64,000 nucleotides of DNA, taken from Acidobacteriota bacterium. Lineage in GTDB: Bacteria; Bacillota; Syntrophomonadia; Syntrophomonadales; DTU052. Positions within the stretch are counted from its first letter, which is position 1. Every line of letters begins with the position of its first letter. A program made the translations under genes and the position numbers. The stretch covers positions 3,905-67,904 of the forward strand of contig JBLNAX010000068.1 in assembly GCA_050259595.1 (NCBI GenBank). The letters are read 5' to 3'. The notes below the pieces were generated by a model. It did no database searches, was not told where the DNA came from, and saw only the letters and a program-made list of their open reading frames with translations. This document shows positions 1 to 64,000 of the stretch, piece after piece.

Positions 1-1
1 T

Positions 2-403
2 GTTACATATATCCTGCCTTATTTGTTAGTTTTCATTATGGTCGCATTCTTTGCCCTGTCATTACCAGCCTATATGTTTGAGGACATTGGCCCTTTTGAG
101 GCTTTGCGGCGTGGTTTTAGGATTTCTTTTGAGCATCAACTACCCATGTTTGTTCTATTGTTGATAATGGTCGGTCTGATTCTGGTTTTGGTTGAGGGCA
201 TCAAATTCGTGGGCAACTGGTATATTACCAATGCCTACGTCCTGGTATGTTTCAACACCGCGCGTGCTGCAATGCTGCCTTTTGTGCAGGCTCTGCCGGT
301 GGTGGCTATATGCCTTTACTACCGCTATATATTGGGTGAACGACAGAATCTCGCAAATACTGGAACAGTCGAAGAAGCGCTAAGCGAAGCTGTAGCGGAG
401 TAG
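2..403 (+). CDS. integral membrane protein, N-terminus outside the window
   Basis: The frame is open from base 2 with no upstream stop. The product is a run of hydrophobic helices (FALSLPAY, MFVLLLIMVGLILVLV, LPVVAICLYY). Stop codon at 401-403. Confidence 0.45.
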   Translation, partial: VTYILPYLLVFIMVAFFALSLPAYMFEDIGPFEALRRGFRISFEHQLPMFVLLLIMVGLILVLVEGIKFVGNWYITNAYVLVCFNTARAAMLPFVQALPVVAICLYYRYILGERQNLANTGTVEEALSEAVAE

Positions 404-726
404 ACAGCAGCATTTTTCGATAATTAATAATGAGATCCCTGGTTATAGGCTGGGGATTTCTAAATTTTTCTTGATGTTATTACATACAGTCGAAAGATGT
501 CAGTGCTGATCCGTGCCCAATATAGTGGATGTTGGAGAGCTTGTTCAACTAATATTTATGCTAGATAAATCTACTTTTTGTCCTCTTTTGTCGGTGCTAG
601 CTTAATGCCACTTTGACTCTTATGAAGTATATTTGTAAGACAGGATTAAATTTCCTGGGTTTCTACCTCAGTAAGTATTGGGTTAATCACATCTCGAAAA
701 AGAAGAATTTGAAAGGGGTCAGTGCT

Positions 727-2775
727 TTGGTAAAGAGAAAGAATTTATCTTTGTTAGTGATCATTATCACATGCCTAAGTCTTTTAGCTCCGGTGTTCGT
801 AATGCCGCAGGCTGCAGGAGCGGCAAGTACTTATACAGCAATTAATGTGCCTAGTATTGATGTATCTGTTGAACAAAACAATTGTCAGCTTGGAAGGGTT
901 CTGGTCGAGATTGCCCCCGGTTCACTTATAAATGGGGATGCTATGACTATTATTGTACCCGGCCAGGTGACGTTGGGTCCAATCTGTGACAGTATAGGTA
1001 TTGCAAATCCTGGCATCGGCCCATATTACCCGGTAACCACAGAACCAACTGACTTATCAGCGGGTATTTATTTGTATGCTCCGATAACGTATGACGGGGT
1101 TGCTAATGCTATTTATGATAATACCCTTGAGGGCAATGCAAGAGAATTAAGAGCATCACTCTTAGTTGCACAAAAAAGCAGTCCGCAAACTATAGAAGTT
1201 ATGTGGAACCCAAATTTCACTGGTGTTTATCCAATGGACAGAAAAGGTTATCTATATATATATTTCTTGGCCAGTAAGGTCGCCAGTGGATTAAACGGAG
1301 ATATTCGTGCTACATTTATAGCTCCTGCGAACTCGGGATTCAGTTCTGGATCCTTGGTAATAGCCAAAACCAGTGCCCCCGTTACCAACCTGGACCCGTG
1401 GAATCTGGTGAACAGTTATGACCCGAACAGGTTTTTCTATGGAGCGTCTTTTGTTAATGGCAAGTTCATAATATGCGGTTATCAAGATGATGTGTGGTCT
1501 TCAGATGATGGCTTATCCTGGACGAAAATGGCAACTGGCTGCTATCTGCCTACCCGAGTAATTGGTGTACCTGAGAAACCGTTGGTGCTGATTTGCGGAG
1601 ACGGCAGTGTTCTCGCTTCAACTGATGCGGGGGCTTCATGGAGTCTTCAGTATAAAAGTACGGATTGGCTCAATGGTATAGCTTATGGTAACAATCGATT
1701 TGTGACGGTCGGGTATGCCGGCGAGGTTCTGATATCAGTCGATGGTTTGAACTGGAATTCGAGTCGGTTTTCTGGTGATACTTACTTGCATGACGTTGCT
1801 TATGGAGACGGTAAATTTGTAGCTGTTGGCGGTAACCGGGCGATCGAGGTTTCTACAGACGGCTTTAACTGGCAGAAGGTCGATTCAGGAGTTAGCGAAA
1901 CTATTGACGGGTTCGCAGTCGACTTCAACGGAGTTACCTATGCCAACGGTCAGTTCGTAGCAGTAGGGTTCAGAGGTACCACTCTATATTCGCGAGACGG
2001 ATATACGTGGACTCAATCACCTAGGATTGTTAGCAACACATTATTTGACATTACGTATGGGGACAACAAATTTGTTGCGGTTGGTGATTCCGGATCTATA
2101 ATTGCATCCAATAATGGACAGGTATGGAACGAAAAACACACTCCTATAGTCGCTGGTAGTCTTAAAGGAGTAGCCTACGGAAACGGAAGGTTCGTGAGTG
2201 CCGGTGATTGGAACGCACTGCTCTGTTCCACAACAGAGCCGATTAATGTTCCGGTTACCAGCGTAACTCTCAACCAAACATCACTTTCACTAAATACTGG
2301 TTCTACTGCAACTTTGACGGCGACTGTGGCTCCCAGCAATGCAACTAATAAAAATGTATCTTGGAGCAGCAGCAATACTGGGGTAGCTACTGTTGATAAC
2401 GGCATTGTTACAGCCGTAGCAGCGGGTACATCAACCATCACGGTCCAGACAGAAGACGGTGGTTTTACAGCCGATTGCTCAGTGACTGTAACTTCTCCAA
2501 ATGTGCCAGTTACAGGGCTTACCCTTAACAAAAACGGGCTTATGCTTACGGCAGGCGGCCAGCCAGTTGCACTGCAGGCTAATGTAGCTCCAGCTAATGC
2601 AACTAACAAAAATGTCACTTGGAAGTCCAGCAACCCCAAGGTGGCGACAGTTGACAGCAATGGAGTCGTAAAGCCGATCAAACAAGGCTTTGCATTGATA
2701 ACGGCTACTACCCAGGATGCTGGTTTTAAGGCATATTGCTTTGTTACGGTGATCAAACCACGTCACCATAGATAA
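727..2775 (+). CDS. secreted cell-surface protein: N-terminal module shared with the 6124 gene, beta-propeller repeats, two C-terminal Big_2 domains
   Basis: The track ORF is 613-2775. TTG at 727 lies 9 nt after GAAAGGGG and gives MVKRKNLSLLVIIITCLSLLAPVFVMPQAAGA, a signal peptide that aligns with the start of the 6124 paralog. Repeated YG(N/D)xxFV(A/T)VG blades are present. There are two copies of the Big_2 signature (VxPxNATNKNVxWxSSN ... TVxxxGxxTITxxTxDGGF). Confidence 0.8.
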   Translation: MVKRKNLSLLVIIITCLSLLAPVFVMPQAAGAASTYTAINVPSIDVSVEQNNCQLGRVLVEIAPGSLINGDAMTIIVPGQVTLGPICDSIGIANPGIGPYYPVTTEPTDLSAGIYLYAPITYDGVANAIYDNTLEGNARELRASLLVAQKSSPQTIEVMWNPNFTGVYPMDRKGYLYIYFLASKVASGLNGDIRATFIAPANSGFSSGSLVIAKTSAPVTNLDPWNLVNSYDPNRFFYGASFVNGKFIICGYQDDVWSSDDGLSWTKMATGCYLPTRVIGVPEKPLVLICGDGSVLASTDAGASWSLQYKSTDWLNGIAYGNNRFVTVGYAGEVLISVDGLNWNSSRFSGDTYLHDVAYGDGKFVAVGGNRAIEVSTDGFNWQKVDSGVSETIDGFAVDFNGVTYANGQFVAVGFRGTTLYSRDGYTWTQSPRIVSNTLFDITYGDNKFVAVGDSGSIIASNNGQVWNEKHTPIVAGSLKGVAYGNGRFVSAGDWNALLCSTTEPINVPVTSVTLNQTSLSLNTGSTATLTATVAPSNATNKNVSWSSSNTGVATVDNGIVTAVAAGTSTITVQTEDGGFTADCSVTVTSPNVPVTGLTLNKNGLMLTAGGQPVALQANVAPANATNKNVTWKSSNPKVATVDSNGVVKPIKQGFALITATTQDAGFKAYCFVTVIKPRHHR

Positions 2776-2803
2776 TTTAATAGATTATTAACAGATTGCC
2801 AAA

Positions 2804-2831
2804 CCCCTGGCCGTATGGCCAGGGGTTTTTC
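2804..2831 (+). terminator. rho-independent terminator
   Basis: CCCCTGGCC-GTAT-GGCCAGGGG followed by TTTTT, 29 nt after the stop codon. Confidence 0.7.
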
Positions 2832-3127
2832 TCATCCTATGCACAGTCGTTTTTTGTCGGGAGGATTATGCCTTCAAAACCCACTTAATAAAGCATTTAG
2901 TAAACAACTGTCTGTGTTTTGGACAAACCAAAAGAGGTTTTGTGTCTGCTTTTGTCGCTACAAACATAGTGTTTCAAGGTTCTGCCTGCTGTATATTTAA
3001 AATGTAATGCTAATAATGCTTGCACTCCATTCATCGTTGCAGTACTTGCACTCAACCCTGCCGATACTCGGTAGATATATTCATATTTGAACTAATGGTG
3101 ATATGCACAATATTGGGAGGGATCGCA

Positions 3128-5725
3128 GTGGGTTTTAGAAAGAAAAACCTGACCCGTTTTATTGCTCTGTGGCTATGTTTGTCACTAATGCTGACATTAC
3201 TGGCTGGATTCGGTGTGGCATTGGCTGAAGACCCCCCACCGTTTAGAACAGTTGATGCTGTATATCTTAGTGAATGGGCTGTAACGTTAAATATCGGCGA
3301 TGCACCGGTTCGTGTTACTTGTACTATTGTGCCAAGTAATGCAACCAATCAAGAAGTTATCTGGTCGTCTGCAAATAGTTCAATAGCCTCAGTGGAAAAC
3401 GGTGTCATAACACCACACAATCGAGGCGACACCTACATTACAGTTACAACTGTCGATCGGGGATTGTCAAGTGATTGCAGGGTAACAGTAATCGATCCAA
3501 CCATTCACGTTGACAATGTAACGTTGAGTCAAAATTCTTTGCATATGATCGCTAATGGTAATCCCGTGCAGTTGACATGCACTGTTTCTCCCAACGCTGC
3601 TACCAATAAAGAAATAATATGGAGTTCTGACAACCCCTCTGTGGCTATGGTTGTTGGAGGGCTGGTCACACCCAAGAGTGGCGGTACTGCTAACATTAGG
3701 GCTTCCGCTACCGACAATGGGAAATCTGACACTTGTTCAGTAAATGTTGATGGCGCAGGGGTGCCGGTTACCGGTCTTAGTCTTAACAAATCGAGCACAG
3801 TATTGGATGTTGGAAATAGCGAAGCTCTGATGGCCACAGTTATTCCCGACACCGCTAACAATAAGAACATTTCTTGGAGTTCCAACAACAATACGATCGC
3901 CTCGGTGAATGGTTCAGGCGTAGTCACCGCTAAGGCTCCGGGCACAGCAACCATAACTGCCACAGCCAATGATGGAGGCTACGCAAAATCTTGTGAAGTC
4001 ACAGTCGGCGGAATAGTGCTCAACAAGAACTCGCTTTCATTAGCTGCCAATGCATCGGAGAAGCTATCAGCTACAGTCTTGGGTGCTGCTGGTAAGGTAG
4101 TCCAATGGAGCAGTGACAACCCGGCTATAGCATTGGTGGGCTCGGATGGAACAGTCACCGGTCAGAAGTCAGGGTCTACAACAATAAAGGCAAAGATTGA
4201 AGGTACGGAGACATATGCCTCGTGCAGCGTTTCGGTTTTTATTAGGGCTGTCGGCGTAAGCTTGAGTAAAACCAGTGTCGAGCTCCACAAATACGGAAAA
4301 TCGAGCACGATTATTGCTACAATATCACCGACTGAAGCCTCAGCAAATGTGGCTTGGAGATCAGAGAACACATCGATTGCTTCAGTTGATGGCGGCGTTG
4401 TTGCGCCCTATGGAATCGGCACCACTAAAATCTACGCGACTGTAACCAACAGCGACGGGACCAAGGTCGATTCCCTTCCTTGCACAGTTAGCGTATTGGC
4501 TCCTGTGGCACCGACAAGTATTGAAATAGTTCCGACGTCAACGACAGTACAACTCAATAGAACTACATCTTTAAGAGCAGTTGTTCTGCCCGAGGACGCA
4601 GACCAGAGAGTGGTTTGGTCCTCTGAGGACAGCAGCGTAGTGTCAGTCTCCAGTGGGGTTCTGACTGGGAGAAAGTTAGGGAAAACTCAGATAACCGTTA
4701 AGGCCTTGGATAGCAGCTGCACGAAATCGCGCGAGATAACTGTTGAACCGGTAAAAGTTACCGGGGTCAGGCTTAGTTCTGAAAGAATTGACTTGAGTAC
4801 TGGAAGCAGACCGGGACGGCTGACATGTACGGTAGAACCAAGTGATGCCACCAATAGAAACGTATATTGGAATGTTGCGGATACTTCTCATACTATTACA
4901 TTCAGCAGTGCAACGGGTGCTGTCAGCGTTAACCATGCCGGTGAAGCAACGATTTACGTGAAGACTGAAGATGGCGGATATGAAGCTCATTGCTGGGTGA
5001 TAGTGGATGATTACATCAGTGGATCGGGTTACTGGTCCTCAGATACTAGTGGCTTATCGAGTTTCCCGGGGTTGCCAGAGCTCCAGCAATCAACAACCAA
5101 CGGCACCAGCAGCACATCCTCGACAACGAATAATTCGACCGCTAATCCCATTACTATACCCTCAGAGCCGGTGGTTCAAAAGCCTAGTGTCAGCGGATTT
5201 ACTGACATGTCCGGCAACTGGGCAGACGGTACAGTTAAGACTCTGGTTTCCAAAGGTGTTATGAAGGGGTATGCTGACGGATCCTTTAAGCCTAATAAGA
5301 GTATGACTCGATTTGAATTTATTGTAGCTCTATGCAGGTCGGTTGGCCTTAAAGAGGACAATCAAAAAAAGATAACATATTCCGATGCCAAAACCATACC
5401 CGTTTGGGCTAAGGGATATGTTGCGGCAGCCTACAAGGCAGGTATCATCCCCGGTGTGTGGGGGAAACAGATCCAGGGTAACAATGCAGTGACCAGAGCG
5501 GAGGCCTCTTATATGGTGGCCAAAGCATTAAAGGCGCAGATAAGTACAAAGCTTAAGGCTTTATTCAAAGATAAGATCCCGGTGTGGGCTGAGCCGTATG
5601 TGGCATTCGCGGTCCAGAAGGGCCTGGTAAATGGGTATCCGGACAAGACCTTCAAACCCGCTAAAGCATTAACCAGAGCTGAAGCTAGCAATATCTTGAA
5701 CAATTTGATCAAGACGAAAAAATAG
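3128..5725 (+). CDS. S-layer homology (SLH) domain cell-surface protein with multiple Big_2 repeats
   Basis: The track ORF is 3020-5725. GTG at 3128 lies 8 nt after GGGAGGG and gives MGFRKKNLTRFIALWLCLSLMLTLLAGFGVALA, a signal peptide. About 9 Big_2-like repeats follow. An S/T-rich linker leads to three C-terminal SLH repeats (FTDMSGNWADGTVKTLVSKGVMKGYADGSFKPNKSMTR, among others). Confidence 0.85.
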   Translation: MGFRKKNLTRFIALWLCLSLMLTLLAGFGVALAEDPPPFRTVDAVYLSEWAVTLNIGDAPVRVTCTIVPSNATNQEVIWSSANSSIASVENGVITPHNRGDTYITVTTVDRGLSSDCRVTVIDPTIHVDNVTLSQNSLHMIANGNPVQLTCTVSPNAATNKEIIWSSDNPSVAMVVGGLVTPKSGGTANIRASATDNGKSDTCSVNVDGAGVPVTGLSLNKSSTVLDVGNSEALMATVIPDTANNKNISWSSNNNTIASVNGSGVVTAKAPGTATITATANDGGYAKSCEVTVGGIVLNKNSLSLAANASEKLSATVLGAAGKVVQWSSDNPAIALVGSDGTVTGQKSGSTTIKAKIEGTETYASCSVSVFIRAVGVSLSKTSVELHKYGKSSTIIATISPTEASANVAWRSENTSIASVDGGVVAPYGIGTTKIYATVTNSDGTKVDSLPCTVSVLAPVAPTSIEIVPTSTTVQLNRTTSLRAVVLPEDADQRVVWSSEDSSVVSVSSGVLTGRKLGKTQITVKALDSSCTKSREITVEPVKVTGVRLSSERIDLSTGSRPGRLTCTVEPSDATNRNVYWNVADTSHTITFSSATGAVSVNHAGEATIYVKTEDGGYEAHCWVIVDDYISGSGYWSSDTSGLSSFPGLPELQQSTTNGTSSTSSTTNNSTANPITIPSEPVVQKPSVSGFTDMSGNWADGTVKTLVSKGVMKGYADGSFKPNKSMTRFEFIVALCRSVGLKEDNQKKITYSDAKTIPVWAKGYVAAAYKAGIIPGVWGKQIQGNNAVTRAEASYMVAKALKAQISTKLKALFKDKIPVWAEPYVAFAVQKGLVNGYPDKTFKPAKALTRAEASNILNNLIKTKK

Positions 5726-5738
5726 TAAGCATGACACC

Positions 5739-5772
5739 ACCCCGGTTCCGCAAGGGCCGGGGTTTTCTTTTT
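5739..5772 (+). terminator. rho-independent terminator
   Basis: CCCCGG-loop-CCGGGG followed by TTTTCTTTTT, just after the stop codon. The sequence is nearly identical to the hairpin after the 6124 gene. Confidence 0.65.
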
Positions 5773-6123
5773 ATCAGATATTCTTAAGATTCGTTTAGGT
5801 TTTCCTATAAACAACATTTATCGCCCTAATAAGCAACTTGATACGCGCAAAATGTCGAATGGTTTTATACAAGCCACAAGCCGTATCTGCCAGTCTCTCT
5901 GCGGAAACAATGCCAGTAATTAAACGGTTCTGGCTCGAAAAACTACAATCTGTGTCGTTATTATACGTGATGGTTACGGAATTTTTTCTGTATCATTAAT
6001 AGTAATACATTTCACAATTATTCGATGTTTAGATATTCTAGGATTCAGGTTTTTTTGAACCTGCGGATCAAGCCGTCGGTCAATGTTTCTATTTTATTCA
6101 ATAAATGATTTGGGGGGTCTAGA

Positions 6124-9100
6124 GTGATCAAAAGAAGTAGGGTTCTTTCTGTCTTGGTGTCTATCATACTTTGTGTAAGCCTAGTATTGCCCGGTTTTGT
6201 CATGCCGGGAACAGCGCAAGCCGCGACCGCTTATACGGCATTGACGGTTCCGGTTATTAATATCGCTACAAACTCAACCAATGTGGAGTTAGGGCGAGTT
6301 CTGGTGGAAATTTCTGCAGGATCTCTCACGCCCGGAGCCACATTGACGATTTCTGTACCAAATCAAGTTACCTTAGGGCCAGTATATGATAGTGTGTTGA
6401 ATTCGTTCTTGGACAATACTATCAGTAACCTTTATCCAACCACATCCCAACCAACAAATCCTAATCTAGGTATGTATCTGTACACTCCGACTATGTATGA
6501 AGGAGTCGCCAATGCGATTTATGATAGTACCCTGCCTGGTAACAATGGAGCTTTCAATGCATCTCTATTAGTTGCTAAGAAGAGTAGTGCTCAAACATTG
6601 GAAATATGCTGGAACCAGAATTTTAGAGGATCTTATGCTCTAGATAAAAAAGGCTACCTATATATATATTTCTTTGCTAGCCAGCTACAAGCAGGAATCA
6701 ATGGAGATATAAGTGCGTCTTTTACAGCCTCGGCAAACTCAGGATTTACATCCGGCCTTCTAGTAATTGGGAAAGTAGGTGGCGGTTCGGCTAGTGGTGG
6801 TGGCGGCGGTGGTGCTCCCGCACTGCCTGGTTGTTTTGGCTTTGACAAAGACCAGTATCAAGTTACTGAAAATGCGGGTGAAGTCACAGTCAATGTTCAG
6901 AGGACCGGCGGAAGTCAAGGAGTCGTTGGTGTAGCCTATAATGTTGCCAGCAACTCGGCCTGGGAAGGCAGTGATTATGCAGTGACACGAGGAACACTGT
7001 CTTTTGGCAATGGGGAAATGACCAAACAAATCAAGATTCCGATTATTGATGACGCTGTGTATGAAGGGACAGAGTATGCTTCAGTGTTTTTGTTTGACCC
7101 TACAGGTGGAGCAACCATAAGCACAAATGATCATACAGATGTTTATATTCTGGACAACGATGAGCCCAGCTGGTTGGGATCAGGTAGTCCTAATATAGTG
7201 CTTGATAACAAGAATAGCAGGTATGTATCGGTCTATCAGAAAAAGTTTAAAGGTGTTACAAATGATTTCTATCGGGTCTTCGGTCAATTTATCGGTTTAA
7301 ATGGTACCCCGATTGGCCAAGAATTTGCAATCAGTGATACAGATAGCACCGCACCGGTAATTGTTTACGATGATATCCGAGGTTGTTCACTGGTTGTCTG
7401 GACTGAATTTGCAGGTACGGGTTCCAATTCTCTCAAAGCGCGGATTATAAATAGCGATGGGACACTAAATGAAACAAAAGTACTAGCTAGTATTGAATAT
7501 CAGAGGACCGGCAATAATTACCTTCAGCCTTCCGCAGTATGGGACCCAATTAATCAGAGGTACCTTGTAGTATGGCTTGATGTTGGTCACGAACCTGGAT
7601 TATACACTACAGACTTATATGGGCAGCTTATCAATTATAACGGCAATAAAATTGGTTCTAATTTTGTGGTTTGTAGCGCTGCCAATGCTCAGTCAGAACC
7701 CAGTCTGACCTTCGACTCAACCAGTCAACATTATTTCTTAGTGTGGCAAGATGGGCGATTAGGGCAAAACGATATTTATGGACGATTGATTAACAGTGAT
7801 GGTTCTTTGCTTGGAAATGATATTGTTATTTGCAGTGACAGTGGAAATCAGCTTTATCCATGGGTTGCCTGTGACTCGAATACAGGGGCTTTTCTGGTTG
7901 CGTGGCAGGACTTTAATAACAACGACATTTGCGGGCAGGTTTTGGACAAGGCTGGAACACTTGTAAAATCAGAACTCTTGATTAGTGGTGCACCTGGGCA
8001 GCAATATACTCCGACAGTTGCTTGTGATCCTATAACACATAAATTCATGGTCTGCTGGATTGATGATCGAAATAGCTCAAACACAGGTAACGACATATAT
8101 GGTCAGATCATTAACGCCAACGCCTCGCTTAGCGGCAGCAACTTCGAGGTTTTGAAAGATTCCAGTGATCAGATATATCCTTGCTTAATATCCGGGGCTG
8201 GTGGCTTGTTCATGATAGCATATGAAAATGTTAAGAATCCAAATGTTATAGGATATAAGTTGGTTGAACTTGCAACCAGCGGTGGACAAATCAATATAGC
8301 ATCTTCAAGTTATACAGTTAAAGAAAATTCAGCCAGCATAATTGTTTCAATATGCAGGTCGGGTGGTTGTTTGAACGGAGTCAAAGTCGATTATAACACG
8401 GTTGATGATTCTGCCAAGGCGGGCACAGACTATACTTCGAGGACAGGGACACTAACCTTCGGTAATGGTGATACAGAAAAAACTGTGGAAATACCGATAA
8501 TCGATAATTCAAGTTATCAAGGAAATCGGACTTTTAAGCTAGTTATAAGTAACCCTTCAGGCGGCGGCGTTCTTTCTGCTCCACAGCAAGCTGTAATTAC
8601 TATCAAAGATAATGAATTGTCACCAAGCTCCCAACATGGAGGGCCCAAAATGGCCTATGATGACTTGAATGACCAGTATATGTCAGTTTTTGAGGGAGAC
8701 TTTGGTATTGTTGGCGGTCAAATTCTCAATTCCTCAGGGCAAGCAGTTTCTCCGGAGTTTCTTATTTCAGAAAACAGCTATGCCCCTTCGGTGGTTTACG
8801 ATAGCGTATACCATCGGTATTTGGTCGTTTGGCATGATTTCAGGGGGGGCAATGGCTCACAGATATACGGTCAGTTTTATGACTTATCTGGCTCAGCAAC
8901 AGGAAGCGAGTTCCTTATCACACCGCATCTGACATATCAATATCAAGAATATCCGGCAGTTGCTTTCGATAATATTAATAATCAGTTTCTTGTTGTTTTC
9001 GGTAACAGAAATGTTGGAAGCAGTATAAGTGGGCAATTGGTTGGGGCGGACGGCCGGTCCAAGGGATCGTCTTTTATAATTGGTAATTCTAATCCCGACT

Positions 9101-12100
9101 CGAATACCCCATGTGTCAAGTTCGACAGCAACCATCAACGGTATTTGGTCGCATGGGTAGATGATAGATCTAGTAAGGCATATGCCCAGTTGGTTGAAGC
9201 GAATGGGACACTGATTGGTAACAATATTGGGACTGGAGTAACCGCCGGTTATGAGTACACAACATCCATAGGCTACGATTCAAAAAACTTTAGATTCTTG
9301 TGGGTCTGGAGTGAAATCGAATATGGCAAAACAAATGGCTCTGATTTACTAGGGCTAATAGTTGATTCTAACGGCAATATCGAAAAACAAATCAATATCA
9401 ACATACCAGATGACCAAGCATGTTCATCAATTGCATTTGATTATTCTCGAAATAAGTATTTACTTACATGTATGAATGATAGATCAAGTAAGCCAGAAAT
9501 TATCACTCAATATATTTATGCCAATGGTTCATTATGTGATGAGTTCTTTTTCATTACTAATCTTGCCTATGCTAATTGGCCAACGGCTACATTTAATAGT
9601 AAATCAAATACTTTTCTAGTGGGTTATCAAAGTCAGAAAGTGTATCCTCCAATAGTATCCTATTCATCAGTAATTGATTCTGCTGCACGGGTGCATTTAA
9701 CATCGTACAGTTACAATGCTGACTCAGATGGCAAGAATGCAACAATACTAGTCAGCAGGTACGGTGATTTGAATTCCACAGTCTCAGTAGTGTACGCGAC
9801 ATCCAACTATACGGCGTATACGGTTTCTGATTATACAATGGTAAATGGGACTATAACGTTCAACCCCGGTGAGACACTAAAGAGCTTTAAGATCCCGATT
9901 ATTAGGAATTCTAACAGTCAGTTTAAACTGCTTCTCTCTAATCCAACTGGCTGTTTAATGGGGCACTGCAACTATGCGTTGATTACATGCAACCCGACTA
10001 CATCAGGAACACCAGTCAGTGTTACGTCAGTAGCATTGACTCCTAAAACCCTATCCTTGGCCGCGGGTGGAGAGCCAGGCGCGCTGTCGGCTACTGTTCT
10101 GCCGACAAATGCCACTAATAAAAATGTAACCTGGAGTTCAAGTGATACCAGCAAAGCAACGGTGGTCAATGGTATAATCGGACCGGTTGCAACTGGAACG
10201 GCATTGGTTACAGTTACTACGGCAGATGGGGGCTTTACCGATACCTGCACAGTGACTGTTCTTCCTCAGCCCACTTACGGTGTAACGGTTGGGGAAAAGA
10301 CCAAGACCGTTTTATATTCTGGAAGGACTGCTCAAACAATTGGGGACTTTACACTTACAGAATCCTGGCCAGGAAGTCTTCTGAGTGATAGAATGGTGAG
10401 CTTGACTCTACCAGCCGGTGCCCGTTGGCACATGACGAGTGTACAAAGCAATTACGGAAATATATCAACTAATGTCAAGAACGATGGGGTTGGTTCAGTC
10501 GCCTTTGCGACTGCAGCTTTAGCGGATTATAGTACTGATGGTCGTATCTTAAGATATATCGTCGCTAATAGCGGCAGCAGTCAAAACAGCCCTGCGATTG
10601 TTAGGTTCACCGGGTTGCAAATTGATGTGGCACCTAACTTCACTGGCGACATTTCTGTTTCTGTTGCAGGAACAGCCGGAGCAGCGGGTGTTGTTAAAGT
10701 AGCCACAGTTAATCCGCTGTTTACCATTAGTTCTCCAGGGACTGCAACATTGCAGACTAATGCGGCTGATCAAGCGGCTAGCGATATTATCATAAGTGAA
10801 GTATATAAAGCATCTCTTGAACGCACCACCGACAGCGTTTTTGATCGTAATGCCGGAGTCATTACATCCGTCTATTGTGATACGCTGACCCTCAAGGTTC
10901 CTTTGGGAGTGGTTTGGAAGAACTTGCCTACATTTACTGTTGAAGAAGCAGATCTTGCTTTAGACCAATCATCTGCAGTAATAAACGATAGGGAATGCTC
11001 GATTAACGTTAGAAGCACTTCCAGTAAAAGTAGTAGGATCCGGGTTAGCAACATTGTTCTATCTATTGCTAATACCGTACCTCCAGGTGATTTGAACATT
11101 GACGTTTTTGGAAGCGCCACTGCACGTACATACTTGTCATTCCCAAGTGTTACTAAGCTGTGCAGTTGCAAAGTAGGCACTGCGGTGAGTTCAATTCCGG
11201 TGCCAGTTACCGGTATAAGCCTGCCCGAAAAGCAGACTGTTTTGTTAGGACGCACCTTGACCCTTAATTCGACCGTAAACCCGTCCACTGCCACCAATAA
11301 GGGGATTACCTGGAGCTCAGCCGATAGTAAGATTGCCAGTGTATTGAACGGGACTGTGACCGGAAACAAGCTGGGCAAGACTACTATTACCGCTACAACT
11401 GTTGACGGGCATTTTAGTGACAACTGCGAGGTGACTGTCGATCCAGTCCTCGTGAGGAGTATTTCTATAACATCAAGTGTTAGTCTTGGAACAGCTAGCA
11501 ACAACTCCTGTGGGCTGAGTATTACATTCGATCCACCGGATGCGACAAACAAAAATGTATACTGGAGTTCAGATAATACCAGTGTTGCTATTGTCAGCAA
11601 CATTGGAGCGGTCACTGCTCTTAAAGCAGGGTCAGCATCAATAACTGCAAAAACTGAGGATGGCGGATTCGAAGCTCATTGTAATGTCATCGTTACTGAT
11701 AATAGCACTGGTACTTCCAGCGGTGGTGGTGGCGGCGGTGGTGGTGGTGGCGGAGTAGTGGATACTCCACCGGTAACCAGCACCAACGGTGAAGCATCCA
11801 TCAGCAAAGGCGGCGGCGGGACTATAGGCCTGAGTGGCGGAGAAGCCACAGTGGAGATTCCGCGTTACGCTTTTGATAGTTCTCAATTGCTTAAGATTAA
11901 GATCGAAAAGGACATTGATAGTTCCGGCAGTCCAGGGCAAGCGGCTTTGGCCAGTCAGGTTTTTGATTTCTCTGTTGATGGATACCAGAGATATACTTTC
12001 TTAAAGAATGTTACAATCACACTACATTATGACACATCACTTTATGACGCAAATGATAAGCTGGCTATATACTACTTCGATATCAATACTAATACCTGGG

Positions 12101-12768
12101 TCAGGGTGGGCGGCACTATTTCTGGCTCTTCGATCAGTGCGGAGGTCAATCACTTCACCAAGTTTGCCGTGTTCGGACCGAAGAAGGCCAAACAGCCTGT
12201 AACCGTAAACCCGGAGCCGAACGTGGAAGCACCGAAGAAAGTCTTTAGTGATATGTCAGGTAACATTGCTTTGCCACAAGTTAACAGCCTAACTGCCAAG
12301 GCCGTTATCGGCGGATACTCGGATGGAACCTTCAAGCCGAACAAGGGGATGACCAGGATCGAATTTATCGTGGCGCTGGTCAAAGCATCAGGAATAAAGG
12401 TAGACAGCAAGGCAGCCATAGCGTTAAAAGATCAACAAACCATTCCTGCCTGGGCAAGACCATACATAGCAGCAGCCATCAAAGCAGGTATTCTGCCCAC
12501 AGTGTGGGGGAACAAACTTAATGGAAACACACCTGTAAGCAGAGTCGAGGCAGCATACATGCTGGCCAAAGCTTTGAAAATCAAAGTGAACGCCAAATCA
12601 GCTGTAGTGTTCAAGGATAAGATCCCAGTCTGGGCGGCTCCGTATGTAGTTTCCATAACACAAAAGGGCTTGCTGAAGGGCTATAGCGACAAAACCTTTA
12701 AGCCCAACAAACAAATAACTAGAGCAGAGGCGTGTGTGATCCTGTATAACGCCCTGCCAGTAAAATAA
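6124..12768 (+). CDS. giant SLH-anchored cell-surface protein (2214 aa) with Calx-beta, propeller-like repeat blocks and Big_2 domains
   Basis: GTG start lies after a GGGGGG Shine-Dalgarno sequence, with signal peptide MIKRSRVLSVLVSIILCVSLVLPGFVMPGTAQA. The N-terminal module is paralogous to the 727 gene. There are three Calx-beta-like domains (for example FDKDQYQVTENAGEVTVNVQRTGGSQGVVGVAYNV...GSDY...GTLSFGNGEMTKQIKIPIIDD). Two seven-fold repeat blocks, several Big_2 domains, poly-Gly linkers and three C-terminal SLH repeats are also present. Confidence 0.9.
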   Translation: MIKRSRVLSVLVSIILCVSLVLPGFVMPGTAQAATAYTALTVPVINIATNSTNVELGRVLVEISAGSLTPGATLTISVPNQVTLGPVYDSVLNSFLDNTISNLYPTTSQPTNPNLGMYLYTPTMYEGVANAIYDSTLPGNNGAFNASLLVAKKSSAQTLEICWNQNFRGSYALDKKGYLYIYFFASQLQAGINGDISASFTASANSGFTSGLLVIGKVGGGSASGGGGGGAPALPGCFGFDKDQYQVTENAGEVTVNVQRTGGSQGVVGVAYNVASNSAWEGSDYAVTRGTLSFGNGEMTKQIKIPIIDDAVYEGTEYASVFLFDPTGGATISTNDHTDVYILDNDEPSWLGSGSPNIVLDNKNSRYVSVYQKKFKGVTNDFYRVFGQFIGLNGTPIGQEFAISDTDSTAPVIVYDDIRGCSLVVWTEFAGTGSNSLKARIINSDGTLNETKVLASIEYQRTGNNYLQPSAVWDPINQRYLVVWLDVGHEPGLYTTDLYGQLINYNGNKIGSNFVVCSAANAQSEPSLTFDSTSQHYFLVWQDGRLGQNDIYGRLINSDGSLLGNDIVICSDSGNQLYPWVACDSNTGAFLVAWQDFNNNDICGQVLDKAGTLVKSELLISGAPGQQYTPTVACDPITHKFMVCWIDDRNSSNTGNDIYGQIINANASLSGSNFEVLKDSSDQIYPCLISGAGGLFMIAYENVKNPNVIGYKLVELATSGGQINIASSSYTVKENSASIIVSICRSGGCLNGVKVDYNTVDDSAKAGTDYTSRTGTLTFGNGDTEKTVEIPIIDNSSYQGNRTFKLVISNPSGGGVLSAPQQAVITIKDNELSPSSQHGGPKMAYDDLNDQYMSVFEGDFGIVGGQILNSSGQAVSPEFLISENSYAPSVVYDSVYHRYLVVWHDFRGGNGSQIYGQFYDLSGSATGSEFLITPHLTYQYQEYPAVAFDNINNQFLVVFGNRNVGSSISGQLVGADGRSKGSSFIIGNSNPDSNTPCVKFDSNHQRYLVAWVDDRSSKAYAQLVEANGTLIGNNIGTGVTAGYEYTTSIGYDSKNFRFLWVWSEIEYGKTNGSDLLGLIVDSNGNIEKQININIPDDQACSSIAFDYSRNKYLLTCMNDRSSKPEIITQYIYANGSLCDEFFFITNLAYANWPTATFNSKSNTFLVGYQSQKVYPPIVSYSSVIDSAARVHLTSYSYNADSDGKNATILVSRYGDLNSTVSVVYATSNYTAYTVSDYTMVNGTITFNPGETLKSFKIPIIRNSNSQFKLLLSNPTGCLMGHCNYALITCNPTTSGTPVSVTSVALTPKTLSLAAGGEPGALSATVLPTNATNKNVTWSSSDTSKATVVNGIIGPVATGTALVTVTTADGGFTDTCTVTVLPQPTYGVTVGEKTKTVLYSGRTAQTIGDFTLTESWPGSLLSDRMVSLTLPAGARWHMTSVQSNYGNISTNVKNDGVGSVAFATAALADYSTDGRILRYIVANSGSSQNSPAIVRFTGLQIDVAPNFTGDISVSVAGTAGAAGVVKVATVNPLFTISSPGTATLQTNAADQAASDIIISEVYKASLERTTDSVFDRNAGVITSVYCDTLTLKVPLGVVWKNLPTFTVEEADLALDQSSAVINDRECSINVRSTSSKSSRIRVSNIVLSIANTVPPGDLNIDVFGSATARTYLSFPSVTKLCSCKVGTAVSSIPVPVTGISLPEKQTVLLGRTLTLNSTVNPSTATNKGITWSSADSKIASVLNGTVTGNKLGKTTITATTVDGHFSDNCEVTVDPVLVRSISITSSVSLGTASNNSCGLSITFDPPDATNKNVYWSSDNTSVAIVSNIGAVTALKAGSASITAKTEDGGFEAHCNVIVTDNSTGTSSGGGGGGGGGGGVVDTPPVTSTNGEASISKGGGGTIGLSGGEATVEIPRYAFDSSQLLKIKIEKDIDSSGSPGQAALASQVFDFSVDGYQRYTFLKNVTITLHYDTSLYDANDKLAIYYFDINTNTWVRVGGTISGSSISAEVNHFTKFAVFGPKKAKQPVTVNPEPNVEAPKKVFSDMSGNIALPQVNSLTAKAVIGGYSDGTFKPNKGMTRIEFIVALVKASGIKVDSKAAIALKDQQTIPAWARPYIAAAIKAGILPTVWGNKLNGNTPVSRVEAAYMLAKALKIKVNAKSAVVFKDKIPVWAAPYVVSITQKGLLKGYSDKTFKPNKQITRAEACVILYNALPVK

Positions 12769-12792
12769 ATAGATAAGCAGGTCAAGAATCCA

Positions 12793-12826
12793 CCCTGGTC
12801 CCGCAAAGGCCGGGGTTTTTCTTTTG
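12793..12826 (+). terminator. rho-independent terminator
   Basis: CCCTGG-loop-CCGGGG followed by TTTTTCTTTT. It shares the CCGCAA(A/G)GGCCGGGGTTTT core with the terminator at 5739. Confidence 0.65.
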
Positions 12827-12904
12827 CCTTGAAACCTCCATTCGTGTTGTATCTGCTGCCAACAGGCATACTAATTAGGCTATTAAGGATTATAATAAAT
12901 AGTG

Positions 12905-12933
12905 TTGCAATAATATGCATAAATAAGTATAAT
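12905..12933 (+). promoter_or_regulatory. sigma-A type promoter upstream of argC
   Basis: TTGCAA, a 17-nt spacer, then TATAAT, ending 35 nt upstream of the argC ATG. Confidence 0.5.
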
Positions 12934-12967
12934 TATTTAAATAGTATTGGTCGTAGGAGGTTTTACC

Positions 12968-14005
12968 ATGATTAAAATCGGCATTATTGGAGATGGATAT
13001 ACGGCAGCCGATCTTATTAGATTATTCGCCGGACACGACCAGGCCGAAGTAGTTGCGATCACCAGTGTTGATAATATAGGTAAAAAGTTTTCAGATATAT
13101 ATCCGCATCTTAATGGATTCACTGATATAGTTCTGGAGCCGACTAGCATCGATGGCCTGCAGGGCCGTGTCGATGCAGTGTTCCTGGCTGTGCCGCATGG
13201 CCAGTCAGTACCGCTGGTAAAGGGACTGGTAGAGATCGGGATCAAGTGCATCGACCTTGGTGCTGATTTTCGGCTGCAGGACACTGCAGTATATCAGAAG
13301 CACTATCACCTGGAACACAAGGCACCTGATCTGCTGAAGCAGGCGGTGTACGGGATACCGGAATTCTACCGGGAGCAGATCAAGCAAGCCATGGTAGTGG
13401 CTAATCCGGGGTGTTATCCAACCGGAGCTACATTTGCTCTGGCTCCGCTGTTAAGAGGTGGCTTGATCAAAGAAAAAGGAATCATAGTTGACTCCAAGTC
13501 AGGTGTTACAGGTGCCGGGCGTAGTCCGAGCCTTAATTCTCACTTTTGTGAAGTCAACGAAGGCCTTAAGGCATACGGCGTGGGCAGCCACCGCCACCAG
13601 CCGGAGATCGAGCAGGAGCTGAGCCAGGCGGCGGGGAATGATATTCATATTACTTTTACTCCGCACCTTATTCCCATGAATAGGGGGATCCTAACCACAG
13701 CGTATGCGGAACTGAAAGTCGGAGTTGATCCCGAAGCCGTGCGAGCGGTCTTTGAAAAAGAATATGGCCAGGAATCGTTCGTCAAGCTTTTGCCGGAAGG
13801 GATATTCCCACAGACCAAGTGGGTATATGGCAGCAACTATGTCTTTATCGGTCTGCATGTTGATAGTGAAACCGGACGCGTGATCGTGGTCAGCGCTATA
13901 GATAACCTGACTAAAGGAGCTTCCGGGCAGGCAGTACAAAGCTTTAACGTAATGTTTGGATTAGATGAAAACAAGGCTTTGACCGCAGCGGGCATCTACC
14001 CGTAA
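12968..14005 (+). CDS. argC: N-acetyl-gamma-glutamyl-phosphate reductase
   Basis: ATG at 12968 follows AGGAGG (the track ORF starts at 12947). N-terminal Rossmann motif MIKIGIIGDGYTA, active-site region NPGCYPT, and family-typical length (345 aa). Confidence 0.92.
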   Translation: MIKIGIIGDGYTAADLIRLFAGHDQAEVVAITSVDNIGKKFSDIYPHLNGFTDIVLEPTSIDGLQGRVDAVFLAVPHGQSVPLVKGLVEIGIKCIDLGADFRLQDTAVYQKHYHLEHKAPDLLKQAVYGIPEFYREQIKQAMVVANPGCYPTGATFALAPLLRGGLIKEKGIIVDSKSGVTGAGRSPSLNSHFCEVNEGLKAYGVGSHRHQPEIEQELSQAAGNDIHITFTPHLIPMNRGILTTAYAELKVGVDPEAVRAVFEKEYGQESFVKLLPEGIFPQTKWVYGSNYVFIGLHVDSETGRVIVVSAIDNLTKGASGQAVQSFNVMFGLDENKALTAAGIYP

Positions 14006-14045
14006 AGATTAGAATTATTAATATTTATACAGGAGATGAATAAAT

Positions 14046-15248
14046 ATGAAACAAGATAAAGGTGTAACTTATGCTAAAGGGTTTATGGCACAAGGGGTCG
14101 AAGCCGGCATTAAGAAGCTCGATACCAAGGATGTGGCGGTGATCTATTCCGAAGTGCTGTGCAAATCCGCAGCTGTCTATACGACCAACAAAGTTCAGGC
14201 GGCCTGTATCCAGGTGAATATAAAGCACCTGGATAACGGTAAAGCTCAGGCAGTAGTAGTCAACAGCGGCAATGCCAACGCCTGTACTGGAGAGCAGGGT
14301 CTGCAGGATACATTTACAATGGCCGAATTAGTAGCAGCCAAACTCAATATAAATAAGTATGATGTGTTGGTAGCATCGACCGGTGTTATCGGCGTCTATA
14401 TGCCAATGGATCGAGTGGAAGCCGGCATCGTGGCCGCATGCTCCCAGCTCACTCCTGACGGCGGGCACAATGCCTGTCAGGCAATCATGACCACTGATAC
14501 TGTGCCCAAAGAAGCCGGGGTGGAGATCATGGTAGCAGGCAAAGCTGTACACATTGGCGGCATGGCCAAAGGCTCGGGGATGATCCACCCGAATATGGCT
14601 ACAATGCTGGGCTTTATAACTACGGATGCTAATATCAGCATGGAGTGCTTGAATAAAGCTCTTAAAGAATCAGTGGAAATCAGCTATAACATGATCAGTG
14701 TGGATGGTGATACATCTACCAATGATATGGTCCTCGCACTGGCTAACGGCTTGGCGGAAAATGCCGAGATCAACGACCCTAATTCAGCTGAATACCAGGC
14801 ATTTAAGCAGGCTTTGGACGAAGTGAACCTGATTCTGGCCAAAGCTATTGCCCGTGATGGGGAGGGGGCAACCCGCCTCATCGAAGTGGCAGTGGAGGGT
14901 GCGCCAGACGATCTGGAAGCACGGAAGATAGCACGTTCCATAACATCCTCCAGTCTGTTCAAAGCGGCGGTATATGGCGAGGATGCCAACTGGGGGCGTA
15001 TCATATGTGCGGCCGGCTATTCTGGAGCTGAATTTGATCCAAACAAGGTTGACATATATCTTGGTTCCCAGCAGATGGCGGCCAATGGGATGGGCATAGC
15101 ATTCAACGAGGATGCTGCCCGTAAGGATCTAGCCAATGAAGTCGTTAAAGTGAAGCTGGACCTGAAACAAGGCACTGGCCAGGCTACTGCCTGGGGATGT
15201 GACCTTTCATATGATTACGTGAAAATCAACGCCAGCTACCGGAGCTAA
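14046..15248 (+). CDS. argJ: bifunctional ornithine acetyltransferase / N-acetylglutamate synthase
   Basis: ArgJ-family sequence with the self-cleavage site motif HPNMATMLGFITTDA. Its position between argC and argB fits. Confidence 0.92.
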   Translation: MKQDKGVTYAKGFMAQGVEAGIKKLDTKDVAVIYSEVLCKSAAVYTTNKVQAACIQVNIKHLDNGKAQAVVVNSGNANACTGEQGLQDTFTMAELVAAKLNINKYDVLVASTGVIGVYMPMDRVEAGIVAACSQLTPDGGHNACQAIMTTDTVPKEAGVEIMVAGKAVHIGGMAKGSGMIHPNMATMLGFITTDANISMECLNKALKESVEISYNMISVDGDTSTNDMVLALANGLAENAEINDPNSAEYQAFKQALDEVNLILAKAIARDGEGATRLIEVAVEGAPDDLEARKIARSITSSSLFKAAVYGEDANWGRIICAAGYSGAEFDPNKVDIYLGSQQMAANGMGIAFNEDAARKDLANEVVKVKLDLKQGTGQATAWGCDLSYDYVKINASYRS

Positions 15249-15266
15249 ATTAAGGGGGTTAAGAAC

Positions 15267-16139
15267 TTGGTAGTGACAGTTCATGAAAAAGCTAGCATAT
15301 TGATCGAGGCTTTGCCCTATATCAAGGAGTTTTACGGCAAGACGGTAGTGGTAAAGTACGGCGGTTCGGCTATGGGCGATCCAGCTTTGAAAAAGGCCGT
15401 AATGCAAGACTTAGTCCTTATGAAATATGTAGGAATGAACCCCATCGTAGTCCACGGTGGTGGTCCTGATATAACCAATATGCTTAAGCAAATAGGGGTT
15501 GAAAGCCGATTCGTCAACGGCTTGCGGGTCACCGATGAGGAAACGATGAAGATCGTTGAGATGGTACTGGTGGGCAAGATCAACACTGAAATAGTATCCG
15601 GCATCAACCAAATCGGCGGCAAAGCTCTTGGCTTTTCCGGCAAAGATGGCAACCTAATAGAAGCTGAAAAGATGAAGAGTGAATATGATCTAGGCTTTGT
15701 AGGGGAGGTCACACAGATCAATCCCCAGGTGCTGGTACCAATGCTTCATAACGGTTATATTCCAGTAATTGCGCCGGTTGGAATGGGCGAAAATCAGCAG
15801 AGTTATAACATCAATGCTGATCATGTGGCCGGCGAGATCGCGGTCGCGCTGGGAGCCGACAAGCTGGTGCTGTTGACTGATGTACCGGGCATTCTGCGTA
15901 ACCAGGATGACTATGACACACTGATTTCAAGCCTGAAAACTACGGAAATACCTGGCTTGATTGAAGAGGGCATTATCGCTGGAGGTATGATCCCCAAGGT
16001 CGAGTGCTGCATCAAAGCTCTAGAGGGCGGAGTGCGAAGAACCCATATCGTTGATGGCAGGATTCCGCACTCGATTCTGCTGGAGATATTTACTGACGAG
16101 GGCAGCGGCACTATGGTTATAAATGGAGGCGAAGCGTAA
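15267..16139 (+). CDS. argB: acetylglutamate kinase
   Basis: Amino acid kinase fold with [12 protein letters not shown] and VVHGGGP motifs. TTG start follows AAGGGGG. Confidence 0.9.
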
Positions 16140-17332
16140 TGGGAAACCAAACGATAATCGATAAAGGTCAAAAATATGTGATGAATACATACGGGCGGTA
16201 TTCTCTGGCACTGGTCAAGGGCCAGGGCAGCAAGGTATGGGATGCCGACGGTAAGGAATATCTCGACTTTGTCGGGGGGATCGCGGTTTGCGGCTTGGGG
16301 CATGCACATCCTGAACTAGTAAAGGTTTTACAGGAACAGGGTCAGAAGCTGTGGCACGTATCGAACCTGTACTGGATCGAGCCGCAGGTGGAACTAGCTA
16401 AAAAACTATGCCAGGTGACTGGCATGGATAAAGCGTTTTTTGCCAACAGCGGGGCTGAAGTCAACGAAGGTGCCATCAAACTGGCCCGCAAGTATTTCTA
16501 CCGCAAAGGGCAAAACCGATATGAAATAATAGCTATGAAGAACTCCTTCCATGGCCGGACCCTGGGCACTCTGAGCGTGACCGGCCAGACCAAGTACCAG
16601 GAAGGATATGCGCCACTGCTGCCGGGAGTCAAGTTTGCCCAGATCAATGATCTAGATTCAGTGGCCAGCTTGATAACAGAAAACACCGCTGCAGTCATGG
16701 TCGAGCCAGTGCAGGCAGAGGGTGGAGTCAACCCAGCAACCACTGAATTCCTACAGAGACTGCGTAAGCTATGTGATGAAAAAGGGATTCTGCTTATATT
16801 TGACGAAGTTCAGTGCGGCATGGGGCGGACCGGCAAGGTCATGGCCTACCAGCACTATGGCATCAAGCCTGACATTGTGACCCTGGCTAAGGCTCTAGCC
16901 GGAGGCTTCCCGATCGGGGCGCTGCTGGCCACTGATGAAGCTGTGACCGGGTTCGCGCCGGGCGACCACGCATCGACTTTTGGCGGCAATCCGCTGGCCT
17001 GTGCAGTAGCCTGCAAGTCAGTCGAACTGCTAACTGAGCCGGCCTTCCTGCAGAATGTGGTGGAGACTGGCGAATATCTTAAAAAGAAGCTGCAGGAGAT
17101 CGTTGACACCGAGGCCAGCGCGCAGGAGGTGCGGGGTCTGGGTCTACTGATCGGACTGGAGTTTGATACAGAAGTTAAGGATCTAGTGAATCTTTGTATA
17201 GCTGACGGACTGCTCGTAATATCGGCTGGGCCTAATGTATTACGGATGGTGCCTCCGCTCAACATCACCAAGGCGGATGTGGATGCCGCAGTAGAAATAA
17301 TAAAGAAAGCGTTAGGACAATGGAAAGCGTAG
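16139..17332 (+). CDS. argD: acetylornithine aminotransferase
   Basis: Class-III PLP aminotransferase (SGAEVNEGAIKLARK, FDEVQCGMGRTGK, TLAKALAGG). The start overlaps the argB stop. Confidence 0.9.
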   Translation: MGNQTIIDKGQKYVMNTYGRYSLALVKGQGSKVWDADGKEYLDFVGGIAVCGLGHAHPELVKVLQEQGQKLWHVSNLYWIEPQVELAKKLCQVTGMDKAFFANSGAEVNEGAIKLARKYFYRKGQNRYEIIAMKNSFHGRTLGTLSVTGQTKYQEGYAPLLPGVKFAQINDLDSVASLITENTAAVMVEPVQAEGGVNPATTEFLQRLRKLCDEKGILLIFDEVQCGMGRTGKVMAYQHYGIKPDIVTLAKALAGGFPIGALLATDEAVTGFAPGDHASTFGGNPLACAVACKSVELLTEPAFLQNVVETGEYLKKKLQEIVDTEASAQEVRGLGLLIGLEFDTEVKDLVNLCIADGLLVISAGPNVLRMVPPLNITKADVDAAVEIIKKALGQWKA

Positions 17333-17952
17333 CAGAGAAATTACAGCTATCATCAGCGACACTGAGCGATTATCTCAAGGCCTCGGATATCGTTAATTAC
17401 GAGCATAAGTCTATCCAAGTGTTAGCCAATGATTTGGCCAAGAATTGTACCGACGAAGTTGAAACGGTCAAGGCAGTCTATGAGTACGTTCGGGACCTGG
17501 CGGCCCATTCGGCTGATACCAGTGCCGACGGTGTAAGCTGCACGGCCTCCGATGTATTGATCAATGGGCATGGCATTTGTTATGCAAAGGCCCATCTGCT
17601 GGCGGCTATGCTAAGGTATCTCGGGGTTCCTACGGGCTTTTGCTACCAGCGGCTGGTGCTGGATGAGGAGAACCCGGCCCGGCTTTCACTGCACGGGCTC
17701 AATGCCGTATACATAAGCAGCCTCGATAAATGGATCAGAATCGATGCCCGGGGCAACAAACCAGGCGTCAATGCCCAGTTTTCGGTCGATGAGGAGATCT
17801 TGGCCTTTAATATCCGACCGGAATTAGGGGAGCGTGATATTCCATGGATCTTTCACGAACCACTGCCGATAGTGGTCAACGTGCTTAAGAACACCAGCGA
17901 TTTAAAGGAGCTGTGGCAGAATCTGCCGGATGACAGCGGTGAATACAAGTAA
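17320..17952 (+). CDS. transglutaminase-like cysteine peptidase superfamily protein
   Basis: A Cys-His-Asp arrangement typical of the transglutaminase-like core (GHGICYAKAHLLAAMLR ... LHGLNAVY ... IDARGN). The start overlaps the argD 3' end by 13 nt. Confidence 0.65.
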   Translation: MESVAEKLQLSSATLSDYLKASDIVNYEHKSIQVLANDLAKNCTDEVETVKAVYEYVRDLAAHSADTSADGVSCTASDVLINGHGICYAKAHLLAAMLRYLGVPTGFCYQRLVLDEENPARLSLHGLNAVYISSLDKWIRIDARGNKPGVNAQFSVDEEILAFNIRPELGERDIPWIFHEPLPIVVNVLKNTSDLKELWQNLPDDSGEYK

Positions 17953-18032
17953 GCAGCCATCATTGTATTGGGTATTGCGCGATGCGCGAAAGATAGGGCG
18001 GTTTCACAAGTAGGGAAAGGGGAGAGACTATT

Positions 18033-19001
18033 TTGTTCGGGAATAATTTTATGGAAGTGGATCTAAAGCCGGAATTTAAGGGTAGGGACTTCATTTCAAT
18101 CAATGATTTTACCCGGGACGAAGTCTTGTACATAATGGAAGTGGCCGATATTCTGAAGGCCCAACAAAAGTCGGGGGTTCGGAGGGACCCTGGATATCTG
18201 CAGGGCAAGAGCCTGGGTATGATATTTCAAAAGGCCTCCACCAGGACCCGGGTATCTTTTGAAGTGGGGATGTTTCAGTTAGGCGGCTATCCATTGTTCT
18301 TAAGCCCTAATGATATGCAGATGGGCCGGGGGGAGACTATCAAGGATACAGCAATGACCCTTTCCCGGTATCTGGACGGAATTATGATACGGACATTTAG
18401 CCATGATGACGTGCTGGAGCTGGCCCATTGGGCAACGATTCCTGTCATCAATGGCCTGACCGACCTTTTGCATCCCTGTCAGGCGATGGGTGATATGATG
18501 ACGATCCGTGAACACAAAGGCCGCCTGGAGGGCTTGAAATTGGCATTTATCGGTGACGGCAATAATGTGGCTCACTGCCTGCTTTATGGCGGTGCCAAAA
18601 CCGGAATGGATGTAGTCATTGCATGCCCCAAAGGATTTGAACCCGATAACCAGGTGCTGCAGAATGCGCTGAAGGATGCCCAACAGACCGGCTGTAAGCT
18701 GAGGGTGGTCGAGGATCCGATCGAAGCAGTAACTGGGGCGGATGTGGTTTATACCGATGTCTGGGCCAGCATGGGCCAGGAAAAAGATGCTGCAGATAAA
18801 GAAAAGCATTTTGCACGCTACCAGGTCAACGCTGAACTGATGAAGCATGCCAAGCCCGATGCTATTGTTATGCACTGCCTGCCAGCTAAGCGCGGGCGGG
18901 AAGTCACAGACGAAGTAATGGATGGCCCGCAATCAGTGATGTTTGACGAGGCAGAAAACCGTTTACACATGCAAAAAGCCATTATGGCTTTGATAATGTA
19001 A
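18033..19001 (+). CDS. argF: ornithine carbamoyltransferase
   Basis: STRTRVSFE carbamoyl-phosphate motif, plus HPCQ and HCLPAKRG motifs. The start could alternatively be ATG at 18051. Confidence 0.92.
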   Translation: MFGNNFMEVDLKPEFKGRDFISINDFTRDEVLYIMEVADILKAQQKSGVRRDPGYLQGKSLGMIFQKASTRTRVSFEVGMFQLGGYPLFLSPNDMQMGRGETIKDTAMTLSRYLDGIMIRTFSHDDVLELAHWATIPVINGLTDLLHPCQAMGDMMTIREHKGRLEGLKLAFIGDGNNVAHCLLYGGAKTGMDVVIACPKGFEPDNQVLQNALKDAQQTGCKLRVVEDPIEAVTGADVVYTDVWASMGQEKDAADKEKHFARYQVNAELMKHAKPDAIVMHCLPAKRGREVTDEVMDGPQSVMFDEAENRLHMQKAIMALIM

Positions 19002-19031
19002 TAATTCATCGATAGAATTGGAGGAAAACCA

Positions 19032-20237
19032 ATGGCGGACAAGATCGTACTGGCTTATTCTGGAGGGCTTGATACCTCGATCATCATTCCCTGGTTAAAG
19101 GAGAATCACGGCTACGACGTAGTGGCTATGTGTGCCGACCTGGGGCAGGGCGAAGAATTGGAACCGCTCAATGAAAAGGCTATTAAAACCGGTGCTGTAT
19201 CCATACACATCGAAGACTGCCGCCAGGAATTCGTGACCGACTATGTGTGGCCGGTTCTGAAATCCGGTGCTATATATGAGGGCAAGTACCTGCTGGGGAC
19301 CAGTTTTGCCCGGCCATTGATCGCTAAGAAACTAGTAGAGATCGCCCATAAAGAAGGGGCGGTTGCAATTGCGCACGGGGCTACTGGCAAAGGCAATGAC
19401 CAGGTGCGTTTTGAACTGACCATCAAAGCCTTAGACCCGGATCTGAAAATAGTAGCACCCTGGCGGGAATGGAACATTCGCTCCCGTGAAGATGCTATTG
19501 AATATGCAGAAAAGCGTAACATTCCACTAACTGTGACCAAAGAAAAAATCTACAGCCGTGACCGCAATCTGTGGCACCTTAGTCATGAAGGCGGCGAGCT
19601 CGAAGACCCCTGGAACGAGCCCAACGAAGGCATGTATATGCTGACTGTGCCTCCGGAAAAGGCGCCAGACCAGCCGACCTATGTTGAGATCGAATTCGAA
19701 AAGGGCATTCCCGTAGCTGTGGACGGTGTAAAGCTGGGCCCGGTCGAGCTGATCGAAAAGTTGAATGTTATTGGTGGAGCAAACGGTGTCGGCATCGTTA
19801 GCCTGGTGGAAAACCGCCTGGTCGGTATGAAATCGCGCGGTGTTTACGAGACTCCGGGCGGTACAATCCTGTTCTTGGCCCACCGTGAGTTAGAAAACCT
19901 GACCCTGGATCGCCGTACCATGCATTTTAAAGAGCAGGTTTCGGTTCTATATGGTGAGCTGGTTTATGACGGCAACTGGTTCTCAGTGCTAAAAGAGAGT
20001 CTGGATGCATTTATCGATAAGACTCAGGAGACAGTTTCCGGGACGGTAAGGGCCAAGCTTTACAAAGGAAACTGCACACCGGTGGGGGCGAAGTCGGTCT
20101 ACTCACTTTACCGCCATGATCTGGCCACCTTCAGTGCCGATGATATTTATTCGCAGAAGGATGCCGAAGGATTTATTAATTTGTTTGGTCTGCCGCTCAA
20201 AGTTAGAGCACTGTTGGAACGCAGCTTAAAGAAGTAG
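19032..20237 (+). CDS. argG: argininosuccinate synthase
   Basis: [16 protein letters not shown]-binding motif, plus [15 protein letters not shown] and [14 protein letters not shown]. Confidence 0.93.
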
Positions 20238-20307
20238 CAGCAAGTTAAGAAAGACTGCAAACTGTCTGATTCAGGCTAATGACATGAGTAAAGATCAAGG
20301 CATGAGC

Positions 20308-20358
20308 AAAGCCCGTGATTGAGGCGTACTAAGGTACGGTGATTGAACGGGCTTTTCG
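20308..20358 (+). terminator. long hairpin / probable terminator after argG
   Basis: AAAGCCCGT ... ACGGGCTTT is a 9-bp outer stem with an inner CGTAC/GTACG stem, followed by TTTCG. A second weaker hairpin with TTTT lies at about 20368-20406. Confidence 0.4.
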
Positions 20359-20436
20359 AAATAACGCAGAGACTTGCTTTTGTCAACAGCCTGAGAGGTC
20401 TCTTTTGGTATTGTCGTAGTACGGGGGGATGGATAA

Positions 20437-21249
20437 GTGATTTACCAAACTAGTTCAGTACTAACTGTGAAGCGGATGGGCGATCAACTGCTGGCCGAAG
20501 CTACCATGTTAAGCACTGATCATGAAGCAGTAGGATGGATGCATCTGGCCGATGTCAGGACATTTGCCATTAAGGAAGCGGGTTGGGAGATACTGCGGGC
20601 ACCCGGCAAAACGAAAATTGACCAGGGAACGATCCCACAGATGGTGGGCGTGGAAGCCTATTTTGATGCAGGCCGCGAACTGAAAAAATTCCTGCCGGAT
20701 GAGGAACACGAACTGGGCCGGGAGCTGCTAGCTGACTGTATCCGGGGCATCATCCAGGCCGAGACTTATCTGTTCCACGAACGTGGCTATGAATCGGCTC
20801 AGTCTTATGATGCGTTTTGGGACAAGATGTATGTTGATTCTTGCCTGTATTACAGCAACCTGGATAAGATCGAAAAACCCTGGATGGCCTATGCGGCTAT
20901 TGAGATGCGCCGGCATGTTTTGTTCAATCGCTGCCGCAACTGTGAAGTTAGAGAAGGCGAAAATGGACATTTATTGGCTCAGGGCAGTTTTATAGATTCT
21001 TTCCATGAACTAGCTGTACACCTGGAGGTTGACTGTGCTGGTGTGATCATGTCTGCGGATGGTGAGTTCCGTCGGGCACCTGACAAGATATGTTTGGATA
21101 ATCCAAAGAACCTGGCGCTGCTTATAGGGAATAATATTATCACCATGGGTAAAAAGGACATTGCCGGATATACGGGCGGAGCCATGGGCTGCCATCATTT
21201 AGTAGATCTTCTTTTTGATGTTGCTAAGGCTGTAAACGCCGCTCGGTAA
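20437..21249 (+). CDS. hypothetical protein (possibly DUF2889-like)
   Basis: A 270-aa ORF with a GTG start after GGGGGGA. There are no recognisable catalytic motifs, and the family assignment is from memory only. Confidence 0.55.
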   Translation: MIYQTSSVLTVKRMGDQLLAEATMLSTDHEAVGWMHLADVRTFAIKEAGWEILRAPGKTKIDQGTIPQMVGVEAYFDAGRELKKFLPDEEHELGRELLADCIRGIIQAETYLFHERGYESAQSYDAFWDKMYVDSCLYYSNLDKIEKPWMAYAAIEMRRHVLFNRCRNCEVREGENGHLLAQGSFIDSFHELAVHLEVDCAGVIMSADGEFRRAPDKICLDNPKNLALLIGNNIITMGKKDIAGYTGGAMGCHHLVDLLFDVAKAVNAAR

Positions 21250-21295
21250 GTAAGAAAGAAAGAGAGACCATATCCGGCCTCTCTTTGGATGTTAT

Positions 21296-21475
21296 TTACT
21301 TGGTTTTGGGAGTGAAAGTAGCACAGTCGGTATCCTGTGTATCGCCGGCATTAGGGGGCTGGATCTCTATTTTCGAAGCTGTGCAGTGGTCGCCATCCTT
21401 ATAGAAATAGCAGGAGTCGACAACGCATTTTACGCGGCTGATGGCATCATTGCTCTTATCAACACGTCCTTGCAT
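21296..21475 (-). CDS. DUF1540-like small Cys-rich protein
   Basis: ATG (MQGRV...) lies 7 nt after AGGAGG; the track ORF extends to 21556. The pattern VKCVVDSCYFYKDGDHCTASKIEI ... DCATF matches the DUF1540 Cys spacing. Confidence 0.6.
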   Translation of the reverse strand: MQGRVDKSNDAISRVKCVVDSCYFYKDGDHCTASKIEIQPPNAGDTQDTDCATFTPKTK

Positions 21476-21575
21476 GGGCGCACCTCCTTTCATCAGAAAA
21501 TATATTAAGATGATGCGTGTTTGCGCCGGTTTATATACATAACATGGCATAGTCAAGTGGACAAGGAGATCATAT

Positions 21576-22196
21576 ATGAGACTTATCCTGGTACGCCATG
21601 CCGAGTCGGTATGGAATGAGCAAGGTAAATATCAAGGATCGGCAGACATCCCCCTAAGTGAGCGCGGCAAGCGCGAAGCGGGAGCTTTGGCCGAGCGACT
21701 GAAGAGTGAGAAAATTGATGCCGCATATTCCAGCAACCTATCACGAGCCTATGATACGGCTAGGATCATTTCTGAGTCACATGGGCTAAATGTACAGGCT
21801 GTTCCTGAACTAGCCGAGATGAATTTTGGTGAATGGGAAGGGCTCACTTATCTAGAAATCAAGGAACGTTTCGGGGAAGAGAGCTTCCAGACCTGGATGC
21901 ATGACCCGGAACGGGTAGATATACCGGGCGGCGAGAAATTCGCGGATTTCGCGGACCGCATCGAACTGGCCATGGCCTGGATCGTGGCCTTGCATTCGGA
22001 TAATGAGACGATATTGATCGTAGCTCATGGTGCATCACTTATGGTATACGGATGCCGTTTAAACAAAGAAGCATTAAGCTGCTACCGGCGCTATGTCCAT
22101 CGCAATGCAGCATTTAGTATCGTAGAATTCCGGGGTGATAGTATAGTTTTTGAGGTAATCAATGATTTTACCCATCTGGATGGTTTTGAATCATAA
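21576..22196 (+). CDS. histidine phosphatase family protein (phosphoglycerate mutase / alpha-ribazole phosphatase-like)
   Basis: RLILVRHAESVWNEQGKYQG (RHG motif), SSNLSRAYDTA, and IVAHGA (second catalytic His). Confidence 0.8.
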   Translation: MRLILVRHAESVWNEQGKYQGSADIPLSERGKREAGALAERLKSEKIDAAYSSNLSRAYDTARIISESHGLNVQAVPELAEMNFGEWEGLTYLEIKERFGEESFQTWMHDPERVDIPGGEKFADFADRIELAMAWIVALHSDNETILIVAHGASLMVYGCRLNKEALSCYRRYVHRNAAFSIVEFRGDSIVFEVINDFTHLDGFES

Positions 22197-22255
22197 ATGC
22201 CTGTATCTGTAGTGTTATAATAGGCAGTAGGTGTCAAAAGAAAGGAAGATGGCTG

Positions 22256-23644
22256 GTGAAGCTCTGGGGAGGACGCTTTTCTAAAAAAACTGAAGGACTG
22301 GTCGATGATTTCAACGCCTCGATCAGTTTCGATTCCCGTCTGTATCCATATGATATCGAAGGCAGTATTGCCCATGCCTTGATGCTGGCTGAACAGGGTA
22401 TAATCACCCTGGAAGAAGGCGAGCAGATAGTGCAGGGGTTGCGGGCCATCAAAGAGGAAATAGATCACGGAAATATAGAGTTCTCGGTGGATGCCGAGGA
22501 CATCAGCATGAATATCGAAGCCCTGCTCACCGAACGTATCGGTGAGACCGGTAAGAAGCTGCACACTGCGCGTAGTCGCAACGATCAGATCGCTGTCGAT
22601 ACTCGCCTTTTTATGCAGGCTGAGGTGGACGAAGTTCGGCAGTTGTTGTTCTCACTTATGGAGACATTAGTCAAGCTGGCTGAGCAGCATGACGAGACTA
22701 TTATGCCCGGTTATACCCATTTGCAGAAAGCCCAGCCCATCACGCTGGGGCACCATCTGATGGCTTATTTCGAGATGCTGCGCCGAGACTGGGACCGGCT
22801 AAATGACTGCAGCCGTCGCATCGACTTTATGCCACTCGGTTCAGGCGCGCTGGCCGGGACTGGCTTTCCTATCGATCGTGACCTGGTCCGTAAGATGTTG
22901 GGTTTTGGCCACCTTACCCGCAACAGCCTAGATGCCGTTAGCGACCGTGATTACATATTGGATTTCATGGCTTTTGCATCGATCATGATGATGCATCTGA
23001 GTCGGCTCTCGGAAGAGATCATTCTCTGGGCTTCAGATGAGTTCAAGTTTATTGACCTCGACGATGCCTTTAGTACTGGCTCCAGCATCATGCCCCAGAA
23101 AAAGAATCCCGATGTAGCCGAGCTGGCACGCGGCAAAACCGGCCGAGTTTATGGCAATCTGGTAGCCCTGCTCACCACCATGAAAGGGTTGCCCTTGGCC
23201 TACAACAAGGACATGCAGGAGGACAAAGAAGCCTTATTCGATACCATCGATACCATAAAGAAATGCCTGGCAGTCTACACACCGATGCTGGAAAGCACCC
23301 GCTTTGATATAGAGCGGATGCGGGCAGCAGCAGCTTTGGGATTTACCAATGCCACCGATCTAGCCGATTATCTAGTGAACAAAGGCCTGCCCTTCCGCGA
23401 AGCCCATGCAGTAGTAGGGCGGATAGTCGCTCATTGTATCGCTGGATCCAAGGCTTTGGAAGATATGACAGTAGAAGAATACCAGACCTTTTCACCAATA
23501 ATAGACGGTGATGTTTATCAGGACATTGAACTTTCAGCCTGTGTGAACAAGCGCAGCTTGCCCGGTGGACCGGCTCCTTCGACCGTCAATAACGCCATCA
23601 AGGAAGCACGAGGGTTCTTAAAGGAGGCGACTCCTGGTGAATAG
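22256..23644 (+). CDS. argH: argininosuccinate lyase
   Basis: MKLWGGRFSKKT N-terminus, plus the fumarate-lyase signature GSSIMPQKKNPD. Confidence 0.93.
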   Translation: MKLWGGRFSKKTEGLVDDFNASISFDSRLYPYDIEGSIAHALMLAEQGIITLEEGEQIVQGLRAIKEEIDHGNIEFSVDAEDISMNIEALLTERIGETGKKLHTARSRNDQIAVDTRLFMQAEVDEVRQLLFSLMETLVKLAEQHDETIMPGYTHLQKAQPITLGHHLMAYFEMLRRDWDRLNDCSRRIDFMPLGSGALAGTGFPIDRDLVRKMLGFGHLTRNSLDAVSDRDYILDFMAFASIMMMHLSRLSEEIILWASDEFKFIDLDDAFSTGSSIMPQKKNPDVAELARGKTGRVYGNLVALLTTMKGLPLAYNKDMQEDKEALFDTIDTIKKCLAVYTPMLESTRFDIERMRAAAALGFTNATDLADYLVNKGLPFREAHAVVGRIVAHCIAGSKALEDMTVEEYQTFSPIIDGDVYQDIELSACVNKRSLPGGPAPSTVNNAIKEARGFLKEATPGE

Positions 23645-23921
23645 ATCGAAGTTCATGAACCCTGACGGGTCGGTAAATATCGGGCTTTTAGAAGAGTGGG
23701 CAGAGAACTACTATCATCAACTATTGTATATGATGAATCCGTTCCTATCCAAGCTCGATCCGGCTGAGACAATTGAGCGCCTAAAGGCCATGAACTTGGG
23801 TGATTTGGTTCATGAGGCTTTGGAGGATGAACCGGAGGAAGCACAGTTAATGGCAGGTAAGATCATAACTGACCTACTGCATGAGGAAATATCGTACTTC
23901 GAAGCCTATCTGGATAAGTAG
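23637..23921 (+). CDS. hypothetical acidic protein
   Basis: GTG start lies 10 nt after AAGGAGG and overlaps the argH stop. 94 aa, with no recognisable motif. Confidence 0.45.
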   Translation: MNRSKFMNPDGSVNIGLLEEWAENYYHQLLYMMNPFLSKLDPAETIERLKAMNLGDLVHEALEDEPEEAQLMAGKIITDLLHEEISYFEAYLDK

Positions 23922-23994
23922 TATAAACCTTAAAGGAAATAAATTCCTCCCGCAATCATAAGATGTTATATCCGATATGCTGGGAGGGATTTTT

Positions 23995-24276
23995 ATGTCT
24001 CACGAGTACTTCGCAGTGGTTATTATTCCCGTTATCAATGGGCTGGCAGAAGTCATGAAGCGTGCTGGTTTGCCTAATAAGTTTGTGCCGCTACTGGCAG
24101 TAGTAATGGGGTTAGCAGCCGGTATATTCCTCCGAGATATGGGAGAACCTATCGCACCGGCAATTATAGAAGGGTTGGTCATGGGTCTGTCGGCTGTTGG
24201 TATGTACAGCGGTACCCGCAATGTCCTGAATTGGTCCGGCAATGGCGGCTCCGGCAACGACACCGGGTCTATTTAA
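23995..24276 (+). CDS. small membrane protein, holin-like
   Basis: ATG lies after GGGAGGG (the track ORF starts at 23977). Two or three TM helices (FAVVIIPVINGLAEV, FVPLLAVVMGLAAGIF, IIEGLVMGLSAVGMY) and a Gly/Ser-rich tail. The holin call is by resemblance only. Confidence 0.4.
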   Translation: MSHEYFAVVIIPVINGLAEVMKRAGLPNKFVPLLAVVMGLAAGIFLRDMGEPIAPAIIEGLVMGLSAVGMYSGTRNVLNWSGNGGSGNDTGSI

Positions 24277-24341
24277 ATGGCTGGTTCTAACCATTGAACT
24301 TTTCTGTTTAACTTGTTAATATGTAATACGTACAATTTAAT

Positions 24342-24416
24342 GCCGATGTGGCTCAGTGGCAGAGCAGCTGATTCGTAATCAGCAGGTCGGCGGTTCAAAT
24401 CCGCCCATCGGCTCCA
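24342..24416 (+). tRNA. tRNA-Thr(CGT)
   Basis: Cloverleaf GCCGATG/CATCGGC acceptor, TGGCTCAGTGGCAGAGCA D-arm, GCTGA-TTCGTAA-TCAGC anticodon arm (anticodon CGT), GGTTCAAATCC T-arm, encoded CCA. Confidence 0.9.
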
Positions 24417-24427
24417 GTAAAATAGGG

Positions 24428-24457
24428 CCTTCCGAGACTTCGGAGGGTTTTTATTTT
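24428..24457 (+). terminator. rho-independent terminator after tRNA-Thr
   Basis: CCTTCCGAG-ACT-TCGGAGGG followed by TTTTTATTTT. Confidence 0.65.
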
Positions 24458-24517
24458 GGGGTTTGTACCCCAACCGTACCCCAACCGGAAATAAAAATTG
24501 CATTTACTGCAATTAAA

Positions 24518-25669
24518 TCATTTTTTGGTGCTTTCATTTTCATCTGGGATCTTGAGAACTGAACTGAGCCTCTCAACAGCTCGTTTTTTAAGCTTCTCTT
24601 TGACATGGCCATATGTATTTGCAGTGGTGCTCAGTGAGGCATGGCCCATTAGTTCTTGTATTACGCGCATATCCTCACCAGCTTCTAGAAGCAAAGAAGC
24701 ATAAGAATGGCGCAGCGAGTGGAATGTAATGTCTTTGTATTCCGGGTTTTCCTTTTCCAGCTTTTGAAGTAGAGATTTGAAATGCTTTGAGAGGTATTGG
24801 GGATCTACCATTCTGCCGTCTGGCCATGCAAAGACGAACCCTTCGTCAATATAACCGGTGCGGCATAGTTCCTTTTCTGCATCCTGACGGTTCTTATGAT
24901 TCTCTAAGATTGCCACAATATCTGAGGTTAGTGGAACAATCCGTTCGCCTTTTTTAGTCTTTGGGAGTTGATAAATAATCTTTGTCTTGCTAGGTGACTC
25001 AGGATCGTCATTAATGACTCTGCTAGCAGCTTCTCTGATTTCAATAATACCTTTATCCAAATTCACAAACTGCCAGCGGAGAGCTGCCAGCTCACCTACA
25101 CGTAGACCCGAACCAAGATCAAATAAGATCGCAGTGTACCATGGATCTTCTTGAATAGACTTAAGTAATTTGAAAGTCTGTTCAGAATCAAGGAAAGCCG
25201 CTTCCTTCTTTACTGGCCTCGGAGGAGTAGTTGCTAAGCAGGGGTTGCGGTATATTCTATCTTCTAAAACAGCCTGTTTAAGGGCTCCACTAAGTAGAAC
25301 ATGAAGGTACTCAATACTCCGAGCGGATAATGGCTGGCCTGTCTTCTTTGTTTTCTGTGTTTTCTTAGTGTTATAAAACCGTTGGATGTCAGAAGGTTGA
25401 AGATCTTTGAGCGGTATCTTATCGAAGTACGGTCTAATATGTATGCGGATTAATTGTTCGTAACTTCTACTGGTAGTAGGCCTAACATTGGTCTTATATG
25501 TTTCAAACCAGTATTGGACCCAAGCTCCAGCTGAAATTTGGCTAAAATCATGCATGACACCTTGATTATGCTGGTGTAACAAAGTCGTCATTTGTTTTTT
25601 CAACTCAGTTTTACTTTTGTTGTAAAGGGATTTGCGTCTTAGGGCGCCCGTTTCAGCATCTCGAAGCAT
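24518..25669 (-). CDS. tyrosine-type site-specific integrase
   Basis: C-terminal catalytic region [11 protein letters not shown] ... [40 protein letters not shown] (R, HxxR, H, Y), with an N-terminal SAM-like domain. It lies adjacent to tRNA-Thr. Confidence 0.9.
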
Positions 25670-25795
25670 TATCCGGGCTTCATAACGCCCATCTTTGCGC
25701 TGGCGAATAGTGCCTTCGTTCTGTCCGCGCTTGTTTTTCTTATTTTCTTTATCATTTAATGAGTCTTTAATCCCGTGGTAAAAGGGGTCAAAGAA

Positions 25796-26086
25796 ATGGA
25801 AGAACTACGCAATTATTTGCTAGAAAAAGGGCAGATCGACCTATTTGAAAGCATTCTTGCCTTTTTTAATCACCCAACTCAAGCTGGATATGAATTAATT
25901 GCGGAACAAGCGAGTGCAGAAGCTATTTGCTTATACTCAGAGAACTTGCTGCCTTTGATTGATTTGTATAAAAGTGATAAACACAGATTCTATCAAACAG
26001 TGACTATGGGACAGGCTATCATATGGCAGGAAATACTGAAAACATACAATGCACTAAAGTTACTAGAGACCAAGATTATTGTATGA
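25796..26086 (+). CDS. hypothetical protein
   Basis: ATG (MEELRNYL) lies 8 nt after AAAGGGG; the track ORF starts at 25775. The 3' end overlaps the convergent 25993-26397 ORF, so only one of the two may be real over that stretch. Confidence 0.35.
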
Positions 26087-26397
26087 TCTCCTCTTGCAGG
26101 CCTATAAATTGTATCACGTTGGTATAGCTCAAAATGATTTAAGATGATATGACCGAACATGCAGGTTGCTTCCCAACGATCCTCATAAGGTTGGGCTGGG
26201 AAAGCTAGCACAATTGAGTAACCCTCTTCTGTTTTGGTGCAATATGGGGAGGGCGAATCAACGTTGTCGTTGCAGACTAAAGATATCTTTTCTTGTTTGA
26301 TTATCTTCTCAATAGGAACCGGGGCTGCCTTTACATCATAGGTATTTATTAATCTTCTAGCGGTAGCTTTGGCCAAGTCCCTTCTTATAGTAATCAT
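25993..26397 (-). CDS. ImmA/IrrE-like protein with degenerate metallopeptidase motif
   Basis: The layout matches ImmA/IrrE (short N-terminal segment AAPVPIEKIIKQEKISL, then the core), but HExxH is replaced by CMFGHIILNH. The start was set to ATG (MITIRRD) 9 nt after AAAGGTG. Confidence 0.4.
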   Translation of the reverse strand: MITIRRDLAKATARRLINTYDVKAAPVPIEKIIKQEKISLVCNDNVDSPSPYCTKTEEGYSIVLAFPAQPYEDRWEATCMFGHIILNHFELYQRDTIYRPARGDHTIILVSSNFSALYVFSISCHMIACPIVTV

Positions 26398-26565
26398 ATC
26401 TATCATCACCTTTCGGAAGATACAATAACGATTCACTAAATATAAGGTAAATCCTGTAACACTAGTTTAACATCTCAAATTATAACCTTTCGGAAGCAAA
26501 CGTTGAGCTTATCATATTATTGTCTCATGAAGTTTAATGTTTGTGTGAAAATTCAGAAAATAGTA

Positions 26566-26594
26566 TTGACATATTTATGACCAGGGTGTATTTT
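26566..26594 (+). promoter_or_regulatory. candidate sigma-A promoter
   Basis: TTGACA, a 17-nt spacer, then TATTTT. It is followed almost at once by a hairpin with a T-tract at 26603-26637. Confidence 0.3.
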
Positions 26595-26815
26595 AAAGAT
26601 ACAACCTGGCTATTGCGCCGGGTTTCATTGTTTTCTTGGGTTCAAAAAAATGTGCAATTCCAATATCAATATGGTTTAACAGTATGTGGAATAACTTATA
26701 GCATGTGTTGGATGGCGATGAATGCTTTCTTATACCTTAAATATATATGGAGGCGTAAAAAGCCAGTTGCCGAAGAAGACTAAGAATCCAATACAAAATA
26801 ATAATTCAAAAGATA

Positions 26816-26844
26816 TTGACAACATAGGCTAATGGTATTACTAT
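26816..26844 (+). promoter_or_regulatory. candidate sigma-A promoter
   Basis: TTGACA, a 17-nt spacer, then TACTAT. A hairpin AGGCTTCGC-TAATC-GCGAGGCCT with a T-rich tail follows at 26863-26895. Confidence 0.3.
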
Positions 26845-27066
26845 TAAATCAAATATAAGACTAGGCTTCGCTAATCGCGAGGCCTTCTATGTTTATAACA
26901 ATTGAAAAAAATGCTCACTATTTTTTATCATAAATTAATGGATTAAGAACAGGAATAAATCCAGATCAAAATAGATAAAGGAACCAAGAGGCGCTTGCCC
27001 AACCAAAGGGCAGGGGCCTTTTGTCATATATTAAAGGTTGAAAAGTTTGAAGGGAGGTTATGTATT

Positions 27067-27216
27067 ATGCCATTTACTATCATTATTGCTATCATCGCTC
27101 GAAAACAGAGCACCATTTATGTTAATGTAAACATCTTCAAACGCCCAACTGAGTGGGTACAAAAGGCATTAACAGAATATGGTTGTGTACCTACTGCAGC
27201 ATATGTGTATACGTGA
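27067..27216 (+). CDS. small hypothetical protein (49 aa)
   Basis: ATG lies 9 nt after GGGAGG, inside the longer track ORF 26995-27216. The N-terminus is hydrophobic (MPFTIIIAIIA). Confidence 0.3.
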   Translation: MPFTIIIAIIARKQSTIYVNVNIFKRPTEWVQKALTEYGCVPTAAYVYT

Positions 27217-27283
27217 CGAATACTACCCAAATGTATTCAGAACGGTATTAAGTGCCCCGGCAAATTAAGATGGGAGAGGGGAC

Positions 27284-27934
27284 ATGCCGTGTATTGTTGC
27301 TGATATCCTACTCGACGTTAGTAACTGGGAAGTCGTTTCCCATAAAGAATTACGTGAAAAGCATGGATTGAACCGCCGTACACATTTTTGGGCTGGTCTT
27401 GGAAAAGAGGATAGGTTATACACATTGTATCTACTTCAAGAAACTGCTAGGGCTCAAGAAATCGGCAAGATCAAATATGAGATAAAAAATAACGCGGCTG
27501 CTACTTCACTAAACCGAGCAATTGTTTTTGTGCCGAATCGAAGAACTATGGATATCTTTGGCGTCGAGAGTCTTGGCTTGAAAGAACTTCTCTTACTGCC
27601 AGTGAATGCTGCCGCAATACTGAACACCTATAATGAGCCCCCAGTTCAGAATCAAATAAAGTCGATAATCGGACCCGCAAACCAGTGCAAATATATGTTT
27701 GCCCACTATGAAGACGACGAGTATTACTATACCGATTTGACTTTAAACGATCTGGTAAAAAGATACCACCTTGAGGCTTACTTTGGGTCATTGCATAAGC
27801 CAAAGAAAGTAAAAATAATTTGTCTGCCCGGAAATGTTCCGTTTTATAAAATGGAATACCCCGAAGCAGACATAGTATCAGTGCCGCTTGACTTGTTTTT
27901 GGCACCCCACGAGGCAGGTGATGTTTCAGTTTGA
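27284..27934 (+). CDS. hypothetical protein (216 aa)
   Basis: ATG lies after GGGAGAGGGG. No motif was recognised. Confidence 0.55.
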   Translation: MPCIVADILLDVSNWEVVSHKELREKHGLNRRTHFWAGLGKEDRLYTLYLLQETARAQEIGKIKYEIKNNAAATSLNRAIVFVPNRRTMDIFGVESLGLKELLLLPVNAAAILNTYNEPPVQNQIKSIIGPANQCKYMFAHYEDDEYYYTDLTLNDLVKRYHLEAYFGSLHKPKKVKIICLPGNVPFYKMEYPEADIVSVPLDLFLAPHEAGDVSV

Positions 27935-28330
27935 CATATAGAAGGTTAAGTAATAGGTAAACGGAGATATCTCTAAATCCAGCTCACATATTTAAGATCA
28001 TAATTCTTTTAACCAGACCGTCCCGTAACTTGAACCCACAACAGTGCCTAGCTACAATCCTGTTCCACCCTATGGTAATTTGATACCTGCATTTTGGCAT
28101 CCTTGCTTTGTTTAGGGACGCGTGTCTTATGCTGGGCATATTTAAGAAAGGAGATTTTCATTATGGACCACGATCAACTGTGGCGTATCATTATTACTTA
28201 CATAGTGGCAAGAATCCTGCGTTGGCTCGAACAAAACGGTGGGGGAGGGTGACCCTTACATTTTGCCAAGGTCATATCACGTTTAGGAATTATTGATGTA
28301 TATATAATTTTTGAAAGAGGTGCATTGGCG

Positions 28331-28561
28331 ATGACAAACATCAGAAAAGATTTAATAGATGAGTATGCTTTGGTAGATTGGTCTAAGGCCCCGGCGATGC
28401 TCAGGATCGATGAAGCTGCAAAACTTCTTGGCATAGGCAAGAAACAATTATATCAAAAAGCACAATGTAAGGGATTTCCGGTTGTTATTTTCGGGCGTCG
28501 TAAAGTCATTCCAAGAGATGCTCTAATGGAATGGATTTATGCACAGGCTTTTAGTTTCTAG
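28331..28561 (+). CDS. excisionase-family / MerR-like helix-turn-helix DNA-binding protein
   Basis: MLRIDEAAKLLGIGKKQLYQKAQCKGFPVVIFGRRKVIPRDALMEWI is typical of the HTH_17/excisionase fold. ATG lies 7 nt after AAAGAGGTG. Confidence 0.7.
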   Translation: MTNIRKDLIDEYALVDWSKAPAMLRIDEAAKLLGIGKKQLYQKAQCKGFPVVIFGRRKVIPRDALMEWIYAQAFSF

Positions 28562-28726
28562 ATCTGTAAGACAGGCGTCTCAACAAATTGTAGAGGCGCC
28601 TGTCTCGAAAACTATATCAAAAAAAGCAGATGGTACCGTTAACATTTCTTGCAAATTCGATTAACCGCTTGGTATTCGCTATTGCTGTAGTCTGCCACAA
28701 AAATTTAACAGTAATGATCACAAAGA

Positions 28727-29239
28727 TTACTTTTGCTTGGCCTCGAGTCTTTTGAAAGCCTTAGCAACTATAGAATCCGTAATATATTTTGGATTATAGG
28801 TTTTTATCTTTGATATTACTTCCTTTGCGCTATTTACTGGCAGGCCTCCGGATTCTGCCAAAATGCAAATTAGTTCAATCCCCCAAATTAATGGAATCCC
28901 TTCCTCCTCGCATTTTTGTCGTAAAGGCTTGTCATTTGTAACACAGGTCCACCCATTTTGTTTGGCCATAATTAAGCATATTTTATCCTCAAAAGATAAC
29001 GGACTCCGATCTTCTCCTGCAGCCAACGCGACCTGATCTAATTCTGGTTCAATAATCTTTATACCCCATTCGACGAATCGATCTTCGTTAACATCAGTCA
29101 CCTCATCAACGATGGGCGTAGGTAAATATATCTGACCTACATAGTTACATATCAAACTTAGTAATGAAATGTCTGTAACACAGAAATCGATCAGAACATT
29201 AGCATCGAGTATTAATAGAGAACTCACATTTTTCTGCAC
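28727..29239 (-). CDS. PIN-domain nuclease-like protein (DUF4411-like)
   Basis: Acidic PIN tetrad candidates: LILDANVLID, VDEVTD, SFEDKICL, CVTNDKPL. It lies immediately downstream of the XRE-ImmA/IrrE gene with a 4-nt gap. Confidence 0.65.
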   Translation of the reverse strand: MQKNVSSLLILDANVLIDFCVTDISLLSLICNYVGQIYLPTPIVDEVTDVNEDRFVEWGIKIIEPELDQVALAAGEDRSPLSFEDKICLIMAKQNGWTCVTNDKPLRQKCEEEGIPLIWGIELICILAESGGLPVNSAKEVISKIKTYNPKYITDSIVAKAFKRLEAKQK

Positions 29240-29243
29240 TTGC

Positions 29244-30392
29244 CTATACCCATGAAGAGACTAATTCTCTCATTGACCCAAGATTCATTCCTAAAATCTC
29301 CGCCCCTCGACTCATTGTAATTTTGTCTTTTTCGATTGCTTGCCTTACCAGCCTAGCTAAGCGATCTTCAACAAAGTAGGACGGTAAAAGCGAATTAGGT
29401 TCCTTTGAGCGCAGAGCTTCAGGTGAGTGTTGAAATTTATCTTTAGTTAAACCCTCTGGTTCGTCTTTAAACCCAAGGCTTTTGCCAGTTTTCGCTTTTT
29501 GGGCAGCATAAAACTTGCTCCATACCTCATTCCCATATTGCTCAGAAAGTCTATACAACACAGTCTTATAACTTACCTGGAATATGCCCTTAACTTTGTA
29601 TACTCTATTGACCAAAGGTAAGCCATAAGTCCCTTTCCACTCCGAATTAAAAGATTCTTCGGGCATAAGGAAATATGAAGCGAAGATATCAGCTTCCTTT
29701 TCTTCATCCATATTCTCAGTGCTCTCAACAATATTGTAAGAATCTAAATGTAAGAGTAGATGCCCTAATTCATGAGCAGCACTAAAAATCCATCGTTCAA
29801 CCGAAATACGTTCCCAAACATTTACGATAATTGCTGGCCCCCCCTCAACTTGGGCTACTGACAAGCCAAAGAAATCATCAGAGGCCAATACTAGTGGATA
29901 TACTTTTATCCCAGCAGATTCAAGTAAACCGGCAATATCTCGAATAGGGTCTTTGTATGATAAGCCCAATTTATGCCTAGCTTCTTTAGCGGCAAATCTA
30001 GATCGATCTTCACCGGCGGGGATAGAGGATAACTTATCGGCAAGTTCTTGAAGCCCATAATCCTTACTATCATTCAACAGTTCCTCTAAATAACGGAAAT
30101 GATCTAGCCACCGCGCTACCTGAATTAAGATGCTTTCTCTGCTGTTCATTTTCTTCAAGGCTCTAAATCTTACTTTTTCCATAGTTCGGACAGACACGAA
30201 AAGATCTTGTAGCTTGAATCCAGCTCCTGCTGCAATGTTCTGTAAAGTCGAGACTTTTGGAATTGATTTACCACTTTCAATACTACGGTAAGCTACCCTA
30301 GAAATCCCCGCCATATTGGCTATTTCCTCCTGAGTATACCCCTTTGATTCCCGTAGCCGCCTTAGATTCAGCGCAATAATATTTTGATCCAT
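29244..30392 (-). CDS. XRE-family HTH fused to ImmA/IrrE (M78) zinc metallopeptidase
   Basis: N-terminal HTH (LRRLRESKGYTQEEIANMAGISRVAYRSIESGKSIP). The central region has an intact HELGH motif (FSAAHELGHLLLH) plus a downstream EKEADIFASYFLMP segment. ATG is at 30392; the track starts at GTG 30401. Confidence 0.8.
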   Translation of the reverse strand: MDQNIIALNLRRLRESKGYTQEEIANMAGISRVAYRSIESGKSIPKVSTLQNIAAGAGFKLQDLFVSVRTMEKVRFRALKKMNSRESILIQVARWLDHFRYLEELLNDSKDYGLQELADKLSSIPAGEDRSRFAAKEARHKLGLSYKDPIRDIAGLLESAGIKVYPLVLASDDFFGLSVAQVEGGPAIIVNVWERISVERWIFSAAHELGHLLLHLDSYNIVESTENMDEEKEADIFASYFLMPEESFNSEWKGTYGLPLVNRVYKVKGIFQVSYKTVLYRLSEQYGNEVWSKFYAAQKAKTGKSLGFKDEPEGLTKDKFQHSPEALRSKEPNSLLPSYFVEDRLARLVRQAIEKDKITMSRGAEILGMNLGSMRELVSSWV

Positions 30393-30463
30393 ATTCACCA
30401 ACTCTTTAATGTTTTTATTTTATTATATCATAATTTCAGGATTTGAATACATGATAAGCATAC

Positions 30464-30492
30464 TTGCCACAATAAATATTCTTGTATATAAT
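30464..30492 (+). promoter_or_regulatory. sigma-A type promoter facing the Ubl-E2-E1 operon
   Basis: TTGCCA, a 17-nt spacer, then TATAAT. This would give a 5' leader of about 315 nt before the 30813 start. Confidence 0.45.
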
Positions 30493-30812
30493 GGTAAGTG
30501 AGGGATTCTAAATGCATTGTGAAAGGGGTGATGTGATATGAAAGGAGTAAAAAAGTAAGAAGAACATCCTGCCCGATGCTCTTCTTACGATGTCAATTAT
30601 GCAAATGAAAGTTGACAGAAGGTCCAAGGACCTACTATCTCGCCATGTCCATAGGAATTATCTTTGAGGCTTTCCCTAGACAGGCTTGTTTAGATACTTC
30701 GCTTCATTATAAATAATTCCTTCTGGATTTGTGCCTGGCAAAGAAAATTTTATGTTAATTGGGGATTAGGTTACCGCTATCGAAAAATACGTTATTAGGG
30801 GTGAATAGCTTT

Positions 30813-31109
30813 ATGGAAAAGGTCTTAGTTGAAATCGAAGAATATGTAAAGAATGCTCGGGAAATCCCGAAAGAAGATGTGATATATAAATTTAAAGTTG
30901 GTTCCAAGACATGCGAAAGCGAATTTGCCGTTATCAACGGCCGTGAAATTCTTACCAAGGCAAACCTATTGCCGCCGGAGATGTATCAATTAAATCAACA
31001 TCTACGCGGCGGAAATGTTGTGCCGGTTGAACTGGATCAGCAGGTTGATCTTTCTGAGCATGGAATTGAAAGATTCTCATACCTCCGGAAAGATTCGACA
31101 GAAGGTTAG
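30813..31109 (+). CDS. ubiquitin-like beta-grasp protein (multiubiquitin-family, single unit) ending in Gly
   Basis: ATG lies 8 nt after AGGGGTGA; the track ORF starts at 30759. The pattern YKFKVGSKTCESEFAVINGREILTKANLLPPEMYQL resembles the prokaryotic multi-ubiquitin domain. The C-terminus is ...KDSTEG, then stop. Confidence 0.6.
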   Translation: MEKVLVEIEEYVKNAREIPKEDVIYKFKVGSKTCESEFAVINGREILTKANLLPPEMYQLNQHLRGGNVVPVELDQQVDLSEHGIERFSYLRKDSTEG

Positions 31110-31113
31110 TCTT

Positions 31114-31536
31114 ATGAGAAGGGATTTTGAAATATTCACAGATGATGCTAGTTTCCTTGATGCACGGAAATACATATGGGAAACTATTAAAGACAGTACC
31201 AATAATAATAACTGTTGGGTTTTGATTCACGATTATCCAATCCCAATCGGTTATAATGTGAATTCAGCGACAGCAGCCATTCTTTTATCTCCTGCTAATT
31301 ACTTGCATTCGGGTATTGATATGGTGTACTTCAATCCGCATCTGTCTAGGAGCGACGGCGTAATGATTAAGCAGATAGATGGTAGAATGGTTATCGAAGG
31401 TTCCAGTTATCAGCAATGGTCTCGGCACAGACAAGGTGATCCGTGGACGGTAGGTAATGACTCTCTTATTACTCACCTTTCGCTGGTCGACTACTGGTTA
31501 GCACGAGAATTTCAATCACAGGAACTTCGCTCATGA
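31114..31536 (+). CDS. prokaryotic E2-like (Prok-E2 family) protein
   Basis: ATG lies 5 nt after the upstream stop; the track ORF starts at 31015. The segment WVLIHDYPIPIGYN...ILLSPANYLHSGIDMVYFNPHL...QQWSRH...DSLITHLSLVDYWL matches my memory of the Prok-E2_E family. Confidence 0.55.
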   Translation: MRRDFEIFTDDASFLDARKYIWETIKDSTNNNNCWVLIHDYPIPIGYNVNSATAAILLSPANYLHSGIDMVYFNPHLSRSDGVMIKQIDGRMVIEGSSYQQWSRHRQGDPWTVGNDSLITHLSLVDYWLAREFQSQELRS

Positions 31537-32948
31537 TCCGTTACAAATTACGAATGACGGGCCGCCAATATGCGGCCCTGTCTCAACATTTGCTTGCCAA
31601 TGATGGTTGTGAATCTGTCGCTTTGGCTCTGTGCGGAGTTGGTGAAAGAAACGAAAATGGAATAATTGAACGTGTAGTAATGATTCGCGAAGTTATTCCA
31701 GTGCCGATTGATCAATGCATGGTACGTACCGCCGATTGTGTTAAGTGGTCAACCGAAATATTAAACGGTTTATTATCGAGAATAGACAAAGAAAATGCCA
31801 TCCTCTTAAAACTTCATAGCCATCGTTCAGAAACTGATGCCTTTTCAGAAACTGATGATATTTCTGACAATGAATTGGTTGACTCGGTGTCGGGGTATTT
31901 GCAGAGAGATTTTTGTTGTATAAGTGCCATCATGACAGAGAGTCGCCGCATAAAAGCACGAGTGCTTCAGGTGGATGGTAAGGCAATACCGGTAGAATCC
32001 GTCCTCATCGTCGGTGATGATATTCATTTTTGGCTTTACCAAGACATGAATGGGAATCAGGGTTTGGGCCAATTATCCAAACGAACAACGCAGACATTGG
32101 GTAGACATACGACACAAATCCTTTCTAGGCTAAGAATCGGCATAGTTGGCACTTCTGGAACCGGAAGTCCCACGGTTGAAATGTTAAACCGGTTAGGAGT
32201 AGGATATCTTGTTTTAGTGGATGGAGACATTATTAATCATCTTAATGTCGGGCGAATCTATAACTCAACTGTATGGGATGCAGATGAAGGTAGATACAAA
32301 GTTCACATTCTAAAACAAAAAATGCAACAAAACGGACTTCCCACAATTGTTGAGGCTTTTCCCAAAGACCTTTATCATGCGTCTGTTATCCGGGCCCTAG
32401 CACAATGTGATATTATTTTTGGATGCATGGATTCTGTTGATGGTAGGCATCTATTAAATAGGCTTTGTGTTTATTATTCAATACCATATTTCGATATTGG
32501 CATTGGCCTTGATGCAGATGGGCAAGGAGGGGTAGAACTCGTAAGTGGTACTGTTCACTATATCCAAGCTGACGGCTCATCACTTATGAGTCGGGGAGTA
32601 TACAATCCGGAAATGCTCCTTGCTAGTATTACTCAAAGACAAAACCCCGAGTTTTATGAAGATCAGCGACAACGGGGATATTTACGTGGTTCTAATGAGG
32701 ACCGTCCGGCTGTGATTAGTGTAAATACCATGATGGCAAGTATCGCTGTGAACGATTTTCTATCTAGAATACATCCTATTCGATACAGCGACAACAAGGA
32801 CGTTGCCCAGATTAGTTTAAACTGGAGTGGCATGTATATTCAAACTTTTTCAGCTAATGATTTCTCGACTGATCGATTATTTTTCAGAGACGTTGGTCGA
32901 GGCGATGTGCATCCATTGTTGCTTGAATACAATTTAGAAGGAGATTGA
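31533..32948 (+). CDS. JAB/MPN metalloprotease fused to ThiF/E1-like adenylating enzyme
   Basis: The ATGA start overlaps the E2 stop. N-terminal JAMM motif: E (CESVALALCG) ... HSHRSETDAFSETD (HxHx7SxxD). The C-terminal half has a Rossmann E1 signature RIGIVGTSGTGSPTVEMLNRLGVGYLVLVDGDIINHLNVGRIY and FGCMDSVDGRHLLNRLC. Confidence 0.8.
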   Translation: MIRYKLRMTGRQYAALSQHLLANDGCESVALALCGVGERNENGIIERVVMIREVIPVPIDQCMVRTADCVKWSTEILNGLLSRIDKENAILLKLHSHRSETDAFSETDDISDNELVDSVSGYLQRDFCCISAIMTESRRIKARVLQVDGKAIPVESVLIVGDDIHFWLYQDMNGNQGLGQLSKRTTQTLGRHTTQILSRLRIGIVGTSGTGSPTVEMLNRLGVGYLVLVDGDIINHLNVGRIYNSTVWDADEGRYKVHILKQKMQQNGLPTIVEAFPKDLYHASVIRALAQCDIIFGCMDSVDGRHLLNRLCVYYSIPYFDIGIGLDADGQGGVELVSGTVHYIQADGSSLMSRGVYNPEMLLASITQRQNPEFYEDQRQRGYLRGSNEDRPAVISVNTMMASIAVNDFLSRIHPIRYSDNKDVAQISLNWSGMYIQTFSANDFSTDRLFFRDVGRGDVHPLLLEYNLEGD

Positions 32949-33002
32949 AAATGCTTCAACGACTTCATCAACTGTGGCAAGAAGTACTTGGGCTTTTCTT
33001 CG

Positions 33003-33662
33003 TTAAGTACAGGCGCTTCCGCTTTGTATCGTGCGAGGATATCCCTGATAAGTTAGAAGAGCGTGCGCTTTGACTAACTTATAAAAAGTTGTAGGTTTAA
33101 GATTTAATTCATGCATTGCCAGTCTTGCAGTAATATTGCCTTCTTTCCACTTATAATAGACCTTCTCAAAATCACTTGGAAATTCAGCTTTGGGCCTGCC
33201 GAGATGTTTACCTTGAGCCTTGGCTATAGCAATTCCTTCAGCTTGTCGTTGTTTAATGTTCTCCCTCTCTTGTTGTGCCACATAAGCCAATACTTGAAGG
33301 ATTAAATCACTAATAAACGTTCCTAAAAGGTCTTTATGAAGCGTAGTATCAAGAAGTGACATATCCAATACTCTGATATCAGCTTTGGTATCCTGGGTAA
33401 TCTCCTGCCATTCATTGATTATTTCTCTGTAGTTTCGGCCTAGTCTATCAATAGACTTAATGATTAACAGATCGCCTTCACGCAAAGCATTCTTGAGAAT
33501 TTGGTATTGTGGGCGATTAAAATCTTTGCCGCTTTGCTTATCTAGAAGGATGTACCTTTCATCTACTCCTGCATCTACCATTGCTTGGATTTGCCTAGCC
33601 TCATTCTGGTCTTTATCACTAATCCTGCAGTAGCCGTAAGTTCTATTCTGCATTTCGAACAC
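33003..33662 (-). CDS. serine recombinase (resolvase/invertase family)
   Basis: YGYCRISDKDQNEARQ (catalytic Ser), the DLLIIKSIDRLGRN motif, and a C-terminal HTH. Confidence 0.88.
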   Translation of the reverse strand: MFEMQNRTYGYCRISDKDQNEARQIQAMVDAGVDERYILLDKQSGKDFNRPQYQILKNALREGDLLIIKSIDRLGRNYREIINEWQEITQDTKADIRVLDMSLLDTTLHKDLLGTFISDLILQVLAYVAQQERENIKQRQAEGIAIAKAQGKHLGRPKAEFPSDFEKVYYKWKEGNITARLAMHELNLKPTTFYKLVKAHALLTYQGYPRTIQSGSACT

Positions 33663-33866
33663 CCCCTAAGATGCTATACTCTTATTATATCGATGGTGTT
33701 CGTAAAAGTATATATAATTTACGAATATGTACGCTTATTATTTATGGCCTTTACGGTCGCGAATAAGTGTAATTATAGTGGGCATTTGGGATGTTCGCAA
33801 AGGTGTACCTTTATGGTCGTTGTAAGATCTAGTATGTAAAATGAGGATTTATCAAGATAGGGTTAA

Positions 33867-33920
33867 GGCTACCGAACCGTATTATATCTGGTCCGGATCG
33901 CAAGATATGAACTCGGACAT
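33867..33920. repeat. decayed copy of the tRNA-Arg(TCT)/tRNA-Pro(TGG) junction (direct repeat of 34877-34930)
   Basis: GGCTACCGAACCGTATTATATCTGGTCCGGATCGCAAGATATGAACTCGGAC compared with GGCTACCGACCTGTATTTTATCTGGTCCGGGTGGCAAGATTTGAACTCGCAG. About 44 of 54 positions are identical, at an offset of 1010 bp. Confidence 0.7.
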
Positions 33921-34040
33921 CAACGCTACTAGGATTTATTTGTCAGCCATAAAGTAGCCGGTTGCAATTGAATTAATCAAAGTCCATAGAAAACAAAAGC
34001 CGCACCTTGATTAGGTGCGGCGGTGTTGATAATCTTAAAT

Positions 34041-34343
34041 CTATTGATGTTGGGGTAAGAAATCAATTCTAACTCTGGCATCAAGAACCTCCGCAATTCG
34101 GGTTAGGGTTTGCAGGGTGATATTTTGATTACCCTTTTCAATTCTTGCGATTGTTGATTGTTTAGTGCCCAGCGCTTTCGCCAATTGTTCTTGTGTCCAT
34201 CCTTTTTCAATGCGTAAAGCTATGATCTGCCGCGTTATTTGATACTCGGGTTCGCTCTCGGCCCATTCTTTAGCGAATTGCGGGTCTTTAATCAAGTTTT
34301 TCTTAATATAGTTTTTCAAATCACTCATTGGTGTTACCTCCAA
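34041..34343 (-). CDS. XRE-family HTH antitoxin (HigA-like)
   Basis: GWTQEQLAKALGTKQSTIARIEKGNQNITLQTLTRIA helix-turn-helix. It lies directly downstream of the toxin gene with an 8-nt gap. Confidence 0.8.
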   Translation of the reverse strand: MEVTPMSDLKNYIKKNLIKDPQFAKEWAESEPEYQITRQIIALRIEKGWTQEQLAKALGTKQSTIARIEKGNQNITLQTLTRIAEVLDARVRIDFLPQHQ

Positions 34344-34351
34344 ATAGAAGC

Positions 34352-34693
34352 CTATGTATTTGATAAATAGGCTTTAAGTCGTTGTTCCGCTAGTTTCAAT
34401 TCAGCGTCAGGAAGCTTACGTGTTTTCTTAATAAATCCACTTAACAGTAACAGTATTTTACCGGCAACAACTGAGAAGAGGATGCGATATTGATTACCCT
34501 GAAACACGGTTCTTAGTTCCCATATATTTCGACCAATGTTGCTAACTAAGGGAAAACCGAGATCAGGACCAAACTCCTCTAACAAAAGAAGATTTCTCAG
34601 TATTTTAGCCCGAGCCTTAGCGTTTTGAGCATCTAAGAACTCACTAACCGGCTCGTTACGGCCTTCTTGGTAAAATGTTAATTCCCATGCCAT
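34352..34693 (-). CDS. type II toxin, RelE/HigB superfamily (phage Gp49-like)
   Basis: WELTFYQEGRNEPVSEFLD...NIWELRTVFQGNQYRILF...LLLLSGFIKKTRKLPDAELKLAEQR is the typical Gp49/HigB-2 pattern. Confidence 0.8.
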   Translation of the reverse strand: MAWELTFYQEGRNEPVSEFLDAQNAKARAKILRNLLLLEEFGPDLGFPLVSNIGRNIWELRTVFQGNQYRILFSVVAGKILLLLSGFIKKTRKLPDAELKLAEQRLKAYLSNT

Positions 34694-34811
34694 GGTTATA
34701 TTATATCATATATGCTATATTGTCTCCAGATGTACCAATTTGATTCGAGTTCTTGCTGCTCGCGTCACCAATTCGCACTAGTAGGGAAGCAAAGGAGCCG
34801 TTTTTGTATTT

Positions 34812-34888
34812 TGGCAGGCCGGACAGGATTCGAACCTGCATTAGGCAGTTTAGAAGACTGCTGCCTCGATCCATTAGGCTACCGACCT
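34812..34888 (-). tRNA. tRNA-Arg(TCT)
   Basis: Minus-strand cloverleaf with anticodon arm GCAGT-CTTCTAA-ACTGC, T-arm GCAGG-TTCGAAT-CCTGT, and encoded CCA. Confidence 0.8.
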
Positions 34889-34898
34889 GTATTTTATC

Positions 34899-34975
34899 TG
34901 GTCCGGGTGGCAAGATTTGAACTCGCAGTCTCGTGGTCCCAGGCCACGCGGGATACCAAGTTACCCTACACCCGG
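34899..34975 (-). tRNA. tRNA-Pro(TGG), atypical C at position 33
   Basis: Acceptor CGGGTGT.../...CACCCGG-A-CCA. Anticodon arm CGTGG-CCTGGGA-CCACG. The reading is confirmed by the track translation SWSQATR on the plus strand. Confidence 0.75.
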
Positions 34976-34983
34976 AGGAATTA

Positions 34984-35061
34984 TGGTGTCGGAGGCGAGA
35001 GTCGAACTCGCAAAACTGCGGGTTTGAGCCGCATATGTATGCCTGATTCCATCACTCCGAC
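34984..35061 (-). tRNA. tRNA with Leu anticodon CAA but no long variable arm (78 nt)
   Basis: GTCGGAG-TG-ATGGAATCAGGCATACAT-A-TGCGG-CTCAAAC-CCGCA-GTTTT-GCGAG-TTCGACT-CTCGC-CTCCGAC-A-CCA. It has a 3-bp Leu-type D-stem and a 5-nt variable loop. Confidence 0.65.
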
Positions 35062-35062
35062 A

Positions 35063-35147
35063 TGGTAATGGTGGAGAGATTCGAACTCTCATGGCTATGG
35101 CCCCTGGTTTTTAAGACCAGGACGTATACCCGTTCCGTCACACCAGC
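35063..35147 (-). tRNA. tRNA-Leu(TAA)
   Basis: An 85-nt class II tRNA with anticodon arm CTGGT-CTTAAAA-ACCAG and a 13-nt variable arm GGGCCATAGCCAT. There is one 2:71 mismatch in the acceptor stem. Confidence 0.75.
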
Positions 35148-35154
35148 ATAATTA

Positions 35155-35230
35155 TGGAGCCGGTGAGAGGACTTGAACCCCTAATCTACTGATTACAAGT
35201 CAGCCGCTTTTTCCATTGAGCTACACCGGC
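35155..35230 (-). tRNA. tRNA-Thr(TGT)
   Basis: Acceptor GCCGGTG/CACCGGC, anticodon loop CTTGTAA, T-loop TTCAAGT, encoded CCA. Confidence 0.85.
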
Positions 35231-35237
35231 TAAAATA

Positions 35238-35314
35238 TGGTGCGGGAGGGAGGACTTGAACCTCCGATCTACCGGTTCAAAGCCGGTCGCGTTAACCAAT
35301 TACGCTACTCCCGT
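35238..35314 (-). tRNA. tRNA-Gln(TTG)
   Basis: Anticodon arm ACCGG-CTTTGAA-CCGGT and D-arm GCGTAATTGGTTAACGC. The 1:72 pair is weak or mismatched. Confidence 0.8.
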
Positions 35315-35323
35315 ATTTATCAT

Positions 35324-35399
35324 TGGCACGGGGCGAAGGGGTCGAACCTCCAGTCTCCTGGGTCAGAACCAGGCATGTTGCCAATTACACCAGCCCCGT
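35324..35399 (-). tRNA. tRNA-Gln(CTG)
   Basis: Anticodon arm CCTGG-TTCTGAC-CCAGG, an A1:U72 pair, encoded CCA. Confidence 0.8.
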
Positions 35400-35404
35400 A
35401 TTTT

Positions 35405-35480
35405 TGGTGCCCCCAGATGGACTCGAACCATCAACTAACCGGTTATGGGCCGGTAACTCTAACCATTGAGTTATGGGAGC
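35405..35480 (-). tRNA. tRNA(CAT), elongator Met or Ile2 type, atypical C33
   Basis: Acceptor GCTCCCA/TGGGGGC with a G1:C72 pair, so it is not initiator-like. Anticodon arm ACCGG-CCCATAA-CCGGT. The reading is confirmed by the track translation LTGYGPVT. Confidence 0.7.
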
Positions 35481-35484
35481 ATTT

Positions 35485-35562
35485 TGGGGTGACTGACGAG
35501 ACTTGAACTCGTAAAGACCGGGGTCACAGTCCGGCGCGTATACCATTTCCGCCACAGCCACC
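35485..35562 (-). tRNA. tRNA-His(GTG)
   Basis: Anticodon loop CTGTGAC. An encoded extra G(-1) lies opposite C73, the hallmark of bacterial tRNA-His. Confidence 0.88.
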
Positions 35563-35609
35563 GCGTTATTATCTTATCTCAGGGGGAAGATCCTCAAGAG
35601 ATTGTTATC

Positions 35610-35687
35610 TGGCTCCCCGAGCAGGGCTCGATCCTGCGACCCTCCGGTTAACAGCCGGGCGCTACCACCAAACTGAGCTATCGGGGA
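35610..35687 (-). tRNA. tRNA-Asn(GTT)
   Basis: Acceptor TCGGGGA/TCCCCGA, D-arm GCTCAGTTTGGTGGTAGC, anticodon loop CTGTTAA. The T-loop ATCGAGC is atypical. Confidence 0.8.
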
Positions 35688-35691
35688 ATAA

Positions 35692-35769
35692 TGGTGCCTC
35701 CGACAGGGATCGAACCTGTGACCCTTCGATTATCGGTCGAATGCTCTACCAAAACTGAGCTACAGAGGC
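35692..35769 (-). tRNA. tRNA-Ile(GAT), atypical C33
   Basis: Anticodon arm TTCGA-CCGATAA-TCGAA, D-arm GCTCAGTTTTGGTAGAGC, T-loop TTCGATC. Confidence 0.72.
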
Positions 35770-35774
35770 ATTAA

Positions 35775-35850
35775 TGGTGTCCCTGAGAGGACTCGAACCT
35801 CCAACTTACCGGTTAAAAGCCGGTTACTCTGGCCATTGAGTTACAGAGAC
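35775..35850 (-). tRNA. tRNA-Lys(TTT)
   Basis: Anticodon arm ACCGG-CTTTTAA-CCGGT, encoded CCA. Confidence 0.85.
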
Positions 35851-35854
35851 ATAT

Positions 35855-35929
35855 TGGTGCTCCCGGATGGACTTGAACCATCAGCCTCGCGGTTAAGAGC
35901 CGCTTGCTCTGCCATTGAGCCACGGAAGC
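35855..35929 (-). tRNA. tRNA-Lys(CTT)
   Basis: Anticodon loop CTCTTAA, T-arm GATGG-TTCAAGT-CCATC. Confidence 0.82.
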
Positions 35930-35939
35930 AAAACTATCA

Positions 35940-36014
35940 TGGTGCTGCGGGTTGGAATCGAACCAACTACGCCACGGGCTTCAACCGAGCGCTCTACCGG
36001 TGAGCTACCACAGC
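35940..36014 (-). tRNA. tRNA-Phe(GAA)
   Basis: Anticodon loop TTGAAGC with one U:U mismatch in the anticodon stem. D-arm AGCTCACCGGTAGAGC. Confidence 0.78.
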
Positions 36015-36020
36015 ATTATT

Positions 36021-36097
36021 TGGTGGACCTGACAGGACTCGAACCTGCAACCTTCTGCTTGCAAAGCAGTCGTTCTCGCCATTAGAACTACAGGCCC
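36021..36097 (-). tRNA. tRNA-Ala(TGC)
   Basis: Acceptor GGGCCTG with the G3:U70 Ala identity pair. Anticodon loop TTTGCAA. Confidence 0.85.
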
Positions 36098-36100
36098 ACA

Positions 36101-36176
36101 TGGTGCTCCCTGGTGGAATCGAACCACCGGTCTTATGCTTGTAAGGCATCTGCTCTTCTCACTGAGCTAAGGGAGC
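36101..36176 (-). tRNA. tRNA-Val(TAC)
   Basis: Acceptor GCTCCCT/AGGGAGC, anticodon loop CTTACAA, T-arm GGTGG-TTCGATT-CCACC. Confidence 0.85.
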
Positions 36177-36217
36177 CGGATAAATAAGAAGGGGTTGTGA
36201 CTTTAATTCACAACCCC
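36177..36217 (-). terminator. perfect 10-bp hairpin + U-rich tract between the two tRNA blocks
   Basis: GGGGTTGTGA-7 nt-TCACAACCCC. On the minus strand it is followed by TTCTTATTTATCCG, which runs straight into tRNA-Val. Confidence 0.45.
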
Positions 36218-36380
36218 TGGATTGGTCGTATTTTCGGTCACTTTAAGTATTCATGATCGTCTGTTTTGGGCATGTTGAGTTAATACGATAAACGGTTTTA
36301 TCGCTGTATTTCTGAATATTGTGTTCGTAATGCCCAAAGTTTTCACTGATTAATCTCCTATTCTTGTTTAGTATTAAAAC

Positions 36381-36470
36381 TGGCGGAGACGGAAGGACTC
36401 GAACCTTCAAACGCTGTTAACGTCACTGGGTTTCAAAGCCAGGCCCCGCCCCACTGGGGTCAACGTCTCC
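36381..36470 (-). tRNA. tRNA-Ser(TGA)
   Basis: A 90-nt class II tRNA with anticodon loop TTTGAAA, a C:C mismatch closing the stem, a long variable arm and discriminator G. The D-arm is poorly canonical. Confidence 0.65.
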
Positions 36471-36478
36471 TTGATTAA

Positions 36479-36566
36479 TGGAGGAAGAGGAGGGATTCGA
36501 ACCCACGGAACCTCACGGCCCTCCGGTTTTCGAAACCGGCGCATTAATCCTCTCTGCCAATCTTCC
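36479..36566 (-). tRNA. tRNA-Ser(CGA)
   Basis: An 88-nt tRNA with D-arm TGGCAGAGAGGATTAATGC, anticodon arm CCGGT-TTCGAAA-ACCGG and a 16-nt variable arm. There is one T-stem mismatch and one 7:66 mismatch. Confidence 0.72.
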
Positions 36567-36580
36567 TCAATGTTAAGTTC

Positions 36581-36675
36581 TGGCGGAGAGAGTGGGGGTC
36601 GAACCCACGCAGGCTGCTGCTAGCAACCCCTGGTGCCTTTCCAAGACACTCCCTTAGCCTCTTGGGTATCTCTCC
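36581..36675 (-). tRNA. tRNA-Ser(GGA)
   Basis: A 95-nt tRNA with acceptor GGAGAGA/TCTCTCC, anticodon arm GTGTC-TTGGAAA-GGCAC and a very long variable arm. Confidence 0.75.
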
Positions 36676-36682
36676 AAAAACA

Positions 36683-36773
36683 TGGCGGAGGATGTAGGAT
36701 TTGAACCTACGCAGGCGTTACCACCCCTAGCGGTTTAGCAAACCGCCCTCTTCAGCCACTTGAGTAATCCTCC
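36683..36773 (-). tRNA. tRNA-Ser(GCT)
   Basis: A 91-nt tRNA with acceptor GGAGGAT/ATCCTCC, anticodon arm GCGGT-TTGCTAA-ACCGC and a long variable arm. Confidence 0.78.
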
Positions 36774-36780
36774 GTATATT

Positions 36781-36857
36781 TGGTACGGACGAGAGGGGTC
36801 GAACCTCCAAAACTACGGGTCTAAGCCGCATACGTATGCCAGTTCCGTCACGTCCGC
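36781..36857 (-). tRNA. tRNA with Leu anticodon TAG but no long variable arm (77 nt)
   Basis: GCGGACG-TG-ACGGAACTGGCATACGT-A-TGCGG-CTTAGAC-CCGTA-GTTTT-GGAGG-TTCGACC-CCTCT-CGTCCGT-A-CCA. The reading is confirmed by the track translation WYGREGSNLQNYGSKPHTYASSVTSA. Confidence 0.65.
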
Positions 36858-36870
36858 ACGTTTTCAATTT

Positions 36871-36945
36871 TGGTTGCGGGCCCAGGAGTTGAACCAGGTT
36901 AATCCGAGTTATGAGCCCGGCGAAGATGCCGACCTTCCGCCCGCA
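36871..36945 (-). tRNA. initiator-like tRNA-Met(CAT)
   Basis: Anticodon arm CCGGG-CTCATAA-CTCGG with a G29-G31 run. The D-stem has an A11:U24 pair, and the 3' end is ...CCCGCAACCA as in tRNA-fMet. Position 1:72 is a U:A pair, and the T-stem has a U:U mismatch. Confidence 0.7.
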
Positions 36946-36946
36946 A

Positions 36947-37022
36947 TGGCGACCCCGACCGGATTTGAACCGGCGATCTCTGGCGTGACAAGCCAGCATT
37001 CTAGCCCCTGAACTACGGAGTC
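36947..37022 (-). tRNA. tRNA-Asp(GTC)
   Basis: Anticodon arm CTGGC-TTGTCAC-GCCAG, discriminator G, encoded CCA. Confidence 0.85.
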
Positions 37023-37029
37023 ATATTTA

Positions 37030-37116
37030 TGGAGGCGTGGACGGGGTTTGAACCCGCGCGGGCGCTATGCCCATCAGCTTGAAAGGCTGACCTCTGTACC
37101 ATTCGAGTACCACGCC
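37030..37116 (-). tRNA. class II-shaped tRNA (87 nt, long variable arm) carrying Glu anticodon TTC
   Basis: GGCGTGG-TA-CTCGAATGGTACAGAG-G-TCAGC-CTTTCAA-GCTGA-TGGGCATAGCGCCCGC-GCGGG-TTCAAAC-CCCGT-CCACGCC-T-CCA. It has a 3-bp D-stem, a 16-nt variable arm and discriminator U. Confidence 0.6.
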
Positions 37117-37129
37117 ATGCTGTTATATA

Positions 37130-37217
37130 TGGTGCCACCGGAGGGAATCGCACCCACTCGGGTCAATTGACGACGGATTTACAGTCCGCCCCGTCTGCTT
37201 TAACGGTCTACGATGGC
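37130..37217 (-). tRNA. tRNA-Tyr(GTA)
   Basis: An 88-nt class II tRNA with anticodon arm GCGGA-CTGTAAA-TCCGT, a 15-nt variable arm and discriminator A. The T-loop TGCGATT is atypical. Confidence 0.78.
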
Positions 37218-37226
37218 ATATTCATT

Positions 37227-37304
37227 TGGAGAACGGGGTGGGATTCGACCCCACGAGTCCATGGTTTTGCAGACCAGGCCATTAGGCCTCTCTGGCACCC
37301 GTTC
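37227..37304 (-). tRNA. tRNA-Cys(GCA)
   Basis: Anticodon loop CTGCAAA and discriminator U73 (a Cys identity element). Acceptor GAACGGG/CCCGTTC. The T-loop GTCGAAT is atypical. Confidence 0.75.
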
Positions 37305-37312
37305 ATATATTT

Positions 37313-37386
37313 TGGAGCGAGCAGTCAGACTCGAACTGACATCTCTGGCTTGGAAGGCCAGGGCACACCCTTTATACCATACCCGC
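37313..37386 (-). tRNA. tRNA-Gly(TCC)
   Basis: A 74-nt tRNA with anticodon arm CTGGC-CTTCCAA-GCCAG, a 4-nt variable loop and discriminator U73. Confidence 0.82.
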
Positions 37387-37396
37387 TTAATTATCA

Positions 37397-37475
37397 TGGC
37401 ACCGGTGGAGAGATTCGAACTCCCAAAACCTACTGGTTCGTAGCCAGCCGCTCTCTCCAGTTGAGCTACACCGGC
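37397..37475 (-). tRNA. tRNA-Arg(ACG)
   Basis: Anticodon arm GCTGG-CTACGAA-CCAGT, D-arm GCTCAACTGGAGAGAGC and a 7-nt variable loop. Confidence 0.8.
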
Positions 37476-37480
37476 ATTAT

Positions 37481-37571
37481 TGGCACGGGTGGAAGGAGTT
37501 GAACCCTCACAAGCCTTATAGGGGCCTTCGGATTTGGAGTCCGCTGCTCTGCCAGTTGGAGCTACACCCGT
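37481..37571 (-). tRNA. tRNA-Trp(CCA) carrying a 19-nt extra arm in the variable region (91 nt)
   Basis: ACGGGTG-TA-GCTCCAACTGGCAGAGC-A-GCGGA-CTCCAAA-TCCGA-[AGGCC-CCTATAA-GGCTT-GT]-GAGGG-TTCAACT-CCTTC-CACCCGT-G-CCA. The reading is confirmed by the minus-strand track translation CTGVAPTGRAADSKSEGPYKACEGSTPSTRA. Confidence 0.65.
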
Positions 37572-37580
37572 GCATTCGTA

Positions 37581-37618
37581 TATAAAAATAAAACCGAGTG
37601 CGATGTACACACTCGGTT
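37581..37618 (-). terminator. hairpin + U-tract just upstream of the first tRNA of the array
   Basis: AACCGAGTG-9 nt-CACTCGGTT. On the minus strand it is followed by TTATTTTTATA, ending about 10 nt before the tRNA-Trp 5' end. Confidence 0.45.
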
Positions 37619-37937
37619 CGAAAAATCTTCTACTTCGGTTGTTAATCACACGTTACGTTATTCGCTTCCCCCTGTTTGATCCCAGCATTGTATATTGTTT
37701 CGGATCGAATTGGGCGCAGTCTATCGAGCCAGAGAACAGACGCTCTGACCAGCGAATACTGAGACTATTTTGTTGGCTATTCAATAAGTGCCTCAACGCT
37801 GCACCCTCCTCTTGTATACAATATACATTAGCATAATAAAACCAAAACAATACAATGTCAACCACTTTTTAGATATTTGTCCTATATTATCATTTTCAAT
37901 TCAGTTCGGAAAGTCTGTAGAACTGTAGGTGATCGGT

Positions 37938-38951
37938 TCACCATAAATGCGTCCAGAATTCTGGCTCGTATGGCTTAAAATCAATGGCTTTATAGACGAA
38001 GGCATTATCTTTGTATTGATATGTAATGGTAAATGTACCGACATAATTGTCTGTATAATGGGTGCTGGCTTCTATCTTACAAATAATCTCGCCGTTTTTA
38101 TTAACAGCGAACTCATTCACTTCACTTGTAAACTGTTTATCAATATCCATAATTGCACCAGGAGGACAATATTTCTTCATCGGGTAACGCATTGTGTGGT
38201 TGTTGATATGAACCGTAATGTGCTTTTTGCTTAGAGAATTGGAACTGTGCCCAGCCCAAAGCTTGAAAGGGTCGTCAATAGGGATCTCCTTACCTGAGTC
38301 AGGATTCATAATGTGCGCCACATATAATGAACAGCCTGTTCCAGAACCTACAGGGACAAACACAGCAACCTCGGGTTTTTTATCCTGATCCCAATCATTA
38401 ACAGCCAGTTCGGGCATCACACCTCTGGGCAGCCGCGGAATATCAAAATATACTGAGCATGAAGTAGACTTGCTTGTTAGTTTAACCCCTTGATAATAAT
38501 ATTTAAGTGAATCAGCAGTTAATTTAAATCCATCGTCTTTTGAACTTGCTAGAATGTTAGTTTCTGTGGCTAGGGTAGCTGGGTCAAGCCAATATGAAAC
38601 CCTGCTATCATCCTTTCCCTGTGGCGGAGGATATAGGACAACCGCCAAAGGCGGCGTATGGGCAGAAGTATACCCTTCTTGCCAAATCTCGGGCATTTTA
38701 TTAGGATCAGTACTGGTCTTCCACGGAAGCTTACGTAAACGGCCATGTCCCTCAAGGATTAAATCGGTGTAGTAGTTGTTCTCAAGATTGGTTGCATATA
38801 ACGATACGCCTTCATATTGGGCTAAAAGTTTTTTAAAGGAGGAATTTGCAGGCCCTTCAACTTGTTTTTGTGAGTGAGAATCTGAACAGCCTCCGATGAG
38901 AAGAACAAGGATAGATAAAAGCAAGAAGCCGGTAAGATTGAGCTTTCGCAT
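37938..38951 (-). CDS. lipoprotein, function unknown
   Basis: An internal ATG gives MRKLNLTGFLLLSILVLLIGGCSDS, a signal peptide with lipobox L-I-G-G-C. The track ORF extends to 38981. Confidence 0.7.
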   Translation of the reverse strand: MRKLNLTGFLLLSILVLLIGGCSDSHSQKQVEGPANSSFKKLLAQYEGVSLYATNLENNYYTDLILEGHGRLRKLPWKTSTDPNKMPEIWQEGYTSAHTPPLAVVLYPPPQGKDDSRVSYWLDPATLATETNILASSKDDGFKLTADSLKYYYQGVKLTSKSTSCSVYFDIPRLPRGVMPELAVNDWDQDKKPEVAVFVPVGSGTGCSLYVAHIMNPDSGKEIPIDDPFKLWAGHSSNSLSKKHITVHINNHTMRYPMKKYCPPGAIMDIDKQFTSEVNEFAVNKNGEIICKIEASTHYTDNYVGTFTITYQYKDNAFVYKAIDFKPYEPEFWTHLW

Positions 38952-38965
38952 GGCGCCTCCAATAT

Positions 38966-39394
38966 CTAACAACGATTCCACTTGTCATCTTCCATGATTC
39001 TATCAATGATATGATTATCTGCCCAAACAGCTGTTACCTCCAGCCCTTCACAGTCAGCTTTGGTTGATGGCTTTATTTCCCCGCGATAATATACAGAGTA
39101 CTCACCTGATATAGCATCTACAATACATGAAGGTGGCGGCCACTCCTCATCTTCATTGAGAAATGGGCGGTGATCAACTTTTGGCCAATTCCCCGACTTG
39201 AGTACATAATCGTAAACTCCAACCATGAACTGGTATTCCTCGCAGTTAGGTAGGTCTTCCACTGATCCTCCGAGGTGCTTGTAGATTGCAATGGTTGCAT
39301 CCCGAAAAATTCTTCCAAATGCCCATTGCCCATTTGGAAGTGGAATAGCATATACATCTCCAATCTTCTTTCGCTTTCCGAGTTTTCTAGTCAT
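38966..39394 (-). CDS. putative polymorphic-toxin immunity protein (Imm26-like)
   Basis: The N-terminus KRKKIGDVYAIPLPNGQWAFGRIF...IAIYK resembles the Imm26 family as I remember it. It is a small cytoplasmic protein. Confidence 0.4.
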   Translation of the reverse strand: MTRKLGKRKKIGDVYAIPLPNGQWAFGRIFRDATIAIYKHLGGSVEDLPNCEEYQFMVGVYDYVLKSGNWPKVDHRPFLNEDEEWPPPSCIVDAISGEYSVYYRGEIKPSTKADCEGLEVTAVWADNHIIDRIMEDDKWNRC

Positions 39395-39656
39395 GTTAAA
39401 GATAACACCTCAATGCTTCTTCTTATCCTTGGAATGTTTTCTCTACAAGGATAGAAATTCCTACTAGGAAAGGAGATCGTAGTCCTTAATCTGTCATTCC
39501 TGGAACCCAATTCGTATCAATCCCGTCCAATAAATGGGTAAATCACTTATCGCATTTTGGAGTTTAGATAAATCTCTAAGTGTATATGCAGCATGAATGG
39601 CCCGCAATTGGGCCTTTTTTATTTGTTTAGATGGACTTCTGGATGGGAGAACAATT

Positions 39657-40274
39657 ATGAGAAATATTGTTGAAGATGAAAGATATCAAAAAGAACGAAA
39701 AGAAATGGAGAGCTACTTTACTCCAAAATATTTGGTCCCGAATGATACCGAGACCATTGAATCTCCTTATGGTCGCTACTCGCTGACTATTGAGTATTAT
39801 AAACGTGATTTAGATGACCATTATAATAAGTATTCTAAAGGCATAATCAGAGATGGAGACAGGGAGTTAGCAGTAATTAAAAGAAACTATCTGCATTTCC
39901 CATATTGTTGGATTCAAACCGCTGATAAACAGGATTACTTAATTTGTGGAGAGGATTATCAGGGACTTTCAATTGTTAATTTGAAAACTGGTGAAGTACT
40001 CCACTATGTACCCGAAGCTGCCTATGAAGGTAGAGGTTTTTGTTGGGTTGTGATACACCATTTAAATGGCAACGATATAATCGCAGTCGAAGGATGTTAT
40101 TGGGGAAGTGAATACGAAATAGTGTTCTTTGACATCTCAGAAATTATGAAGCTCCCAAATAGAGAGATCTGTAGGGTGTCAGGTCATGGAGATGTAGTTG
40201 GTTGGGTGAATCCAAGAGAATTCGCCTACTATGATGAAGATAAAAACTATAAAACTGTGAAGCTAGACGATTGA
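39657..40274 (+). CDS. hypothetical protein
   Basis: ATG lies 7 nt after GGGAGA; the track ORF starts at 39597. No motif was recognised. Confidence 0.5.
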   Translation: MRNIVEDERYQKERKEMESYFTPKYLVPNDTETIESPYGRYSLTIEYYKRDLDDHYNKYSKGIIRDGDRELAVIKRNYLHFPYCWIQTADKQDYLICGEDYQGLSIVNLKTGEVLHYVPEAAYEGRGFCWVVIHHLNGNDIIAVEGCYWGSEYEIVFFDISEIMKLPNREICRVSGHGDVVGWVNPREFAYYDEDKNYKTVKLDD

Positions 40275-40283
40275 GGATAATGC

Positions 40284-41531
40284 ATGGCTAAACTAGATGA
40301 TTTCAATAACATAAACATCCCGGTGCGGTTTTTCCGGAACCCAGACGTCAAATTTGAGAACAATGCTCTGGATGAACTCAAGAGTTTGCTCAATATATCT
40401 AGTACAATTGAGCACTTAAAAGAGTCAGATAAGGGTTTCTTTTCAAATATTGATGCTTGTGTTGAGGAGGTGGCCATTACCCCCGATTTTCATAAAGGAG
40501 CAGGAATTCCTATTGGGACTGTTATGCTGACCCAGGGATTGATTATACCGCAAGCCATCGGAAACGATGTTAATTGTGGGATGAGACTCTATGTAACTGA
40601 CCTTAATGAAGAAGCGATAAGATCAGTACTGCCGTATTTGGAGAATACAATTCGCCACGTCTTCTTTGAAGGTGGACAGAACATTCCAATGACTCGTATT
40701 CAGAGAGAAGCACTTTTAAAAGAAGGTCTTTTAGGGCTTCTTGAGACATCAAATATAGGCCAGAAAAAAGGCTTATGGCAATATTACCAGCGTGAGCAGC
40801 AGGAGTCCGAGATTGAGAATGTAAGCAGTATGGGGTCAATGATTGCTGATTCAGTGATTGGTCTGGACGATTTCTTAGGGATTAACGAGCTCTCGTACGA
40901 TGGGCAGATTGGTTCAATTGGAGGCGGAAATCACTTTGTTGAAGTCCAGACTGTCTCAAAGATATTGGATAGCCAGGTTGCTAATGCCTGGGGCTTGAAG
41001 AAAGATCAGATAGTGATAATGATTCACACTGGTTCGGTAATGATAGGACACCACAGTGGTTCATATTTTAAGGATATTGTTAAGAGTATCTACCCTAAGA
41101 ATCTTAAACATCCCGATAATGGTATATACATATTGCCGGATTCTGAGCAGTTCATTAATCAGTGGGATATGTTTTGGAACCTGCTGTCAAACGCTGCTAA
41201 CTTTGCGTTTGGTAACCGCCTATTCCTTGGTCTAATGCTTAAAAGGGCATTAGTTGAGACTATTGGGGAGTTTGATTGCAGGTTACTATATGATTCCCCC
41301 CATAACCTGGTTTGGAAAGAGAATATAGATGGCAAGAGCTATTATCTGCACCGGAAGGGTGCCTGCCCGGCTAGGAGCATGAGCCAAATGACAGGAACCA
41401 AGTTCGAGTATTATGGGGAACCTGTATTCCTGCCTGGGTCGATGGGATCATCCAGTTTTGTACTCGCAGGTCTTGGTAATAGGCAGAGCCTTTTTAGTGC
41501 TAGTCATGGTGCCGGGAACCTATCTTGTTGA
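40284..41531 (+). pseudogene. rtcB: RtcB-family RNA ligase, apparently C-terminally truncated
   Basis: RtcB motifs are present: PDFHKGAGIPIGTV, NDVNCGMRL, GGGNHFVEVQ, HTGS, HNLVW, LPGSMGSSSFVL and SHGAGN. The ORF stops 4 codons after HGAG, whereas family members normally continue for about 60-80 aa. Confidence 0.6.
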
Positions 41532-41803
41532 GATGGATAAATTTTAGCAAGAGCAGAGACTGTCTTGGGTATGAAGCAACAATTAAACACTATGAAAAGA
41601 TGCTACAAACTTGCCATCCTACCAATGTTGGACATGTTGAACAACTACTAGCTAACGCTAAAAACCATTCAGGGGCAACACTTCTAGATATAATAATCGA
41701 AATAATCGTGGATACGGACAATTCCGGGCATGACTGCAAGTTGATAACTGATGAGTAAAGGCATTTAACGTCCCATAAGTAAAGGTTGATGTCAAGATCA
41801 ACC

Positions 41804-42013
41804 TTACAACATCATCATCTCCATTTTGTGTCTTGCCTTCTCCTGGTCCGGATTAGTGTAAAGCAAATTGGTATGGATGTTGCTGTGACCGGCCTGGTTG
41901 GCTACTTCATGGATGCTGAAGACCTTTTCAATGGCGTTGGTGCAGAAGAAGTGGTGCAACTGGTGGGGAGCTTTACAACAAATGAAACATCGAGCTGGCC
42001 TGACGGGTCGCAT
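41804..42013 (-). pseudogene. remnant of a tyrosine recombinase C-terminus
   Basis: LHHFFCTNAIEKVFSIHEVANQAGHSNIHTNLLYT parallels the integrase HxxR...GH...Y box (compare [38 protein letters not shown] at 24518-25669). There is no N-terminal domain. Confidence 0.5.
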
Positions 42014-42095
42014 TTAGCGCCTTTTCAAATTCTCTTTCTGTTATGGCTCTGCATATCTCTGGTAAGATTGAATAAAGGGGAGAGGGGGATGCCCA

Positions 42096-43058
42096 ATGGC
42101 AAAAAGTGATAATATGCTGGCGATCCTACGGATGCTTAATTCAGGATCAAAAATAACTGCGAAGCAAATAGCTGAAAAATTAGAGATAAATATACGGACC
42201 GTTTATCGTTATATTGATTCGCTGTGCGCAAGCGGTGTACCGATTATATCAGATACAGGACAGAACGGCGGATATAGTTTACTGAACAACTTTATTCATG
42301 CGCCTTTATTTTTTGATATTGAAGAACAAAAAGCATTGCTTCATGCAGCCGTATTTGCCAACGAAGCAGGATACCCTTTCAGTGAGGCGCTAAACAATGC
42401 GACACAAAAACTGAAAATGTATTCTAACCGGGAACAGGAAAGTATCCTCAAACGCCACTTAGCCGGTTTCGAAGTGATAAACCTTGATATTGCCCCGTCT
42501 GTTAAGTTGACATTGGAAGAACTTGAGCGAGCTATAGCCAACGAATGTTCTGTAGAAATTGAATACCGTACACGCCATGAAGAAAAACCCCAGTCAAGAT
42601 TGATTGACCCTTATGGAATGTTCTTTTGGAACAATAAATGGTATACAGTTGGATTTTGCCATCTTCGAAATGATATAAGAAGCTTTCGAGCCGAACGGAT
42701 TATTCGGATACAACGGACGCAAATGACGTTTAAAAGGCCGGAAGCCTTTTCTGCCAGGAAATATTTTATGCAAAATCTTTTACCGGATTCTAAAAGTGAA
42801 GCTGGTGTGGTGTCATTAATTATTAGTGGCCGATCAGAAGCTCTGGACGATTTGTGCGTTCATTGGTTCTTAGGACATTATTTGAAAGAACGTTCATCTA
42901 ATCAAGCAGTTTTTTTGCTTGACGAAAGAGCACTTCATGCATATGTACCTTCTTTTCTTCTATCTTATGGAGAGGCTTTTCAAGTGATAGAACCGCAGAG
43001 TTTAAAGAAAAAGCTTGTTTCTGTTGCATCGAGATTACTGGAATATTATCAATTATGA
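42096..43058 (+). CDS. YafY-family transcriptional regulator (HTH + WYL domain)
   Basis: N-terminal MLAILRMLNSGSKITAKQIAEKLEINIRTVYRYIDSL. The central WYL-type segment is DPYGMFFWNNKWYTVGFCHLRNDIRSFRAERI. Confidence 0.85.
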   Translation: MAKSDNMLAILRMLNSGSKITAKQIAEKLEINIRTVYRYIDSLCASGVPIISDTGQNGGYSLLNNFIHAPLFFDIEEQKALLHAAVFANEAGYPFSEALNNATQKLKMYSNREQESILKRHLAGFEVINLDIAPSVKLTLEELERAIANECSVEIEYRTRHEEKPQSRLIDPYGMFFWNNKWYTVGFCHLRNDIRSFRAERIIRIQRTQMTFKRPEAFSARKYFMQNLLPDSKSEAGVVSLIISGRSEALDDLCVHWFLGHYLKERSSNQAVFLLDERALHAYVPSFLLSYGEAFQVIEPQSLKKKLVSVASRLLEYYQL

Positions 43059-43171
43059 TAGCTTCACTGACAGTAGTTGTCAGTGAAGCTGTTTTATTAT
43101 GAAGATATACATCGTTCGTTATCACGGATTGATGTCCGATTATTGTTTATAAAATTATAGAATGGGAGGAC

Positions 43172-43804
43172 ATGCCTATGAATAGCGTCGTATATCTTTA
43201 TGTGTTTGATACATTGGCAGATTGGGAAGTAGGTTATTTAACTGCTGAACTGAACTCCGGAAGATACTTTAAGAAAGGATTAACCCCATCAAAAATTGTT
43301 ACGGTGGGAACTAATAAGGCTCCTGTTATTACAATGGGGGGCTTAAAAATATTGCCGGATATTGAGCTTGATGCGTGTCACATCGAAAAAGCAGATGCCT
43401 TGATTTTACCTGGCGGAGATACATGGACGGAGACAATTCATGAACCTATATTATCCAAGGCGGAGCAGTGTTTAAAGGAAGGTATTATTGTAGCTGCTAT
43501 TTGTGGTGCTACAATAGGCCTTGCTCGGAAAGGATTGCTAGATTCAAACTGGCATACCAGCAATAACTTGGAATATCTTAAAATGATCTGCCCGAATTAT
43601 GCGGGAGAAGAGTACTACAAGCAGGAGCCCGCCATAACTGATGAAAAACTGATAACTGCTTCCGGAATCGCTCCATTGGAATTTTCCGCAAATGTGCTGA
43701 GAGCTTTGGACGTGTTTTCTACACAGACATTAGATGCCTGGTATCATCTCTTTAAAACTCATGAATCCAAATATTATTTCGAGTTAATGGATTCAATCCA
43801 ATAA
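43172..43804 (+). CDS. DJ-1/PfpI family (type 1 glutamine amidotransferase-like) protein
   Basis: ALILPGGDTW and the nucleophile-elbow segment VAAICGATIGLARKGLL. Confidence 0.8.
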   Translation: MPMNSVVYLYVFDTLADWEVGYLTAELNSGRYFKKGLTPSKIVTVGTNKAPVITMGGLKILPDIELDACHIEKADALILPGGDTWTETIHEPILSKAEQCLKEGIIVAAICGATIGLARKGLLDSNWHTSNNLEYLKMICPNYAGEEYYKQEPAITDEKLITASGIAPLEFSANVLRALDVFSTQTLDAWYHLFKTHESKYYFELMDSIQ

Positions 43805-44422
43805 AGAAGGTGAAGGTAGAACACCGGCTTTACACTCATTAGTGAAAGCAATTGCCGTAGGTTGTATAAGGGCAATAGGATTTGTAATTATGATAATCGA
43901 GTGGCAATAGGTATCGATTTTAAAGCCGACCCCCTGGGGATCGGCTTAATCCTTTCTTGAAGCCTATCAGTTGTGTTGCATAGCTATGTAATTGATTCTC
44001 TATAAATTGTGTTGCATTCAATGGTTGATTTATTACTATTTCATGGGCTTAACGCAACATAATTTACATTGAGTTGCAGTAGAACTTTTTGATTAGTTAA
44101 GCTGGTAGACTTCCTTTATTTAAAAGTCTTAAAAGCATCCTTTCTAAAGTTTTATTTAGGGCCTATGAACAAGATCTAAAGCCCTTCCTCGGAAAAGCTT
44201 TTTTCCCATAGGGATACACTGTCGTTTCTAAAGAAATCTTGATAATTTACTTAGTTTGAGATGAATCGGCATCAATGAACATATATAGCATTAATTCGAC
44301 ATATAAACTTATTTTACACCCCTTACAACAAATGCAAGATAATGTCATGATGGAGAAAGATTTCACTATCATATTATGGGAATATATGTCATTTATTAAG
44401 TGTAAATAGGGGTGTTGGGAAA

Positions 44423-46975
44423 ATGGGTTTTGGTAAACGGTTAACAAATCTATTAGCGATTATTTTGGCAGTGCTTCTTTTAGCCAATATTCCGGTAATA
44501 GCTAAGACGTACACTTATGATAGTCAGCACAGAATAAAGACTGTAACCTATGACAATGGAATGACGATTGAGTATACATACGATGCTGCCGGTAACATAA
44601 TTAGCGTCAAACAGACCGGCGGAGTTAACATACCGGTAAGCGGGATTACACTCGACAAGCATGAGCTGGCATTTACTACCGGCGATCCTGCGATAACCCT
44701 CAAGCCAACCATCTCTCCCACTAATGCAACAAACAAGAGCGTTTATTGGAACTCAAGTAATGATCAAGTTGCATCAGTAAGTAACGGACTTGTAACACCG
44801 CTGGCTAAAGGAACATCTATTATTACAGTTACAACCACAGATGGCGGCTTCCAGGATAGGTGTACGATAACTGTATCTGACCCGCACATTCCGGTGACAG
44901 GCGTCGCCTTAAATAAGCATTCATTATCATTATTAGTTAATGGGCCTACAGCTTTACTTATTCCCAATGTAATTCCTCAAGAAGCAGTTGATAAAAGTGT
45001 ATATTGGACCTCGAGTAATGAAGTCGTAGCAACTGTATATGATGGAGTTGTATCTCCTCTTGCTCGAGGCATATCGACAATTACGGTGACTAGTTATGAA
45101 GGTGGATTTAAAGATACTTGTGAAGTGAATGTTACTGGACCTGATTCGGACGAAAACACAACACTACTGATACATATGGATGGAGACGAGAACGGCACTG
45201 CGTTTAGTGACCTGAAAGGGAAAGCAATAACCAGAGCCGGAGATACTTCCACTAAGACCGGAGTGAAACAAATCGGAAGTGCAGCCGGGTACTTTGATGG
45301 CTACGGAGACTACCTGAGCATGGTTGACAGTGAAGACTTTAATGTAGGAGCCCAGGATTTCACCTTGGACTTCTGGATGAGGACGAATACCAGCGGCAGG
45401 CAGGTAATCTTCAGTCAAAACGACTACTATTCCAGCAACTCGAGCCGCGGCTTGTATGCAGAAATCACATCTGACAACCGCGTGCAGGCTGGATTTGCCA
45501 GCGAATCAAACTTCAATGGAATCATCTCCAATAACCAGGTAACCTGGGGCAGATTCTATCACTTAGCGCTGGTCAGAAAAGGCAATACCATGATGCTATT
45601 CATAGACGGGAAGCTGGAAGGGACTAGGGATGTAACAGGCTTAACAGCCAACAATTCGACAAACCAATTTGTGATTGGCAGACCTGGTGAAAACACCAAC
45701 TACAGTTTCATGGGCTACATAGATGAGTTCAGGTTGAGTAAAGGAATAGGCAGATGGAACAGTGACTTTACGGTACCCAGCAGTCCATACACCTTGAGTA
45801 CAGTAGAAACAACCGGAGTGAGCTTAGACAAACATACAGTGAATCTAGATGCAGGTCAGATAGACAATCTGACTGCGGCAGTAACGCCGAACACAGCCAG
45901 CAACCAGAACGTAACCTGGAGTTCTAGCAACACATCTGTTGTAGAAGTGGACAGCAATGGCAGACTGACCGCGAAAGCGGCGGGAACAGCTGAGGTTACA
46001 GTCACCACAGCGGCTGGCAACTTTACTTATAAGTGCACGGTTACCGTAACCGGAAGCTCAATAGACGAAAACACAACTCTGTTGATCCACATGGACGGAG
46101 AAGAAAATGCAACCGCATTTAGTGATCTGAAAGGTAAAGCAATAACCCGAGCCGGAGATACTTGCACTAAGACCGGAGTAAAACAGATCGGAAGTGCAGC
46201 CGGGTACTTTGATGGCTACGGAGACTATCTGTCAATGGCCGACAGTGAAGACTTTAACGTGGGAGCCCAGGATTTCACATTGGATTTCTGGTTAAAGATT
46301 AGTACCAGCGGCAGGCAGGTGATCTTTGGTCAAAATGACTATTATTCCAGCAACTCGAGCCGTGGTTTGTATGGGGAAGTAGGGTATGACAATCGAGTGC
46401 AGGCTGGATTTGCCAGCGGATCAAACTTCTATGGAATCATGTCTAGTACCCAGTTAATCACCAGCAAGTTTTATCATTTAGCTCTAGTGAGAAAAGGTAA
46501 CACAATGATGTTGTTCGTGGATGGCAAGTTGGAAGGGATTCGGGATGTAACAGGCTTAACAGCCAACAATTCGACAAACCAGTTTGTGATTGGCAGACCT
46601 GGTGAAAAAGCAGATTACTACCTCATGGGTTACATAGACGAGTTCAGGTTGAGTAAAGGAATAGGCAGATGGAACAGTGACTTTACATTACCTAACAGTC
46701 CGTACACCCTGAGCACAGTAGAAACAACAGGAGTAAGTCTGGACAAACACACTTTGAGTCTTAGTCCCACTCAGACAGACAAACTTACTGCGGTAGTATC
46801 GCCGAACACAGCTAGCAACCAGGCTGTAACTTGGAACTCGAGCAACACATCTGTTGTAGAGGTGGATAGCAATGGCAGGCTGACCGCGAAAGCAGCGGGA
46901 ACAGTTGAGATAACAGTAACCACATCAGCAGGTAACTTCATTGATAAATGTACAGTTACCGTTGTAGCGCCTTAG
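44423..46975 (+). CDS. secreted protein: N-terminal YD repeat, Big_2 domains and two LamG/concanavalin-like modules
   Basis: Signal peptide MGFGKRLTNLLAIILAVLLLANIPVIA, then TYTYDSQHRIKTVTYDNGMTIEYTYDAAGNIISV (YD repeats). Four Big_2 signatures are present. LamG_3-like modules occur twice (FDGYGDYLSM.DSEDFNVGAQDFTLDFW ... YHLALVRKGNTMMLF.DGKL ... IDEFRLSKG). Confidence 0.85.
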   Translation: MGFGKRLTNLLAIILAVLLLANIPVIAKTYTYDSQHRIKTVTYDNGMTIEYTYDAAGNIISVKQTGGVNIPVSGITLDKHELAFTTGDPAITLKPTISPTNATNKSVYWNSSNDQVASVSNGLVTPLAKGTSIITVTTTDGGFQDRCTITVSDPHIPVTGVALNKHSLSLLVNGPTALLIPNVIPQEAVDKSVYWTSSNEVVATVYDGVVSPLARGISTITVTSYEGGFKDTCEVNVTGPDSDENTTLLIHMDGDENGTAFSDLKGKAITRAGDTSTKTGVKQIGSAAGYFDGYGDYLSMVDSEDFNVGAQDFTLDFWMRTNTSGRQVIFSQNDYYSSNSSRGLYAEITSDNRVQAGFASESNFNGIISNNQVTWGRFYHLALVRKGNTMMLFIDGKLEGTRDVTGLTANNSTNQFVIGRPGENTNYSFMGYIDEFRLSKGIGRWNSDFTVPSSPYTLSTVETTGVSLDKHTVNLDAGQIDNLTAAVTPNTASNQNVTWSSSNTSVVEVDSNGRLTAKAAGTAEVTVTTAAGNFTYKCTVTVTGSSIDENTTLLIHMDGEENATAFSDLKGKAITRAGDTCTKTGVKQIGSAAGYFDGYGDYLSMADSEDFNVGAQDFTLDFWLKISTSGRQVIFGQNDYYSSNSSRGLYGEVGYDNRVQAGFASGSNFYGIMSSTQLITSKFYHLALVRKGNTMMLFVDGKLEGIRDVTGLTANNSTNQFVIGRPGEKADYYLMGYIDEFRLSKGIGRWNSDFTLPNSPYTLSTVETTGVSLDKHTLSLSPTQTDKLTAVVSPNTASNQAVTWNSSNTSVVEVDSNGRLTAKAAGTVEITVTTSAGNFIDKCTVTVVAP
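45149..46972 (+). repeat. in-frame tandem duplication, 2 x 915 bp (LamG + Big_2 unit)
   Basis: The unit starting GACGAAAACACAAC at 45149 recurs at 46064. Long identical runs are visible by eye, for example GGAAGTGCAGCCGGGTACTTTGATGGCTACGGAGACTA and AACAGGCTTAACAGCCAACAATTCGACAAACCA. Confidence 0.85.
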
Positions 46976-47011
46976 TTAATAAAAAAATGGGGTTGGAGGG
47001 TTTAATGGAGG

Positions 47012-50000
47012 ATGAGTAGATTAAAGTTTAGGGGAATTGCCATATTGCTGGTTGCATTGATGATGGTATGCACCTGCACTAGTGATTACTTTAGCATTGT
47101 TAGGTCAATAAGCTCAGTATTAATGGCAGATGAGTCGACTCCACCCGATATTGTGCCTGATACTCTGGCGCCATCATCGCCAACTAATTTGACTATTGTT
47201 TCTCAAACATATGACTCTGTATCCTTAACATGGAATGCATCGACCGACGATTCAGGAGTTGTTGGATATATCGTTTATAAAAACGGAATGGAATATGGAG
47301 TAGCAACTGAGACAAACTATACCGATAATGGCTTATCCCCTGCCAATAACTATACCTATAGTGTAAAAGCACTTGACCAGTACGGTAATCTATCCGACGC
47401 CAGCAATGAAGTCTTAATACAAATACCGGAGCAGCCGGTTACCCCGCCAGCTGTTGCTCTTTCCGCACCCTCCAATTTAAGTATAACCTCACAAACATAT
47501 GATTCAGTGTCTTTGTTCTGGTCTGCCTCTACAGGTGGAACAGGTGTCGTTACATATGTTGTATATCGCAATGACGAGCAGATCAGCACAACAAACGATA
47601 CTGCTTATTCAGACAGTGGTTTGGTCTCTGGAACAAGTTATGTTTACTGCGTAAAGGCGGTCGACGCAACTGGGACAGAATCTGAGGCTAGCAACCAAGT
47701 GACCTGGAGTGATCAAAACAACCAGTCGCCTGGCGGGAATGATTCTAACTCGGGTGGTGCCGGTGGCGGGGGCGGAACGATAAGCCCAAATGGGTTAACT
47801 TCCCCAGTAAATCTTGCGGTCTATGAACAAACGAGTAGTTCTGTAACACTGACCTGGGATGCTGCAACTGGGACAGTCAACTATGTAGTATACCGGGATG
47901 GAAATGAAATAGGGACAGTTATCAATAACGCCTATACAGACAGCGGTTTAACAGTTGGGACTACATACAAGTACATTGTCAAAGCCGTCGATGAGGCTGG
48001 AAATGTTTCGCAAGTCAGCAATGAGGTGACCGTACAGATACCTGCGATTGAAACCGTAACGCCGCCATCAAACCTACAAGCGGTCGTTAATTCGTTTAAT
48101 TCTGTTAGCCTGAGTTGGACGGCTCCAAGCAGTGAGAATATTGTCGCATATGTCGTATACCGAAATGGTGAATCAATAACTACTGTAATAGGAACAGCTT
48201 ATGTCGACACGAAGTTGCCAGTGGCAACTACATATTCATATACAGTCAAAGCCGTGGACACTGACGGTAAAATTTCGCTAGGAAGCAATGAAGCATTTGT
48301 AACTCTTCCGGCTCTGCAGATAAAAAAAGTGCCCTTAGCAGCCGGGGATTCACACAGCCTGATAGTGAAGAGTGACGGCAAAGTGTGGTCATGGGGAAGC
48401 AATGGGGGTGGTCAGCTGGGGTCAGGTACCGCACAATCCACTATTCCAGTCAAAGTATTGGACTTGGTGGGAATTCAAGCGGTTTCTGGCGGCTATTATC
48501 ACAGCTTGGCTCTGGATAGTAACGGTTGGGTTTGGGCCTGGGGTGCAAATAGCAGTGGAGAGTTGGGGATCGGGTCTGAACTAGACAGCTCCAAACCTGA
48601 AAAGGTTCAGAACCTGGAAGGTATCATAGCGATTGAGGCAGGCAATTCGTACAGCTTGGCTTTGAAAAATGACGGCACTGTATGGGCATGGGGCTCAAAT
48701 TATAACGGTATATTCGGTAATAATGAATTAGATGAAAGCAATGTGCCAGTTCAAATTAATGGATTGGCTGGGGTTGTAGCAATTGCAGCCGGACAAAGCC
48801 ACTGCCTGGCTCTCATGAATGATGGCACGGTTTGGGGATGGGGATCGAATTCTGAAGGCCAACTTGCAGATAACAATGATGGTCAACCCGCTAGAATTTC
48901 TAATCTTTCGGGAATAACAGCAATTGCTGCAGGGGGATATCATAGCCTGGCGTTGGCTAGTAATGGTGTTGTTTGGTCATGGGGAAACAATGCCAGCGGA
49001 CAATTGGGAATTGGAATGCCGCCTTACTCAGCATATCAACCTACCGCAATGAATATTTCGGGGATAAAAGCTATAGCAGCAGGTGAAGAGTTTAGCCTTG
49101 CCCTTAAAGACAATGGGTCAGTGGTAAGTTTTGGTGCTAACTGGGGCGGTCAACTGGGAAATGATTCGACATACCAGTGGCAGACTTATGGGACAGTATC
49201 TCAAATCAATAATGTGACATCTATAGCATGTGGTGACACCCACGGACTTGCTGTGGAAAGCAGTGGCAAAGTTTGGGCTTGGGGCTGGAATAGTAATGGT
49301 CAATTGGGCAATGGTACTACCACACAAAGCATTGTCCCGGTCACTCTTGTGGACTCCCAACCCCCTACCGCTCCCAAGAATTTAGCGATGACGAACATGA
49401 CGGAATCATCTTTAACACTTGTATGGGAAGAATCCGATGATTTCTTTGGTGTAACTGGCTATGATATTTATCGTAATGGAACCAAAATAGCCAGCACCAG
49501 CTCAACCGGTTATGTTGACACATCAATCAATAAAGACTCTATTTATTCATACACAGTCAAAGCATTTGATGCAGCGGGCAATTATTCTTCTGCCAGCAAT
49601 GTTGCATCAAATGATGTCATGCCGCCGTCTGCACCTACAAACTTGACGGTTCTGGACGTGACCGGTTCCTTGGTGTCTCTGTCGTGGACTGTCAGCACTG
49701 ACAATGGAGCAGTGACAGGATACAAGATATTACGTAACGGAATCGAAATCGATTCATCAGCAACCAACAGTTACATAGATAACAATGTTTTAGCTGGAGA
49801 GACTTACGTTTATTGTGTAAAAGCCTTTGATGCAGCAAGTAACCTGTCTGATTCCAGCAATGAGGTTTCAGTTACCACTGCAGCACTCAACATCAACAAA
49901 GTTTATCTGTCGGCGGGAGGAAACCAGAGCGCCTGGCTGAAAAATAACGGTAGATTATTTATCTGGGGTAGTAATGTAAACGATCTTGATTATTCTGCAG

Positions 50001-53000
50001 GGGATCTTACAATTCCCACAGAATTGCCGATCGATAATGTGGCAGCAGTAGCCGACGGCAGTAATCATATCGTCTACTTAAAAAATAATGGTTCGGTATG
50101 GGTATCAGGTGCCAACTGGGATGGCCAATTAGGAAAACCTGGTGCGGGTGAATCAAGTCCCATTCAGGTACCTGGGGTAGGTGGAATAATAGCAGTCGCA
50201 TCTAACAACAACCATACCTTGGCCCTTAGAGCAACTGGTAAGGTATGCGCCTGGGGTAATAATAGTTATGGTCAGTGTGGAACTGGCGATACCTCCAGTC
50301 CCAGTCTGCCTGCCGATGTAAAGAACCTAACTGATGTTATTAGTATTGCTTGTGGTGAAAGTTTTAGTATTGCTCTTAAAAGTAACGGTGAAGTCGTGGC
50401 CTGGGGCAGAAACGACTATGGTCAGTTGGGCAATGGTACTACTGCACCCAGCTATACCCCGGTCAACGTAAAAACCTCGACCGGCAATTTAACTGGAGTA
50501 ATAGCCATAGCAGCAGGCAGCAAGCATGCTCTGGCTCTGCTGGCCAATGGGACAGTATATGCATGGGGATATAATTACTACTTCCAATTAGGATATAGTG
50601 CCTACAATTACAGTGCACGTGCTCAACAAGTAAGCGGTCTTACAGGTGTGACGGCAATTGCAGCTGGCTACTATCATAGCCTGGCCTTAAAGAGCAACGG
50701 AGAAGTCTGGGGCTGGGGCAGAAACATTGATGGTCAGTTGGGCACTGGCTCCACGTCATGGAATAGCGCACTGGTAAAAGTCAAGGACCTGTCCGGTGTA
50801 ATCGCTATTGCCGCAGGGAACAGCCACAGTTTAGGGCTTAGAAGCGATGAAAAGGTATTTGCATGGGGATATAATGGTTATGGTCAGCTTGGAAACGGCA
50901 CCAAGAGCCCCATCAGCTATCCGGTTCCTGTCGGGGATAGCCAGCCACCAGCAGCTCCTGGTAATTTGGTGGTAAACTCCACGTCTACGACTTCCAGTTT
51001 GAAATGGGATGCTGCACAGGACAATGTGGGTGTTATAGGCTATGAGGTATATCGAAACGGCGAGAAGATTGCTACAGTAAATACTACGATCTATCAGGAC
51101 AATGAGCTGACACCCGAAGGTAATTATGAATACTCTGTTAAAGCTTTTGATGCCGCCGGAAATATTTCGGCTTTTAGTAATTTAGCTGTACGTGATTATG
51201 AGGCTCCCACAGCACCAGGCAATTTAGTTTTTAATAATGCAGACTTTACATCGGTATCAATTAGCTGGGATGCCGCCACAGATAATATGGGGGTTAAAGG
51301 CTATAAAATATATCGTGATGGTGTCGAGGCTGGATCTTCGATTTCGACCACATATACAGATACTGGTTTGATTCCTGGAAAATCATATACATATATCGTT
51401 AAAGCCTTTGACGCCGGCGAAAACTTATCTTCTGCCAGCAATGAGCTTACTTTATCCACTAGTGCCGACCTAGAAAAACCGAGTAAGCCGACCAATCTGA
51501 ATATTTACTTTTACAATACTCAAGCTAAAATATATTGGTCTGAAGCAACAGATAATGTTGGAGTTGTCGGTTATGAAGTATATAAGAATGGCTTGAAGAT
51601 TGCCACTGTTATCGATAATCAATATTACGACAATGCTGCATCCGGTGACAGCTATACGGTTTTCGCATGTGATGCTGCTGGCAATTATTCAGAATCCAGT
51701 GATTCATATCTGTTTATCGATGATTTTGGTAACAAAAAAGAAGATGCAGCAAGCATTGATCTGGGGCAGGAAAAGGTTGGATACATTAACTATAGCGGTG
51801 ATAATGATTATGTCAAATTTACCACTACCGTTGCCGGAAGTTATCTTGTAGATGCTTCAACTGTACCGCCTGGAGGTTATCTGACTGTAGAATTGCTGAG
51901 CAGCAGCGGCAGTCATCTCGCGAGCGATACCTTTAATGAGGAAAGCCCGGCCACACTGACTAGGTCACTCCAAGGGAATAGCACGTACTATGTGTGCATA
52001 TATGAAACGCCAATGTACGGCTTTGACGATCAATCAGAGCCACCTTCTCCCCCGGCTAACTGCCGGGGCGGATATAGGATTAAAATCTATCCGGCGGATA
52101 ACGAACCACCTACTCCGCCCGCCAATCTAACAGCGGTTGATAAGACCGCAACTAGTCTGACATTAACCTGGGATGCCGCAACGGATAATATCGGGGTGGC
52201 AGGCTACAGCATTTATAGGGACGGATTGAAAATTGGTGATACATCAAATCTAAGCTATGCGGTTAATGGGCTTTTACCCAACAATACTTATATATTTGCT
52301 GTGAAGGCTTACGATCTAAAAGGCAATTTCTCAATAGAAAGCACGGTTCAGGTATCTACAGAGACAGACACAGAACCGCCAACCGTTCCTGAGAATCTTG
52401 TGGTCACCGAGAAAAATGGACGCAATACTACGCTGAGCTGGACTGCGTCAACCGATAACAAGGGCTTGGCAGGATACGAGCTTTACCGCAATGGCACCAA
52501 GCTGGTTACTGTAACAGATACCGTTTACAGTGATAATGGGTTGATCAATGGAACATATTCTTATACGGTTAAAGCGATCGACCTGGCTGGTAACACATCC
52601 GATTCAAGCAACCAGGTCGAGGTGATTGTTAATGAAGACATTACACCGCCGACCGCTCCCCAGAATCTGACTGCTTCCCAAATCAAATTAAAGAGTATCT
52701 ACATAACCTGGCAGGCTTCTACTGATAATGTAGGGGTTAAATGGTATTATGTGTATCGTGATGGAAAATTCATTAACGGTGGAACCGGTGCTTTTACCGG
52801 TGCTGAAGATTTTCAAGTAACACCGGGAGCTACTTACCAGTACTATGTACGAGCTGTTGACGCTGCTGGCAATATGTCAGAGCCCAGCAACACCATAACC
52901 GTCACATCACTTCAGGATACTGCAGCCCCCACTGCTCCAACCAATCTTAGAGTAATCGCCAGAGGGGCGGAATCCGTCAGCCTCAAATGGAACACTTCCA

Positions 53001-56000
53001 CTGACGATGTGGGAGTGTTGGAATACAGCATATTCCGAAATGATATTAAGGTTGGGACTTCAACGGGCCTGGAGTTTTATGATACTGGATTCGATAGAAC
53101 AGCGGTAAATACTTATTACGTTAAGGCATTGGATGCAGCGGCTAATCTATCACAACCCAGTAATTCAGTTATTCATGAGATAATTCCACCTTCTATTCCC
53201 CAGAATCTGAGCTTGGTTTCTAAGACCAGCCGGAATATCAATATCACCTGGGACGCTTCCACAGATAATGTTACGGTTAGCGGTTATGAAGTGTTCCGGG
53301 ATGGTACATCCATAGCCCGGACGGTATATACCAGTTTCTCTGATAACGGACTTATTCCGGAACAGACCTACACTTATACGGTAAGATCCTTTGATAGCGT
53401 AGGCAATATATCGAATACTAGCAGTGCCCTAAGTGTGATCACCGATCCTGATACCATTCCGCCGACTATTCCACAGGCTTTGAGTCTGGTGGGATACACC
53501 GGTAGTACCGTTTCTATTAAATGGAACCCATCGACTGATGACTACCAGATGGCCAAATACGAGGTGTTCCGCAACGGCACATCGGTGGGACAGACTGTGT
53601 ATTCTCATTTTACCGATACCGTATTGAATGTCGGCACCGATTATATTTATACCGTAAAAGCAATTGACTCGGCGGGCAATGTTTCGGACGCCAGCAGTAC
53701 GCTGACGGCCGCTCCGCAACTGCCCCAGATTACACGGGTGGAACCGCCCAATAACACTTTGATCGGTGGGTTAAGCAGCCGCAATCTGAGAGTCTATTAT
53801 AAGGATACGGCGGATACCGGAGAGACACTGGGAGCCGAGTATTCCCTGGACAATGCCGTTTGGAATAATACAGGCTTTGCTTTCAACGGTCCTTATCAAT
53901 ACGATGGATCAACTCAATACTTCAACTGCACTTGGTCTTCCCCGCTTACGGCCAGTGGTAAATACACTGTACGATTCACATTAACAGACAGCACCGCGCA
54001 CAGTGTGCAAAAGGTCGTCTACTATCAGATTGATAATGAAGCGCCAATGGTACCCAAGAATCTTACCGCCCAGCCTATAGTAGGCGGCGGAGGTATTCAG
54101 CTGGCCTGGGATCCGCCTATTGATACCGATATCAGCTATTATCAGATCTACCGTTCCGTTTATGCGGAAGAAGGTTATACACCGTTATACAGAATGAGCG
54201 CTGGTATTTGCTCATACACCGATCGTTCGGCCCTGCCTGGGACCAAGTGCTACTACAAGGTTTCAGCGGTTGATGTCAACGGGCAGGAAAGTGCAGCTTC
54301 CGCCAGCGCTAATGCCATTGCACCTTCAGATACCGTATGTCCGGTTGTGACCAGCCTTTATCCGGCCTTTGGTTCAGGGTTGGGCTTAAACCCCGTCTTT
54401 ACGGTAAATTCCCACGATAATTTAGGAATTAAATCAACCAAGCTCCAATATTCACTGAATGATGGAGTAGACTGGACTGATATTGGGAGCACTAATGGTT
54501 ATGCTCAGTTCCCATGGAGCACTCAGGGACTCAGCGGCCAAGTCAAGATTAGAGCCATAGTTACCGACTACTCAGACAATGTCAGTGATGGTACACCTGT
54601 TTATTCGTACTTCATAGATCATGACGGGCCGGCTAAGGTGACAGGACTGGCTGGTACACCTAAGGCGACCGGTGTTCTGCTAAAGTGGCAGGATGTGCCG
54701 GACAATGATTTAGCCTACTTCCAGGTGGAAAAGGCGACTACTCAAGATGGTCAGTTTGTGGTCTACCAAACCACTTCCAGATACCTGGGTATGAATGTTA
54801 CCGGACTAACTGCAAATACCGATTACTGGTTCCGGGTGGTAGCTTTTGATGTCCGCGGCAATGCCGGGACATACTCGGATGTTGTGCAGGTTCGCACTAC
54901 AGAAGATACTGATTCTCCGGTAGTCACAGCCATCAGACCTGGTGCGGGTTATTATGCGGGTGCGATTCCTCTCAGTGCCGATGCCTGGGATGACGTGGGA
55001 GTGACCTCGGTAAAACTCCAGTATTCGCAGGACAAGGTACAGTGGAATGATATAGAAACCATAACCCCCGCAGAAGTTGCCGCTAGGGTAACAGTTAACT
55101 ATAACTGGGATACCACAACCATGGCGGAAGGTTCGTACTTTGTCCGCGCCATTGCGGTGGATACCAACCAGCACGACAACTCTACTCAGAATTCGTGGGT
55201 GGAATACCGCGTAAACCGCAGTGCGCCTACAGATGCTCCGCAAGGACTTACACTGACGGAAGCAGCGGGCAATCTGCGTCTGATATGGCAAAACATTGAT
55301 GATCCTGGACTCGCTGGCTACAAGGTATACCGGGCGCAGGGCATTAATGGACCTTTTAACCAGATATCTTCGGCAGCGTTGATTGGCTACTATGACTATA
55401 ACGTGCAGCCCGGTATTACATATTACTACAAAGTTGCTGCTTACAATGCTGTGGGTCTGGTAGGTCCCGACAGTGAGATTGTCAGCGGTAAGCTGCTGGA
55501 CGACAATGAAGCGCCAAAGATAATTAGTGTGGTTCCGGCTAGCGGTGATACCCTGCCGGGCAATCCGGAAATCAGTGCCCTGGTAAGTGACAACTATAAA
55601 GTAGCCACGGTTGAGCTTAAGTACAAATCAGCCACTGAGGGCGATGACTGGCATTCGATCGCCCAGCGTAGTGTCAACAAATCCAGTGAAGTAGTGGCTT
55701 TCACCTGGAATGCCGATGGACTAAGCGATGGGAGCTATACTCTGAGGCTGGTTGTCGCCGATGCTGGTGGACGGGTAACTGAATCCAGCGACTTGAACTA
55801 TAACCTGAAGGTCTACAAGGTCAGCCCGCCCGTCTTGACGGCGGTGGCTGCCGACTGGAAGGTTAACCTCTCATGGACCGGAGAGAAAGGCGAATACTTT
55901 AAAGAATATCGCATCTATAGGTCAACTGTAACCGGTCAGTTCTACAAGCTAATTAAAACAACCACAGACAACTCTTGTTGTGATGATGTGATTTCGCCAG

Positions 56001-59000
56001 AGAGAGAGTATTTCTATGTGGTAGATTTGATCGATTGGTACGGCAACGCCAGCCGCAGTGCGGAAGTAGCGGTCAGACCACTGGCCAATGACCCATATGC
56101 GCCGACTGCGGAAGCTGATGAAGATCAGATTACTAATGTCGGAATGGACACTCAGTTTGATGGGTCATTGTCACGCGATAATGATGAGATTAGCCGCTAT
56201 ATTTGGGCATTTGGTGATGGAAGTCAGGTGGAGGAAAGCACTCCGGTTCACCGGTATTCGACACCCGGAACTTACGCAGTATCGCTTACTGTATACGACT
56301 CTGCAGGAAACAGTTCAATCGATAGCTGCCTGGTTACTGTTCGACCGGAAGCGGACCTGGGTTATCTGGACATCTATGTCGTTGACGCAGCCAATGGCCT
56401 GCCGCTGGTCGGAGCCAGTGTGGTTGTCGAAGGGGCCAGCGGAACCAGACGTAAAGTGCTCTCCGGAGAAAATGGATATATACATACCACGGTAGAGGTT
56501 GGTTCCTGTAAAGTATATGCCTATATTAAGGATTACCTGCCCGAGCAGTTCAACACTACCATTACCAAAGGCGAAACCACCAATGTCACAGCTAAGATAG
56601 GGAAAGGCCAACTGGTACAGGGCGAAATTACGGTTAAGCGTATGACCCTTGAGGAAATCAGGGATGCCGGTATTGATGTTTATGCACCCGAAAACCAGTA
56701 TGTATATCAATACAATATAAACCTGGCAGTTGATAATACATGTACATACACGTTACAGGCTAATGCCAGGGGTCAAGTCATAAGATGGACAGGCCCGTCA
56801 AATTATACTCCGAGTGTGCTTCCGCATACGGGGCACCCTGGAGTAGCGCCGACCTTATTTATTATGAAGACCCCGCCGCATGGAACAGCTCTATGGCTGA
56901 AGGAGTTCTTTGAAGTGAGCCTGGTTGTTCAAAATATGGCTGATCCCCAGTTTGTTATTGAACAATCTTCAGCCACCCTGGAACTGCCGGCTGGTCTCTC
57001 CCTGGCACCCACCAGAGATGTTCAAAGCTTTATTATTGACATGGGCTCACTGGCGGGTGGCGAAGAAAAGCAGGCCAAGTGGATAATTCGCGGCGATCAA
57101 AAGGGTGACAATTACCACGTCTCGGCTAATTTCAAGGGTGTTCTGCAGCCGTTCGGTGATAATGTCGAAGCGCGTTTTCAAAACCAGGAGCCGTTCAGAG
57201 TCTGGGGCGGGGACGCAATTAACATGGTGGTTTATGCCGAGGATTCCGCAGTCAAAGGTCGGCCATATAAGATAGCAGTTTGTTTTGACAATGTTTCAGA
57301 TCATGATGTCTATAATATTACCAATTCACTTCAACTGCCGGAAGCTAGCTGGATTCCGCAATGGTCATGGGCAAATACCATCGAAACACTTAAACCGGGC
57401 AAAAGAGCTGTTTGGTATTACATATTCCTGCCCAAATTTACAGGACGGATCAAGGAAGACCCATTCTCCAATATTGCTTATATGGGTGGTCAATCGGTAA
57501 AATCTCGTTTGGTTTTAGTTCGTGCTTCAAATCGAGATGCCCAAAATGTCATTACAATTGCCGATCCTATAGATCCTGTAACCGGTGCATTCAAATACGA
57601 TATGAGTCTGCTAAGTTTGCAGGGTGTAAGGCCGTTGGAATTTAAAGTGAATTATGATTCCCAATCCAAAACTATAGGTACTATGGGATTAGGATGGGAC
57701 CACGGTTTCACAACCAGATTAGAGCAGACAGGGGACGGGAACCTGATAATACACTGGCCGCAGAACCAATGGAGCGCATTTATCAAGGATACGGACAACA
57801 CTTATAAATGTATTGAACCGTCATTGAAGTTTGACCTGATTGTTAAGAATCCTGATGGGAGCTATACCCTAACCCGTAAGGATTCATCCGTCTACGAATT
57901 TAATGCCCAAGGCCAGTTTACATCCGAGAAGGATGTGAGCGGAGGTGCGCTCCTCTACACTTACGAAGAGAAACAGCTAAAGTCTATCACTGAACCGGTT
58001 TCTGGCTGCAGCTTGACCTTTACATACAACGAACAGGGTCTGCTCTCCCAGGTAACCGATAACTCAGATCGTTCCGTGTCCCTACAATATGACGTCAACA
58101 AGAATCTAACTGTAATTACCGGACTCGGAAATGCCACCACCACCTTCGAATATGATGAGTGTGGTCGCATAGTCAAGGAAATTGATGCTCAGGGACAGCC
58201 GGTGATAATCAATACCTACGATTTAGATGGCCGGGTAACTGCCCAGACAGACCGTGAAGGCAGAGTGACTAACTTAAGTTATGATACCAGCAGTGATACC
58301 GCCAACACTGTCAACTCCACTGACAGGAATGGGCAAGCCAAAACATATAGTTTCGACTTTAATGGAAACTTGGTCAGTCAGCAGGATGGAATAAATCAAG
58401 GTATCAACTTTACATACGATGACGAAGGCAACTGCATCAAGGATACCGATGCAGAAGGTAGTTCAACAGACTATACATACGACAGCCGGGGCAATCTGCT
58501 GACTATCAGCGATGGCGGCTCGATTACCAGTACCATGACTTACGATGAGCGGGATAACCTGCTCACAGATATCGATGCAGCAGGACAGACAACCATTTAT
58601 ACATATAACTCTGATAATACAAGGGCTACGAAAACTGATCCATCGGGAAATACAACTTCATACACCTATAATGAAAATAAGCAGGTAACATCAATTACTG
58701 GACCCGATGGCGGAGTAAAAAGCTTCACCTATGAAAATGGGCTGACTAAGACTATTACAGATGAGACCGGCCGAACGACTACCTACACATATAATCAGAT
58801 TGGCAAGCCAGTCTCAATAACCAATGCTTCGGGTCAGACCAGTACCATGGAATACGATATTCGCGGTAATCTGATCAGTATGACCAATCCCATGGGTAAT
58901 ACCGTTTCTTACACTTACGATGCCATGGGCTGGAAGACATCCGAGACAGACGCTCGTGGAAATACTACAACATTTGAATATGACAGCTATGGTAAAGTAA

Positions 59001-61924
59001 CTGCTATAAAAGATGCGCTGGGCAACATCACGCGCAATGAATACGATGCCGAGGGAAGGCTTCTTAAAACTATAGATGCCAGGGGGAATTGTACTACTCT
59101 TACTTATGATGCCAGGGGGCGCCTGGAGACCACCACAAATGCCCTGGGTTTTTCAATTCGTTACTATTATGATGCTCTGGACCATATTACTGGCATAGAA
59201 GATGCCTTGGGACGCCGGGTTTTTACCCAATCATATGACGGTGACGGTAACCCGGTCACCCTAACCGACTCACTTGGCAATACAACCACCAATCAATACG
59301 ATGAACTAGGCGGCCTTACTCAACAAATAGATGCTACCGGCCACCTCAAATCGTATGGGTACGATCAATTGGGAAATCTAACCTCTAGCTATCAAGCCGG
59401 TGTTTTGGCTTCACGCACTTATGACTCCAGCGGCCGCATATTAACCAGTACCGATCCCAATGACAATAAAACTACCTTTACCTATGATCTGGCTGGGCGG
59501 CTGCTGACTCAAACCAGTGCAGCCGGTGGTGTGATTAGCTATACATATAACCAGGCTGGATTAGTGGCCACCAAGACCAATGCCCGCGGACAGATGACTA
59601 CTTATTCGTACAATGCGGCTGGGCTGTTGACATCTACCACCGATCAGAATGGTACAACAACTTATTCCTATGATGCCAATGGCAATGTCCTTACCAAATC
59701 TGATTCTACCGGAACCATGACCCGGGAGTATGACGTTCTGAACAGGGTGACCAAATACACGGATGTCAGAGGCAACATCATTCGTTACCAGTACGATGCG
59801 GTGGGCAATCTGACCGCCCTCACCTATCCAGATGGCAAACAGGTGCATTATGAATATGATGCCTGCAATCAGTTGATCAGGGTAACGGATTGGGCTAATA
59901 GAGTGACCTCGTATGAGTATGATCCGAATGGTATGCTTGCCAGTACAACACGTCCTGATGGCTCGGTAGAGACCCGCAGCTATGACGCCATGGGCCAGTT
60001 GACGAATATGAAAGATACTGATAAAAACGGCCAGTCGCTCAATGAATACAGTTACGCTTACGATGCCGAAGGAGCTATAACTACAGAGACGGACTCAGCT
60101 CCAGAGGTCAATTACACCATGCCCGAAAAGACCATGTCATATGGACCGGATAACCGTTTGATCACCTATAATGAACAAACCATGACCTATGATGCAGATG
60201 GCAATATGACCAACGGGCCGTTAAAGGGTCAAATGGCCAACTATACTTTTGATTGCCGGAACCGGCTTATAAGCGTAGGAAATACCAGCTATACTTACGA
60301 TGCTGAGGATCATCGCATTACGGTTGCTGAAAATGGTAGTCAGACAGATTATGTTGTCAATCCCAGCAATCTAGATCAGATATTGATGAGGGTCGGTCCA
60401 GATGGACAAAAAACATATTATGTATATGGCTTAGGGCTGCTGGGTCAGGAAAATCCGGACAGCACATACCAGACATATCATTATGATTACCGGGGCAGCA
60501 CAACGGCTATCACCGACCAGGATGGGGCAGTTACTGACCGCTGCCAATACGGCCCATACGGGGAACTGGTCAGCCGTGAAGGAACCACCGATACACCTTT
60601 CCTTTATAATGGCAAGTTCGGAGTTATGACCGACAATAGTGGACTGTATTACATGCAGGCACGATATTATAACCCGGAGATAATGCGCTTTATCAATGCT
60701 GATGTGGTACTGGGCGAAATCGACGATCCAGCCTCTATGAACCGTTACGCTTATGCCAACGGTCAGCCTATTAACAATACCGATCCCTTTGGCCTGTGTT
60801 CTAAGGAAGCTAATGATTTATGGAACCTGTTCAAGCTTTATAAAGAGGGGGAATGGGATGGCTTCTGGCGTTCGTTCAAAGATATGCTTGTAGGTTTATA
60901 TGACCTGAGTAAATACGCCATTAAGGAGGCCTTCACGTCGACAGATATGTACGGCTATCCTGTTTATCCCTGGGAACCGTCTTTTTACATATCCAAGATA
61001 TTGAACGCGATTAATGTCGGCTATGATATATACAAGTGTGTCGATACGGAAGAGGAAAAACGTATCTTATGGGCTAATATTACGAAAGTATGTGACATGG
61101 CCTGGGACAAGTATATGAAATCTACCAAGGAACAGAGGGCATATTGGGCGGGTTTTGTTACTGGATATCTGGAGGGCACACTAACATCAATTGTTATAAC
61201 TGCTGGCGTTGGAGCTGAAGTCAAGGCAGCGTCTCTAGCTGGAAATGTAGCTCGCTTAGGCAGAGGAGGCACCTGGTTCCGCAGAATTATTAGCGCTGTA
61301 AAGAAAGGATTGAAGAAAGGCGGAGCCGCAGGTGAGGCAAGTAGAATTTTTGAGCTTAATCTCGGTAAGTTTTTTAAATTTGTTAGTAAGCTTGATGCCG
61401 AGAGTTGGGGGAATAGAGTCTTTAGAAATTGGGAGGCAGGGCTCACCTCAGTTGAAAGACAAGCGATCTACGATTATACAACAGATGCATATTACCAGAA
61501 TATAAATAATGTGCTTAGGGGTATCGAAACTGACTTTGCTCCGGGCAATGCTGCCAGGGTAGCGGAGATAACCAATGCATTAGATAAGGCACTGATAACG
61601 GATGACATTGTAGTTTATCGAGGGGTCACAAGGGAGGCTCTAGGTGCCTACAAGAGTTTACCCAATGATAAACTTGTTGGTAAACTACTAGAAGAGAAAG
61701 CTTTTTTGAGTACAAGTTTAATTCCCGAAGGAGCTTTTGATACGCCAATAACTTACATAATAAAAGTTCCGAAGGGGATTAAGGGTGCATTTATTGAAAA
61801 TATAAGTATGTTCGGTTCTCAAGAAGTAGAATTATTGATTCAAAGAGGACAGAGAATGATAATTCAACAAGTTGTTGAAAATGGATCAAATTTAATGTTG
61901 GTAATGGAAATAGTTCCGTGGTAA
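47012..61924 (+). CDS. giant RHS/YD-repeat polymorphic toxin (4970 aa) with FN3, RCC1, PPC, PKD and Ig-like domains and a C-terminal ADP-ribosyltransferase
   Basis: N-terminal signal peptide, then more than 20 FN3 units (LxWxASTDNVGVxGYxxYRNG...YxYxVKAxDxAGNxS). Two RCC1 blocks (GxxHSLALxxxGxVWxWGxNxxGQLG). A PPC-like segment (GDNDYVKFT) and a PKD domain (WAFGDGS...HRYSTPGTYAVSLTVYDSAGN). The RHS shell runs from DPIDPVTGAF (about 57560), with dozens of YD repeats and the core end YYMQARYYNPEIMRFINADV...NRYAYANGQPINNTDPFGL. Confidence 0.92.
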   Translation: MSRLKFRGIAILLVALMMVCTCTSDYFSIVRSISSVLMADESTPPDIVPDTLAPSSPTNLTIVSQTYDSVSLTWNASTDDSGVVGYIVYKNGMEYGVATETNYTDNGLSPANNYTYSVKALDQYGNLSDASNEVLIQIPEQPVTPPAVALSAPSNLSITSQTYDSVSLFWSASTGGTGVVTYVVYRNDEQISTTNDTAYSDSGLVSGTSYVYCVKAVDATGTESEASNQVTWSDQNNQSPGGNDSNSGGAGGGGGTISPNGLTSPVNLAVYEQTSSSVTLTWDAATGTVNYVVYRDGNEIGTVINNAYTDSGLTVGTTYKYIVKAVDEAGNVSQVSNEVTVQIPAIETVTPPSNLQAVVNSFNSVSLSWTAPSSENIVAYVVYRNGESITTVIGTAYVDTKLPVATTYSYTVKAVDTDGKISLGSNEAFVTLPALQIKKVPLAAGDSHSLIVKSDGKVWSWGSNGGGQLGSGTAQSTIPVKVLDLVGIQAVSGGYYHSLALDSNGWVWAWGANSSGELGIGSELDSSKPEKVQNLEGIIAIEAGNSYSLALKNDGTVWAWGSNYNGIFGNNELDESNVPVQINGLAGVVAIAAGQSHCLALMNDGTVWGWGSNSEGQLADNNDGQPARISNLSGITAIAAGGYHSLALASNGVVWSWGNNASGQLGIGMPPYSAYQPTAMNISGIKAIAAGEEFSLALKDNGSVVSFGANWGGQLGNDSTYQWQTYGTVSQINNVTSIACGDTHGLAVESSGKVWAWGWNSNGQLGNGTTTQSIVPVTLVDSQPPTAPKNLAMTNMTESSLTLVWEESDDFFGVTGYDIYRNGTKIASTSSTGYVDTSINKDSIYSYTVKAFDAAGNYSSASNVASNDVMPPSAPTNLTVLDVTGSLVSLSWTVSTDNGAVTGYKILRNGIEIDSSATNSYIDNNVLAGETYVYCVKAFDAASNLSDSSNEVSVTTAALNINKVYLSAGGNQSAWLKNNGRLFIWGSNVNDLDYSAGDLTIPTELPIDNVAAVADGSNHIVYLKNNGSVWVSGANWDGQLGKPGAGESSPIQVPGVGGIIAVASNNNHTLALRATGKVCAWGNNSYGQCGTGDTSSPSLPADVKNLTDVISIACGESFSIALKSNGEVVAWGRNDYGQLGNGTTAPSYTPVNVKTSTGNLTGVIAIAAGSKHALALLANGTVYAWGYNYYFQLGYSAYNYSARAQQVSGLTGVTAIAAGYYHSLALKSNGEVWGWGRNIDGQLGTGSTSWNSALVKVKDLSGVIAIAAGNSHSLGLRSDEKVFAWGYNGYGQLGNGTKSPISYPVPVGDSQPPAAPGNLVVNSTSTTSSLKWDAAQDNVGVIGYEVYRNGEKIATVNTTIYQDNELTPEGNYEYSVKAFDAAGNISAFSNLAVRDYEAPTAPGNLVFNNADFTSVSISWDAATDNMGVKGYKIYRDGVEAGSSISTTYTDTGLIPGKSYTYIVKAFDAGENLSSASNELTLSTSADLEKPSKPTNLNIYFYNTQAKIYWSEATDNVGVVGYEVYKNGLKIATVIDNQYYDNAASGDSYTVFACDAAGNYSESSDSYLFIDDFGNKKEDAASIDLGQEKVGYINYSGDNDYVKFTTTVAGSYLVDASTVPPGGYLTVELLSSSGSHLASDTFNEESPATLTRSLQGNSTYYVCIYETPMYGFDDQSEPPSPPANCRGGYRIKIYPADNEPPTPPANLTAVDKTATSLTLTWDAATDNIGVAGYSIYRDGLKIGDTSNLSYAVNGLLPNNTYIFAVKAYDLKGNFSIESTVQVSTETDTEPPTVPENLVVTEKNGRNTTLSWTASTDNKGLAGYELYRNGTKLVTVTDTVYSDNGLINGTYSYTVKAIDLAGNTSDSSNQVEVIVNEDITPPTAPQNLTASQIKLKSIYITWQASTDNVGVKWYYVYRDGKFINGGTGAFTGAEDFQVTPGATYQYYVRAVDAAGNMSEPSNTITVTSLQDTAAPTAPTNLRVIARGAESVSLKWNTSTDDVGVLEYSIFRNDIKVGTSTGLEFYDTGFDRTAVNTYYVKALDAAANLSQPSNSVIHEIIPPSIPQNLSLVSKTSRNINITWDASTDNVTVSGYEVFRDGTSIARTVYTSFSDNGLIPEQTYTYTVRSFDSVGNISNTSSALSVITDPDTIPPTIPQALSLVGYTGSTVSIKWNPSTDDYQMAKYEVFRNGTSVGQTVYSHFTDTVLNVGTDYIYTVKAIDSAGNVSDASSTLTAAPQLPQITRVEPPNNTLIGGLSSRNLRVYYKDTADTGETLGAEYSLDNAVWNNTGFAFNGPYQYDGSTQYFNCTWSSPLTASGKYTVRFTLTDSTAHSVQKVVYYQIDNEAPMVPKNLTAQPIVGGGGIQLAWDPPIDTDISYYQIYRSVYAEEGYTPLYRMSAGICSYTDRSALPGTKCYYKVSAVDVNGQESAASASANAIAPSDTVCPVVTSLYPAFGSGLGLNPVFTVNSHDNLGIKSTKLQYSLNDGVDWTDIGSTNGYAQFPWSTQGLSGQVKIRAIVTDYSDNVSDGTPVYSYFIDHDGPAKVTGLAGTPKATGVLLKWQDVPDNDLAYFQVEKATTQDGQFVVYQTTSRYLGMNVTGLTANTDYWFRVVAFDVRGNAGTYSDVVQVRTTEDTDSPVVTAIRPGAGYYAGAIPLSADAWDDVGVTSVKLQYSQDKVQWNDIETITPAEVAARVTVNYNWDTTTMAEGSYFVRAIAVDTNQHDNSTQNSWVEYRVNRSAPTDAPQGLTLTEAAGNLRLIWQNIDDPGLAGYKVYRAQGINGPFNQISSAALIGYYDYNVQPGITYYYKVAAYNAVGLVGPDSEIVSGKLLDDNEAPKIISVVPASGDTLPGNPEISALVSDNYKVATVELKYKSATEGDDWHSIAQRSVNKSSEVVAFTWNADGLSDGSYTLRLVVADAGGRVTESSDLNYNLKVYKVSPPVLTAVAADWKVNLSWTGEKGEYFKEYRIYRSTVTGQFYKLIKTTTDNSCCDDVISPEREYFYVVDLIDWYGNASRSAEVAVRPLANDPYAPTAEADEDQITNVGMDTQFDGSLSRDNDEISRYIWAFGDGSQVEESTPVHRYSTPGTYAVSLTVYDSAGNSSIDSCLVTVRPEADLGYLDIYVVDAANGLPLVGASVVVEGASGTRRKVLSGENGYIHTTVEVGSCKVYAYIKDYLPEQFNTTITKGETTNVTAKIGKGQLVQGEITVKRMTLEEIRDAGIDVYAPENQYVYQYNINLAVDNTCTYTLQANARGQVIRWTGPSNYTPSVLPHTGHPGVAPTLFIMKTPPHGTALWLKEFFEVSLVVQNMADPQFVIEQSSATLELPAGLSLAPTRDVQSFIIDMGSLAGGEEKQAKWIIRGDQKGDNYHVSANFKGVLQPFGDNVEARFQNQEPFRVWGGDAINMVVYAEDSAVKGRPYKIAVCFDNVSDHDVYNITNSLQLPEASWIPQWSWANTIETLKPGKRAVWYYIFLPKFTGRIKEDPFSNIAYMGGQSVKSRLVLVRASNRDAQNVITIADPIDPVTGAFKYDMSLLSLQGVRPLEFKVNYDSQSKTIGTMGLGWDHGFTTRLEQTGDGNLIIHWPQNQWSAFIKDTDNTYKCIEPSLKFDLIVKNPDGSYTLTRKDSSVYEFNAQGQFTSEKDVSGGALLYTYEEKQLKSITEPVSGCSLTFTYNEQGLLSQVTDNSDRSVSLQYDVNKNLTVITGLGNATTTFEYDECGRIVKEIDAQGQPVIINTYDLDGRVTAQTDREGRVTNLSYDTSSDTANTVNSTDRNGQAKTYSFDFNGNLVSQQDGINQGINFTYDDEGNCIKDTDAEGSSTDYTYDSRGNLLTISDGGSITSTMTYDERDNLLTDIDAAGQTTIYTYNSDNTRATKTDPSGNTTSYTYNENKQVTSITGPDGGVKSFTYENGLTKTITDETGRTTTYTYNQIGKPVSITNASGQTSTMEYDIRGNLISMTNPMGNTVSYTYDAMGWKTSETDARGNTTTFEYDSYGKVTAIKDALGNITRNEYDAEGRLLKTIDARGNCTTLTYDARGRLETTTNALGFSIRYYYDALDHITGIEDALGRRVFTQSYDGDGNPVTLTDSLGNTTTNQYDELGGLTQQIDATGHLKSYGYDQLGNLTSSYQAGVLASRTYDSSGRILTSTDPNDNKTTFTYDLAGRLLTQTSAAGGVISYTYNQAGLVATKTNARGQMTTYSYNAAGLLTSTTDQNGTTTYSYDANGNVLTKSDSTGTMTREYDVLNRVTKYTDVRGNIIRYQYDAVGNLTALTYPDGKQVHYEYDACNQLIRVTDWANRVTSYEYDPNGMLASTTRPDGSVETRSYDAMGQLTNMKDTDKNGQSLNEYSYAYDAEGAITTETDSAPEVNYTMPEKTMSYGPDNRLITYNEQTMTYDADGNMTNGPLKGQMANYTFDCRNRLISVGNTSYTYDAEDHRITVAENGSQTDYVVNPSNLDQILMRVGPDGQKTYYVYGLGLLGQENPDSTYQTYHYDYRGSTTAITDQDGAVTDRCQYGPYGELVSREGTTDTPFLYNGKFGVMTDNSGLYYMQARYYNPEIMRFINADVVLGEIDDPASMNRYAYANGQPINNTDPFGLCSKEANDLWNLFKLYKEGEWDGFWRSFKDMLVGLYDLSKYAIKEAFTSTDMYGYPVYPWEPSFYISKILNAINVGYDIYKCVDTEEEKRILWANITKVCDMAWDKYMKSTKEQRAYWAGFVTGYLEGTLTSIVITAGVGAEVKAASLAGNVARLGRGGTWFRRIISAVKKGLKKGGAAGEASRIFELNLGKFFKFVSKLDAESWGNRVFRNWEAGLTSVERQAIYDYTTDAYYQNINNVLRGIETDFAPGNAARVAEITNALDKALITDDIVVYRGVTREALGAYKSLPNDKLVGKLLEEKAFLSTSLIPEGAFDTPITYIIKVPKGIKGAFIENISMFGSQEVELLIQRGQRMIIQQVVENGSNLMLVMEIVPW
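60797..61921 (+). other. C-terminal toxin cassette of the RHS protein: linker with hydrophobic segment + R-S-E ADP-ribosyltransferase domain (about 61454-61921)
   Basis: It begins directly after DPFGL. The ART triad is VVYRGV (Arg), AFLSTSL (STS) and GSQEVELL (ExE), preceded by YDYTTDAYYQNINNVLRG, as in C3/VIP2-type toxins. Confidence 0.75.
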
Positions 61925-61940
61925 GGAGGAATGAAGGAAT

Positions 61941-62147
61941 ATGGTTAGGCCAAGTAAGCCAAGTAGAGTGGACAGATTCAATTACACTAGGCCTGAGGAA
62001 ATAATAATAATAACTTTGCAATGTGAGAGCTGTAAAAACAAGTTGGATGACCCCATGATATGCACTGAATATGTGGAGAGAAAGCCAAATGGTGTTTTGA
62101 GAGCTGAATCCGATTGTCCAAAGTATAGTCCAATTGAACAGAGGTAA
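61941..62147 (+). CDS. small Cys-rich hypothetical protein
   Basis: A 68-aa ORF 12 nt after AAGGAGG. The spacing CESC...C...DCPKY suggests a zinc-ribbon-like fold. It sits between the toxin and the ARH gene. Confidence 0.4.
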   Translation: MVRPSKPSRVDRFNYTRPEEIIIITLQCESCKNKLDDPMICTEYVERKPNGVLRAESDCPKYSPIEQR

Positions 62148-62150
62148 TTT

Positions 62151-63089
62151 GTGAGTAACCGCGTTTTGGAAGGCTTCTTAGGCTTATGTGTAGGCGATGC
62201 ATTAGGGGTCCCCGTCGAATTTGTTTCCAGGGACCAGTTGTTGAAATTGCCAGTAACTAACATGACGGGATTTGGTACCCACAATCAACCGCCGGGAACT
62301 TGGTCTGATGATAGTTCATTGTCTTTCTGTTTGGCAGAGAGTCTATGTAATGGCTTTGACATTGTAGATATTTCGCAAAGATTTGTTCGATGGTATGTTG
62401 ACGGTTATTGGACTCCGCATGGAATTGTGTTTGATATTGGAAACGCAACATTACAGGCTATTAATAGAATTATATCAGGATGTAAGCCTGAAGACGCGGG
62501 TGGTAAGACCGATGGTGACAACGGAAATGGTTCATTGATGCGAATATTACCCTTAGCTTACTATTTATTAAGATTCGATGATATTGAGACCCGAATGAAG
62601 ATCGTTCATGATGTTTCTGCGATCACCCATGGTCATATTCGATCAAAGATGGCATGTGTCCTGTTCATTGAATTGGCTATCAGTATACTAAAAGGTAAAA
62701 ATAAAATCGAAGCTTATAATGATGTCATTAAGCAGTTTGAATCAATTTACAGTTATGATTTGTATACAACAGAATTAATACACTTTAAGAATATAATCTC
62801 CGGAAAAATTGATAATCTAGAAAGGTACAAGATTTCATCTTCGGGGTATGTAATCCATACACTTGAGGCTAGTATCTGGTGTCTACTAAATAGTGGCGAT
62901 TATAAAGAAGCTGTTTTAAAGGCTGTTAACCTTGGAGATGACACGGATACTACTGCTGCTGTTACTGGCGGACTAGCTGGAATATATTATGGAATGGGTT
63001 CTATTCCAAAAGAATGGATAGATGTTCTAGCGAGAAAAGATGATATTTTTGCATTATGTGAGCGGTTTGCAAAGAATATGAATACGTGA
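62151..63089 (+). CDS. ADP-ribosylglycohydrolase (ARH/DraG family), candidate immunity protein
   Basis: GLCVGDALGVPVEF, WSDDSSL, GNGSLMRILP and LGDDTDTTAAVTGGLAGIYYG are the conserved ARH motifs. Confidence 0.88.
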   Translation: MSNRVLEGFLGLCVGDALGVPVEFVSRDQLLKLPVTNMTGFGTHNQPPGTWSDDSSLSFCLAESLCNGFDIVDISQRFVRWYVDGYWTPHGIVFDIGNATLQAINRIISGCKPEDAGGKTDGDNGNGSLMRILPLAYYLLRFDDIETRMKIVHDVSAITHGHIRSKMACVLFIELAISILKGKNKIEAYNDVIKQFESIYSYDLYTTELIHFKNIISGKIDNLERYKISSSGYVIHTLEASIWCLLNSGDYKEAVLKAVNLGDDTDTTAAVTGGLAGIYYGMGSIPKEWIDVLARKDDIFALCERFAKNMNT

Positions 63090-63146
63090 AAAGTCATGTA
63101 GCTCACCCTTGGCGGTGTACTATAGTCTCAAGGAGGCTCTGACAAG

Positions 63147-63593
63147 GTGTCAACTGGTAAGATTGCAAGTGATAATACAATCCAAATCTTAAAAGCGGCT
63201 GGATGGTATGAAGGACGCAAGATTGATATTGAAGTTTTTGAATCAAATCTAAACAAATTAGGATATGAAGTGTTTCAACCGGTTAAACAGTTCTTACAGG
63301 AATTTGGCATGTTGAAGTTTCAGGATGCTCTTGAACAAGTTCATGATACATCAAAAATATTTATTGAATACTTCAAACATGGCAAGTTCTCCATTGAAGA
63401 GAATTATTGTGGTGAAAGATTAGTTCCGGTAGGAACTCTGTCAGATGGAGAGTTGCTTTTATTTGTATCGGAAAGTGGAAAAGTTTATTGTAGCACGGGC
63501 AAATTAGGCGATAATCCATGGGAGGCATGGGAATGTTTAATTAATAATACAAGCTTCAAGAGTTGGGGAACTTTGCAGAGAGACAGAGGCTAA
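63147..63593 (+). CDS. SUKH-family (SUKH-3-like) immunity protein
   Basis: ILKAAGWYEGRKIDIEVFESNLNKLGYEVFQPVKQFLQEFGML ... LVPVGTLSDGELLLFVSESGKVY matches the SUKH-3 pattern as I recall it. Confidence 0.6.
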   Translation: MSTGKIASDNTIQILKAAGWYEGRKIDIEVFESNLNKLGYEVFQPVKQFLQEFGMLKFQDALEQVHDTSKIFIEYFKHGKFSIEENYCGERLVPVGTLSDGELLLFVSESGKVYCSTGKLGDNPWEAWECLINNTSFKSWGTLQRDRG

Positions 63594-63609
63594 ACTGGAC
63601 GGTGATTAA

Positions 63610-63852
63610 GTGGCTACTTACGTGTTACTAATTAAGGATTTCGAGGATGATGAAAAAGTTGTATATCGTTTTGGCCCAGATAAAGAAAGAATGGGGAAGA
63701 TTCAGTTAAACAAAAGTGACGGCGAGTATTTAGAAATTGAACCAGTACCAGAAACCGATACCACGTTCTATTTCAATCGAGCAGTATCAAAACTACTGAA
63801 ACATTTGAAAAGTGGCGAGGGATTCCCTGACCGAACTCATTTTGCATCTTGA
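63610..63852 (+). CDS. hypothetical small protein (possible additional immunity gene)
   Basis: An 80-aa ORF with a GTG start after GGACGGTGA. No motif was recognised. Confidence 0.4.
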   Translation: MATYVLLIKDFEDDEKVVYRFGPDKERMGKIQLNKSDGEYLEIEPVPETDTTFYFNRAVSKLLKHLKSGEGFPDRTHFAS

Positions 63853-63901
63853 TTTTGTTGTGAAGTGGATAAGGCGATCAGCTTAGGGATGGGTGGATTA
63901 A

Positions 63902-64000
63902 ATGGGTAGAATGCAATGTAAGTGTGGGAATATACTGTCGGATGCAGAAGTGCCAAATAAGGTTCGGATGTGGGTGCATACCAATGATGAATGGTTAAGT
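63902..64000 (+). CDS. hypothetical protein, 3' end outside the window
   Basis: ATG lies 5 nt after GGGTGGA. The product begins MGRMQCKCGNILSDAEVPNKVRMWVHTNDEWLS and is open to the window edge. Confidence 0.3.
   Translation, partial: MGRMQCKCGNILSDAEVPNKVRMWVHTNDEWLS

What the first reader, a model, noticed from the sequence alone, without database searches (positions are those of the whole stretch)
30813..32948. Compact three-gene ubiquitin-like conjugation operon (Ubl ending in Gly, E2-like, JAB-E1 fusion) in a defence island
**What the sequence shows**
- Three tightly packed genes, with a 4-nt gap and then an ATGA overlap.
- The first is a 98-aa beta-grasp/multiubiquitin-like protein whose last residue is Gly (...STEG-stop). 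It would need no processing before adenylation.
- The second is a 140-aa Prok-E2-like protein.
- The third is a 471-aa fusion of a JAMM/MPN domain (E...HSHx7SETD) with a ThiF/E1 Rossmann domain (GTSGTGS...LVDGD).

**Established knowledge**
- Ubl/E2/E1/JAB operons have been catalogued computationally in bacteria.
- Related four-gene Bil-type systems act against phage.

**What looks unusual**
- Here the deconjugating and activating activities are in one polypeptide.
- The E2-like protein has only one cysteine (Cys34, in NNNNCWVLI), far from the QQWSRH segment where I would expect the active-site region. The chemistry (thioester or something else) is therefore unclear.
- The target is also unclear.
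Basis: partly seen in the sequence, partly recalled or inferred. Interest (0 to 1): 0.75.

Follow-up and report, generated by a model that had tools for sequence, protein, structure and literature searches.

The report
Type I Bub ubiquitin-like operon, bubE truncated
The three genes are real and form a bacterial ubiquitin-like conjugation operon, but it belongs to the already described "Bub" family, whose known chemistry (tyrosine and serine esters instead of cysteine thioesters) explains the puzzling features; what is particular to this copy is that its fourth gene, a protease that removes the tag, has been cut off.

Summary
Ubl (30813-31109, ends STEG-stop), E2 (31114-31536) and JAB-E1 (31533-32948) are present, with a 4-nt gap and then an ATGA overlap.

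They are not a new kind of system. JAB-E1 matches the solved Citrobacter BubCD (E=1.8e-59) and the E2 matches BubB (E=1.2e-21). This is a Type I Bub ("6E.1"/DUF6527) operon (Ye et al., bioRxiv 10.1101/2024.11.21.623953).

The "unusual" features are family hallmarks:
- The peptidase-E1 fusion is standard.
- The E2 nucleophile is Ser103 in WSRH, with His105 and Asp69, all invariant.
- Cys34 is not conserved.
- The E1 has an invariant crossover-loop Tyr383 and no loop cysteine.

Separate Ubl and E2 genes are common (61 of 86 classified relatives) and are already listed in that paper's Table S1.

Particular to this copy:
- bubE (DUF6527 protease) is truncated to 40 codons (32951-33073), next to an invertase gene.
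- The operon shares a divergent HTH-M78 (RmrA/CapH-CapP-like) plus PIN-like gene pair with its four closest relatives.
- It lies in a low-GC island beside tRNA-Thr and an integrase.

Bub's biological role is still unproven. Verdict: new member of a known kind; modest interest.

The parts
30813..31109 (+). bubA: 98-aa single beta-grasp ubiquitin-like protein that ends exactly at Gly98 followed by a stop codon
   Evidence: Pfam Multi_ubiq 29 bits, E=1.3e-6. PDB sequence hits to bacterial multi-ubiquitin proteins, E=1.5e-5, and an end-to-end alignment to Citrobacter BubA 155-229. The AF2 model (pLDDT 66) gives its best target-normalised Foldseek match to BubA 9ea8_B, TMt 0.76, rmsd 2.0 A. The family alignment has an invariant D94, T96, E97, G98 C-terminus. 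dN/dS is 0.10 against L087.
31114..31536 (+). bubB: 140-aa cysteine-independent E2 (Prok-E2_E). Predicted catalytic residues are Ser103 (31420-31422), His105 (31426-31428) and Asp69 (31318-31320).
   Evidence: Pfam Prok-E2_E 97 bits. Citrobacter BubB 9eae_C at E=1.2e-21, with WSRH aligned to S333-x-H335 and D69 aligned to D299. D69, W102, S103, R104 and H105 are invariant in 11 homologues, while Cys34 is present in only 2. dN/dS is 0.19.
31533..32948 (+). bubCD: 471-aa fusion of a JAB/JAMM peptidase (about residues 1-165; E27, H95, H97, S105, D108) with an E1 adenylation domain (about residues 190-471; G206xxGxG, D230, R241, D300). The crossover-loop Tyr383 is at 32679-32681.
   Evidence: Citrobacter BubCD 9ea4 at E=1.8e-59 over residues 6-434. 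Y383 aligns to the catalytic Y370, R241 to R227, and E27/H95/H97/D108 to E28/H91/H93/D104. There is no Cys in residues 335-400. Y383, R241 and the glycine motif are invariant in 80 of 80 relatives. dN/dS is 0.16.
32951..33073 (+). [quoted passage not shown] The catalytic domain is missing.
   Evidence: It scores 12.2 bits against a full-length BubE profile; shuffles give -1.8 +/- 2.7 and 0 of 500 reach the observed score. In a blind six-frame scan of all 64 kb it is the top hit (E=0.0077). It aligns to profile positions 26-70 and ends at the stop codon, and no DUF6527 domain occurs anywhere in the window. The position matches bubE in L001 and in the 80 other loci that carry it. BLASTP against a single BubE found nothing.
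29244..30401 (-). Divergently transcribed HTH_3 + Peptidase_M78 fusion protein (385 aa). It is RmrA-like / CapH-CapP-like and is the candidate regulator and/or antitoxin.
   Evidence: Pfam HTH_3 and Peptidase_M78. PADLOC RmrA 1.7e-33, capP 1.1e-16 (residues 162-286), capH 4.7e-10 (residues 3-92). PHROG transcriptional regulator 3.4e-40. It holds the same position in L001, L007, L008 and L009.
28727..29239 (-). PIN-like (DUF3368-type) 170-aa protein encoded immediately downstream of the HTH-M78 gene. It is a candidate toxin or effector.
   Evidence: Only weak Pfam hits: PIN_9 E=0.0025 and PIN E=0.12. The L001 orthologue carries a precomputed DUF3368 hit. Orthologues at 1e-53 to 2e-65 occur in the same position in L001, L007, L008 and L009 only.
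30402..30812 (.). Shared divergent control region. It has a near-consensus -35/-10 pair at 30464-30492 (+) and a 14-bp-arm inverted repeat at 30555-30588.
   Evidence: The promoter-like site matches 11 of 12 positions, but the number of such sites in the region is not above chance. The inverted repeat is reported. Both blocks are conserved in the close relative L089. Their function is inferred only.
33003..33662 (-). DNA-invertase-type serine recombinase gene abutting the bubE truncation. The tail of its ORF runs antisense into the bubE remnant.
   Evidence: Pfam Resolvase 2.7e-26. phrog_125 DNA invertase 6.4e-54.
24342..25669 (.). Left edge of the island: tRNA-Thr (24342-24416, +) and a tyrosine integrase (24518-25669, -).
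   Evidence: ARAGORN and Rfam. Pfam Phage_integrase 7.7e-27. GC is about 40% across 24-32 kb against 44-51% in the flanks. No att repeat was found.
34041..34693 (-). HigB/HigA-like toxin-antitoxin pair (Gp49 family plus HTH_3) at the right side of the island.
   Evidence: Pfam Gp49 4.5e-24 and HTH_3 1.5e-16.

Best explanation
This is a Type I Bub (bacterial ubiquitination-like, formerly 6E.1/DUF6527) operon of the sub-type that has separate bubA and bubB genes. It is carried on a tRNA-Thr-associated integrative island.

Mechanism, by homology to the biochemically and structurally characterised Citrobacter system:
1. The E1 domain of BubCD adenylates the free C-terminal Gly98 of BubA, using R241, D230 and the glycine-rich ATP site.
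2. Tyr383 on the cysteine-free crossover loop attacks the adenylate to form a BubA~Tyr oxyester.
3. BubA passes to Ser103 of BubB, activated by His105 and Asp69, as a BubA~Ser oxyester.
4. BubA is then conjugated to lysines of still unknown targets.

Because BubA already ends in Gly-stop, the JAB domain is not needed for maturation. It keeps an intact JAMM site, so it probably has a second role, in trimming or deconjugation (inferred).

The family's dedicated deconjugase and brake, BubE, has been lost here: only its first 40 codons remain, next to an invertase gene. This copy should still conjugate but lacks that brake, or it may be on its way to decay.

Expression is probably controlled from the shared divergent promoter region by the HTH-M78 protein, in a CapH/CapP- or ImmR/ImmA-like way (inferred).

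What is shown here is homology, conservation of the catalytic residues, gene order and the truncation. The chemistry, the regulation and any anti-phage role are inferred.
For: Homology to solved structures:
- BubCD at E=1.8e-59 and BubB at E=1.2e-21, with residue-level correspondence of every catalytic position.
- The mechanism and mutant data for those residues are in Ye et al..

Conservation:
- E1 Tyr383, R241 and the ATP motif are invariant in 80 of 80 relatives, and there is no Cys in the loop.
- E2 D69, S103 and H105 are invariant, and Cys34 is not conserved.
- The Ubl beta-grasp is supported and the TEG C-terminus is invariant.

Architecture:
- 469 relatives were detected.
- Among the 86 of the 87 analysed loci that could be classified, 61 are split and 25 are fused.
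- 45 of the 61 split Ubls end at Gly-stop.
- Split operons are already listed as Type I Bub in Table S1, including Alicyclobacillus ferrooxydans, which is L007.
- L001 shows the same six-gene layout with an intact BubE.

Other points:
- The bubE remnant is supported statistically.
- dN/dS of 0.10-0.19 against L087 shows that the three genes have been under purifying selection.
- In Citrobacter, BubA + BubB + BubCD without BubE conjugate robustly and BubE removes the conjugates.
- The regulator matches RmrA, capH and capP. About 31% of Bub operons carry CapH+CapP.
- The authors note that the Bub operons they studied are also in mobile elements at tRNA genes.
Against: - No biochemistry was done on these proteins, so the oxyester relay is transferred by homology: about 40% identity for the E2, and roughly 35-40% for the JAB-E1 by eye from the printed alignment.
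- 'All Bub operons encode BubE', and here BubE is truncated. The locus may be non-functional, and dN/dS cannot date the truncation.
- Prok-JAB scores below the Pfam cutoff.
- The Ubl model is only moderate (pLDDT 66) and its Foldseek E-values are weak, 0.02-0.25.
- No Bub operon has yet been shown to protect against phage.
- The count of promoter-like sites is not above chance.
- The host organism was not identified.
Confidence: 0.85

Rival explanations
1. Inactive relic. The same Type I Bub operon, but the loss of bubE marks a locus that no longer functions and is decaying inside a rearranged mobile island.
For: BubE is present in 80 of the 82 loci that have enough downstream sequence. The only other exception, L069, also has a broken E1. 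Other degenerate copies exist: L028 and L060 have E1 split into two ORFs. An invertase gene abuts the break, and a partial tRNA duplication nearby points to rearrangements.
Against: The three remaining genes are full length, keep every catalytic residue and show dN/dS of 0.10-0.19. In Citrobacter these three proteins are sufficient for conjugation without BubE.
Confidence: 0.3
2. Self-sufficient minimal Bub. In operons whose Ubl ends in Gly-stop, the JAB domain acts as the isopeptidase or brake, so BubE is dispensable and the three genes form a complete, regulated system.
For: 41 of 43 JAB-E1 proteins from Gly-stop operons keep the full E/H/H/S/D JAMM motif although no pre-protein cleavage is needed. 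JAB peptidases in CBASS and Bil systems do cleave conjugates.
Against: Those same Gly-stop operons almost always also keep BubE, so BubE is not redundant there. In Citrobacter, wild-type JAB did not prevent conjugate accumulation, and the authors propose that it acts mainly on the pre-protein.
Confidence: 0.15
3. Composite six-gene cassette. The HTH-M78 + PIN-like pair is a Rosmer-like toxin-antitoxin module that works together with Bub (for example, conjugation controls the toxin or antitoxin, or the reverse), rather than being only a transcriptional regulator or an unrelated neighbour.
For: The pair has the same divergent orientation in the window, L001, two Alicyclobacillus species and Bacillus methanolicus. 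It matches RmrA at 1.7e-33. ImmA-protease antitoxins with an N-terminal HTH are reported to pair with PIN-like toxins.
Against: The association is limited to one sub-clade, 5 of 87 loci, and could be simple co-inheritance. Other Bub loci use separate CapH/CapP, CapW or CapK/CapS regulators. The PIN assignment is weak, and no RmrT model matched.
Confidence: 0.2
4. Bil-like thioester cascade using Cys34 of the E2.
For: Cys34 is the only cysteine in the E2.
Against: Cys34 is absent from 9 of 11 homologues. It lies outside the segment that aligns to the BubB active site. The E1 has no crossover-loop cysteine and no CYS domain. PADLOC gave no hit for the Ubl or the E2, and the JAB-E1 matched only the E1-E2 fusion models through its adenylation core.
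Confidence: 0.02
5. Sulfur-carrier system: ThiS/MoaD plus ThiF/MoeB.
For: NCBIfam and Pfam give ThiF/MoeB-type hits for the adenylation core. Plasmid annotations of homologues read 'ThiF family adenylyltransferase'.
Against: All NCBIfam scores are far below the cutoffs (63 against 275 for ThiF). BubCD is the best PDB match by about 50 orders of magnitude. An E2 and a JAMM domain are present, and the neighbourhood has no thiamine or molybdopterin genes.
Confidence: 0.01

Closest known systems
Type I Bub (bacterial ubiquitination-like; '6E.1'/DUF6527) operons. Citrobacter sp. RHBSTW-00271 BubAB/BubCD/BubE; PDB 9ea4, 9ea8, 9eae, 9eav; Ye, Gong, Chambers & Corbett, bioRxiv 10.1101/2024.11.21.623953.
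   Same: JAB-E1 fusion with a cysteine-free crossover loop and an invariant Tyr. E2 with a Ser-x-His + Asp active site. Multi_ubiq-type beta-grasp Ubl with a C-terminal Gly. Located in a mobile element next to a tRNA gene. Associated with an HTH/M78-type regulator.
   Different: The Ubl and E2 are separate genes and the Ubl ends at Gly-stop; this variant is already listed in the paper's Table S1, although its text describes the fusion. The Ubl has one beta-grasp domain, against three in Citrobacter. bubE is truncated to 40 codons. The regulator is a single HTH-M78 polypeptide followed by a PIN-like gene.
Metagenomic locus L001 (JGI 3300047584), and the Alicyclobacillus ferrooxydans, A. tolerans and Bacillus methanolicus PB1 loci (L007-L009).
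   Same: Identical six-gene layout: PIN-like and HTH-M78 genes transcribed divergently from bubA, bubB and bubCD. These loci hold the closest E2 (49-57% identity) and E1 (50-53%) sequences.
   Different: They keep an intact BubE of 115-120 aa, and their Ubls carry a 2-residue tail after the Gly (GSL, GEQ, GGV).
Type II Bub (6E.2): BubA, BubBD (E2-E1 fusion), BubE.
   Same: Oxyester chemistry with a crossover-loop Tyr and an E2 Ser. Same Ubl family.
   Different: Type II fuses the E2 to the E1, usually lacks a JAB domain, and its E2 active site is Ser + Lys + His.
Bil (bacterial ISG15-like) systems, BilABCD.
   Same: Ubl + E2 + JAB + E1 gene content. Candidate or proven anti-phage protein conjugation.
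   Different: Bil uses Cys thioesters, an E1 with IAD-AAD-CYS domains and a separate JAB gene. Bil has proven phage-tail conjugation, while Bub has no demonstrated defence phenotype.
RosmerTA, and the CapH+CapP and ImmR/ImmA regulatory modules.
   Same: The neighbouring 385-aa protein combines an XRE-type HTH with an M78/ImmA-type metallopeptidase and matches the RmrA, capH and capP models.
   Different: CapH and CapP are two proteins, whereas here they are fused. The partner is a PIN-like protein that matches no RmrT model. No functional test has been done.

Membership tests
Type I Bub (6E.1) | BubCD: an N-terminal JAB/JAMM peptidase fused to a C-terminal E1 adenylation domain | tested here: met
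   Full-length alignment to Citrobacter BubCD at E=1.8e-59. E27, H95, H97, S105 and D108, and the G-x-x-G-x-G, D230, R241 and D300 residues, are present and conserved.
Type I Bub (6E.1) | E1 crossover loop without cysteine and with an invariant catalytic tyrosine (Y370 in Citrobacter) | tested here: met
   Y383 aligns to Y370. It is invariant in 80 of 80 relatives. No Cys occurs in residues 335-400.
Type I Bub (6E.1) | E2 (BubB, Prok-E2_E) with an invariant Ser-x-His plus Asp in place of a catalytic Cys | tested here: met
   S103, H105 and D69 align to S333, H335 and D299 and are invariant in 11 homologues. Prok-E2_E scores 97 bits.
Type I Bub (6E.1) | Beta-grasp Ubl (BubA) exposing a conserved C-terminal glycine | tested here: met
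   Multi_ubiq above the Pfam cutoff. Structural match to BubA 9ea8_B. Invariant TEG C-terminus, which is directly followed by a stop codon here.
Type I Bub (6E.1) | BubA fused to BubB as a BubAB pre-protein (as described in the paper's text) | tested here: not met
   The genes are separate and in different reading frames. This is not a true defining feature: Table S1 of the same paper lists about 31 Type I operons with separate Ubl and E2 genes, and 61 of the 86 loci classified here are split.
Type I Bub (6E.1) | A bubE gene encoding a DUF6527/PF20137 Ser-His protease ('all Bub operons encode BubE') | tested here: not met
   Only the first 40 codons remain, at 32951-33073, and no DUF6527 domain occurs anywhere in the 64-kb window. 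This is read as secondary loss, because the remnant is in the right place and relatives keep the gene.
Type I Bub (6E.1) | Conjugation through Ubl~Tyr and Ubl~Ser oxyester intermediates | not testable with these tools
   Inferred from conserved residues only. It needs biochemistry.
Bil (BilABCD) | E2 with a catalytic Cys; E1 with IAD-AAD-CYS domains; a stand-alone JAB | tested here: not met
   No conserved Cys in the E2. The E1 has a single adenylation domain fused to a JAB, and its best match is BubCD. PADLOC gave no hit for the Ubl or E2, and only E1-E2 fusion models for the adenylation core of the JAB-E1.
Type II CBASS Cap2/Cap3 | E2-E1 fusion (Cap2), separate JAB (Cap3), adjacent CD-NTase and effector | tested here: not met
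   PADLOC E1-E2 models match only the adenylation core, residues about 190-315. The E2 is a separate gene and the JAB is fused to the E1. No CD-NTase was found among the neighbours scanned.
ThiF/MoeB sulfur-carrier activation | Equivalog-level match to ThiF or MoeB; a ThiS/MoaD partner; a cofactor-biosynthesis context | tested here: not met
   NCBIfam scores are 63 against a cutoff of 275 for ThiF and 44 against 266 for MoeB. The partner is a Multi_ubiq protein. The context is a mobile island.
RosmerTA (for the neighbouring gene pair) | An RmrA antitoxin (HTH + M78 peptidase) paired with an RmrT toxin, giving a toxicity/neutralisation phenotype | tested here: inconclusive
   RmrA models match at 1.7e-33, but the adjacent PIN-like protein matches no PADLOC model. 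A pairing of ImmA-type antitoxins with PIN-like domains is reported.

The most novel reading that the evidence does not exclude
In the large class of Bub operons whose Ubl is made ready to use (Gly-stop), the JAMM domain is still conserved (41 of 43). It would then have a job other than pre-protein cleavage, such as isopeptidase proofreading or recycling of BubA. On that reading, this locus, a natural bubE knock-out with intact and selected bubA, bubB and bubCD, would be a working 'brake-less' or JAB-braked minimal Bub system. It might be coupled to the conserved HTH-M78/PIN-like module as a six-gene stress or defence cassette.
Probability: 0.15. Interest if true: 0.5.

Novelty: new member of a known kind. 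Interest (0 to 1): 0.3.

Why it matters
The main result is a correction. The finding looked like an unexplained ubiquitin-like system with unclear chemistry.

Three smaller points may interest people working on Bub:
1. Split, Gly-terminated BubA is the majority form among the relatives sampled here, and the JAMM site is still conserved in those operons. That argues against the JAB domain serving only to cleave a BubAB pre-protein.
2. This copy is a natural bubE truncation, which could serve as a comparison for the proposed negative-regulator role of BubE.
3. A sub-clade carries a conserved divergent HTH-M78 + PIN-like pair that the published catalogue left unannotated (the CapH/CapP columns are blank for Alicyclobacillus ferrooxydans).

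The biological role of Bub remains the real open question, and this locus does not resolve it.

Tried and rejected
- BLASTP of the 40-aa ORF against the L001 BubE found no alignment, and tblastn with two BubE proteins found nothing in the window. The Pfam DUF6527 model cannot see the remnant, because it covers only the C-terminal domain (residues 52-114 of the L001 BubE). The remnant was established only with a full-length profile built from 80 BubE ORFs, with shuffle controls.
A 2-sequence alignment gave only a moderate model.
- A search for an att repeat of the tRNA-Thr 3' end (exact matches of 14 nt or more) found nothing, so the right-hand boundary of the island is undefined.
- No inverted repeats that could define an invertible segment around the invertase gene were found.
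- The metagenome scan for close relatives of the JAB-E1, meant to fix the breakpoint at nucleotide level, found none.
- A megablast of the island against plasmids gave only an 82-nt match under the tRNA-Thr gene, so the host was not identified.
- The promoter and terminator scans were at chance level.
- Rejected hypotheses: Cys34 thioester chemistry, Bil membership, CBASS Cap2/Cap3, and ThiF/MoeB sulfur transfer (see the rival explanations and the membership tests).


Full report
**1. Observation.**
- The Ubl runs from ATG 30813 to TAG 31107-31109, is 98 aa long and ends ...STEG.
- After a 4-nt gap, the E2 runs from ATG 31114 to TGA 31534-31536 and is 140 aa long.
- Through an ATGA overlap, the JAB-E1 runs from ATG 31533 to 32948 and is 471 aa long.
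- All quoted motifs are present: a single Cys34 and WSRH at 102-105 in the E2; E27, H95-S-H97, S105 and D108, plus GTSGTGS at 206-212 and VDGD at 229-232, in the third protein.
- Pfam gives Multi_ubiq (29 bits, cutoff 24.5), Prok-E2_E (97 bits) and ThiF (86 bits). Prok-JAB scores 20.3 bits, below its cutoff of 25.

**2. What it is.** Sequence searches against solved structures settle the identity.
- The 471-aa protein aligns over residues 6-434 to Citrobacter BubCD (PDB 9ea4, E=1.8e-59). ThiF follows at 1.9e-8 and MoeB at 9.5e-6.
- The E2 aligns end to end with Citrobacter BubB (9eae_C, E=1.2e-21).
- The Ubl matches bacterial multi-ubiquitin proteins (E=1.5e-5) and aligns end to end, though weakly, with BubA residues 155-229.
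- An AF2 model of the Ubl is only moderate (pLDDT 66) because just two sequences could be supplied. It has a beta-grasp strand and helix order. Its best target-normalised Foldseek match is BubA 9ea8_B (TMt 0.76, rmsd 2.0 A), alongside other bacterial multi-ubiquitin structures.
- These proteins define the Bub (bacterial ubiquitination-like) pathway, formerly called '6E' or 'DUF6527', described by Ye, Gong, Chambers and Corbett (bioRxiv 10.1101/2024.11.21.623953).

**3. The 'unusual' features are family hallmarks.** According to that paper, Type I Bub has these properties:
- It encodes a JAB-E1 fusion (BubCD) with no cysteine in its crossover loop. An invariant tyrosine (Y370) is required for conjugation.
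- Its E2 (BubB) has an invariant Ser-x-His (S333, H335) plus Asp (D299) at the position of the usual catalytic cysteine.
- The Y370F and S333A/H335A mutants abolish conjugation.

In the window the equivalent residues are:
- Tyr383 in QRGYLRG.
- Asp69.
- The adenylation Arg241, equivalent to R227.
- JAMM residues E27, H95, H97 and D108, equivalent to E28, H91, H93 and D104.

Conservation agrees with this assignment. In 11 stand-alone E2 homologues, D69, W102, S103, R104 and H105 are invariant, while Cys34 occurs only in the window protein and its 81%-identical relative. In 80 full-length JAB-E1 relatives, Tyr383, R241, D230, D300 and the glycine motif are invariant. Residues 335-400 of the window protein contain no Cys. 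The chemistry is therefore not obscure: it is the Tyr-to-Ser oxyester relay. That conclusion is by homology and was not tested on these proteins.

**4. Separate Ubl and E2 genes.** The paper's text says that Type I operons encode a BubAB fusion which the JAB domain cleaves after the conserved Gly. Here the two genes are separate and in different reading frames. I tested whether this is new.
- A scan of species-representative genomes found 469 relatives, and 80 loci were retrieved.
- Of 87 loci analysed in all, 86 could be classified. Of those, 61 are split and 25 are fused.
- Of the 61 split Ubls, 45 end exactly at ...TEG-stop and 16 carry tails of 2-10 residues.
- The paper's own Table S1 already lists about 31 Type I operons with separate Ubl and E2 gene IDs ('DUB+E1 fusion' only). 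They include Alicyclobacillus ferrooxydans (my L007) and Bosea vaviloviae (L015).
- The split form is therefore catalogued and common, not new. The close relative L087 (81-89% identity) also has STEG-stop.
- One by-product is worth noting. In Gly-stop operons, 41 of 43 JAB-E1 proteins keep the full JAMM motif, and so do 15 of 15 in the tailed class and 21 of 21 in the fused class. [quoted passage not shown]

**5. The missing fourth gene.** 'All Bub operons encode BubE', a DUF6527 Ser-His protease that removes BubA conjugates.
- The closest full locus, L001, has BubE (117 aa) directly after bubCD.
- Of 82 loci with enough downstream sequence, 80 have a BubE ORF. The exceptions are the window and L069, whose E1 is also broken.
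- In the window, a 40-codon ORF starts 2 nt after bubCD (32951-33073; MLQRLHQLWQEVLGLFFVKYRRFRFVSCEDIPDKLEERAL-stop).
- BLASTP and the Pfam domain model do not detect it, because the Pfam model covers only the C-terminal catalytic domain.
- A full-length profile built from 80 BubE ORFs scores it at 12.2 bits. Shuffles give -1.8 +/- 2.7, and 0 of 500 reach the observed score.
- In a blind six-frame scan of the whole window it is the single best hit (E=0.0077). It aligns to the N-terminal extension of the profile (positions 26-70; '...veelPeklkkktl') and stops exactly where the DUF6527 domain should begin. That domain is nowhere else in the 64 kb.
- The break abuts the 3' end of a DNA-invertase-type serine recombinase gene on the opposite strand (33003-33662). 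The tail of that ORF reads antisense through the remnant.
- The operon is therefore a four-gene Bub operon that has lost its deconjugase.
- The three remaining genes show dN/dS of 0.10, 0.19 and 0.16 against L087 at dS of about 0.6. They were under selection for most of that divergence, but this cannot date the truncation.
- In Citrobacter, BubA + BubB + BubCD conjugate robustly without BubE, and BubE erases the conjugates. The prediction is a conjugation-competent system without that brake, or an early-stage relic.

**6. Neighbourhood.**
- Divergently transcribed from bubA is a 385-aa HTH_3 + Peptidase_M78 protein (29244-30401, minus strand). It matches PADLOC RmrA (1.7e-33), capP (1.1e-16) and capH (4.7e-10).
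- It is followed after 4 nt by a 170-aa PIN-like protein (28727-29239) with only weak PIN hits. The L001 orthologue is flagged DUF3368.
- This pair occupies the same position only in the four loci with the closest E2 and E1 sequences: L001, two Alicyclobacillus species and Bacillus methanolicus. Together with the Bub genes it forms a conserved six-gene cassette.
- ImmA/M78 antitoxins with an N-terminal HTH (RmrA) are also reported to pair with PIN-like toxins.
- I cannot tell whether the pair is a regulator, a Rosmer-like toxin-antitoxin module, or both.
- The shared 411-bp control region has a near-consensus promoter-like site (30464-30492) and a 14-bp-arm inverted repeat (30555-30588). Both are conserved in the relative L089. 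This is suggestive only.
- The whole set lies in a stretch of about 10 kb with lower GC, about 40% across 24-32 kb against 44-51% in the flanks.
- That stretch runs from tRNA-Thr (24342-24416) and a tyrosine integrase (24518-25669) to a HigBA-like pair (34041-34693) and a 29-gene tRNA array.
- 'Defence island' is thus partly apt. It is a mobile island with toxin-antitoxin and Rosmer-like content, as the authors also note for the two Bub operons they studied. No classical defence system was detected by PADLOC.

**7. Comparison and novelty.**
- Membership in Type I Bub is met on four residue-level criteria.
- It fails on the BubAB fusion, which the family's own catalogue shows is not truly defining.
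- It fails on BubE, which here is a secondary loss with a visible remnant.
- Bil, CBASS Cap2/Cap3 and ThiF/MoeB membership are each excluded by tested features.
[quoted passage not shown] The target and the biological role remain unknown for the whole family, not for this locus in particular.

**8. Verdict.** The feature is real and correctly delineated, and its domains were correctly guessed. Its apparent strangeness is explained by existing literature. It is a new member of a known kind. Modest added value comes from the natural bubE truncation, the JAMM conservation in Gly-stop operons and the conserved HTH-M78/PIN-like partner. Interest is 0.3.

Noticed in passing
window 34812-37571 (- strand): A compact array of 29 tRNA genes in about 2.8 kb that covers all 20 amino acids (ARAGORN; 25 of the 29 also reach the Rfam gathering score). 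It lies immediately beside the island. Just downstream are an Imm26-family gene (38966-39394), an RtcB RNA ligase (40284-41531) and an HTH-WYL regulator (42096-43058). This reads like a tRNA supply and repair module next to PIN-like and HigB-like toxins.
   Followed up: partly
window 33866-33915 and 34876-34925: A 50-nt direct repeat (88% identical). The second copy spans the 5' end of tRNA-Arg and the 3' end of tRNA-Pro. The two copies bracket the HigBA-like pair plus tRNA-Arg, which suggests an insertion or duplication at the end of the tRNA array.
   Followed up: no
window 33003-33662 (- strand): A DNA-invertase-type serine recombinase (phrog_125, E=6e-54). Its ORF has lost its natural stop and reads 19 codons antisense into the bubE remnant. 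No flanking inverted repeats were found, so what it recombines is unknown.
   Followed up: partly
window 28727-30401 (- strand); also L001 3637-5305, L007 3524-5342, L008 1907-3596, L009 3675-5412: A conserved HTH-M78 (RmrA-like) + PIN-like gene pair lies next to the Bub operon in five loci from different hosts. The CapH/CapP columns are blank for Alicyclobacillus ferrooxydans in the published Bub catalogue.
   Followed up: partly
window 31826-31861: An 18-nt imperfect tandem duplication inside the JAMM motif region, encoding SETDAF/SETDDI. The HSH-x7-S..D spacing is the same as in Citrobacter BubCD, so it does not disrupt the motif.
   Followed up: no
window 44423-61924 (+ strand): An 850-aa protein with RHS-repeat, Laminin_G_3 and Big_2 domains is followed by a single 4970-aa ORF (47012-61924). 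The large ORF was not characterised.
   Followed up: no
L069 3952-4955; L028 6393-7791; L060 6380-7787: Other Bub loci show signs of decay. In L069 the E1 is cut to 80 aa and BubE is absent. In L028 and L060 the E1 is split into two overlapping ORFs. Occasional degradation of Bub operons is therefore not unique to the window.
   Followed up: partly
Census loci L007-L086; JAB-E1 alignment: The only two JAB-E1 proteins with a degenerate JAMM motif (QCHTD and KF-SA in place of EHHSD) both belong to operons whose Ubl ends at Gly-stop. This fits a relaxed need for processing in some of those operons, but two cases are too few for statistics.
   Followed up: no
window 27284-27934 (+), 25775-26086 (+), 25993-26436 (-): These island ORFs have no hit in the libraries each was scanned against (216 aa: Pfam, PADLOC and PHROGs; 147 aa: Pfam and PHROGs; 103 aa: PHROGs only).
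   Followed up: partly

Follow-up and report, generated by a model that had tools for sequence, protein, structure and literature searches.

Among described systems, the tRNA array units or L-arrays (Tran et al. 2016, PMC4758250; Santamaria-Gomez et al. 2021, PMC8421152) are among the closest to the locus presented here. The trn operon of Anabaena sp. PCC 7120, an L-array of 26 genes, is silent and becomes induced by translational stress (PMC8421152), with promoter control exerted by the RHH repressor TrcR (PMC10272220). Phage tRNA clusters serve to outlast defences that target tRNAs (PMC10264068, PMC11555353, PMC11464382). The window analysed here, a single stretch of 64 kb, contains 29 tRNA genes that are most likely accessory, and we assign them to an element of the tRNA array unit or L-array-like type. 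The new point, and the most interesting part of the locus, is a pair of leader ORF-terminator units, one ahead of each block of tRNAs. The genes, the island context, the anatomy of Shine-Dalgarno (SD) sequences, ORFs and terminators and the codon statistics are direct observations. With moderate confidence, we interpret the whole as a horizontally acquired spare tRNA operon, located in an island beside tRNA-Thr(CGT) and equipped with nested attenuators of the leader-peptide type.

Composition and decoding capacity of the array

ARAGORN identifies exactly 29 tRNA genes at 34812-37571, all on the minus strand, with the anticodons and order given in the original prediction, and the encoded 3' CCA claimed for all members is present in 29/29. 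The proposed division into block 1 (13 genes) and block 2 (16 genes), separated by 204 nt (36177-36380), also holds; only the maximum within-block spacer had to be corrected from 47 to 48 nt (Asn/His, 35562-35609).

37481..37571, minus: tRNA-Trp(CCA), 91 nt (ARAGORN; Rfam 48.0 bits)
37397..37475, minus: tRNA-Arg(ACG) (ARAGORN; Rfam 57.4 bits)
37313..37386, minus: tRNA-Gly(TCC) (ARAGORN; Rfam 53.1 bits)
37227..37304, minus: tRNA-Cys(GCA), T loop GTCGAAT (ARAGORN; Rfam local scan 44.1 bits)
37130..37217, minus: tRNA-Tyr(GTA) (ARAGORN; under Rfam thresholds)
37030..37116, minus: tRNA(TTC), Glu by anticodon, 87 nt (ARAGORN; Rfam 55.9 bits)
36947..37022, minus: tRNA-Asp(GTC) (ARAGORN; Rfam 63.9 bits)
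36871..36945, minus: tRNA(CAT) of block 1 (ARAGORN; under Rfam thresholds)
36781..36857, minus: tRNA-Leu(TAG), 77 nt (ARAGORN; Rfam 47.0 bits)
36381..36773, minus: four tRNA-Ser genes (ARAGORN, Rfam), namely GCT (36683-36773), GGA (36581-36675), CGA (36479-36566) and TGA (36381-36470; under Rfam thresholds)
34812..36176, minus: block 2, 16 tRNAs (ARAGORN, Rfam scan), in the order Val-TAC, Ala-TGC, Phe-GAA, Lys-CTT, Lys-TTT, Ile-GAT, Asn-GTT, His-GTG, CAT, Gln-CTG, Gln-TTG, Thr-TGT, Leu-TAA, Leu-CAA, Pro-TGG, Arg-TCT
35568..35597, minus: weak promoter-like site TTGAGG-18-GATAAT (9/12 matches) in the 48-nt Asn/His spacer, by its sequence a possible internal transcription start

Several members deviate from canonical tRNAs. 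The unusual T loops noted before in Asn-GTT (ATCGAGC), Tyr-GTA (TGCGATT) and Cys-GCA are all there, and the D loop of Tyr-GTA lacks GG. tRNA-Trp(CCA) combines A1-U72 and G73, yet carries a long class II-like variable arm; tRNA-Leu(TAG), with a Leu-type D arm and A73, and the 78-nt Leu-CAA of block 2 are devoid of such an arm. The block-1 tRNA(CAT) has a GGG/CUC-type anticodon stem, a one-base acceptor/D linker and mismatches in the T stem, and C33 occurs in Ile-GAT, CAT and Pro-TGG of block 2. In the whole-window scan 25 members pass the Rfam tRNA model and Cys follows in a local scan, while Ser-TGA, Tyr-GTA and the block-1 CAT stay under the gathering scores of both the tRNA and the tRNA-Sec model. 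The 26 passing members average 56.6 bits, in comparison to 65-66 bits for control tRNAs from two rrn-linked Bacillota operons, all of which pass. The array members thus lie about 9 bits below housekeeping tRNAs.

All 20 amino acids are represented as far as anticodons are concerned, but the claim goes no further, since the body of the tRNA(TTC) is Ser-like and of class II (3-bp D stem, long variable arm, U73), and its best alignment is to Ser-GCT. Similarly, the decoding set is complete by anticodon only. Under standard wobble the array reads 48/61 codons, which contradicts the complete set proposed earlier: 12 codons are decoded only via four-way U34 wobble, CGG is without any reader, and two CAT tRNAs must serve three roles. 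Applied to the core genes, standard wobble leaves 77% of codons readable and 23% unreadable by the array.

Two leader ORF-terminator units

Both blocks are preceded by the same succession of elements, and the unit of block 1 lies behind the best promoter-like site (37833-37861) of a 6-kb scan.

37833..37861, minus: predicted promoter-like site of the whole operon, TTGACA-17 nt-TATTAT (11/12 consensus matches)
37805..37811, minus: SD sequence GAGGAGG, 8 nt ahead of the ORF1 TTG start (sequence read directly)
37653..37796, minus: leader ORF1, 47 aa, TTG start read as M, MRHLLNSQQNSLSIRWSERLFSGSIDCAQFDPKQYTMLGSNRGKRIT
37581..37619, minus: predicted intrinsic terminator T1, 12-bp stem 37619-37591, then UAUUUUUAUA
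36355..36359, minus: SD sequence AGGAG, 8 nt ahead of the ORF2 GTG start
36251..36346, minus: leader ORF2, 31 aa, GTG start read as M, MKTLGITNTIFRNTAIKPFIVLTQHAQNRRS
36179..36218, minus: predicted intrinsic terminator T2, 11-bp stem 36218-36190, then UCUUAUUUAU

The units share an identical SD spacing (8 nt) and non-ATG start codons (TTG, GTG). The T1 stem (-18.8 kcal/mol, z -6.5) is 33 nt away from the ORF1 stop on one side and 19 nt from tRNA-Trp on the other; for the T2 stem (-18.3 kcal/mol, z -4.9), these distances are 32 nt (ORF2 stop) and 13 nt (tRNA-Val). Between either terminator and the tRNA that follows there is no space for a promoter. Transcription can hence reach the tRNAs only via read-through of T1 and, for block 2, of T1 and T2.

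The codon content of both ORFs mirrors the array. Within its 46 codons, ORF1 contains codons for 27/29 array tRNAs (iid-codon probability 2e-4), in comparison to a mean of 19.6 and a maximum of 25 in windows of real genes (n = 5247), and these include 13/13 tRNAs of block 1 (P ~1-2e-3). ORF2 is confined to its own block: 27/30 codons are read by block-2 tRNAs (P 1e-4 to 4e-4), 14/16 of these tRNAs are used (joint probability 1e-5), and W, C, Y, E, D and an internal M are missing. Against random 16-of-29 partitions of the tRNAs, this block specificity has P = 6e-5. The codon hypothesis was first formed on ORF2, so that ORF1 alone represents a prediction. In a six-frame scan of the window, the values of ORF1 and ORF2 are reached by those two ORFs alone (P ~1e-4 each), and the results are at least equally strong when the tests are run with strict wobble or at the amino-acid level; five leader codons (GGC twice, GCC twice, CTC) are array-readable only with four-way U34 wobble. 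Nested attenuators require an outer gate that samples both blocks and an inner gate that samples the inner block only, and the pattern of ORF1 and ORF2 fits this arrangement.

This points to spare tRNAs that are turned on only upon decoding failure, most likely by attenuation of the leader-peptide type. The strong predicted promoter at 37861-37833 would drive a single transcript with the layout SD-ORF1-T1, 13 tRNAs, SD-ORF2-T2, 16 tRNAs and higBA. ORF1 and ORF2 would act as codon samplers, the former gating the whole operon and the latter block 2 only. If a sampled tRNA became scarce due to an anticodon nuclease, a delivered tRNase toxin, starvation or translation inhibitors, a ribosome would stall in the leader, read-through of the terminator would increase and the affected block would yield its spare tRNAs; during normal decoding, the array would stay largely silent. 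Three steps of this model are inferred: ribosomes translate the ORFs, transcription ends at the hairpins, and a stalled ribosome lets it continue.

Our searches revealed no RNA or protein switch coupling stalling to read-through. No antiterminator was predicted, as duplexes of the leader with either terminator arm were no better than shuffles, and masking a ribosome at successive codons in a partition-function model left pairing of the terminator 5' arm independent of ribosome position. With 32-33 nt between stop codon and downstream stem, a terminating ribosome is also too distant to touch the hairpin. These results can be explained if the array is accessory but the ORFs are not sensors, an alternative we regard as possible, though doubtful. 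Expression would then be low and constitutive or, as in Anabaena, controlled by a protein at the promoter. The hairpins would be leaky terminators or stabilise the 3' ends of small mRNAs released by RNase P, and either the codon match would be coincidental or the small peptides encoded would have a different function. The lack of comparable leader ORFs in the 14 other tRNA clusters examined, the weak internal promoter-like site (35597-35568) and the control of the only characterised L-array by a repressor instead of a leader (PMC10272220) point in the same direction. Against it stand the codon statistics, extreme under several nulls and including the block partition of ORF2, and the presence of two units with the same SD spacing, nearly the same stop-to-terminator spacing and no promoter space between terminator and tRNA.

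The surrounding island

The array is located in a stretch of 38-42% GC between flanks of 45-52%, which begins with tRNA-Thr(CGT) and a tyrosine integrase and carries toxin-antitoxin (TA), recombinase and defence-type genes.

24342..24416, plus: chromosomal tRNA-Thr(CGT), canonical (ARAGORN; Rfam 73.2 bits)
24518..25669, minus: tyrosine integrase, left island edge
33003..33662, minus: serine recombinase (resolvase family), adjoining the scar
33863..33917, minus: scar, a 50-55 nt copy of the array Pro/Arg junction (~88% identity)
33999..34021, minus: terminator after the antitoxin gene (-19 kcal/mol, z -6.6)
34041-34343, minus: HTH antitoxin
34352-34693, minus: Gp49/HigB-like toxin
34728-34700, minus: promoter-like site of the TA pair's own
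38966-39394: Imm26-like gene
40284..41531, plus: RtcB-family RNA ligase, 2.7 kb from the array
42096..43058, plus: HTH-WYL regulator, downstream of RtcB

The TA pair, resolvase, junction scar and Imm26-like gene match the flanks described in the original prediction, and its statement that no rRNA operon adjoins the array is borne out by an Rfam scan of the window, which gives no rRNA. tRNA-Thr(CGT) is the probable integration site of the island; an attR repeat of this gene was not found within the window. The terminator at 33999-34021 is the first strong one downstream of the array, and since none lies between the last tRNA and the TA pair, read-through from the array would take in the pair. 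The RtcB-family ligase is a candidate for a functional companion of the array. In the scar, a Pro-like tRNA is represented by its T arm, acceptor and CCA, and an Arg-like tRNA, across a 10-nt spacer, by its first ~14 nt; judged by its sequence, the scar is what remains of a second, diverged copy of the array.

Together with the missing attR repeat, the three members under Rfam thresholds and the aberrant T or D loops, C33 and misplaced or missing variable arms, this scar would suit a decaying relic, i.e. former cargo of a phage or integrative element whose tRNAs are mostly non-functional pseudogenes silenced by terminators. We consider this unlikely: 26/29 members clear the Rfam tRNA threshold, their acceptor stems being intact and their CCA encoded, none of the promoter, SDs, ORFs and terminators is disrupted, and in Anabaena 23/26 array tRNAs that are similarly odd become charged in vivo (PMC8421152). 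That the locus is the core tRNA operon of the organism is highly improbable, even if Bacillota regularly have long same-strand tRNA operons in which CCA is encoded (PMC8421152), given the lack of neighbouring rRNA, the integrase-bounded low-GC island, an order and scores unlike the housekeeping controls, the unreadable share of core codons including CGG, a canonical tRNA-Thr(CGT) outside the array and two strong predicted terminators ahead of the genes. The earlier claim of an accessory array is thus supported by island context, rRNA absence, gene order and lower Rfam scores. A related array was not found in phage, plasmid, viral, metagenome, genome and protein collections; when 15 billion proteins are compared at 90% identity, the core proteins of the organism are singletons.

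Comparison with known systems

With the rrn-linked Bacillota operons (e.g. Priestia Val-Thr-Lys-Leu-Gly-Leu-Arg-Pro-Ala-Met...), the array shares many head-to-tail tRNAs, short spacers and encoded CCA, but it lacks an upstream 5S or other rRNA and differs in order, lower scores, non-canonical members and island location. Phage tRNA clusters resemble it in a large extra tRNA set with deviations in anticodon loop and body, and in a neighbourhood of conflict genes with an RNA ligase nearby. In contrast to these clusters, it resides on a chromosomal island without phage structural genes, tRNA identity to the clusters retrieved is only generic (60-66%), and the order overlaps only in short runs, e.g. 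Lys-Ile-Asn-His or Phe-Lys-Lys-Ile.

The L-arrays match it as dense, non-periodic arrays of more than 20 tRNA genes in the same orientation on horizontally acquired DNA, which add isodecoders rather than new specificities and include some aberrant members. By analogy, our array would be expected to stay silent in the absence of translational stress. The L-array concept, however, was defined for phyla other than Firmicutes, no sequence relationship was detected, and the two SD-ORF-terminator leaders have no counterpart mentioned for that operon in PMC10272220.

For these leaders, the nearest comparison is provided by leader-peptide attenuators (trpL, hisL, pheL, thrL and the antibiotic-sensing bmrB, PMC4191407). 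Unlike in those systems, it is tRNAs that are regulated, not resistance proteins or enzymes of biosynthesis, each ORF takes in nearly every codon once rather than repeating one particular codon, and two units are nested, with no alternative antiterminator hairpin predicted. What both have in common is a short SD-preceded ORF, followed by an intrinsic terminator and the regulated genes, with the ORF being enriched in codons that report, via their decoding, on the regulated product.

Anatomy of the array and its leaders

ARAGORN places 30 tRNA genes in the window, one on the plus and 29 on the minus strand. The 29 form an array with exactly the anticodons and order listed in the original prediction, and its further statements on an encoded CCA in every member (29/29) and on two blocks of 13 and 16 genes split by 204 nt agree with the ARAGORN coordinates. 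The within-block spacers measure 1-48 nt; of the range of 1-47 nt claimed earlier the lower limit holds, and the upper limit has to be corrected for the Asn/His spacer, the longest with 48 nt. The genes are packed at 10.5 per kb (29 genes in 2760 nt), and their order is non-periodic, no repeating unit being present in the array. The features on which the following argument builds are:

24342-24416, plus strand: tRNA-Thr(CGT) (ARAGORN)
24518-25669: tyrosine integrase gene, within about 100 nt after tRNA-Thr(CGT)
33863-33917: tRNA-sequence fragment between the antitoxin gene and the resolvase gene
34021-33999, minus strand: third terminator, after the antitoxin gene
34812-37571, minus strand: 29-gene tRNA array (ARAGORN)
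37796 (TTG) to 37653 (stop), minus strand: ORF1, preceded by GAGGAGG at 8-nt spacing, 46 codons after the start
37619-37591, minus strand: T1, 12-bp stem and U-rich tract, 19 nt before tRNA-Trp
37571-36381, minus strand: block 1, 13 tRNA genes (ARAGORN)
36380-36177, minus strand: gap of 204 nt between the blocks
36346 (GTG) to 36251 (stop), minus strand: ORF2, preceded by AGGAG at 8-nt spacing, 30 codons after the start
36218-36190, minus strand: T2, 11-bp stem and U-rich tract, 13 nt before tRNA-Val
36176-34812, minus strand: block 2, 16 tRNA genes (ARAGORN)

A promoter scan of the array strand predicts a sole near-consensus site, TTGACA-17-TATTAT at 37861-37833, and the combined promoter/terminator scan finds three strong predicted terminators on this strand. 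The two associated with the blocks are markedly more stable than shuffled sequences (T1: -18.8 kcal/mol, z -6.5; T2: -18.3 kcal/mol, z -4.9). Since there is no room for a promoter between T1 or T2 and the next tRNA, the tRNAs must be transcribed through the terminators. Both leaders thus present three features of an attenuator in their sequence, namely a putative leader ORF preceded by an SD, codons that match the genes downstream and a predicted intrinsic terminator in front of these genes.

Codon content of the leader ORFs and the proposed gating

Each leader codon was assigned to the array tRNA that reads it. In ORF2, 27 of the 30 codons are read by block-2 tRNAs and 14 of the 16 block-2 species are used, the unused ones being the C34 duplicates Lys-CTT and Gln-CTG. 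Codons for Trp, Cys, Tyr, Glu, Asp and internal Met are absent, and the tRNAs for these are all located in block 1. ORF1 uses 27 of the 29 array tRNAs, with only Val and Gln-CTG missing, and covers block 1 completely (13/13), with each of its four Ser species represented by one codon. The codon idea was conceived on ORF2, so that ORF1 was a subsequent prediction, which came true. Comparison with several null models is summarized in the table.

Table. Codon content of the leader ORFs compared with null models (model; ORF1; ORF2)
Sliding windows of real genes; mean 19.6 tRNAs, maximum 25 (n = 5247), 27 never reached; P(27/30 in block 2) = 4e-4
iid codon model; P(>=27 tRNAs) = 2e-4, P(all 13 of block 1) = 2e-3; P = 1.3e-4, jointly with 14/16 species 1e-5
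Random 16-of-29 tRNA partitions; not applicable; P = 6e-5
Six-frame open windows; 2 of 5606 reach 27, consistent with overlap of ORF1; 1 of 8176 meets both counts, consistent with ORF2
Strict wobble; 26 tRNAs versus a maximum of 24; at most 2 block-1 codons, P = 1e-4

By position, ORF2 could gate block 2 only, and ORF1 precedes both blocks. As block 2 needs both terminators to be open, the outer ORF must sample both codon sets and the inner ORF only the inner set, and the codon split between ORF1 and ORF2 is what nested gates need. We propose that a ribosome stalling at a hungry codon of a leader ORF would increase read-through of the terminator, and that shortage of a tRNA would in this way induce its spare copy. 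The array would be a silent tRNA reserve behind two nested “test messages” with about one codon for nearly every tRNA downstream, and failed decoding of any one of these codons, e.g. after attack by a tRNA-cleaving toxin or a defence nuclease, would release the matching block.

For the step between stalling and read-through, the thermodynamic predictions do not point to a classical antiterminator. MFE folds of the leaders contain no ribosome-position-dependent antiterminator, partition-function calculations in which a ribosome masks one codon after another reveal no dependence of the terminator on ribosome position, and a duplexfold search of the leaders against either arm of T1 and T2 finds pairing no better than in shuffles. 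In the predicted folds of leader 1, pairing is possible between the 5' arm of T1 and a segment beside the SD. The stop codons lie 33 nt (ORF1) and 32 nt (ORF2) from the stems, which is too distant for steric interference. No T-box or known riboswitch was detected in the leaders, as cmscan at E <= 5 across 36150-37900 returned tRNA-type matches and chance hits only. The inferred coupling step may differ from the classical antiterminator and could be kinetic, protein-mediated or dependent on the 5' end of the leader. That the ORFs are genuine sensors gating transcription is, in our estimation, about an even call with a slight lean in favour. The complete model, in which nested codon-sampling ORFs gate a silent tRNA reserve and sense the whole decoding repertoire, perhaps without a classical antiterminator hairpin, is plausible and falls a little below even confidence.

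A probable accessory array on a low-GC island

The alternative that the array simply represents the core tRNA operon of the organism was weighed against two rrn-linked Bacillota tRNA operons found as blastn hits, from C. difficile (L104) and Priestia (L105). Both carry 5S rRNA immediately upstream of the tRNAs, show familiar operon orders and consist of tRNAs that all pass the Rfam model (18/18, mean 66.3 bits, and 20/20, mean 65.3 bits, respectively). In contrast, the array has no rRNA upstream, a different gene order and a mean score of 56.6 bits over 26 members with three members failing, so that neither hallmark of rrn-linked operons, rRNA directly upstream and canonical high-scoring tRNAs, is found here. 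In the whole-window scan 25 of the 29 members pass the Rfam tRNA model, and Cys passes with 44.1 bits in a local scan; for Ser-TGA, Tyr and the block-1 CAT tRNA the tRNA-Sec model is the better match (37.6, 32.3 and 27 bits, all under the threshold of 47). The chromosomal tRNA-Thr of the window scores 73.2 bits. Neither rRNA nor any other non-tRNA RNA family was found by Rfam in the window, as the original prediction had stated for an adjoining rRNA operon.

The two control records deserve a comment of their own. Both are labelled as plasmids (PLSDB NZ_CP149745.1 and NZ_CP140268.1), yet contain rRNA-tRNA operons amid chromosomal-type genes (cwlD; recR-yaaL-bofA), and may be chromosome fragments or chromids instead. 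The C. difficile operon (NZ_CP149745.1), otherwise ordinary and rrn-linked, includes at L104 6589-6665 a tRNA with a CTA anticodon (ARAGORN label “Pyl”, Rfam 62.8 bits), which would read UAG.

Several array members deviate from canonical tRNAs. Trp-CCA (91 nt) has the Trp-type A1-U72 and G73, yet a long variable arm of 5 bp, and the TTC tRNA (87 nt), whose best alignment partner is Ser-GCT, carries U73 and a long variable arm besides a D stem of 3 bp. In Leu-TAG (77 nt) and Leu-CAA (78 nt) the D arm and A73 are those of tRNA-Leu, and the long variable arm is missing. Tyr possesses the T loop UGCGAUU and a D loop without GG. U33 is near-universal in tRNAs; C33 occurs in three of the 29 array tRNAs (Ile-GAT, the block-2 CAT tRNA and Pro-TGG) and in 9 of 212 tRNAs from the other clusters scanned (L014, L081-L096 and others). 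Short tRNA-Leu genes of 75-78 nt without the long variable arm are located in the window at 34984-35061 and 36781-36857, and recur in unrelated clusters of phage-like and MAG origin, L096 (5234-5389) and L014 (7928-8078 and 8805-8879). Accessory arrays may share class I-like tRNA-Leu as a general feature.

The idea of a complete decoding set did not survive: under standard wobble the array reads 48 of the 61 codons, 12 NNY codons of four-codon boxes are readable only with four-way U34 wobble, CGG is left without any reader and two CAT tRNAs face three roles (initiator, elongator Met and Ile2). Applied to the core genes of the window, this leaves 23% of the codons unreadable and 77% covered. 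Taken together, the missing rRNA, the order, the low scores, the odd members and the incomplete decoding make a core operon very unlikely and support the accessory reading favoured by the original prediction, which we regard as highly probable.

The genomic surroundings allow further insights into this accessory array. Upstream, an arginine-biosynthesis core cluster (argC, J, B, D, F, G ... H) runs up to tRNA-Thr(CGT), behind which the integrase gene follows. Between about 24.4 and 46 kb the GC content drops to 38-42%, compared to 45-52% on both sides; the array itself has 48-50%, as expected of tRNA genes. This stretch carries a resolvase, a Gp49/HigB-HTH toxin-antitoxin pair, the array, an Imm26-like gene and a DJ-1 protein, as well as a PIN-like protein, an HTH-M78 protein, an E2 protein, a JAB-E1 pair, an RtcB-family RNA ligase and a WYL regulator. 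The best matches of the island genes are from Bacillota (RtcB 70-73%, HigB 55-66%). No attR or direct repeat of the tRNA-Thr 3' end was found within the window, which leaves the right border of the island undefined.

Two tRNAs contribute to the fragment at 33863-33917: a Pro-like one supplies its T arm, acceptor strand and CCA, and an Arg-like one, after a spacer of 10 nt, its first ~14 nt. The fragment shares ~88% identity with the Pro/Arg junction of the array, with the differences in acceptor-stem strands of both tRNAs whose partner strands are absent. Judged by its sequence, it is a remnant of a second, diverged array copy.

Several neighbouring genes are worth mentioning in their own right. 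A PIN-like (DUF3368) protein and an HTH + M78 peptidase protein, the latter matching the PADLOC models RmrA and CapP, form a pair (28727-30401) that is probably a toxin/regulator or defence-control pair. At 31015-32948, a prokaryotic E2 (family E) gene precedes a JAB + ThiF/E1 fusion, and the two make up a ubiquitin-like conjugation pair of the kind tied to CBASS/Bil-type defence; neither a cyclase nor a ubiquitin-like gene could be recognised beside it. Immediately upstream of the array promoter lies an orphan ORF of 347 aa (37938-38981), overlapping the Imm26-like gene by 16 nt. A search of 5.8 billion proteins (E <= 1e-3) found no homologue of this ORF, and Pfam, NCBIfam and PADLOC gave no match. 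At the other end, the interval 34694-34811 between the last tRNA (Arg-TCT) and the higB-like toxin gene contains no terminator. Transcripts reading through the array would therefore extend into the toxin-antitoxin pair, which additionally has its own predicted extended -10 promoter-like site (34728-34700). To the right of the low-GC stretch, the locus at 47012-63593 encodes an Rhs-type polymorphic toxin of 4970 aa with RCC1, fn3, PKD and RHS repeats and a C-terminal ADP-ribosyltransferase domain (residues 4796-4957). Behind the toxin gene come genes for an ADP-ribosylglycohydrolase (62151-63089) and a SUKH-3 immunity protein (63147-63593). For another Rhs ADP-ribosyltransferase, modification of a tRNA anticodon loop has recently been described (PMC13617354).

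Concerning the host, ArgG, ArgJ, ArgD and a histidine phosphatase (12947-23644) are singleton clusters at 90% identity in ~15 billion proteins and occur in just one NCBI contig and one Logan run (SRR24085912), indicating a lineage without close sequenced relatives. Logan contigs of SRR24085912 matching the organism are 100% identical to the window. A 219-aa gene call in one retrieved contig (L098) had suggested a structural variant. The idea was rejected, since this contig and the window are collinear and the call proved spurious.

Relatives, significance and known systems

Searches for related arrays found no relative. Blastn against phage and plasmid collections yielded generic tRNA similarity only, and a protein search with the spurious ORF across Trp-Arg-Gly-Cys retrieved nothing apart from itself. 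Searches by anticodon order in IMG/VR and JGI metagenomes brought up phage-type clusters, which have 60-66% tRNA identity and a different layout, share short order runs with the array (Lys-Lys-Ile, Lys-Ile-Asn-His and Phe-Lys-Lys-Ile) and contain no comparable leader ORFs. When viral contigs were searched with exact or structured patterns, neither T2 nor the class II Trp, nor the orders Val-Ala-Phe and Gln-Gln-Thr, had any match. HigB homologues (<=66% identity) reside in other mobile contexts without tRNAs. Likewise, 79 of 80 RtcB loci lack a tRNA array, and the neighbours of RtcB are not conserved.

The exception among the RtcB loci is L014 (1-16400), from the Verrucomicrobiota MAG JASGKY010000042.1, where 20 ARAGORN tRNA genes are situated within an RNA-repair locus encoding Ro60/TROVE, a metallophosphatase, an HNH protein, two RtcB proteins, an R2K ATP-grasp protein, an Rnl-type RNA ligase, an HD + kinase protein and a methyltransferase. 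Three of its Leu tRNAs are only 75 nt long. Its gaps (~90-240 nt, most 184-243) were considered as similar leaders and rejected, as they hold degenerate tRNA-like sequences with CCA-like tails and no ORF plus terminator. This locus is not a relative of the array and lends independent support to a functional link of spare tRNAs with RNA repair.

Accessory tRNA arrays occur widely in bacteria, on plasmids and in large phages. To our knowledge, essentially the only one whose use is understood is that of Anabaena, which is controlled by a repressor responsive to translational stress. The locus described here offers a self-contained control logic that can be read from the sequence, as the ORFs list the codons of the tRNAs they would gate, split according to the nested layout. 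If true, this would be the first leader-peptide attenuator over tRNA genes and the first to sense the whole decoding repertoire rather than one amino acid. Confirmation would establish a direct link from tRNA-pool depletion to the expression of replacement tRNAs, a new attenuator type reporting global decoding capacity and a simple, portable sensor of tRNA shortage; it would also back the concept of chromosomal tRNA arrays as countermeasures to tRNA-targeting toxins. The RtcB ligase, the immunity genes and the Rhs toxin locus nearby fit this countermeasure view, and these neighbours together with the WYL regulator and the defence-type pairs fit, by association only, a role in surviving attacks on translation. 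Toxins and defences directed at tRNAs have been documented well, as have the phage tRNAs counteracting them (PMC10264068, PMC11555353, PMC11464382, PMC7790460).

Compared with leader-peptide attenuators, the array leaders have three of the four defining features in common; the fourth, an antiterminator, was tested and is not found. The leaders would therefore work like such an attenuator and are not a proven member of the class. A full-text literature search found no description of a leader-peptide attenuator on tRNA genes and, as far as we found, control of tRNA genes by ORFs enumerating their codons has not been described previously.

The array itself is of a known kind. A tRNA array unit is defined by at least 20 tRNA genes at a density of at least 2 per kb (PMC4758250), and 29 genes at 10.5 per kb lie above both limits. 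L-arrays are long, non-periodic, co-transcribable runs of tRNA genes in the same direction that are horizontally acquired, supernumerary and absent from close relatives; the concept covers phyla with normally dispersed tRNA genes, and Firmicutes and Tenericutes are excluded (PMC8421152). The L-array operon of Anabaena is under the repressor TrcR (PMC10272220), and the paper on this L-array makes no mention of a leader or terminator (PMC8421152). Horizontal acquisition is indicated in our case by the low-GC island with tRNA-Thr and integrase, the resolvase, the toxin-antitoxin pair and the defence-type genes. That the array may be supernumerary is suggested indirectly by the canonical tRNA-Thr outside it and by the 23% of core codons beyond its reach under standard wobble. 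With all genes on one strand, spacers of 1-48 nt apart from one 204-nt gap and a non-periodic order, the array behaves like an L-array, though the concept was framed for phyla other than Firmicutes.

Follow-up and report, generated by a model that had tools for sequence, protein, structure and literature searches.

The window (the whole 64,000-nt stretch of DNA that was analysed) contains 30 tRNA genes as predicted by ARAGORN, 29 of which form one minus-strand array at 34812-37571. Three genes of this array carry leucine anticodons, and two of the three lack the long variable arm:

34984-35061, minus strand: type I tRNA-Leu gene, anticodon CAA (ARAGORN; 78 nt including the encoded CCA; D-loop of 12 nt)
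36781-36857, minus strand: type I tRNA-Leu gene, anticodon UAG (ARAGORN; 77 nt including the encoded CCA; D-loop of 11 nt)
35063-35147, minus strand: type II tRNA-Leu gene, anticodon UAA (ARAGORN; 85 nt; 13-nt variable region)

Divided into its structural elements, the CAA gene reads GUCGGAG UG AUG GAAUCAGGCAUA CAU A UGCGG CUCAAAC CCGCA GUUUU GCGAG UUCGACU CUCGC CUCCGAC A CCA, and the UAG gene reads GCGGACG UG ACG GAACUGGCAUA CGU A UGCGG CUUAGAC CCGUA GUUUU GGAGG UUCGACC CCUCU CGUCCGU A CCA. Both direct reading and the covariance model give a variable loop of 5 nt, GUUUU, in either gene, and direct reading further identifies U8-G9, A73 and a Leu-type D-loop on a 3-bp D-stem in each. The stems are fully paired in the CAA and UAG genes alike (acceptor 7 bp, D 3, anticodon 5, T 5), with 20/20 stem pairs formed in each; the UAG gene includes a G1:U72 pair, and its G36 is followed by A37. 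In a local search with the Rfam tRNA model RF00005, for which the gathering score is 29 bits, the CAA gene scored 50.8 bits (E ~1e-10) and the UAG gene 47.0 bits (E ~1e-9), both aligning over model positions 1-71 of 71, and no non-canonical pairs were flagged in either alignment. Without the CCA the two genes measure 75 and 74 nt, respectively, which is too short to accommodate a long arm. The canonical class II feature, a variable arm of more than 10 nt forming a stem-loop, is absent from both genes, as are the signs of a pseudogene (broken stems, lost T- or D-loop consensus, low score). Single-sequence minimum-free-energy folding of the short Leu genes did not recover the cloverleaf; tRNAs commonly behave in this way, and the covariance-model alignments together with the covariation carry more weight. 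The CAA gene is also present in an independent metagenome assembly, in a Logan contig that is 100% identical to positions 33491-36048 of the window. Proteins encoded in the window were encountered solely in the Logan assemblies of two metagenome runs, and neither its RtcB ligase nor the neighbouring 347-aa protein had an entry on record.

A preliminary description of this DNA had reported Leu-anticodon genes without the long arm, and the ARAGORN predictions, the full-length alignments to RF00005 and the 5-nt variable loops confirm that these are real. The 5-bp anticodon stems, 3-bp D-stems, A73 and GTTTT variable region that it listed were all seen again in the sequence, and its concern that a long arm had been overlooked is answered by the covariance-model alignment, which places none in either gene. 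The D-arm strings that it quoted do exist, but in an order swapped relative to its title: AUGGAAUCAGGCAUACAU belongs to the CAA gene and ACGGAACUGGCAUACGU to the UAG gene. Its designation of the neighbouring Leu(UAA) as bona fide holds with respect to the 13-nt variable arm, which the covariance model displays as a 10-nt insertion and which shows the long-arm feature, but this gene also has a C2:U71 mismatch, flagged by the covariance model, next to a G1:U72 pair.

The array comprises 29 genes in 2.76 kb, all in one orientation, with spacers of mostly 2-15 nt and a single gap of ~200 nt that separates two blocks. The blocks and the candidate regulatory sites around them are:

36381-37571, minus strand: promoter-proximal array block of 13 genes (ARAGORN and Rfam)
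34812-36176, minus strand: distal array block of 16 genes (ARAGORN and Rfam)
37833-37861, minus strand: candidate sigma-70-like promoter, TTGACA-17-TATTAT, 11/12 matches (consensus scan only)
37591-37619, minus strand: terminator-like hairpin and T-run in the leader (consensus scan only)
36190-36218, minus strand: terminator-like hairpin in the ~200-nt spacer between the array blocks (consensus scan only)

The promoter-proximal block runs in the order Trp, Arg(ACG), Gly, Cys, Tyr, Glu, Asp, Met, Leu(UAG), Ser(GCU), Ser(GGA), Ser(CGA), Ser(UGA), and the distal block in the order Val, Ala, Phe, Lys(CUU), Lys(UUU), Ile, Asn, His, Met, Gln(CUG), Gln(UUG), Thr, Leu(UAA), Leu(CAA), Pro, Arg(UCU). 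All 20 amino acids are represented across the two blocks, and each array gene encodes its CCA. Long tRNA arrays (L-arrays) are defined in the literature (PMC8421152, PMC4758250), and the window array shows the defining properties of at least 20 tRNA genes, at least 2 per kb, the same orientation and a spacing that would allow co-transcription; it thus fits the published L-array type. Such arrays are reported to be horizontally transferred, supernumerary, often silent, inducible by translational stress and linked to rtcB (PMC8421152, PMC4758250). The candidate promoter lies ~260 nt upstream of the first tRNA gene, and the leader hairpin lies between the two. This hairpin may act as an attenuator, with the qualification that the terminator-like sites of this region are not enriched over shuffled sequences.

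The array is located on a chromosomal island, of which the following features mark the boundary and the contents:

24342-24416, plus strand: tRNA-Thr(CGU) gene, chromosomal (ARAGORN)
24518-25669, minus strand: tyrosine integrase gene at the island boundary (Pfam PF00589 and PF14659)
40284-41531, plus strand: gene for an RtcB-family RNA (tRNA) ligase (Pfam PF01139, E 1.8e-77; PHROG 1075, tRNA splicing ligase)

The tyrosine integrase gene lies directly downstream of the tRNA-Thr(CGU) gene, and the GC content drops from ~0.48 to 0.35-0.43 and stays low until ~44 kb. The tRNA-Thr(CGU) gene is the probable integration site of the island. No att repeat of at least 12 nt was found within the window; a scan that tolerated up to 3 mismatches did not detect the tRNA-Thr 3′ end again, and no 12-mer is shared downstream. 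The upstream flank consists of argJ-argB-argD, and the low-GC stretch encodes a resolvase, an HTH-M78 protein of the RmrA/CapP type, a ThiF/JAB (E1-E2-like) protein, a Gp49/HTH pair, Imm26, a WYL regulator, DJ-1/PfpI and the RtcB ligase. An origin from a lytic jumbo phage had been considered, since the window has 30 tRNAs, giant ORFs and PHROG matches to Ig-domain proteins, but we rejected it on finding the argJ-argB-argD flank, the low-GC island and the junction of tRNA-Thr with the integrase.

The rtcB gene lies 2.7 kb from the array; proximity to long tRNA arrays and co-regulation with them have been reported for rtcB (PMC8421152). The nearest relatives of the window RtcB (72% identity) do not adjoin arrays. 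RtcB relatives were found at 36 metagenome loci, where the only array next to one is a small one that carries a 76-nt Leu(GAG) gene, and none were found in viral contigs. Close relatives of the array itself were not detected by megablast against GenBank phages; blastn of the whole array against plasmids and phages returned generic tRNA matches only; and a 33-nt pattern specific to the CAA and UAG genes had no match in viral contigs or metagenomes. Since no orthologous copy of the window array was found in viral contigs, metagenomes or RtcB-anchored loci, conservation can be assessed at the level of the tRNA family only.

To characterise the two short genes irrespective of their anticodons, we compared them, anticodon masked, with a reference of 2,863 array tRNAs of all isotypes. 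Short Leu tRNAs accounted for 24/25 of the nearest neighbours of the CAA gene and for 25/25 of those of the UAG gene, in agreement with the Leu-type body proposed in the preliminary description. Besides U8 and A73, both genes carry the identity elements A14, A15, G18G19, A20a and U48.

Short-arm tRNALeu genes were then surveyed with a family pattern in which the Leu-type D-arm and the loop anchors are fixed, the variable loop must measure exactly 5 nt, and no constraint is placed on the stems, on the anticodon or on bases 48 and 73; the pattern had been tried locally beforehand. The UAG gene matches it exactly and the CAA gene is off by one extra D-loop base. Matches were obtained at no fewer than 120 loci in bacterial genome contigs, which among the matches listed include Cyanobacteria, Acidobacteriota, Planctomycetes, Bacteroidota, Proteobacteria, Firmicutes and Actinomycetes, and at no fewer than 118 loci in viral contigs. 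A Leu anticodon is present in 256/263 (97%) of the matches listed (UAG 138, UAA 51, CAA 39, CAG 18, AAG 8, GAG 2) and A73 in 251/263 (95%). The matches listed comprise 214 distinct sequences, 213 of which have U48; the acceptor stem is perfect in 190 of the 214, the anticodon stem in 199 and the T stem in 207. GUUUU, the variable loop of both window genes, is the second commonest among the matches listed, where GUUUU and AUUUU are the two most frequent loops. The median number of tRNAs per locus is 8 for the genomic and 14 for the viral loci listed.

The stems of the family covary. In a subset of 105 sequences with less than 80% mutual identity, drawn from the matches listed, the acceptor stem was paired in 95.8% of cases, as compared with 55% after column shuffling and 40-49% after sliding the register; the corresponding values were 97.5% versus 47% and 33-40% for the anticodon stem, and 97.9% versus 72% and 55-62% for the T stem. 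Each stem position was occupied by 4 to 6 types of pair (n=105). Judged by their sequences, short-arm Leu genes form a large, coherent family that resides in tRNA arrays on phages, plasmids and islands.

Other tRNAs of the same arrays keep the arm. In the loci listed that carry short Leu genes, a long arm is retained by 204/205 Ser and 88/94 Tyr genes. Short-arm genes are the only Leu genes in 42 of the 63 listed arrays that have at least 20 tRNAs, and the residual type II Leu genes of the loci listed are mostly UAA (56/87), as in the window. The loci listed had been picked for the presence of short Leu genes, and we hence collected a second viral sample through a generic non-Leu D-arm motif. 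This less biased sample contains 43 Leu genes, of which 12 are short (~28%, an estimate that rests on these 43 genes), 4 intermediate and 27 long; a long arm is present in 30/31 Ser genes (1/31 being short) and in 12/15 Tyr genes. The census figures are shaped by the search pattern, by the length classes of ARAGORN and by the matches listed. Some of the short Leu genes in the second sample use another D-arm design, with U8-A9 and a 4-bp stem, and the arm has therefore probably been lost more than once.

The short-arm form is also found in cultured phages. A 77-nt query from Salmonella phage S124 had homologues in 157 phage records of GenBank, with 154 matches close to full length; most come from T5-like phages of E. 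coli, Salmonella and Aeromonas (~150 T5-like), where the gene is almost always annotated as plain tRNA-Leu. Aeromonas phage AhP_Mru1 has three short Leu genes, and its Leu(UAG) has a D-arm (UGACGGAACUGGCAUACGUA) and a variable loop (GUUUU) identical to those of the UAG gene of the window, whereas all of the stems differ between the two by compensated changes. The D-arm of the S124 gene is near-identical to that of the window genes, and its variable loop is the same GUUUU. Unlike the window genes, those of the T5-like phages (Demerecviridae) reside in lytic genomes with small ORFs and homing endonucleases in between. Phage T5 itself was considered as a direct precedent and ruled out, its own Leu(UAG), in the corresponding Ala/Leu/Ser(GGA) neighbourhood, being type II with a 13-nt arm; the suppressor experiment in the T5 record consequently says nothing on the type I form. 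Since T5 Leu(UAG) is type II and its T5-like relatives are type I, the long- and short-arm forms occur within one phage family.

The closest analogue among described systems is the L-array (‘trn operon’) on plasmid delta of Anabaena/Nostoc sp. PCC 7120 (PMC8421152), which has four Leu genes (UAA, GAG, UAG, CAA). Like those of the window they are 75-78 nt long, with U8-G9, a D-stem of ACG/CGU or AUG/CAU and A73; their D-loop has 11 nt, and their 5-nt variable loop ends in U48. Both arrays are long, have the same gene orientation and lie on mobile replicons, rtcB is functionally linked to arrays of this kind, and both contain the local gene succession Gln(CUG)-Gln(UUG)...Leu(CAA)-Pro(UGG). They differ in that all four Anabaena Leu genes (4/4) have the short arm, whereas the window retains a long-arm Leu(UAA); in that the CCA, encoded in the window genes, is not encoded in two of the four Anabaena ones; and in that the window array is chromosomal, on an integrase-bearing island, whereas that of Anabaena is on a plasmid. 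Identity between the two sets of Leu genes is low outside the D-arm. The Anabaena Leu(GAG) has a defective T-arm. In vivo, 23/26 of the Anabaena array tRNAs are charged (PMC8421152); since the text leaves the three pseudogenes unnamed, the charged set may omit some of the Leu genes. The missing Leu arm is nowhere mentioned in the text of that paper (PMC8421152).

Biochemical precedent comes from Streptomyces coelicolor, which has a tRNALeu(CAA) with a 5-nt variable loop beside type II isoacceptors and a single LeuRS, and this type I tRNALeu(CAA) is leucylated by its own LeuRS (PMC6614811). The gene differs from those of the window in being a chromosomal housekeeping gene with the loop ACAGC, thus having C48 rather than U48; moreover, A73 is not an identity element in this system, and charging needs the leucine-specific domain of the Streptomyces LeuRS (PMC6614811). 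Neither E. coli LeuRS nor one Streptomyces LeuRS charged the S. coelicolor type I tRNALeu (PMC6614811), and because of these two failures arm-less substrates cannot be regarded as acceptable to every bacterial LeuRS. Animal mitochondrial tRNALeu likewise has a short variable loop and uses A73 and A14 as identity elements (PMC9976931), but is organellar, served by a dedicated LeuRS and often structurally relaxed; our data suggest no evolutionary link between it and the window genes.

A review from 2023 describes tRNALeu as long-armed everywhere except in animal mitochondria (PMC9976931), and the preliminary description had similarly assumed that tRNA-Leu is class II nearly everywhere outside organelles. 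The assumption is contradicted by the abundance of the short-arm form in bacterial genomes and viral contigs, and equally by the Anabaena array, the 157 cultured phage records, the ~28% of the 43 sampled viral Leu tRNAs and the leucylated bacterial type I tRNALeu (PMC6614811). As read from the gene sequences, the rule of the review does not hold for phages and mobile elements. Type I tRNALeu in S. coelicolor was already known (PMC6614811), and the Anabaena and phage genes were already in public records. Our literature search found no description of short-arm Leu tRNAs in the tRNA sets of phages or arrays, and no statement of the family-level pattern.

Taken together, these results make it likely that the CAA and UAG genes are functional type I tRNALeu genes, charged by the host LeuRS, that belong to a spare tRNA set and to a family carried by mobile arrays. 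Since this family is widespread in phage and mobile-element tRNA arrays, the short Leu genes are ordinary for their setting. The CAA gene would read UUG and the UAG gene CUA and CUG, possibly all CUN; the array would be expressed from the upstream promoter candidate; and both tRNAs, charged with leucine by the host LeuRS, would serve translation within a spare set of 29 genes covering 20 amino acids. The E. coli LeuRS relies on A73, the A15:U48 Levitt pair, G18G19, A20a and the tertiary contacts that join the D-loop to the T-loop (PMC9976931, PMC6614811), and both the anticodon and the long arm are dispensable for it, with arm-less variants staying active (PMC9976931, PMC6614811). Charging by the host LeuRS is predicted because the elements reported for LeuRS (A73, U8:A14, A15:U48, G18G19, A20a) are kept in the two genes and throughout the family. 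That LeuRS is reported to ignore the arm would also explain why Leu alone is free to lose it while Ser and Tyr keep it. Bacterial TyrRS contacts the long arm, as seen in the structure of the Thermus TyrRS-tRNA complex.

What advantage the loss might bring is a matter of speculation: it might avoid confusion with other long-arm tRNAs in a new host, or it might protect against nucleases that attack long variable arms. The variable loop of tRNATyr is cut by Septu and by the PtuAB of retron-Eco7, and the tRNATyr of T5 resists them by virtue of a different loop (PMC13096335); we found no Leu-specific example of a nuclease acting on a long variable arm in the literature. Bacterial Schlafen was ruled out as a type II-specific threat, the enzyme that has been studied cleaving the anticodon arms of several type I tRNAs.

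Four other explanations were weighed against leucine-accepting spare tRNAs. The one that survives best, although we regard it as unlikely, is a decoy or other non-translational role, in which the genes would deliver no leucine and would soak up tRNA-targeting toxins or nucleases, or act as signals. The Anabaena authors propose toxin-RNase sponging or non-canonical roles for array tRNAs (PMC8421152), and the island carries toxin-related genes (Imm26, the Gp49/HTH pair and the RmrA/CapP-like protein). However, if the genes were decoys for enzymes attacking the type II tRNALeu of the host, the long arm should have been kept, and the Leu anticodons (97% of the matches listed), A73, U48 and intact acceptor stems are a signature of charging and decoding that goes beyond folding. 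Furthermore, in 42 of the 63 large arrays listed the type I genes are the sole Leu genes of an otherwise complete set.

It is very unlikely that the two genes are decaying pseudogenes, that is, class II relics with the arm deleted, with canonical paralogues at work elsewhere. The supernumerary and often silent genes that long arrays add (PMC8421152), the pseudogenes within the Anabaena array (PMC8421152) and the acceptor mismatch in the neighbouring Leu(UAA) are all compatible with decay, but in the CAA and UAG genes themselves the stems are perfect, the loops canonical and the CCA encoded. Compensatory changes uphold the same design in over 100 divergent sequences, which come from phages and many phyla, and the anticodon and bases 48 and 73 are conserved even though the search left them free.

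A recent, local loss of the arm from a copy of the neighbouring Leu(UAA), as the preliminary description had supposed from the likeness of the D-arms, is highly improbable. The D-arms of the three window Leu genes are indeed very alike, and in the nearest-neighbour test the body of Leu(UAA) groups among type I Leu tRNAs. Outside the D-arm, however, Leu(UAA) departs from both short genes in its acceptor, anticodon and T stems, and the likeness of the D-arms reflects an identity constraint on the whole family: an identical or near-identical D-arm together with GUUUU is found in the distant phage genes of AhP_Mru1, such as its Leu(UAG), and of S124, and GUUUU and AUUUU are the commonest loops of the family among the matches listed. 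Charging by a synthetase other than LeuRS, with deliberate mistranslation of Leu codons, is hardly credible and is disfavoured together with the decoy option: the odd acid-gel mobility of two Anabaena array tRNAs did raise the question of misacylation (PMC8421152), but no mistranslation was detected in Anabaena (PMC8421152), all known bacterial Leu identity elements are retained in the window genes, and their masked nearest neighbours show a body that resembles no other isotype.

If the two genes are leucine-accepting spare tRNAs, as we consider likely, they may also exemplify a broader pattern, which we advance only tentatively and with considerable doubt: Leu-only loss of the arm could be a general, so far unremarked and adaptive hallmark of phage and mobile tRNA sets, affecting roughly one in four viral Leu tRNAs, if not more, and probably of repeated origin, with the window array as an extreme case. 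Were this so, the short form would provide a portable Leu tRNA that any host LeuRS could charge and that could not be mistaken by SerRS or TyrRS, and it would be safe from nucleases or toxins directed at the long arm. The window array would then represent an extreme of variable-arm remodelling, in which Trp and ‘Glu’ have gained an arm.

For the locus itself, what appeared to be an anomaly becomes an annotation, namely two probably ordinary members of a mobile-element tRNALeu family in an island array that is accompanied by an RNA-repair ligase. The exception to the long-arm rule is specific to that class II tRNA for which the bacterial enzyme reportedly ignores the arm. If followed up, the family could serve as a natural test set for the handling of arm-less substrates by LeuRS, could offer a new angle on the relationship between phage tRNAs and tRNA-targeting defences, and could supply compact Leu tRNA scaffolds for engineering.

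Two further genes of the array have unusual variable regions. The sole Glu(UUC) gene of the array (37030-37116) has a 13-nt insertion in the variable region, and the sole Trp(CCA) gene (37481-37571) has one of 16 nt. The body of the latter is that of a normal Trp tRNA; that of the ‘Glu’ gene is like no isotype in the masked neighbour test, and the gene has U73. No long-arm form was seen among the 146 Glu and 101 Trp genes of the loci listed in the first array set (0/146 and 0/101), nor was there any in the control set, and the long-arm Glu and Trp genes may be more unusual than the short Leu genes. In a directed scan, 14 viral contigs did yield Trp(CCA) genes that have a long arm but other hairpins.

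Besides its type I Leu genes, the array holds two tRNAs with an additional element in the variable region, each being the only gene of its isotype in the array:

37030-37116, minus strand, tRNA-Glu(UUC), 87 nt
37481-37571, minus strand, tRNA-Trp(CCA), 91 nt

The variable region of the Glu tRNA contains a 13-nt stem-loop insert, the D-stem has 3 bp and base 73 is U. When the anticodon was masked, we found no isotype similar to this tRNA. Among the matches listed, long Glu tRNAs accounted for 0 of 146 in other arrays, and there were 0 in the control sample, a second viral set drawn with a generic D-arm motif of non-Leu tRNAs. This gene could be a class-switch tRNA. The body of the Trp tRNA is normal and Trp-like, with a 4-bp D-stem and G73; a 16-nt hairpin lies within the variable region, and positions 27 and 43 form a G:A mismatch. 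Long-arm Trp(CCA) genes are also present in the 14 viral contigs from our directed scan (L396-L409), with hairpins different from that in the window, and there it is the terminal gene of a conserved ~10-tRNA array.

Base 73 is also unexpected in two minus-strand genes of the array: Ser(CGA) at 36479-36566 has U73, with G73 in the remaining three Ser genes, and Gln(UUG) at 35238-35314 has A73, with G73 in Gln(CUG). In addition, 27 of the 118 tRNA-Ile calls made by ARAGORN in the arrays of L003-L240 (among the matches listed) are at least 82 nt long, and these may constitute another class of tRNAs that carry an arm or an intron.

In the type II Leu(UAA) gene beside the CAA gene (35063-35147, minus strand), C2 is mismatched with U71 and G1 pairs with U72; the arm is just 13 nt, close in size to that of phage T5 Leu(UAG). 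In canonical bacterial tRNALeu(NAG), base 37 is a G, which TrmD methylates to m1G37. The UAG gene of the window (36781-36857, minus strand) has A37 after G36, and A37 also prevails there in the CUN-reading Leu tRNAs of the arrays, among the matches listed for L003-L242. In this set, type I genes have 160 A versus 19 G, the A37 count being inflated because the search pattern demanded A37, and type II genes have 15 A versus 7 G. Within the corresponding Ala/Leu/Ser(GGA) neighbourhood of the two phages, Leu(UAG) is type II in T5 (L279, 7625-7709) and type I in Salmonella phage S124 (L241, 5994-6070). Since every stem differs between the two genes, the comparison suggests gene replacement rather than simple deletion. 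In the Anabaena plasmid delta array (L002, 1253-1330 and 2430-2500), the T-arm of Leu(GAG) is defective, making this gene a likely pseudogene, and the long arm is missing from a 71-nt gene whose anticodon, CGA, is that of Ser.

Three elements were predicted around the tRNA genes:

37833-37861, minus strand, near-consensus promoter candidate before the leader hairpin
37591-37619, minus strand, leader hairpin with a T-run, between the promoter candidate and the first tRNA
36190-36218, minus strand, second hairpin with a T-run, in the 200-nt gap splitting the array into 13 + 16 genes

Together, the candidate promoter and predicted hairpins may provide conditional read-through, matching arrays that are silent until stress.

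The surroundings of the array are as follows:

24342-44400, low-GC island adjoining tRNA-Thr(CGU)
34041-34693, minus strand, Gp49 (HigB-like) protein and HTH protein, directly 3′ of the array
47012-61924, 6124-12768, 613-5725 and 44423-46975, plus strand, giant or large ORFs rich in Ig-like domains

The island encodes an integrase, a resolvase, an RmrA/CapP-like HTH-M78 protein, a ThiF/JAB (E1-E2-like) protein, Imm26, a WYL regulator, DJ-1/PfpI and RtcB. Its far boundary is approximate, because no att repeat of at least 12 nt was found within the window. The Gp49/HTH pair is likely a toxin-antitoxin pair. The Ig-rich ORFs, two giant ones of 4970 and 2214 aa plus several with 720-900 aa, lie on either side of the island, and their products resemble surface proteins of bacteria rather than structural proteins of phages.
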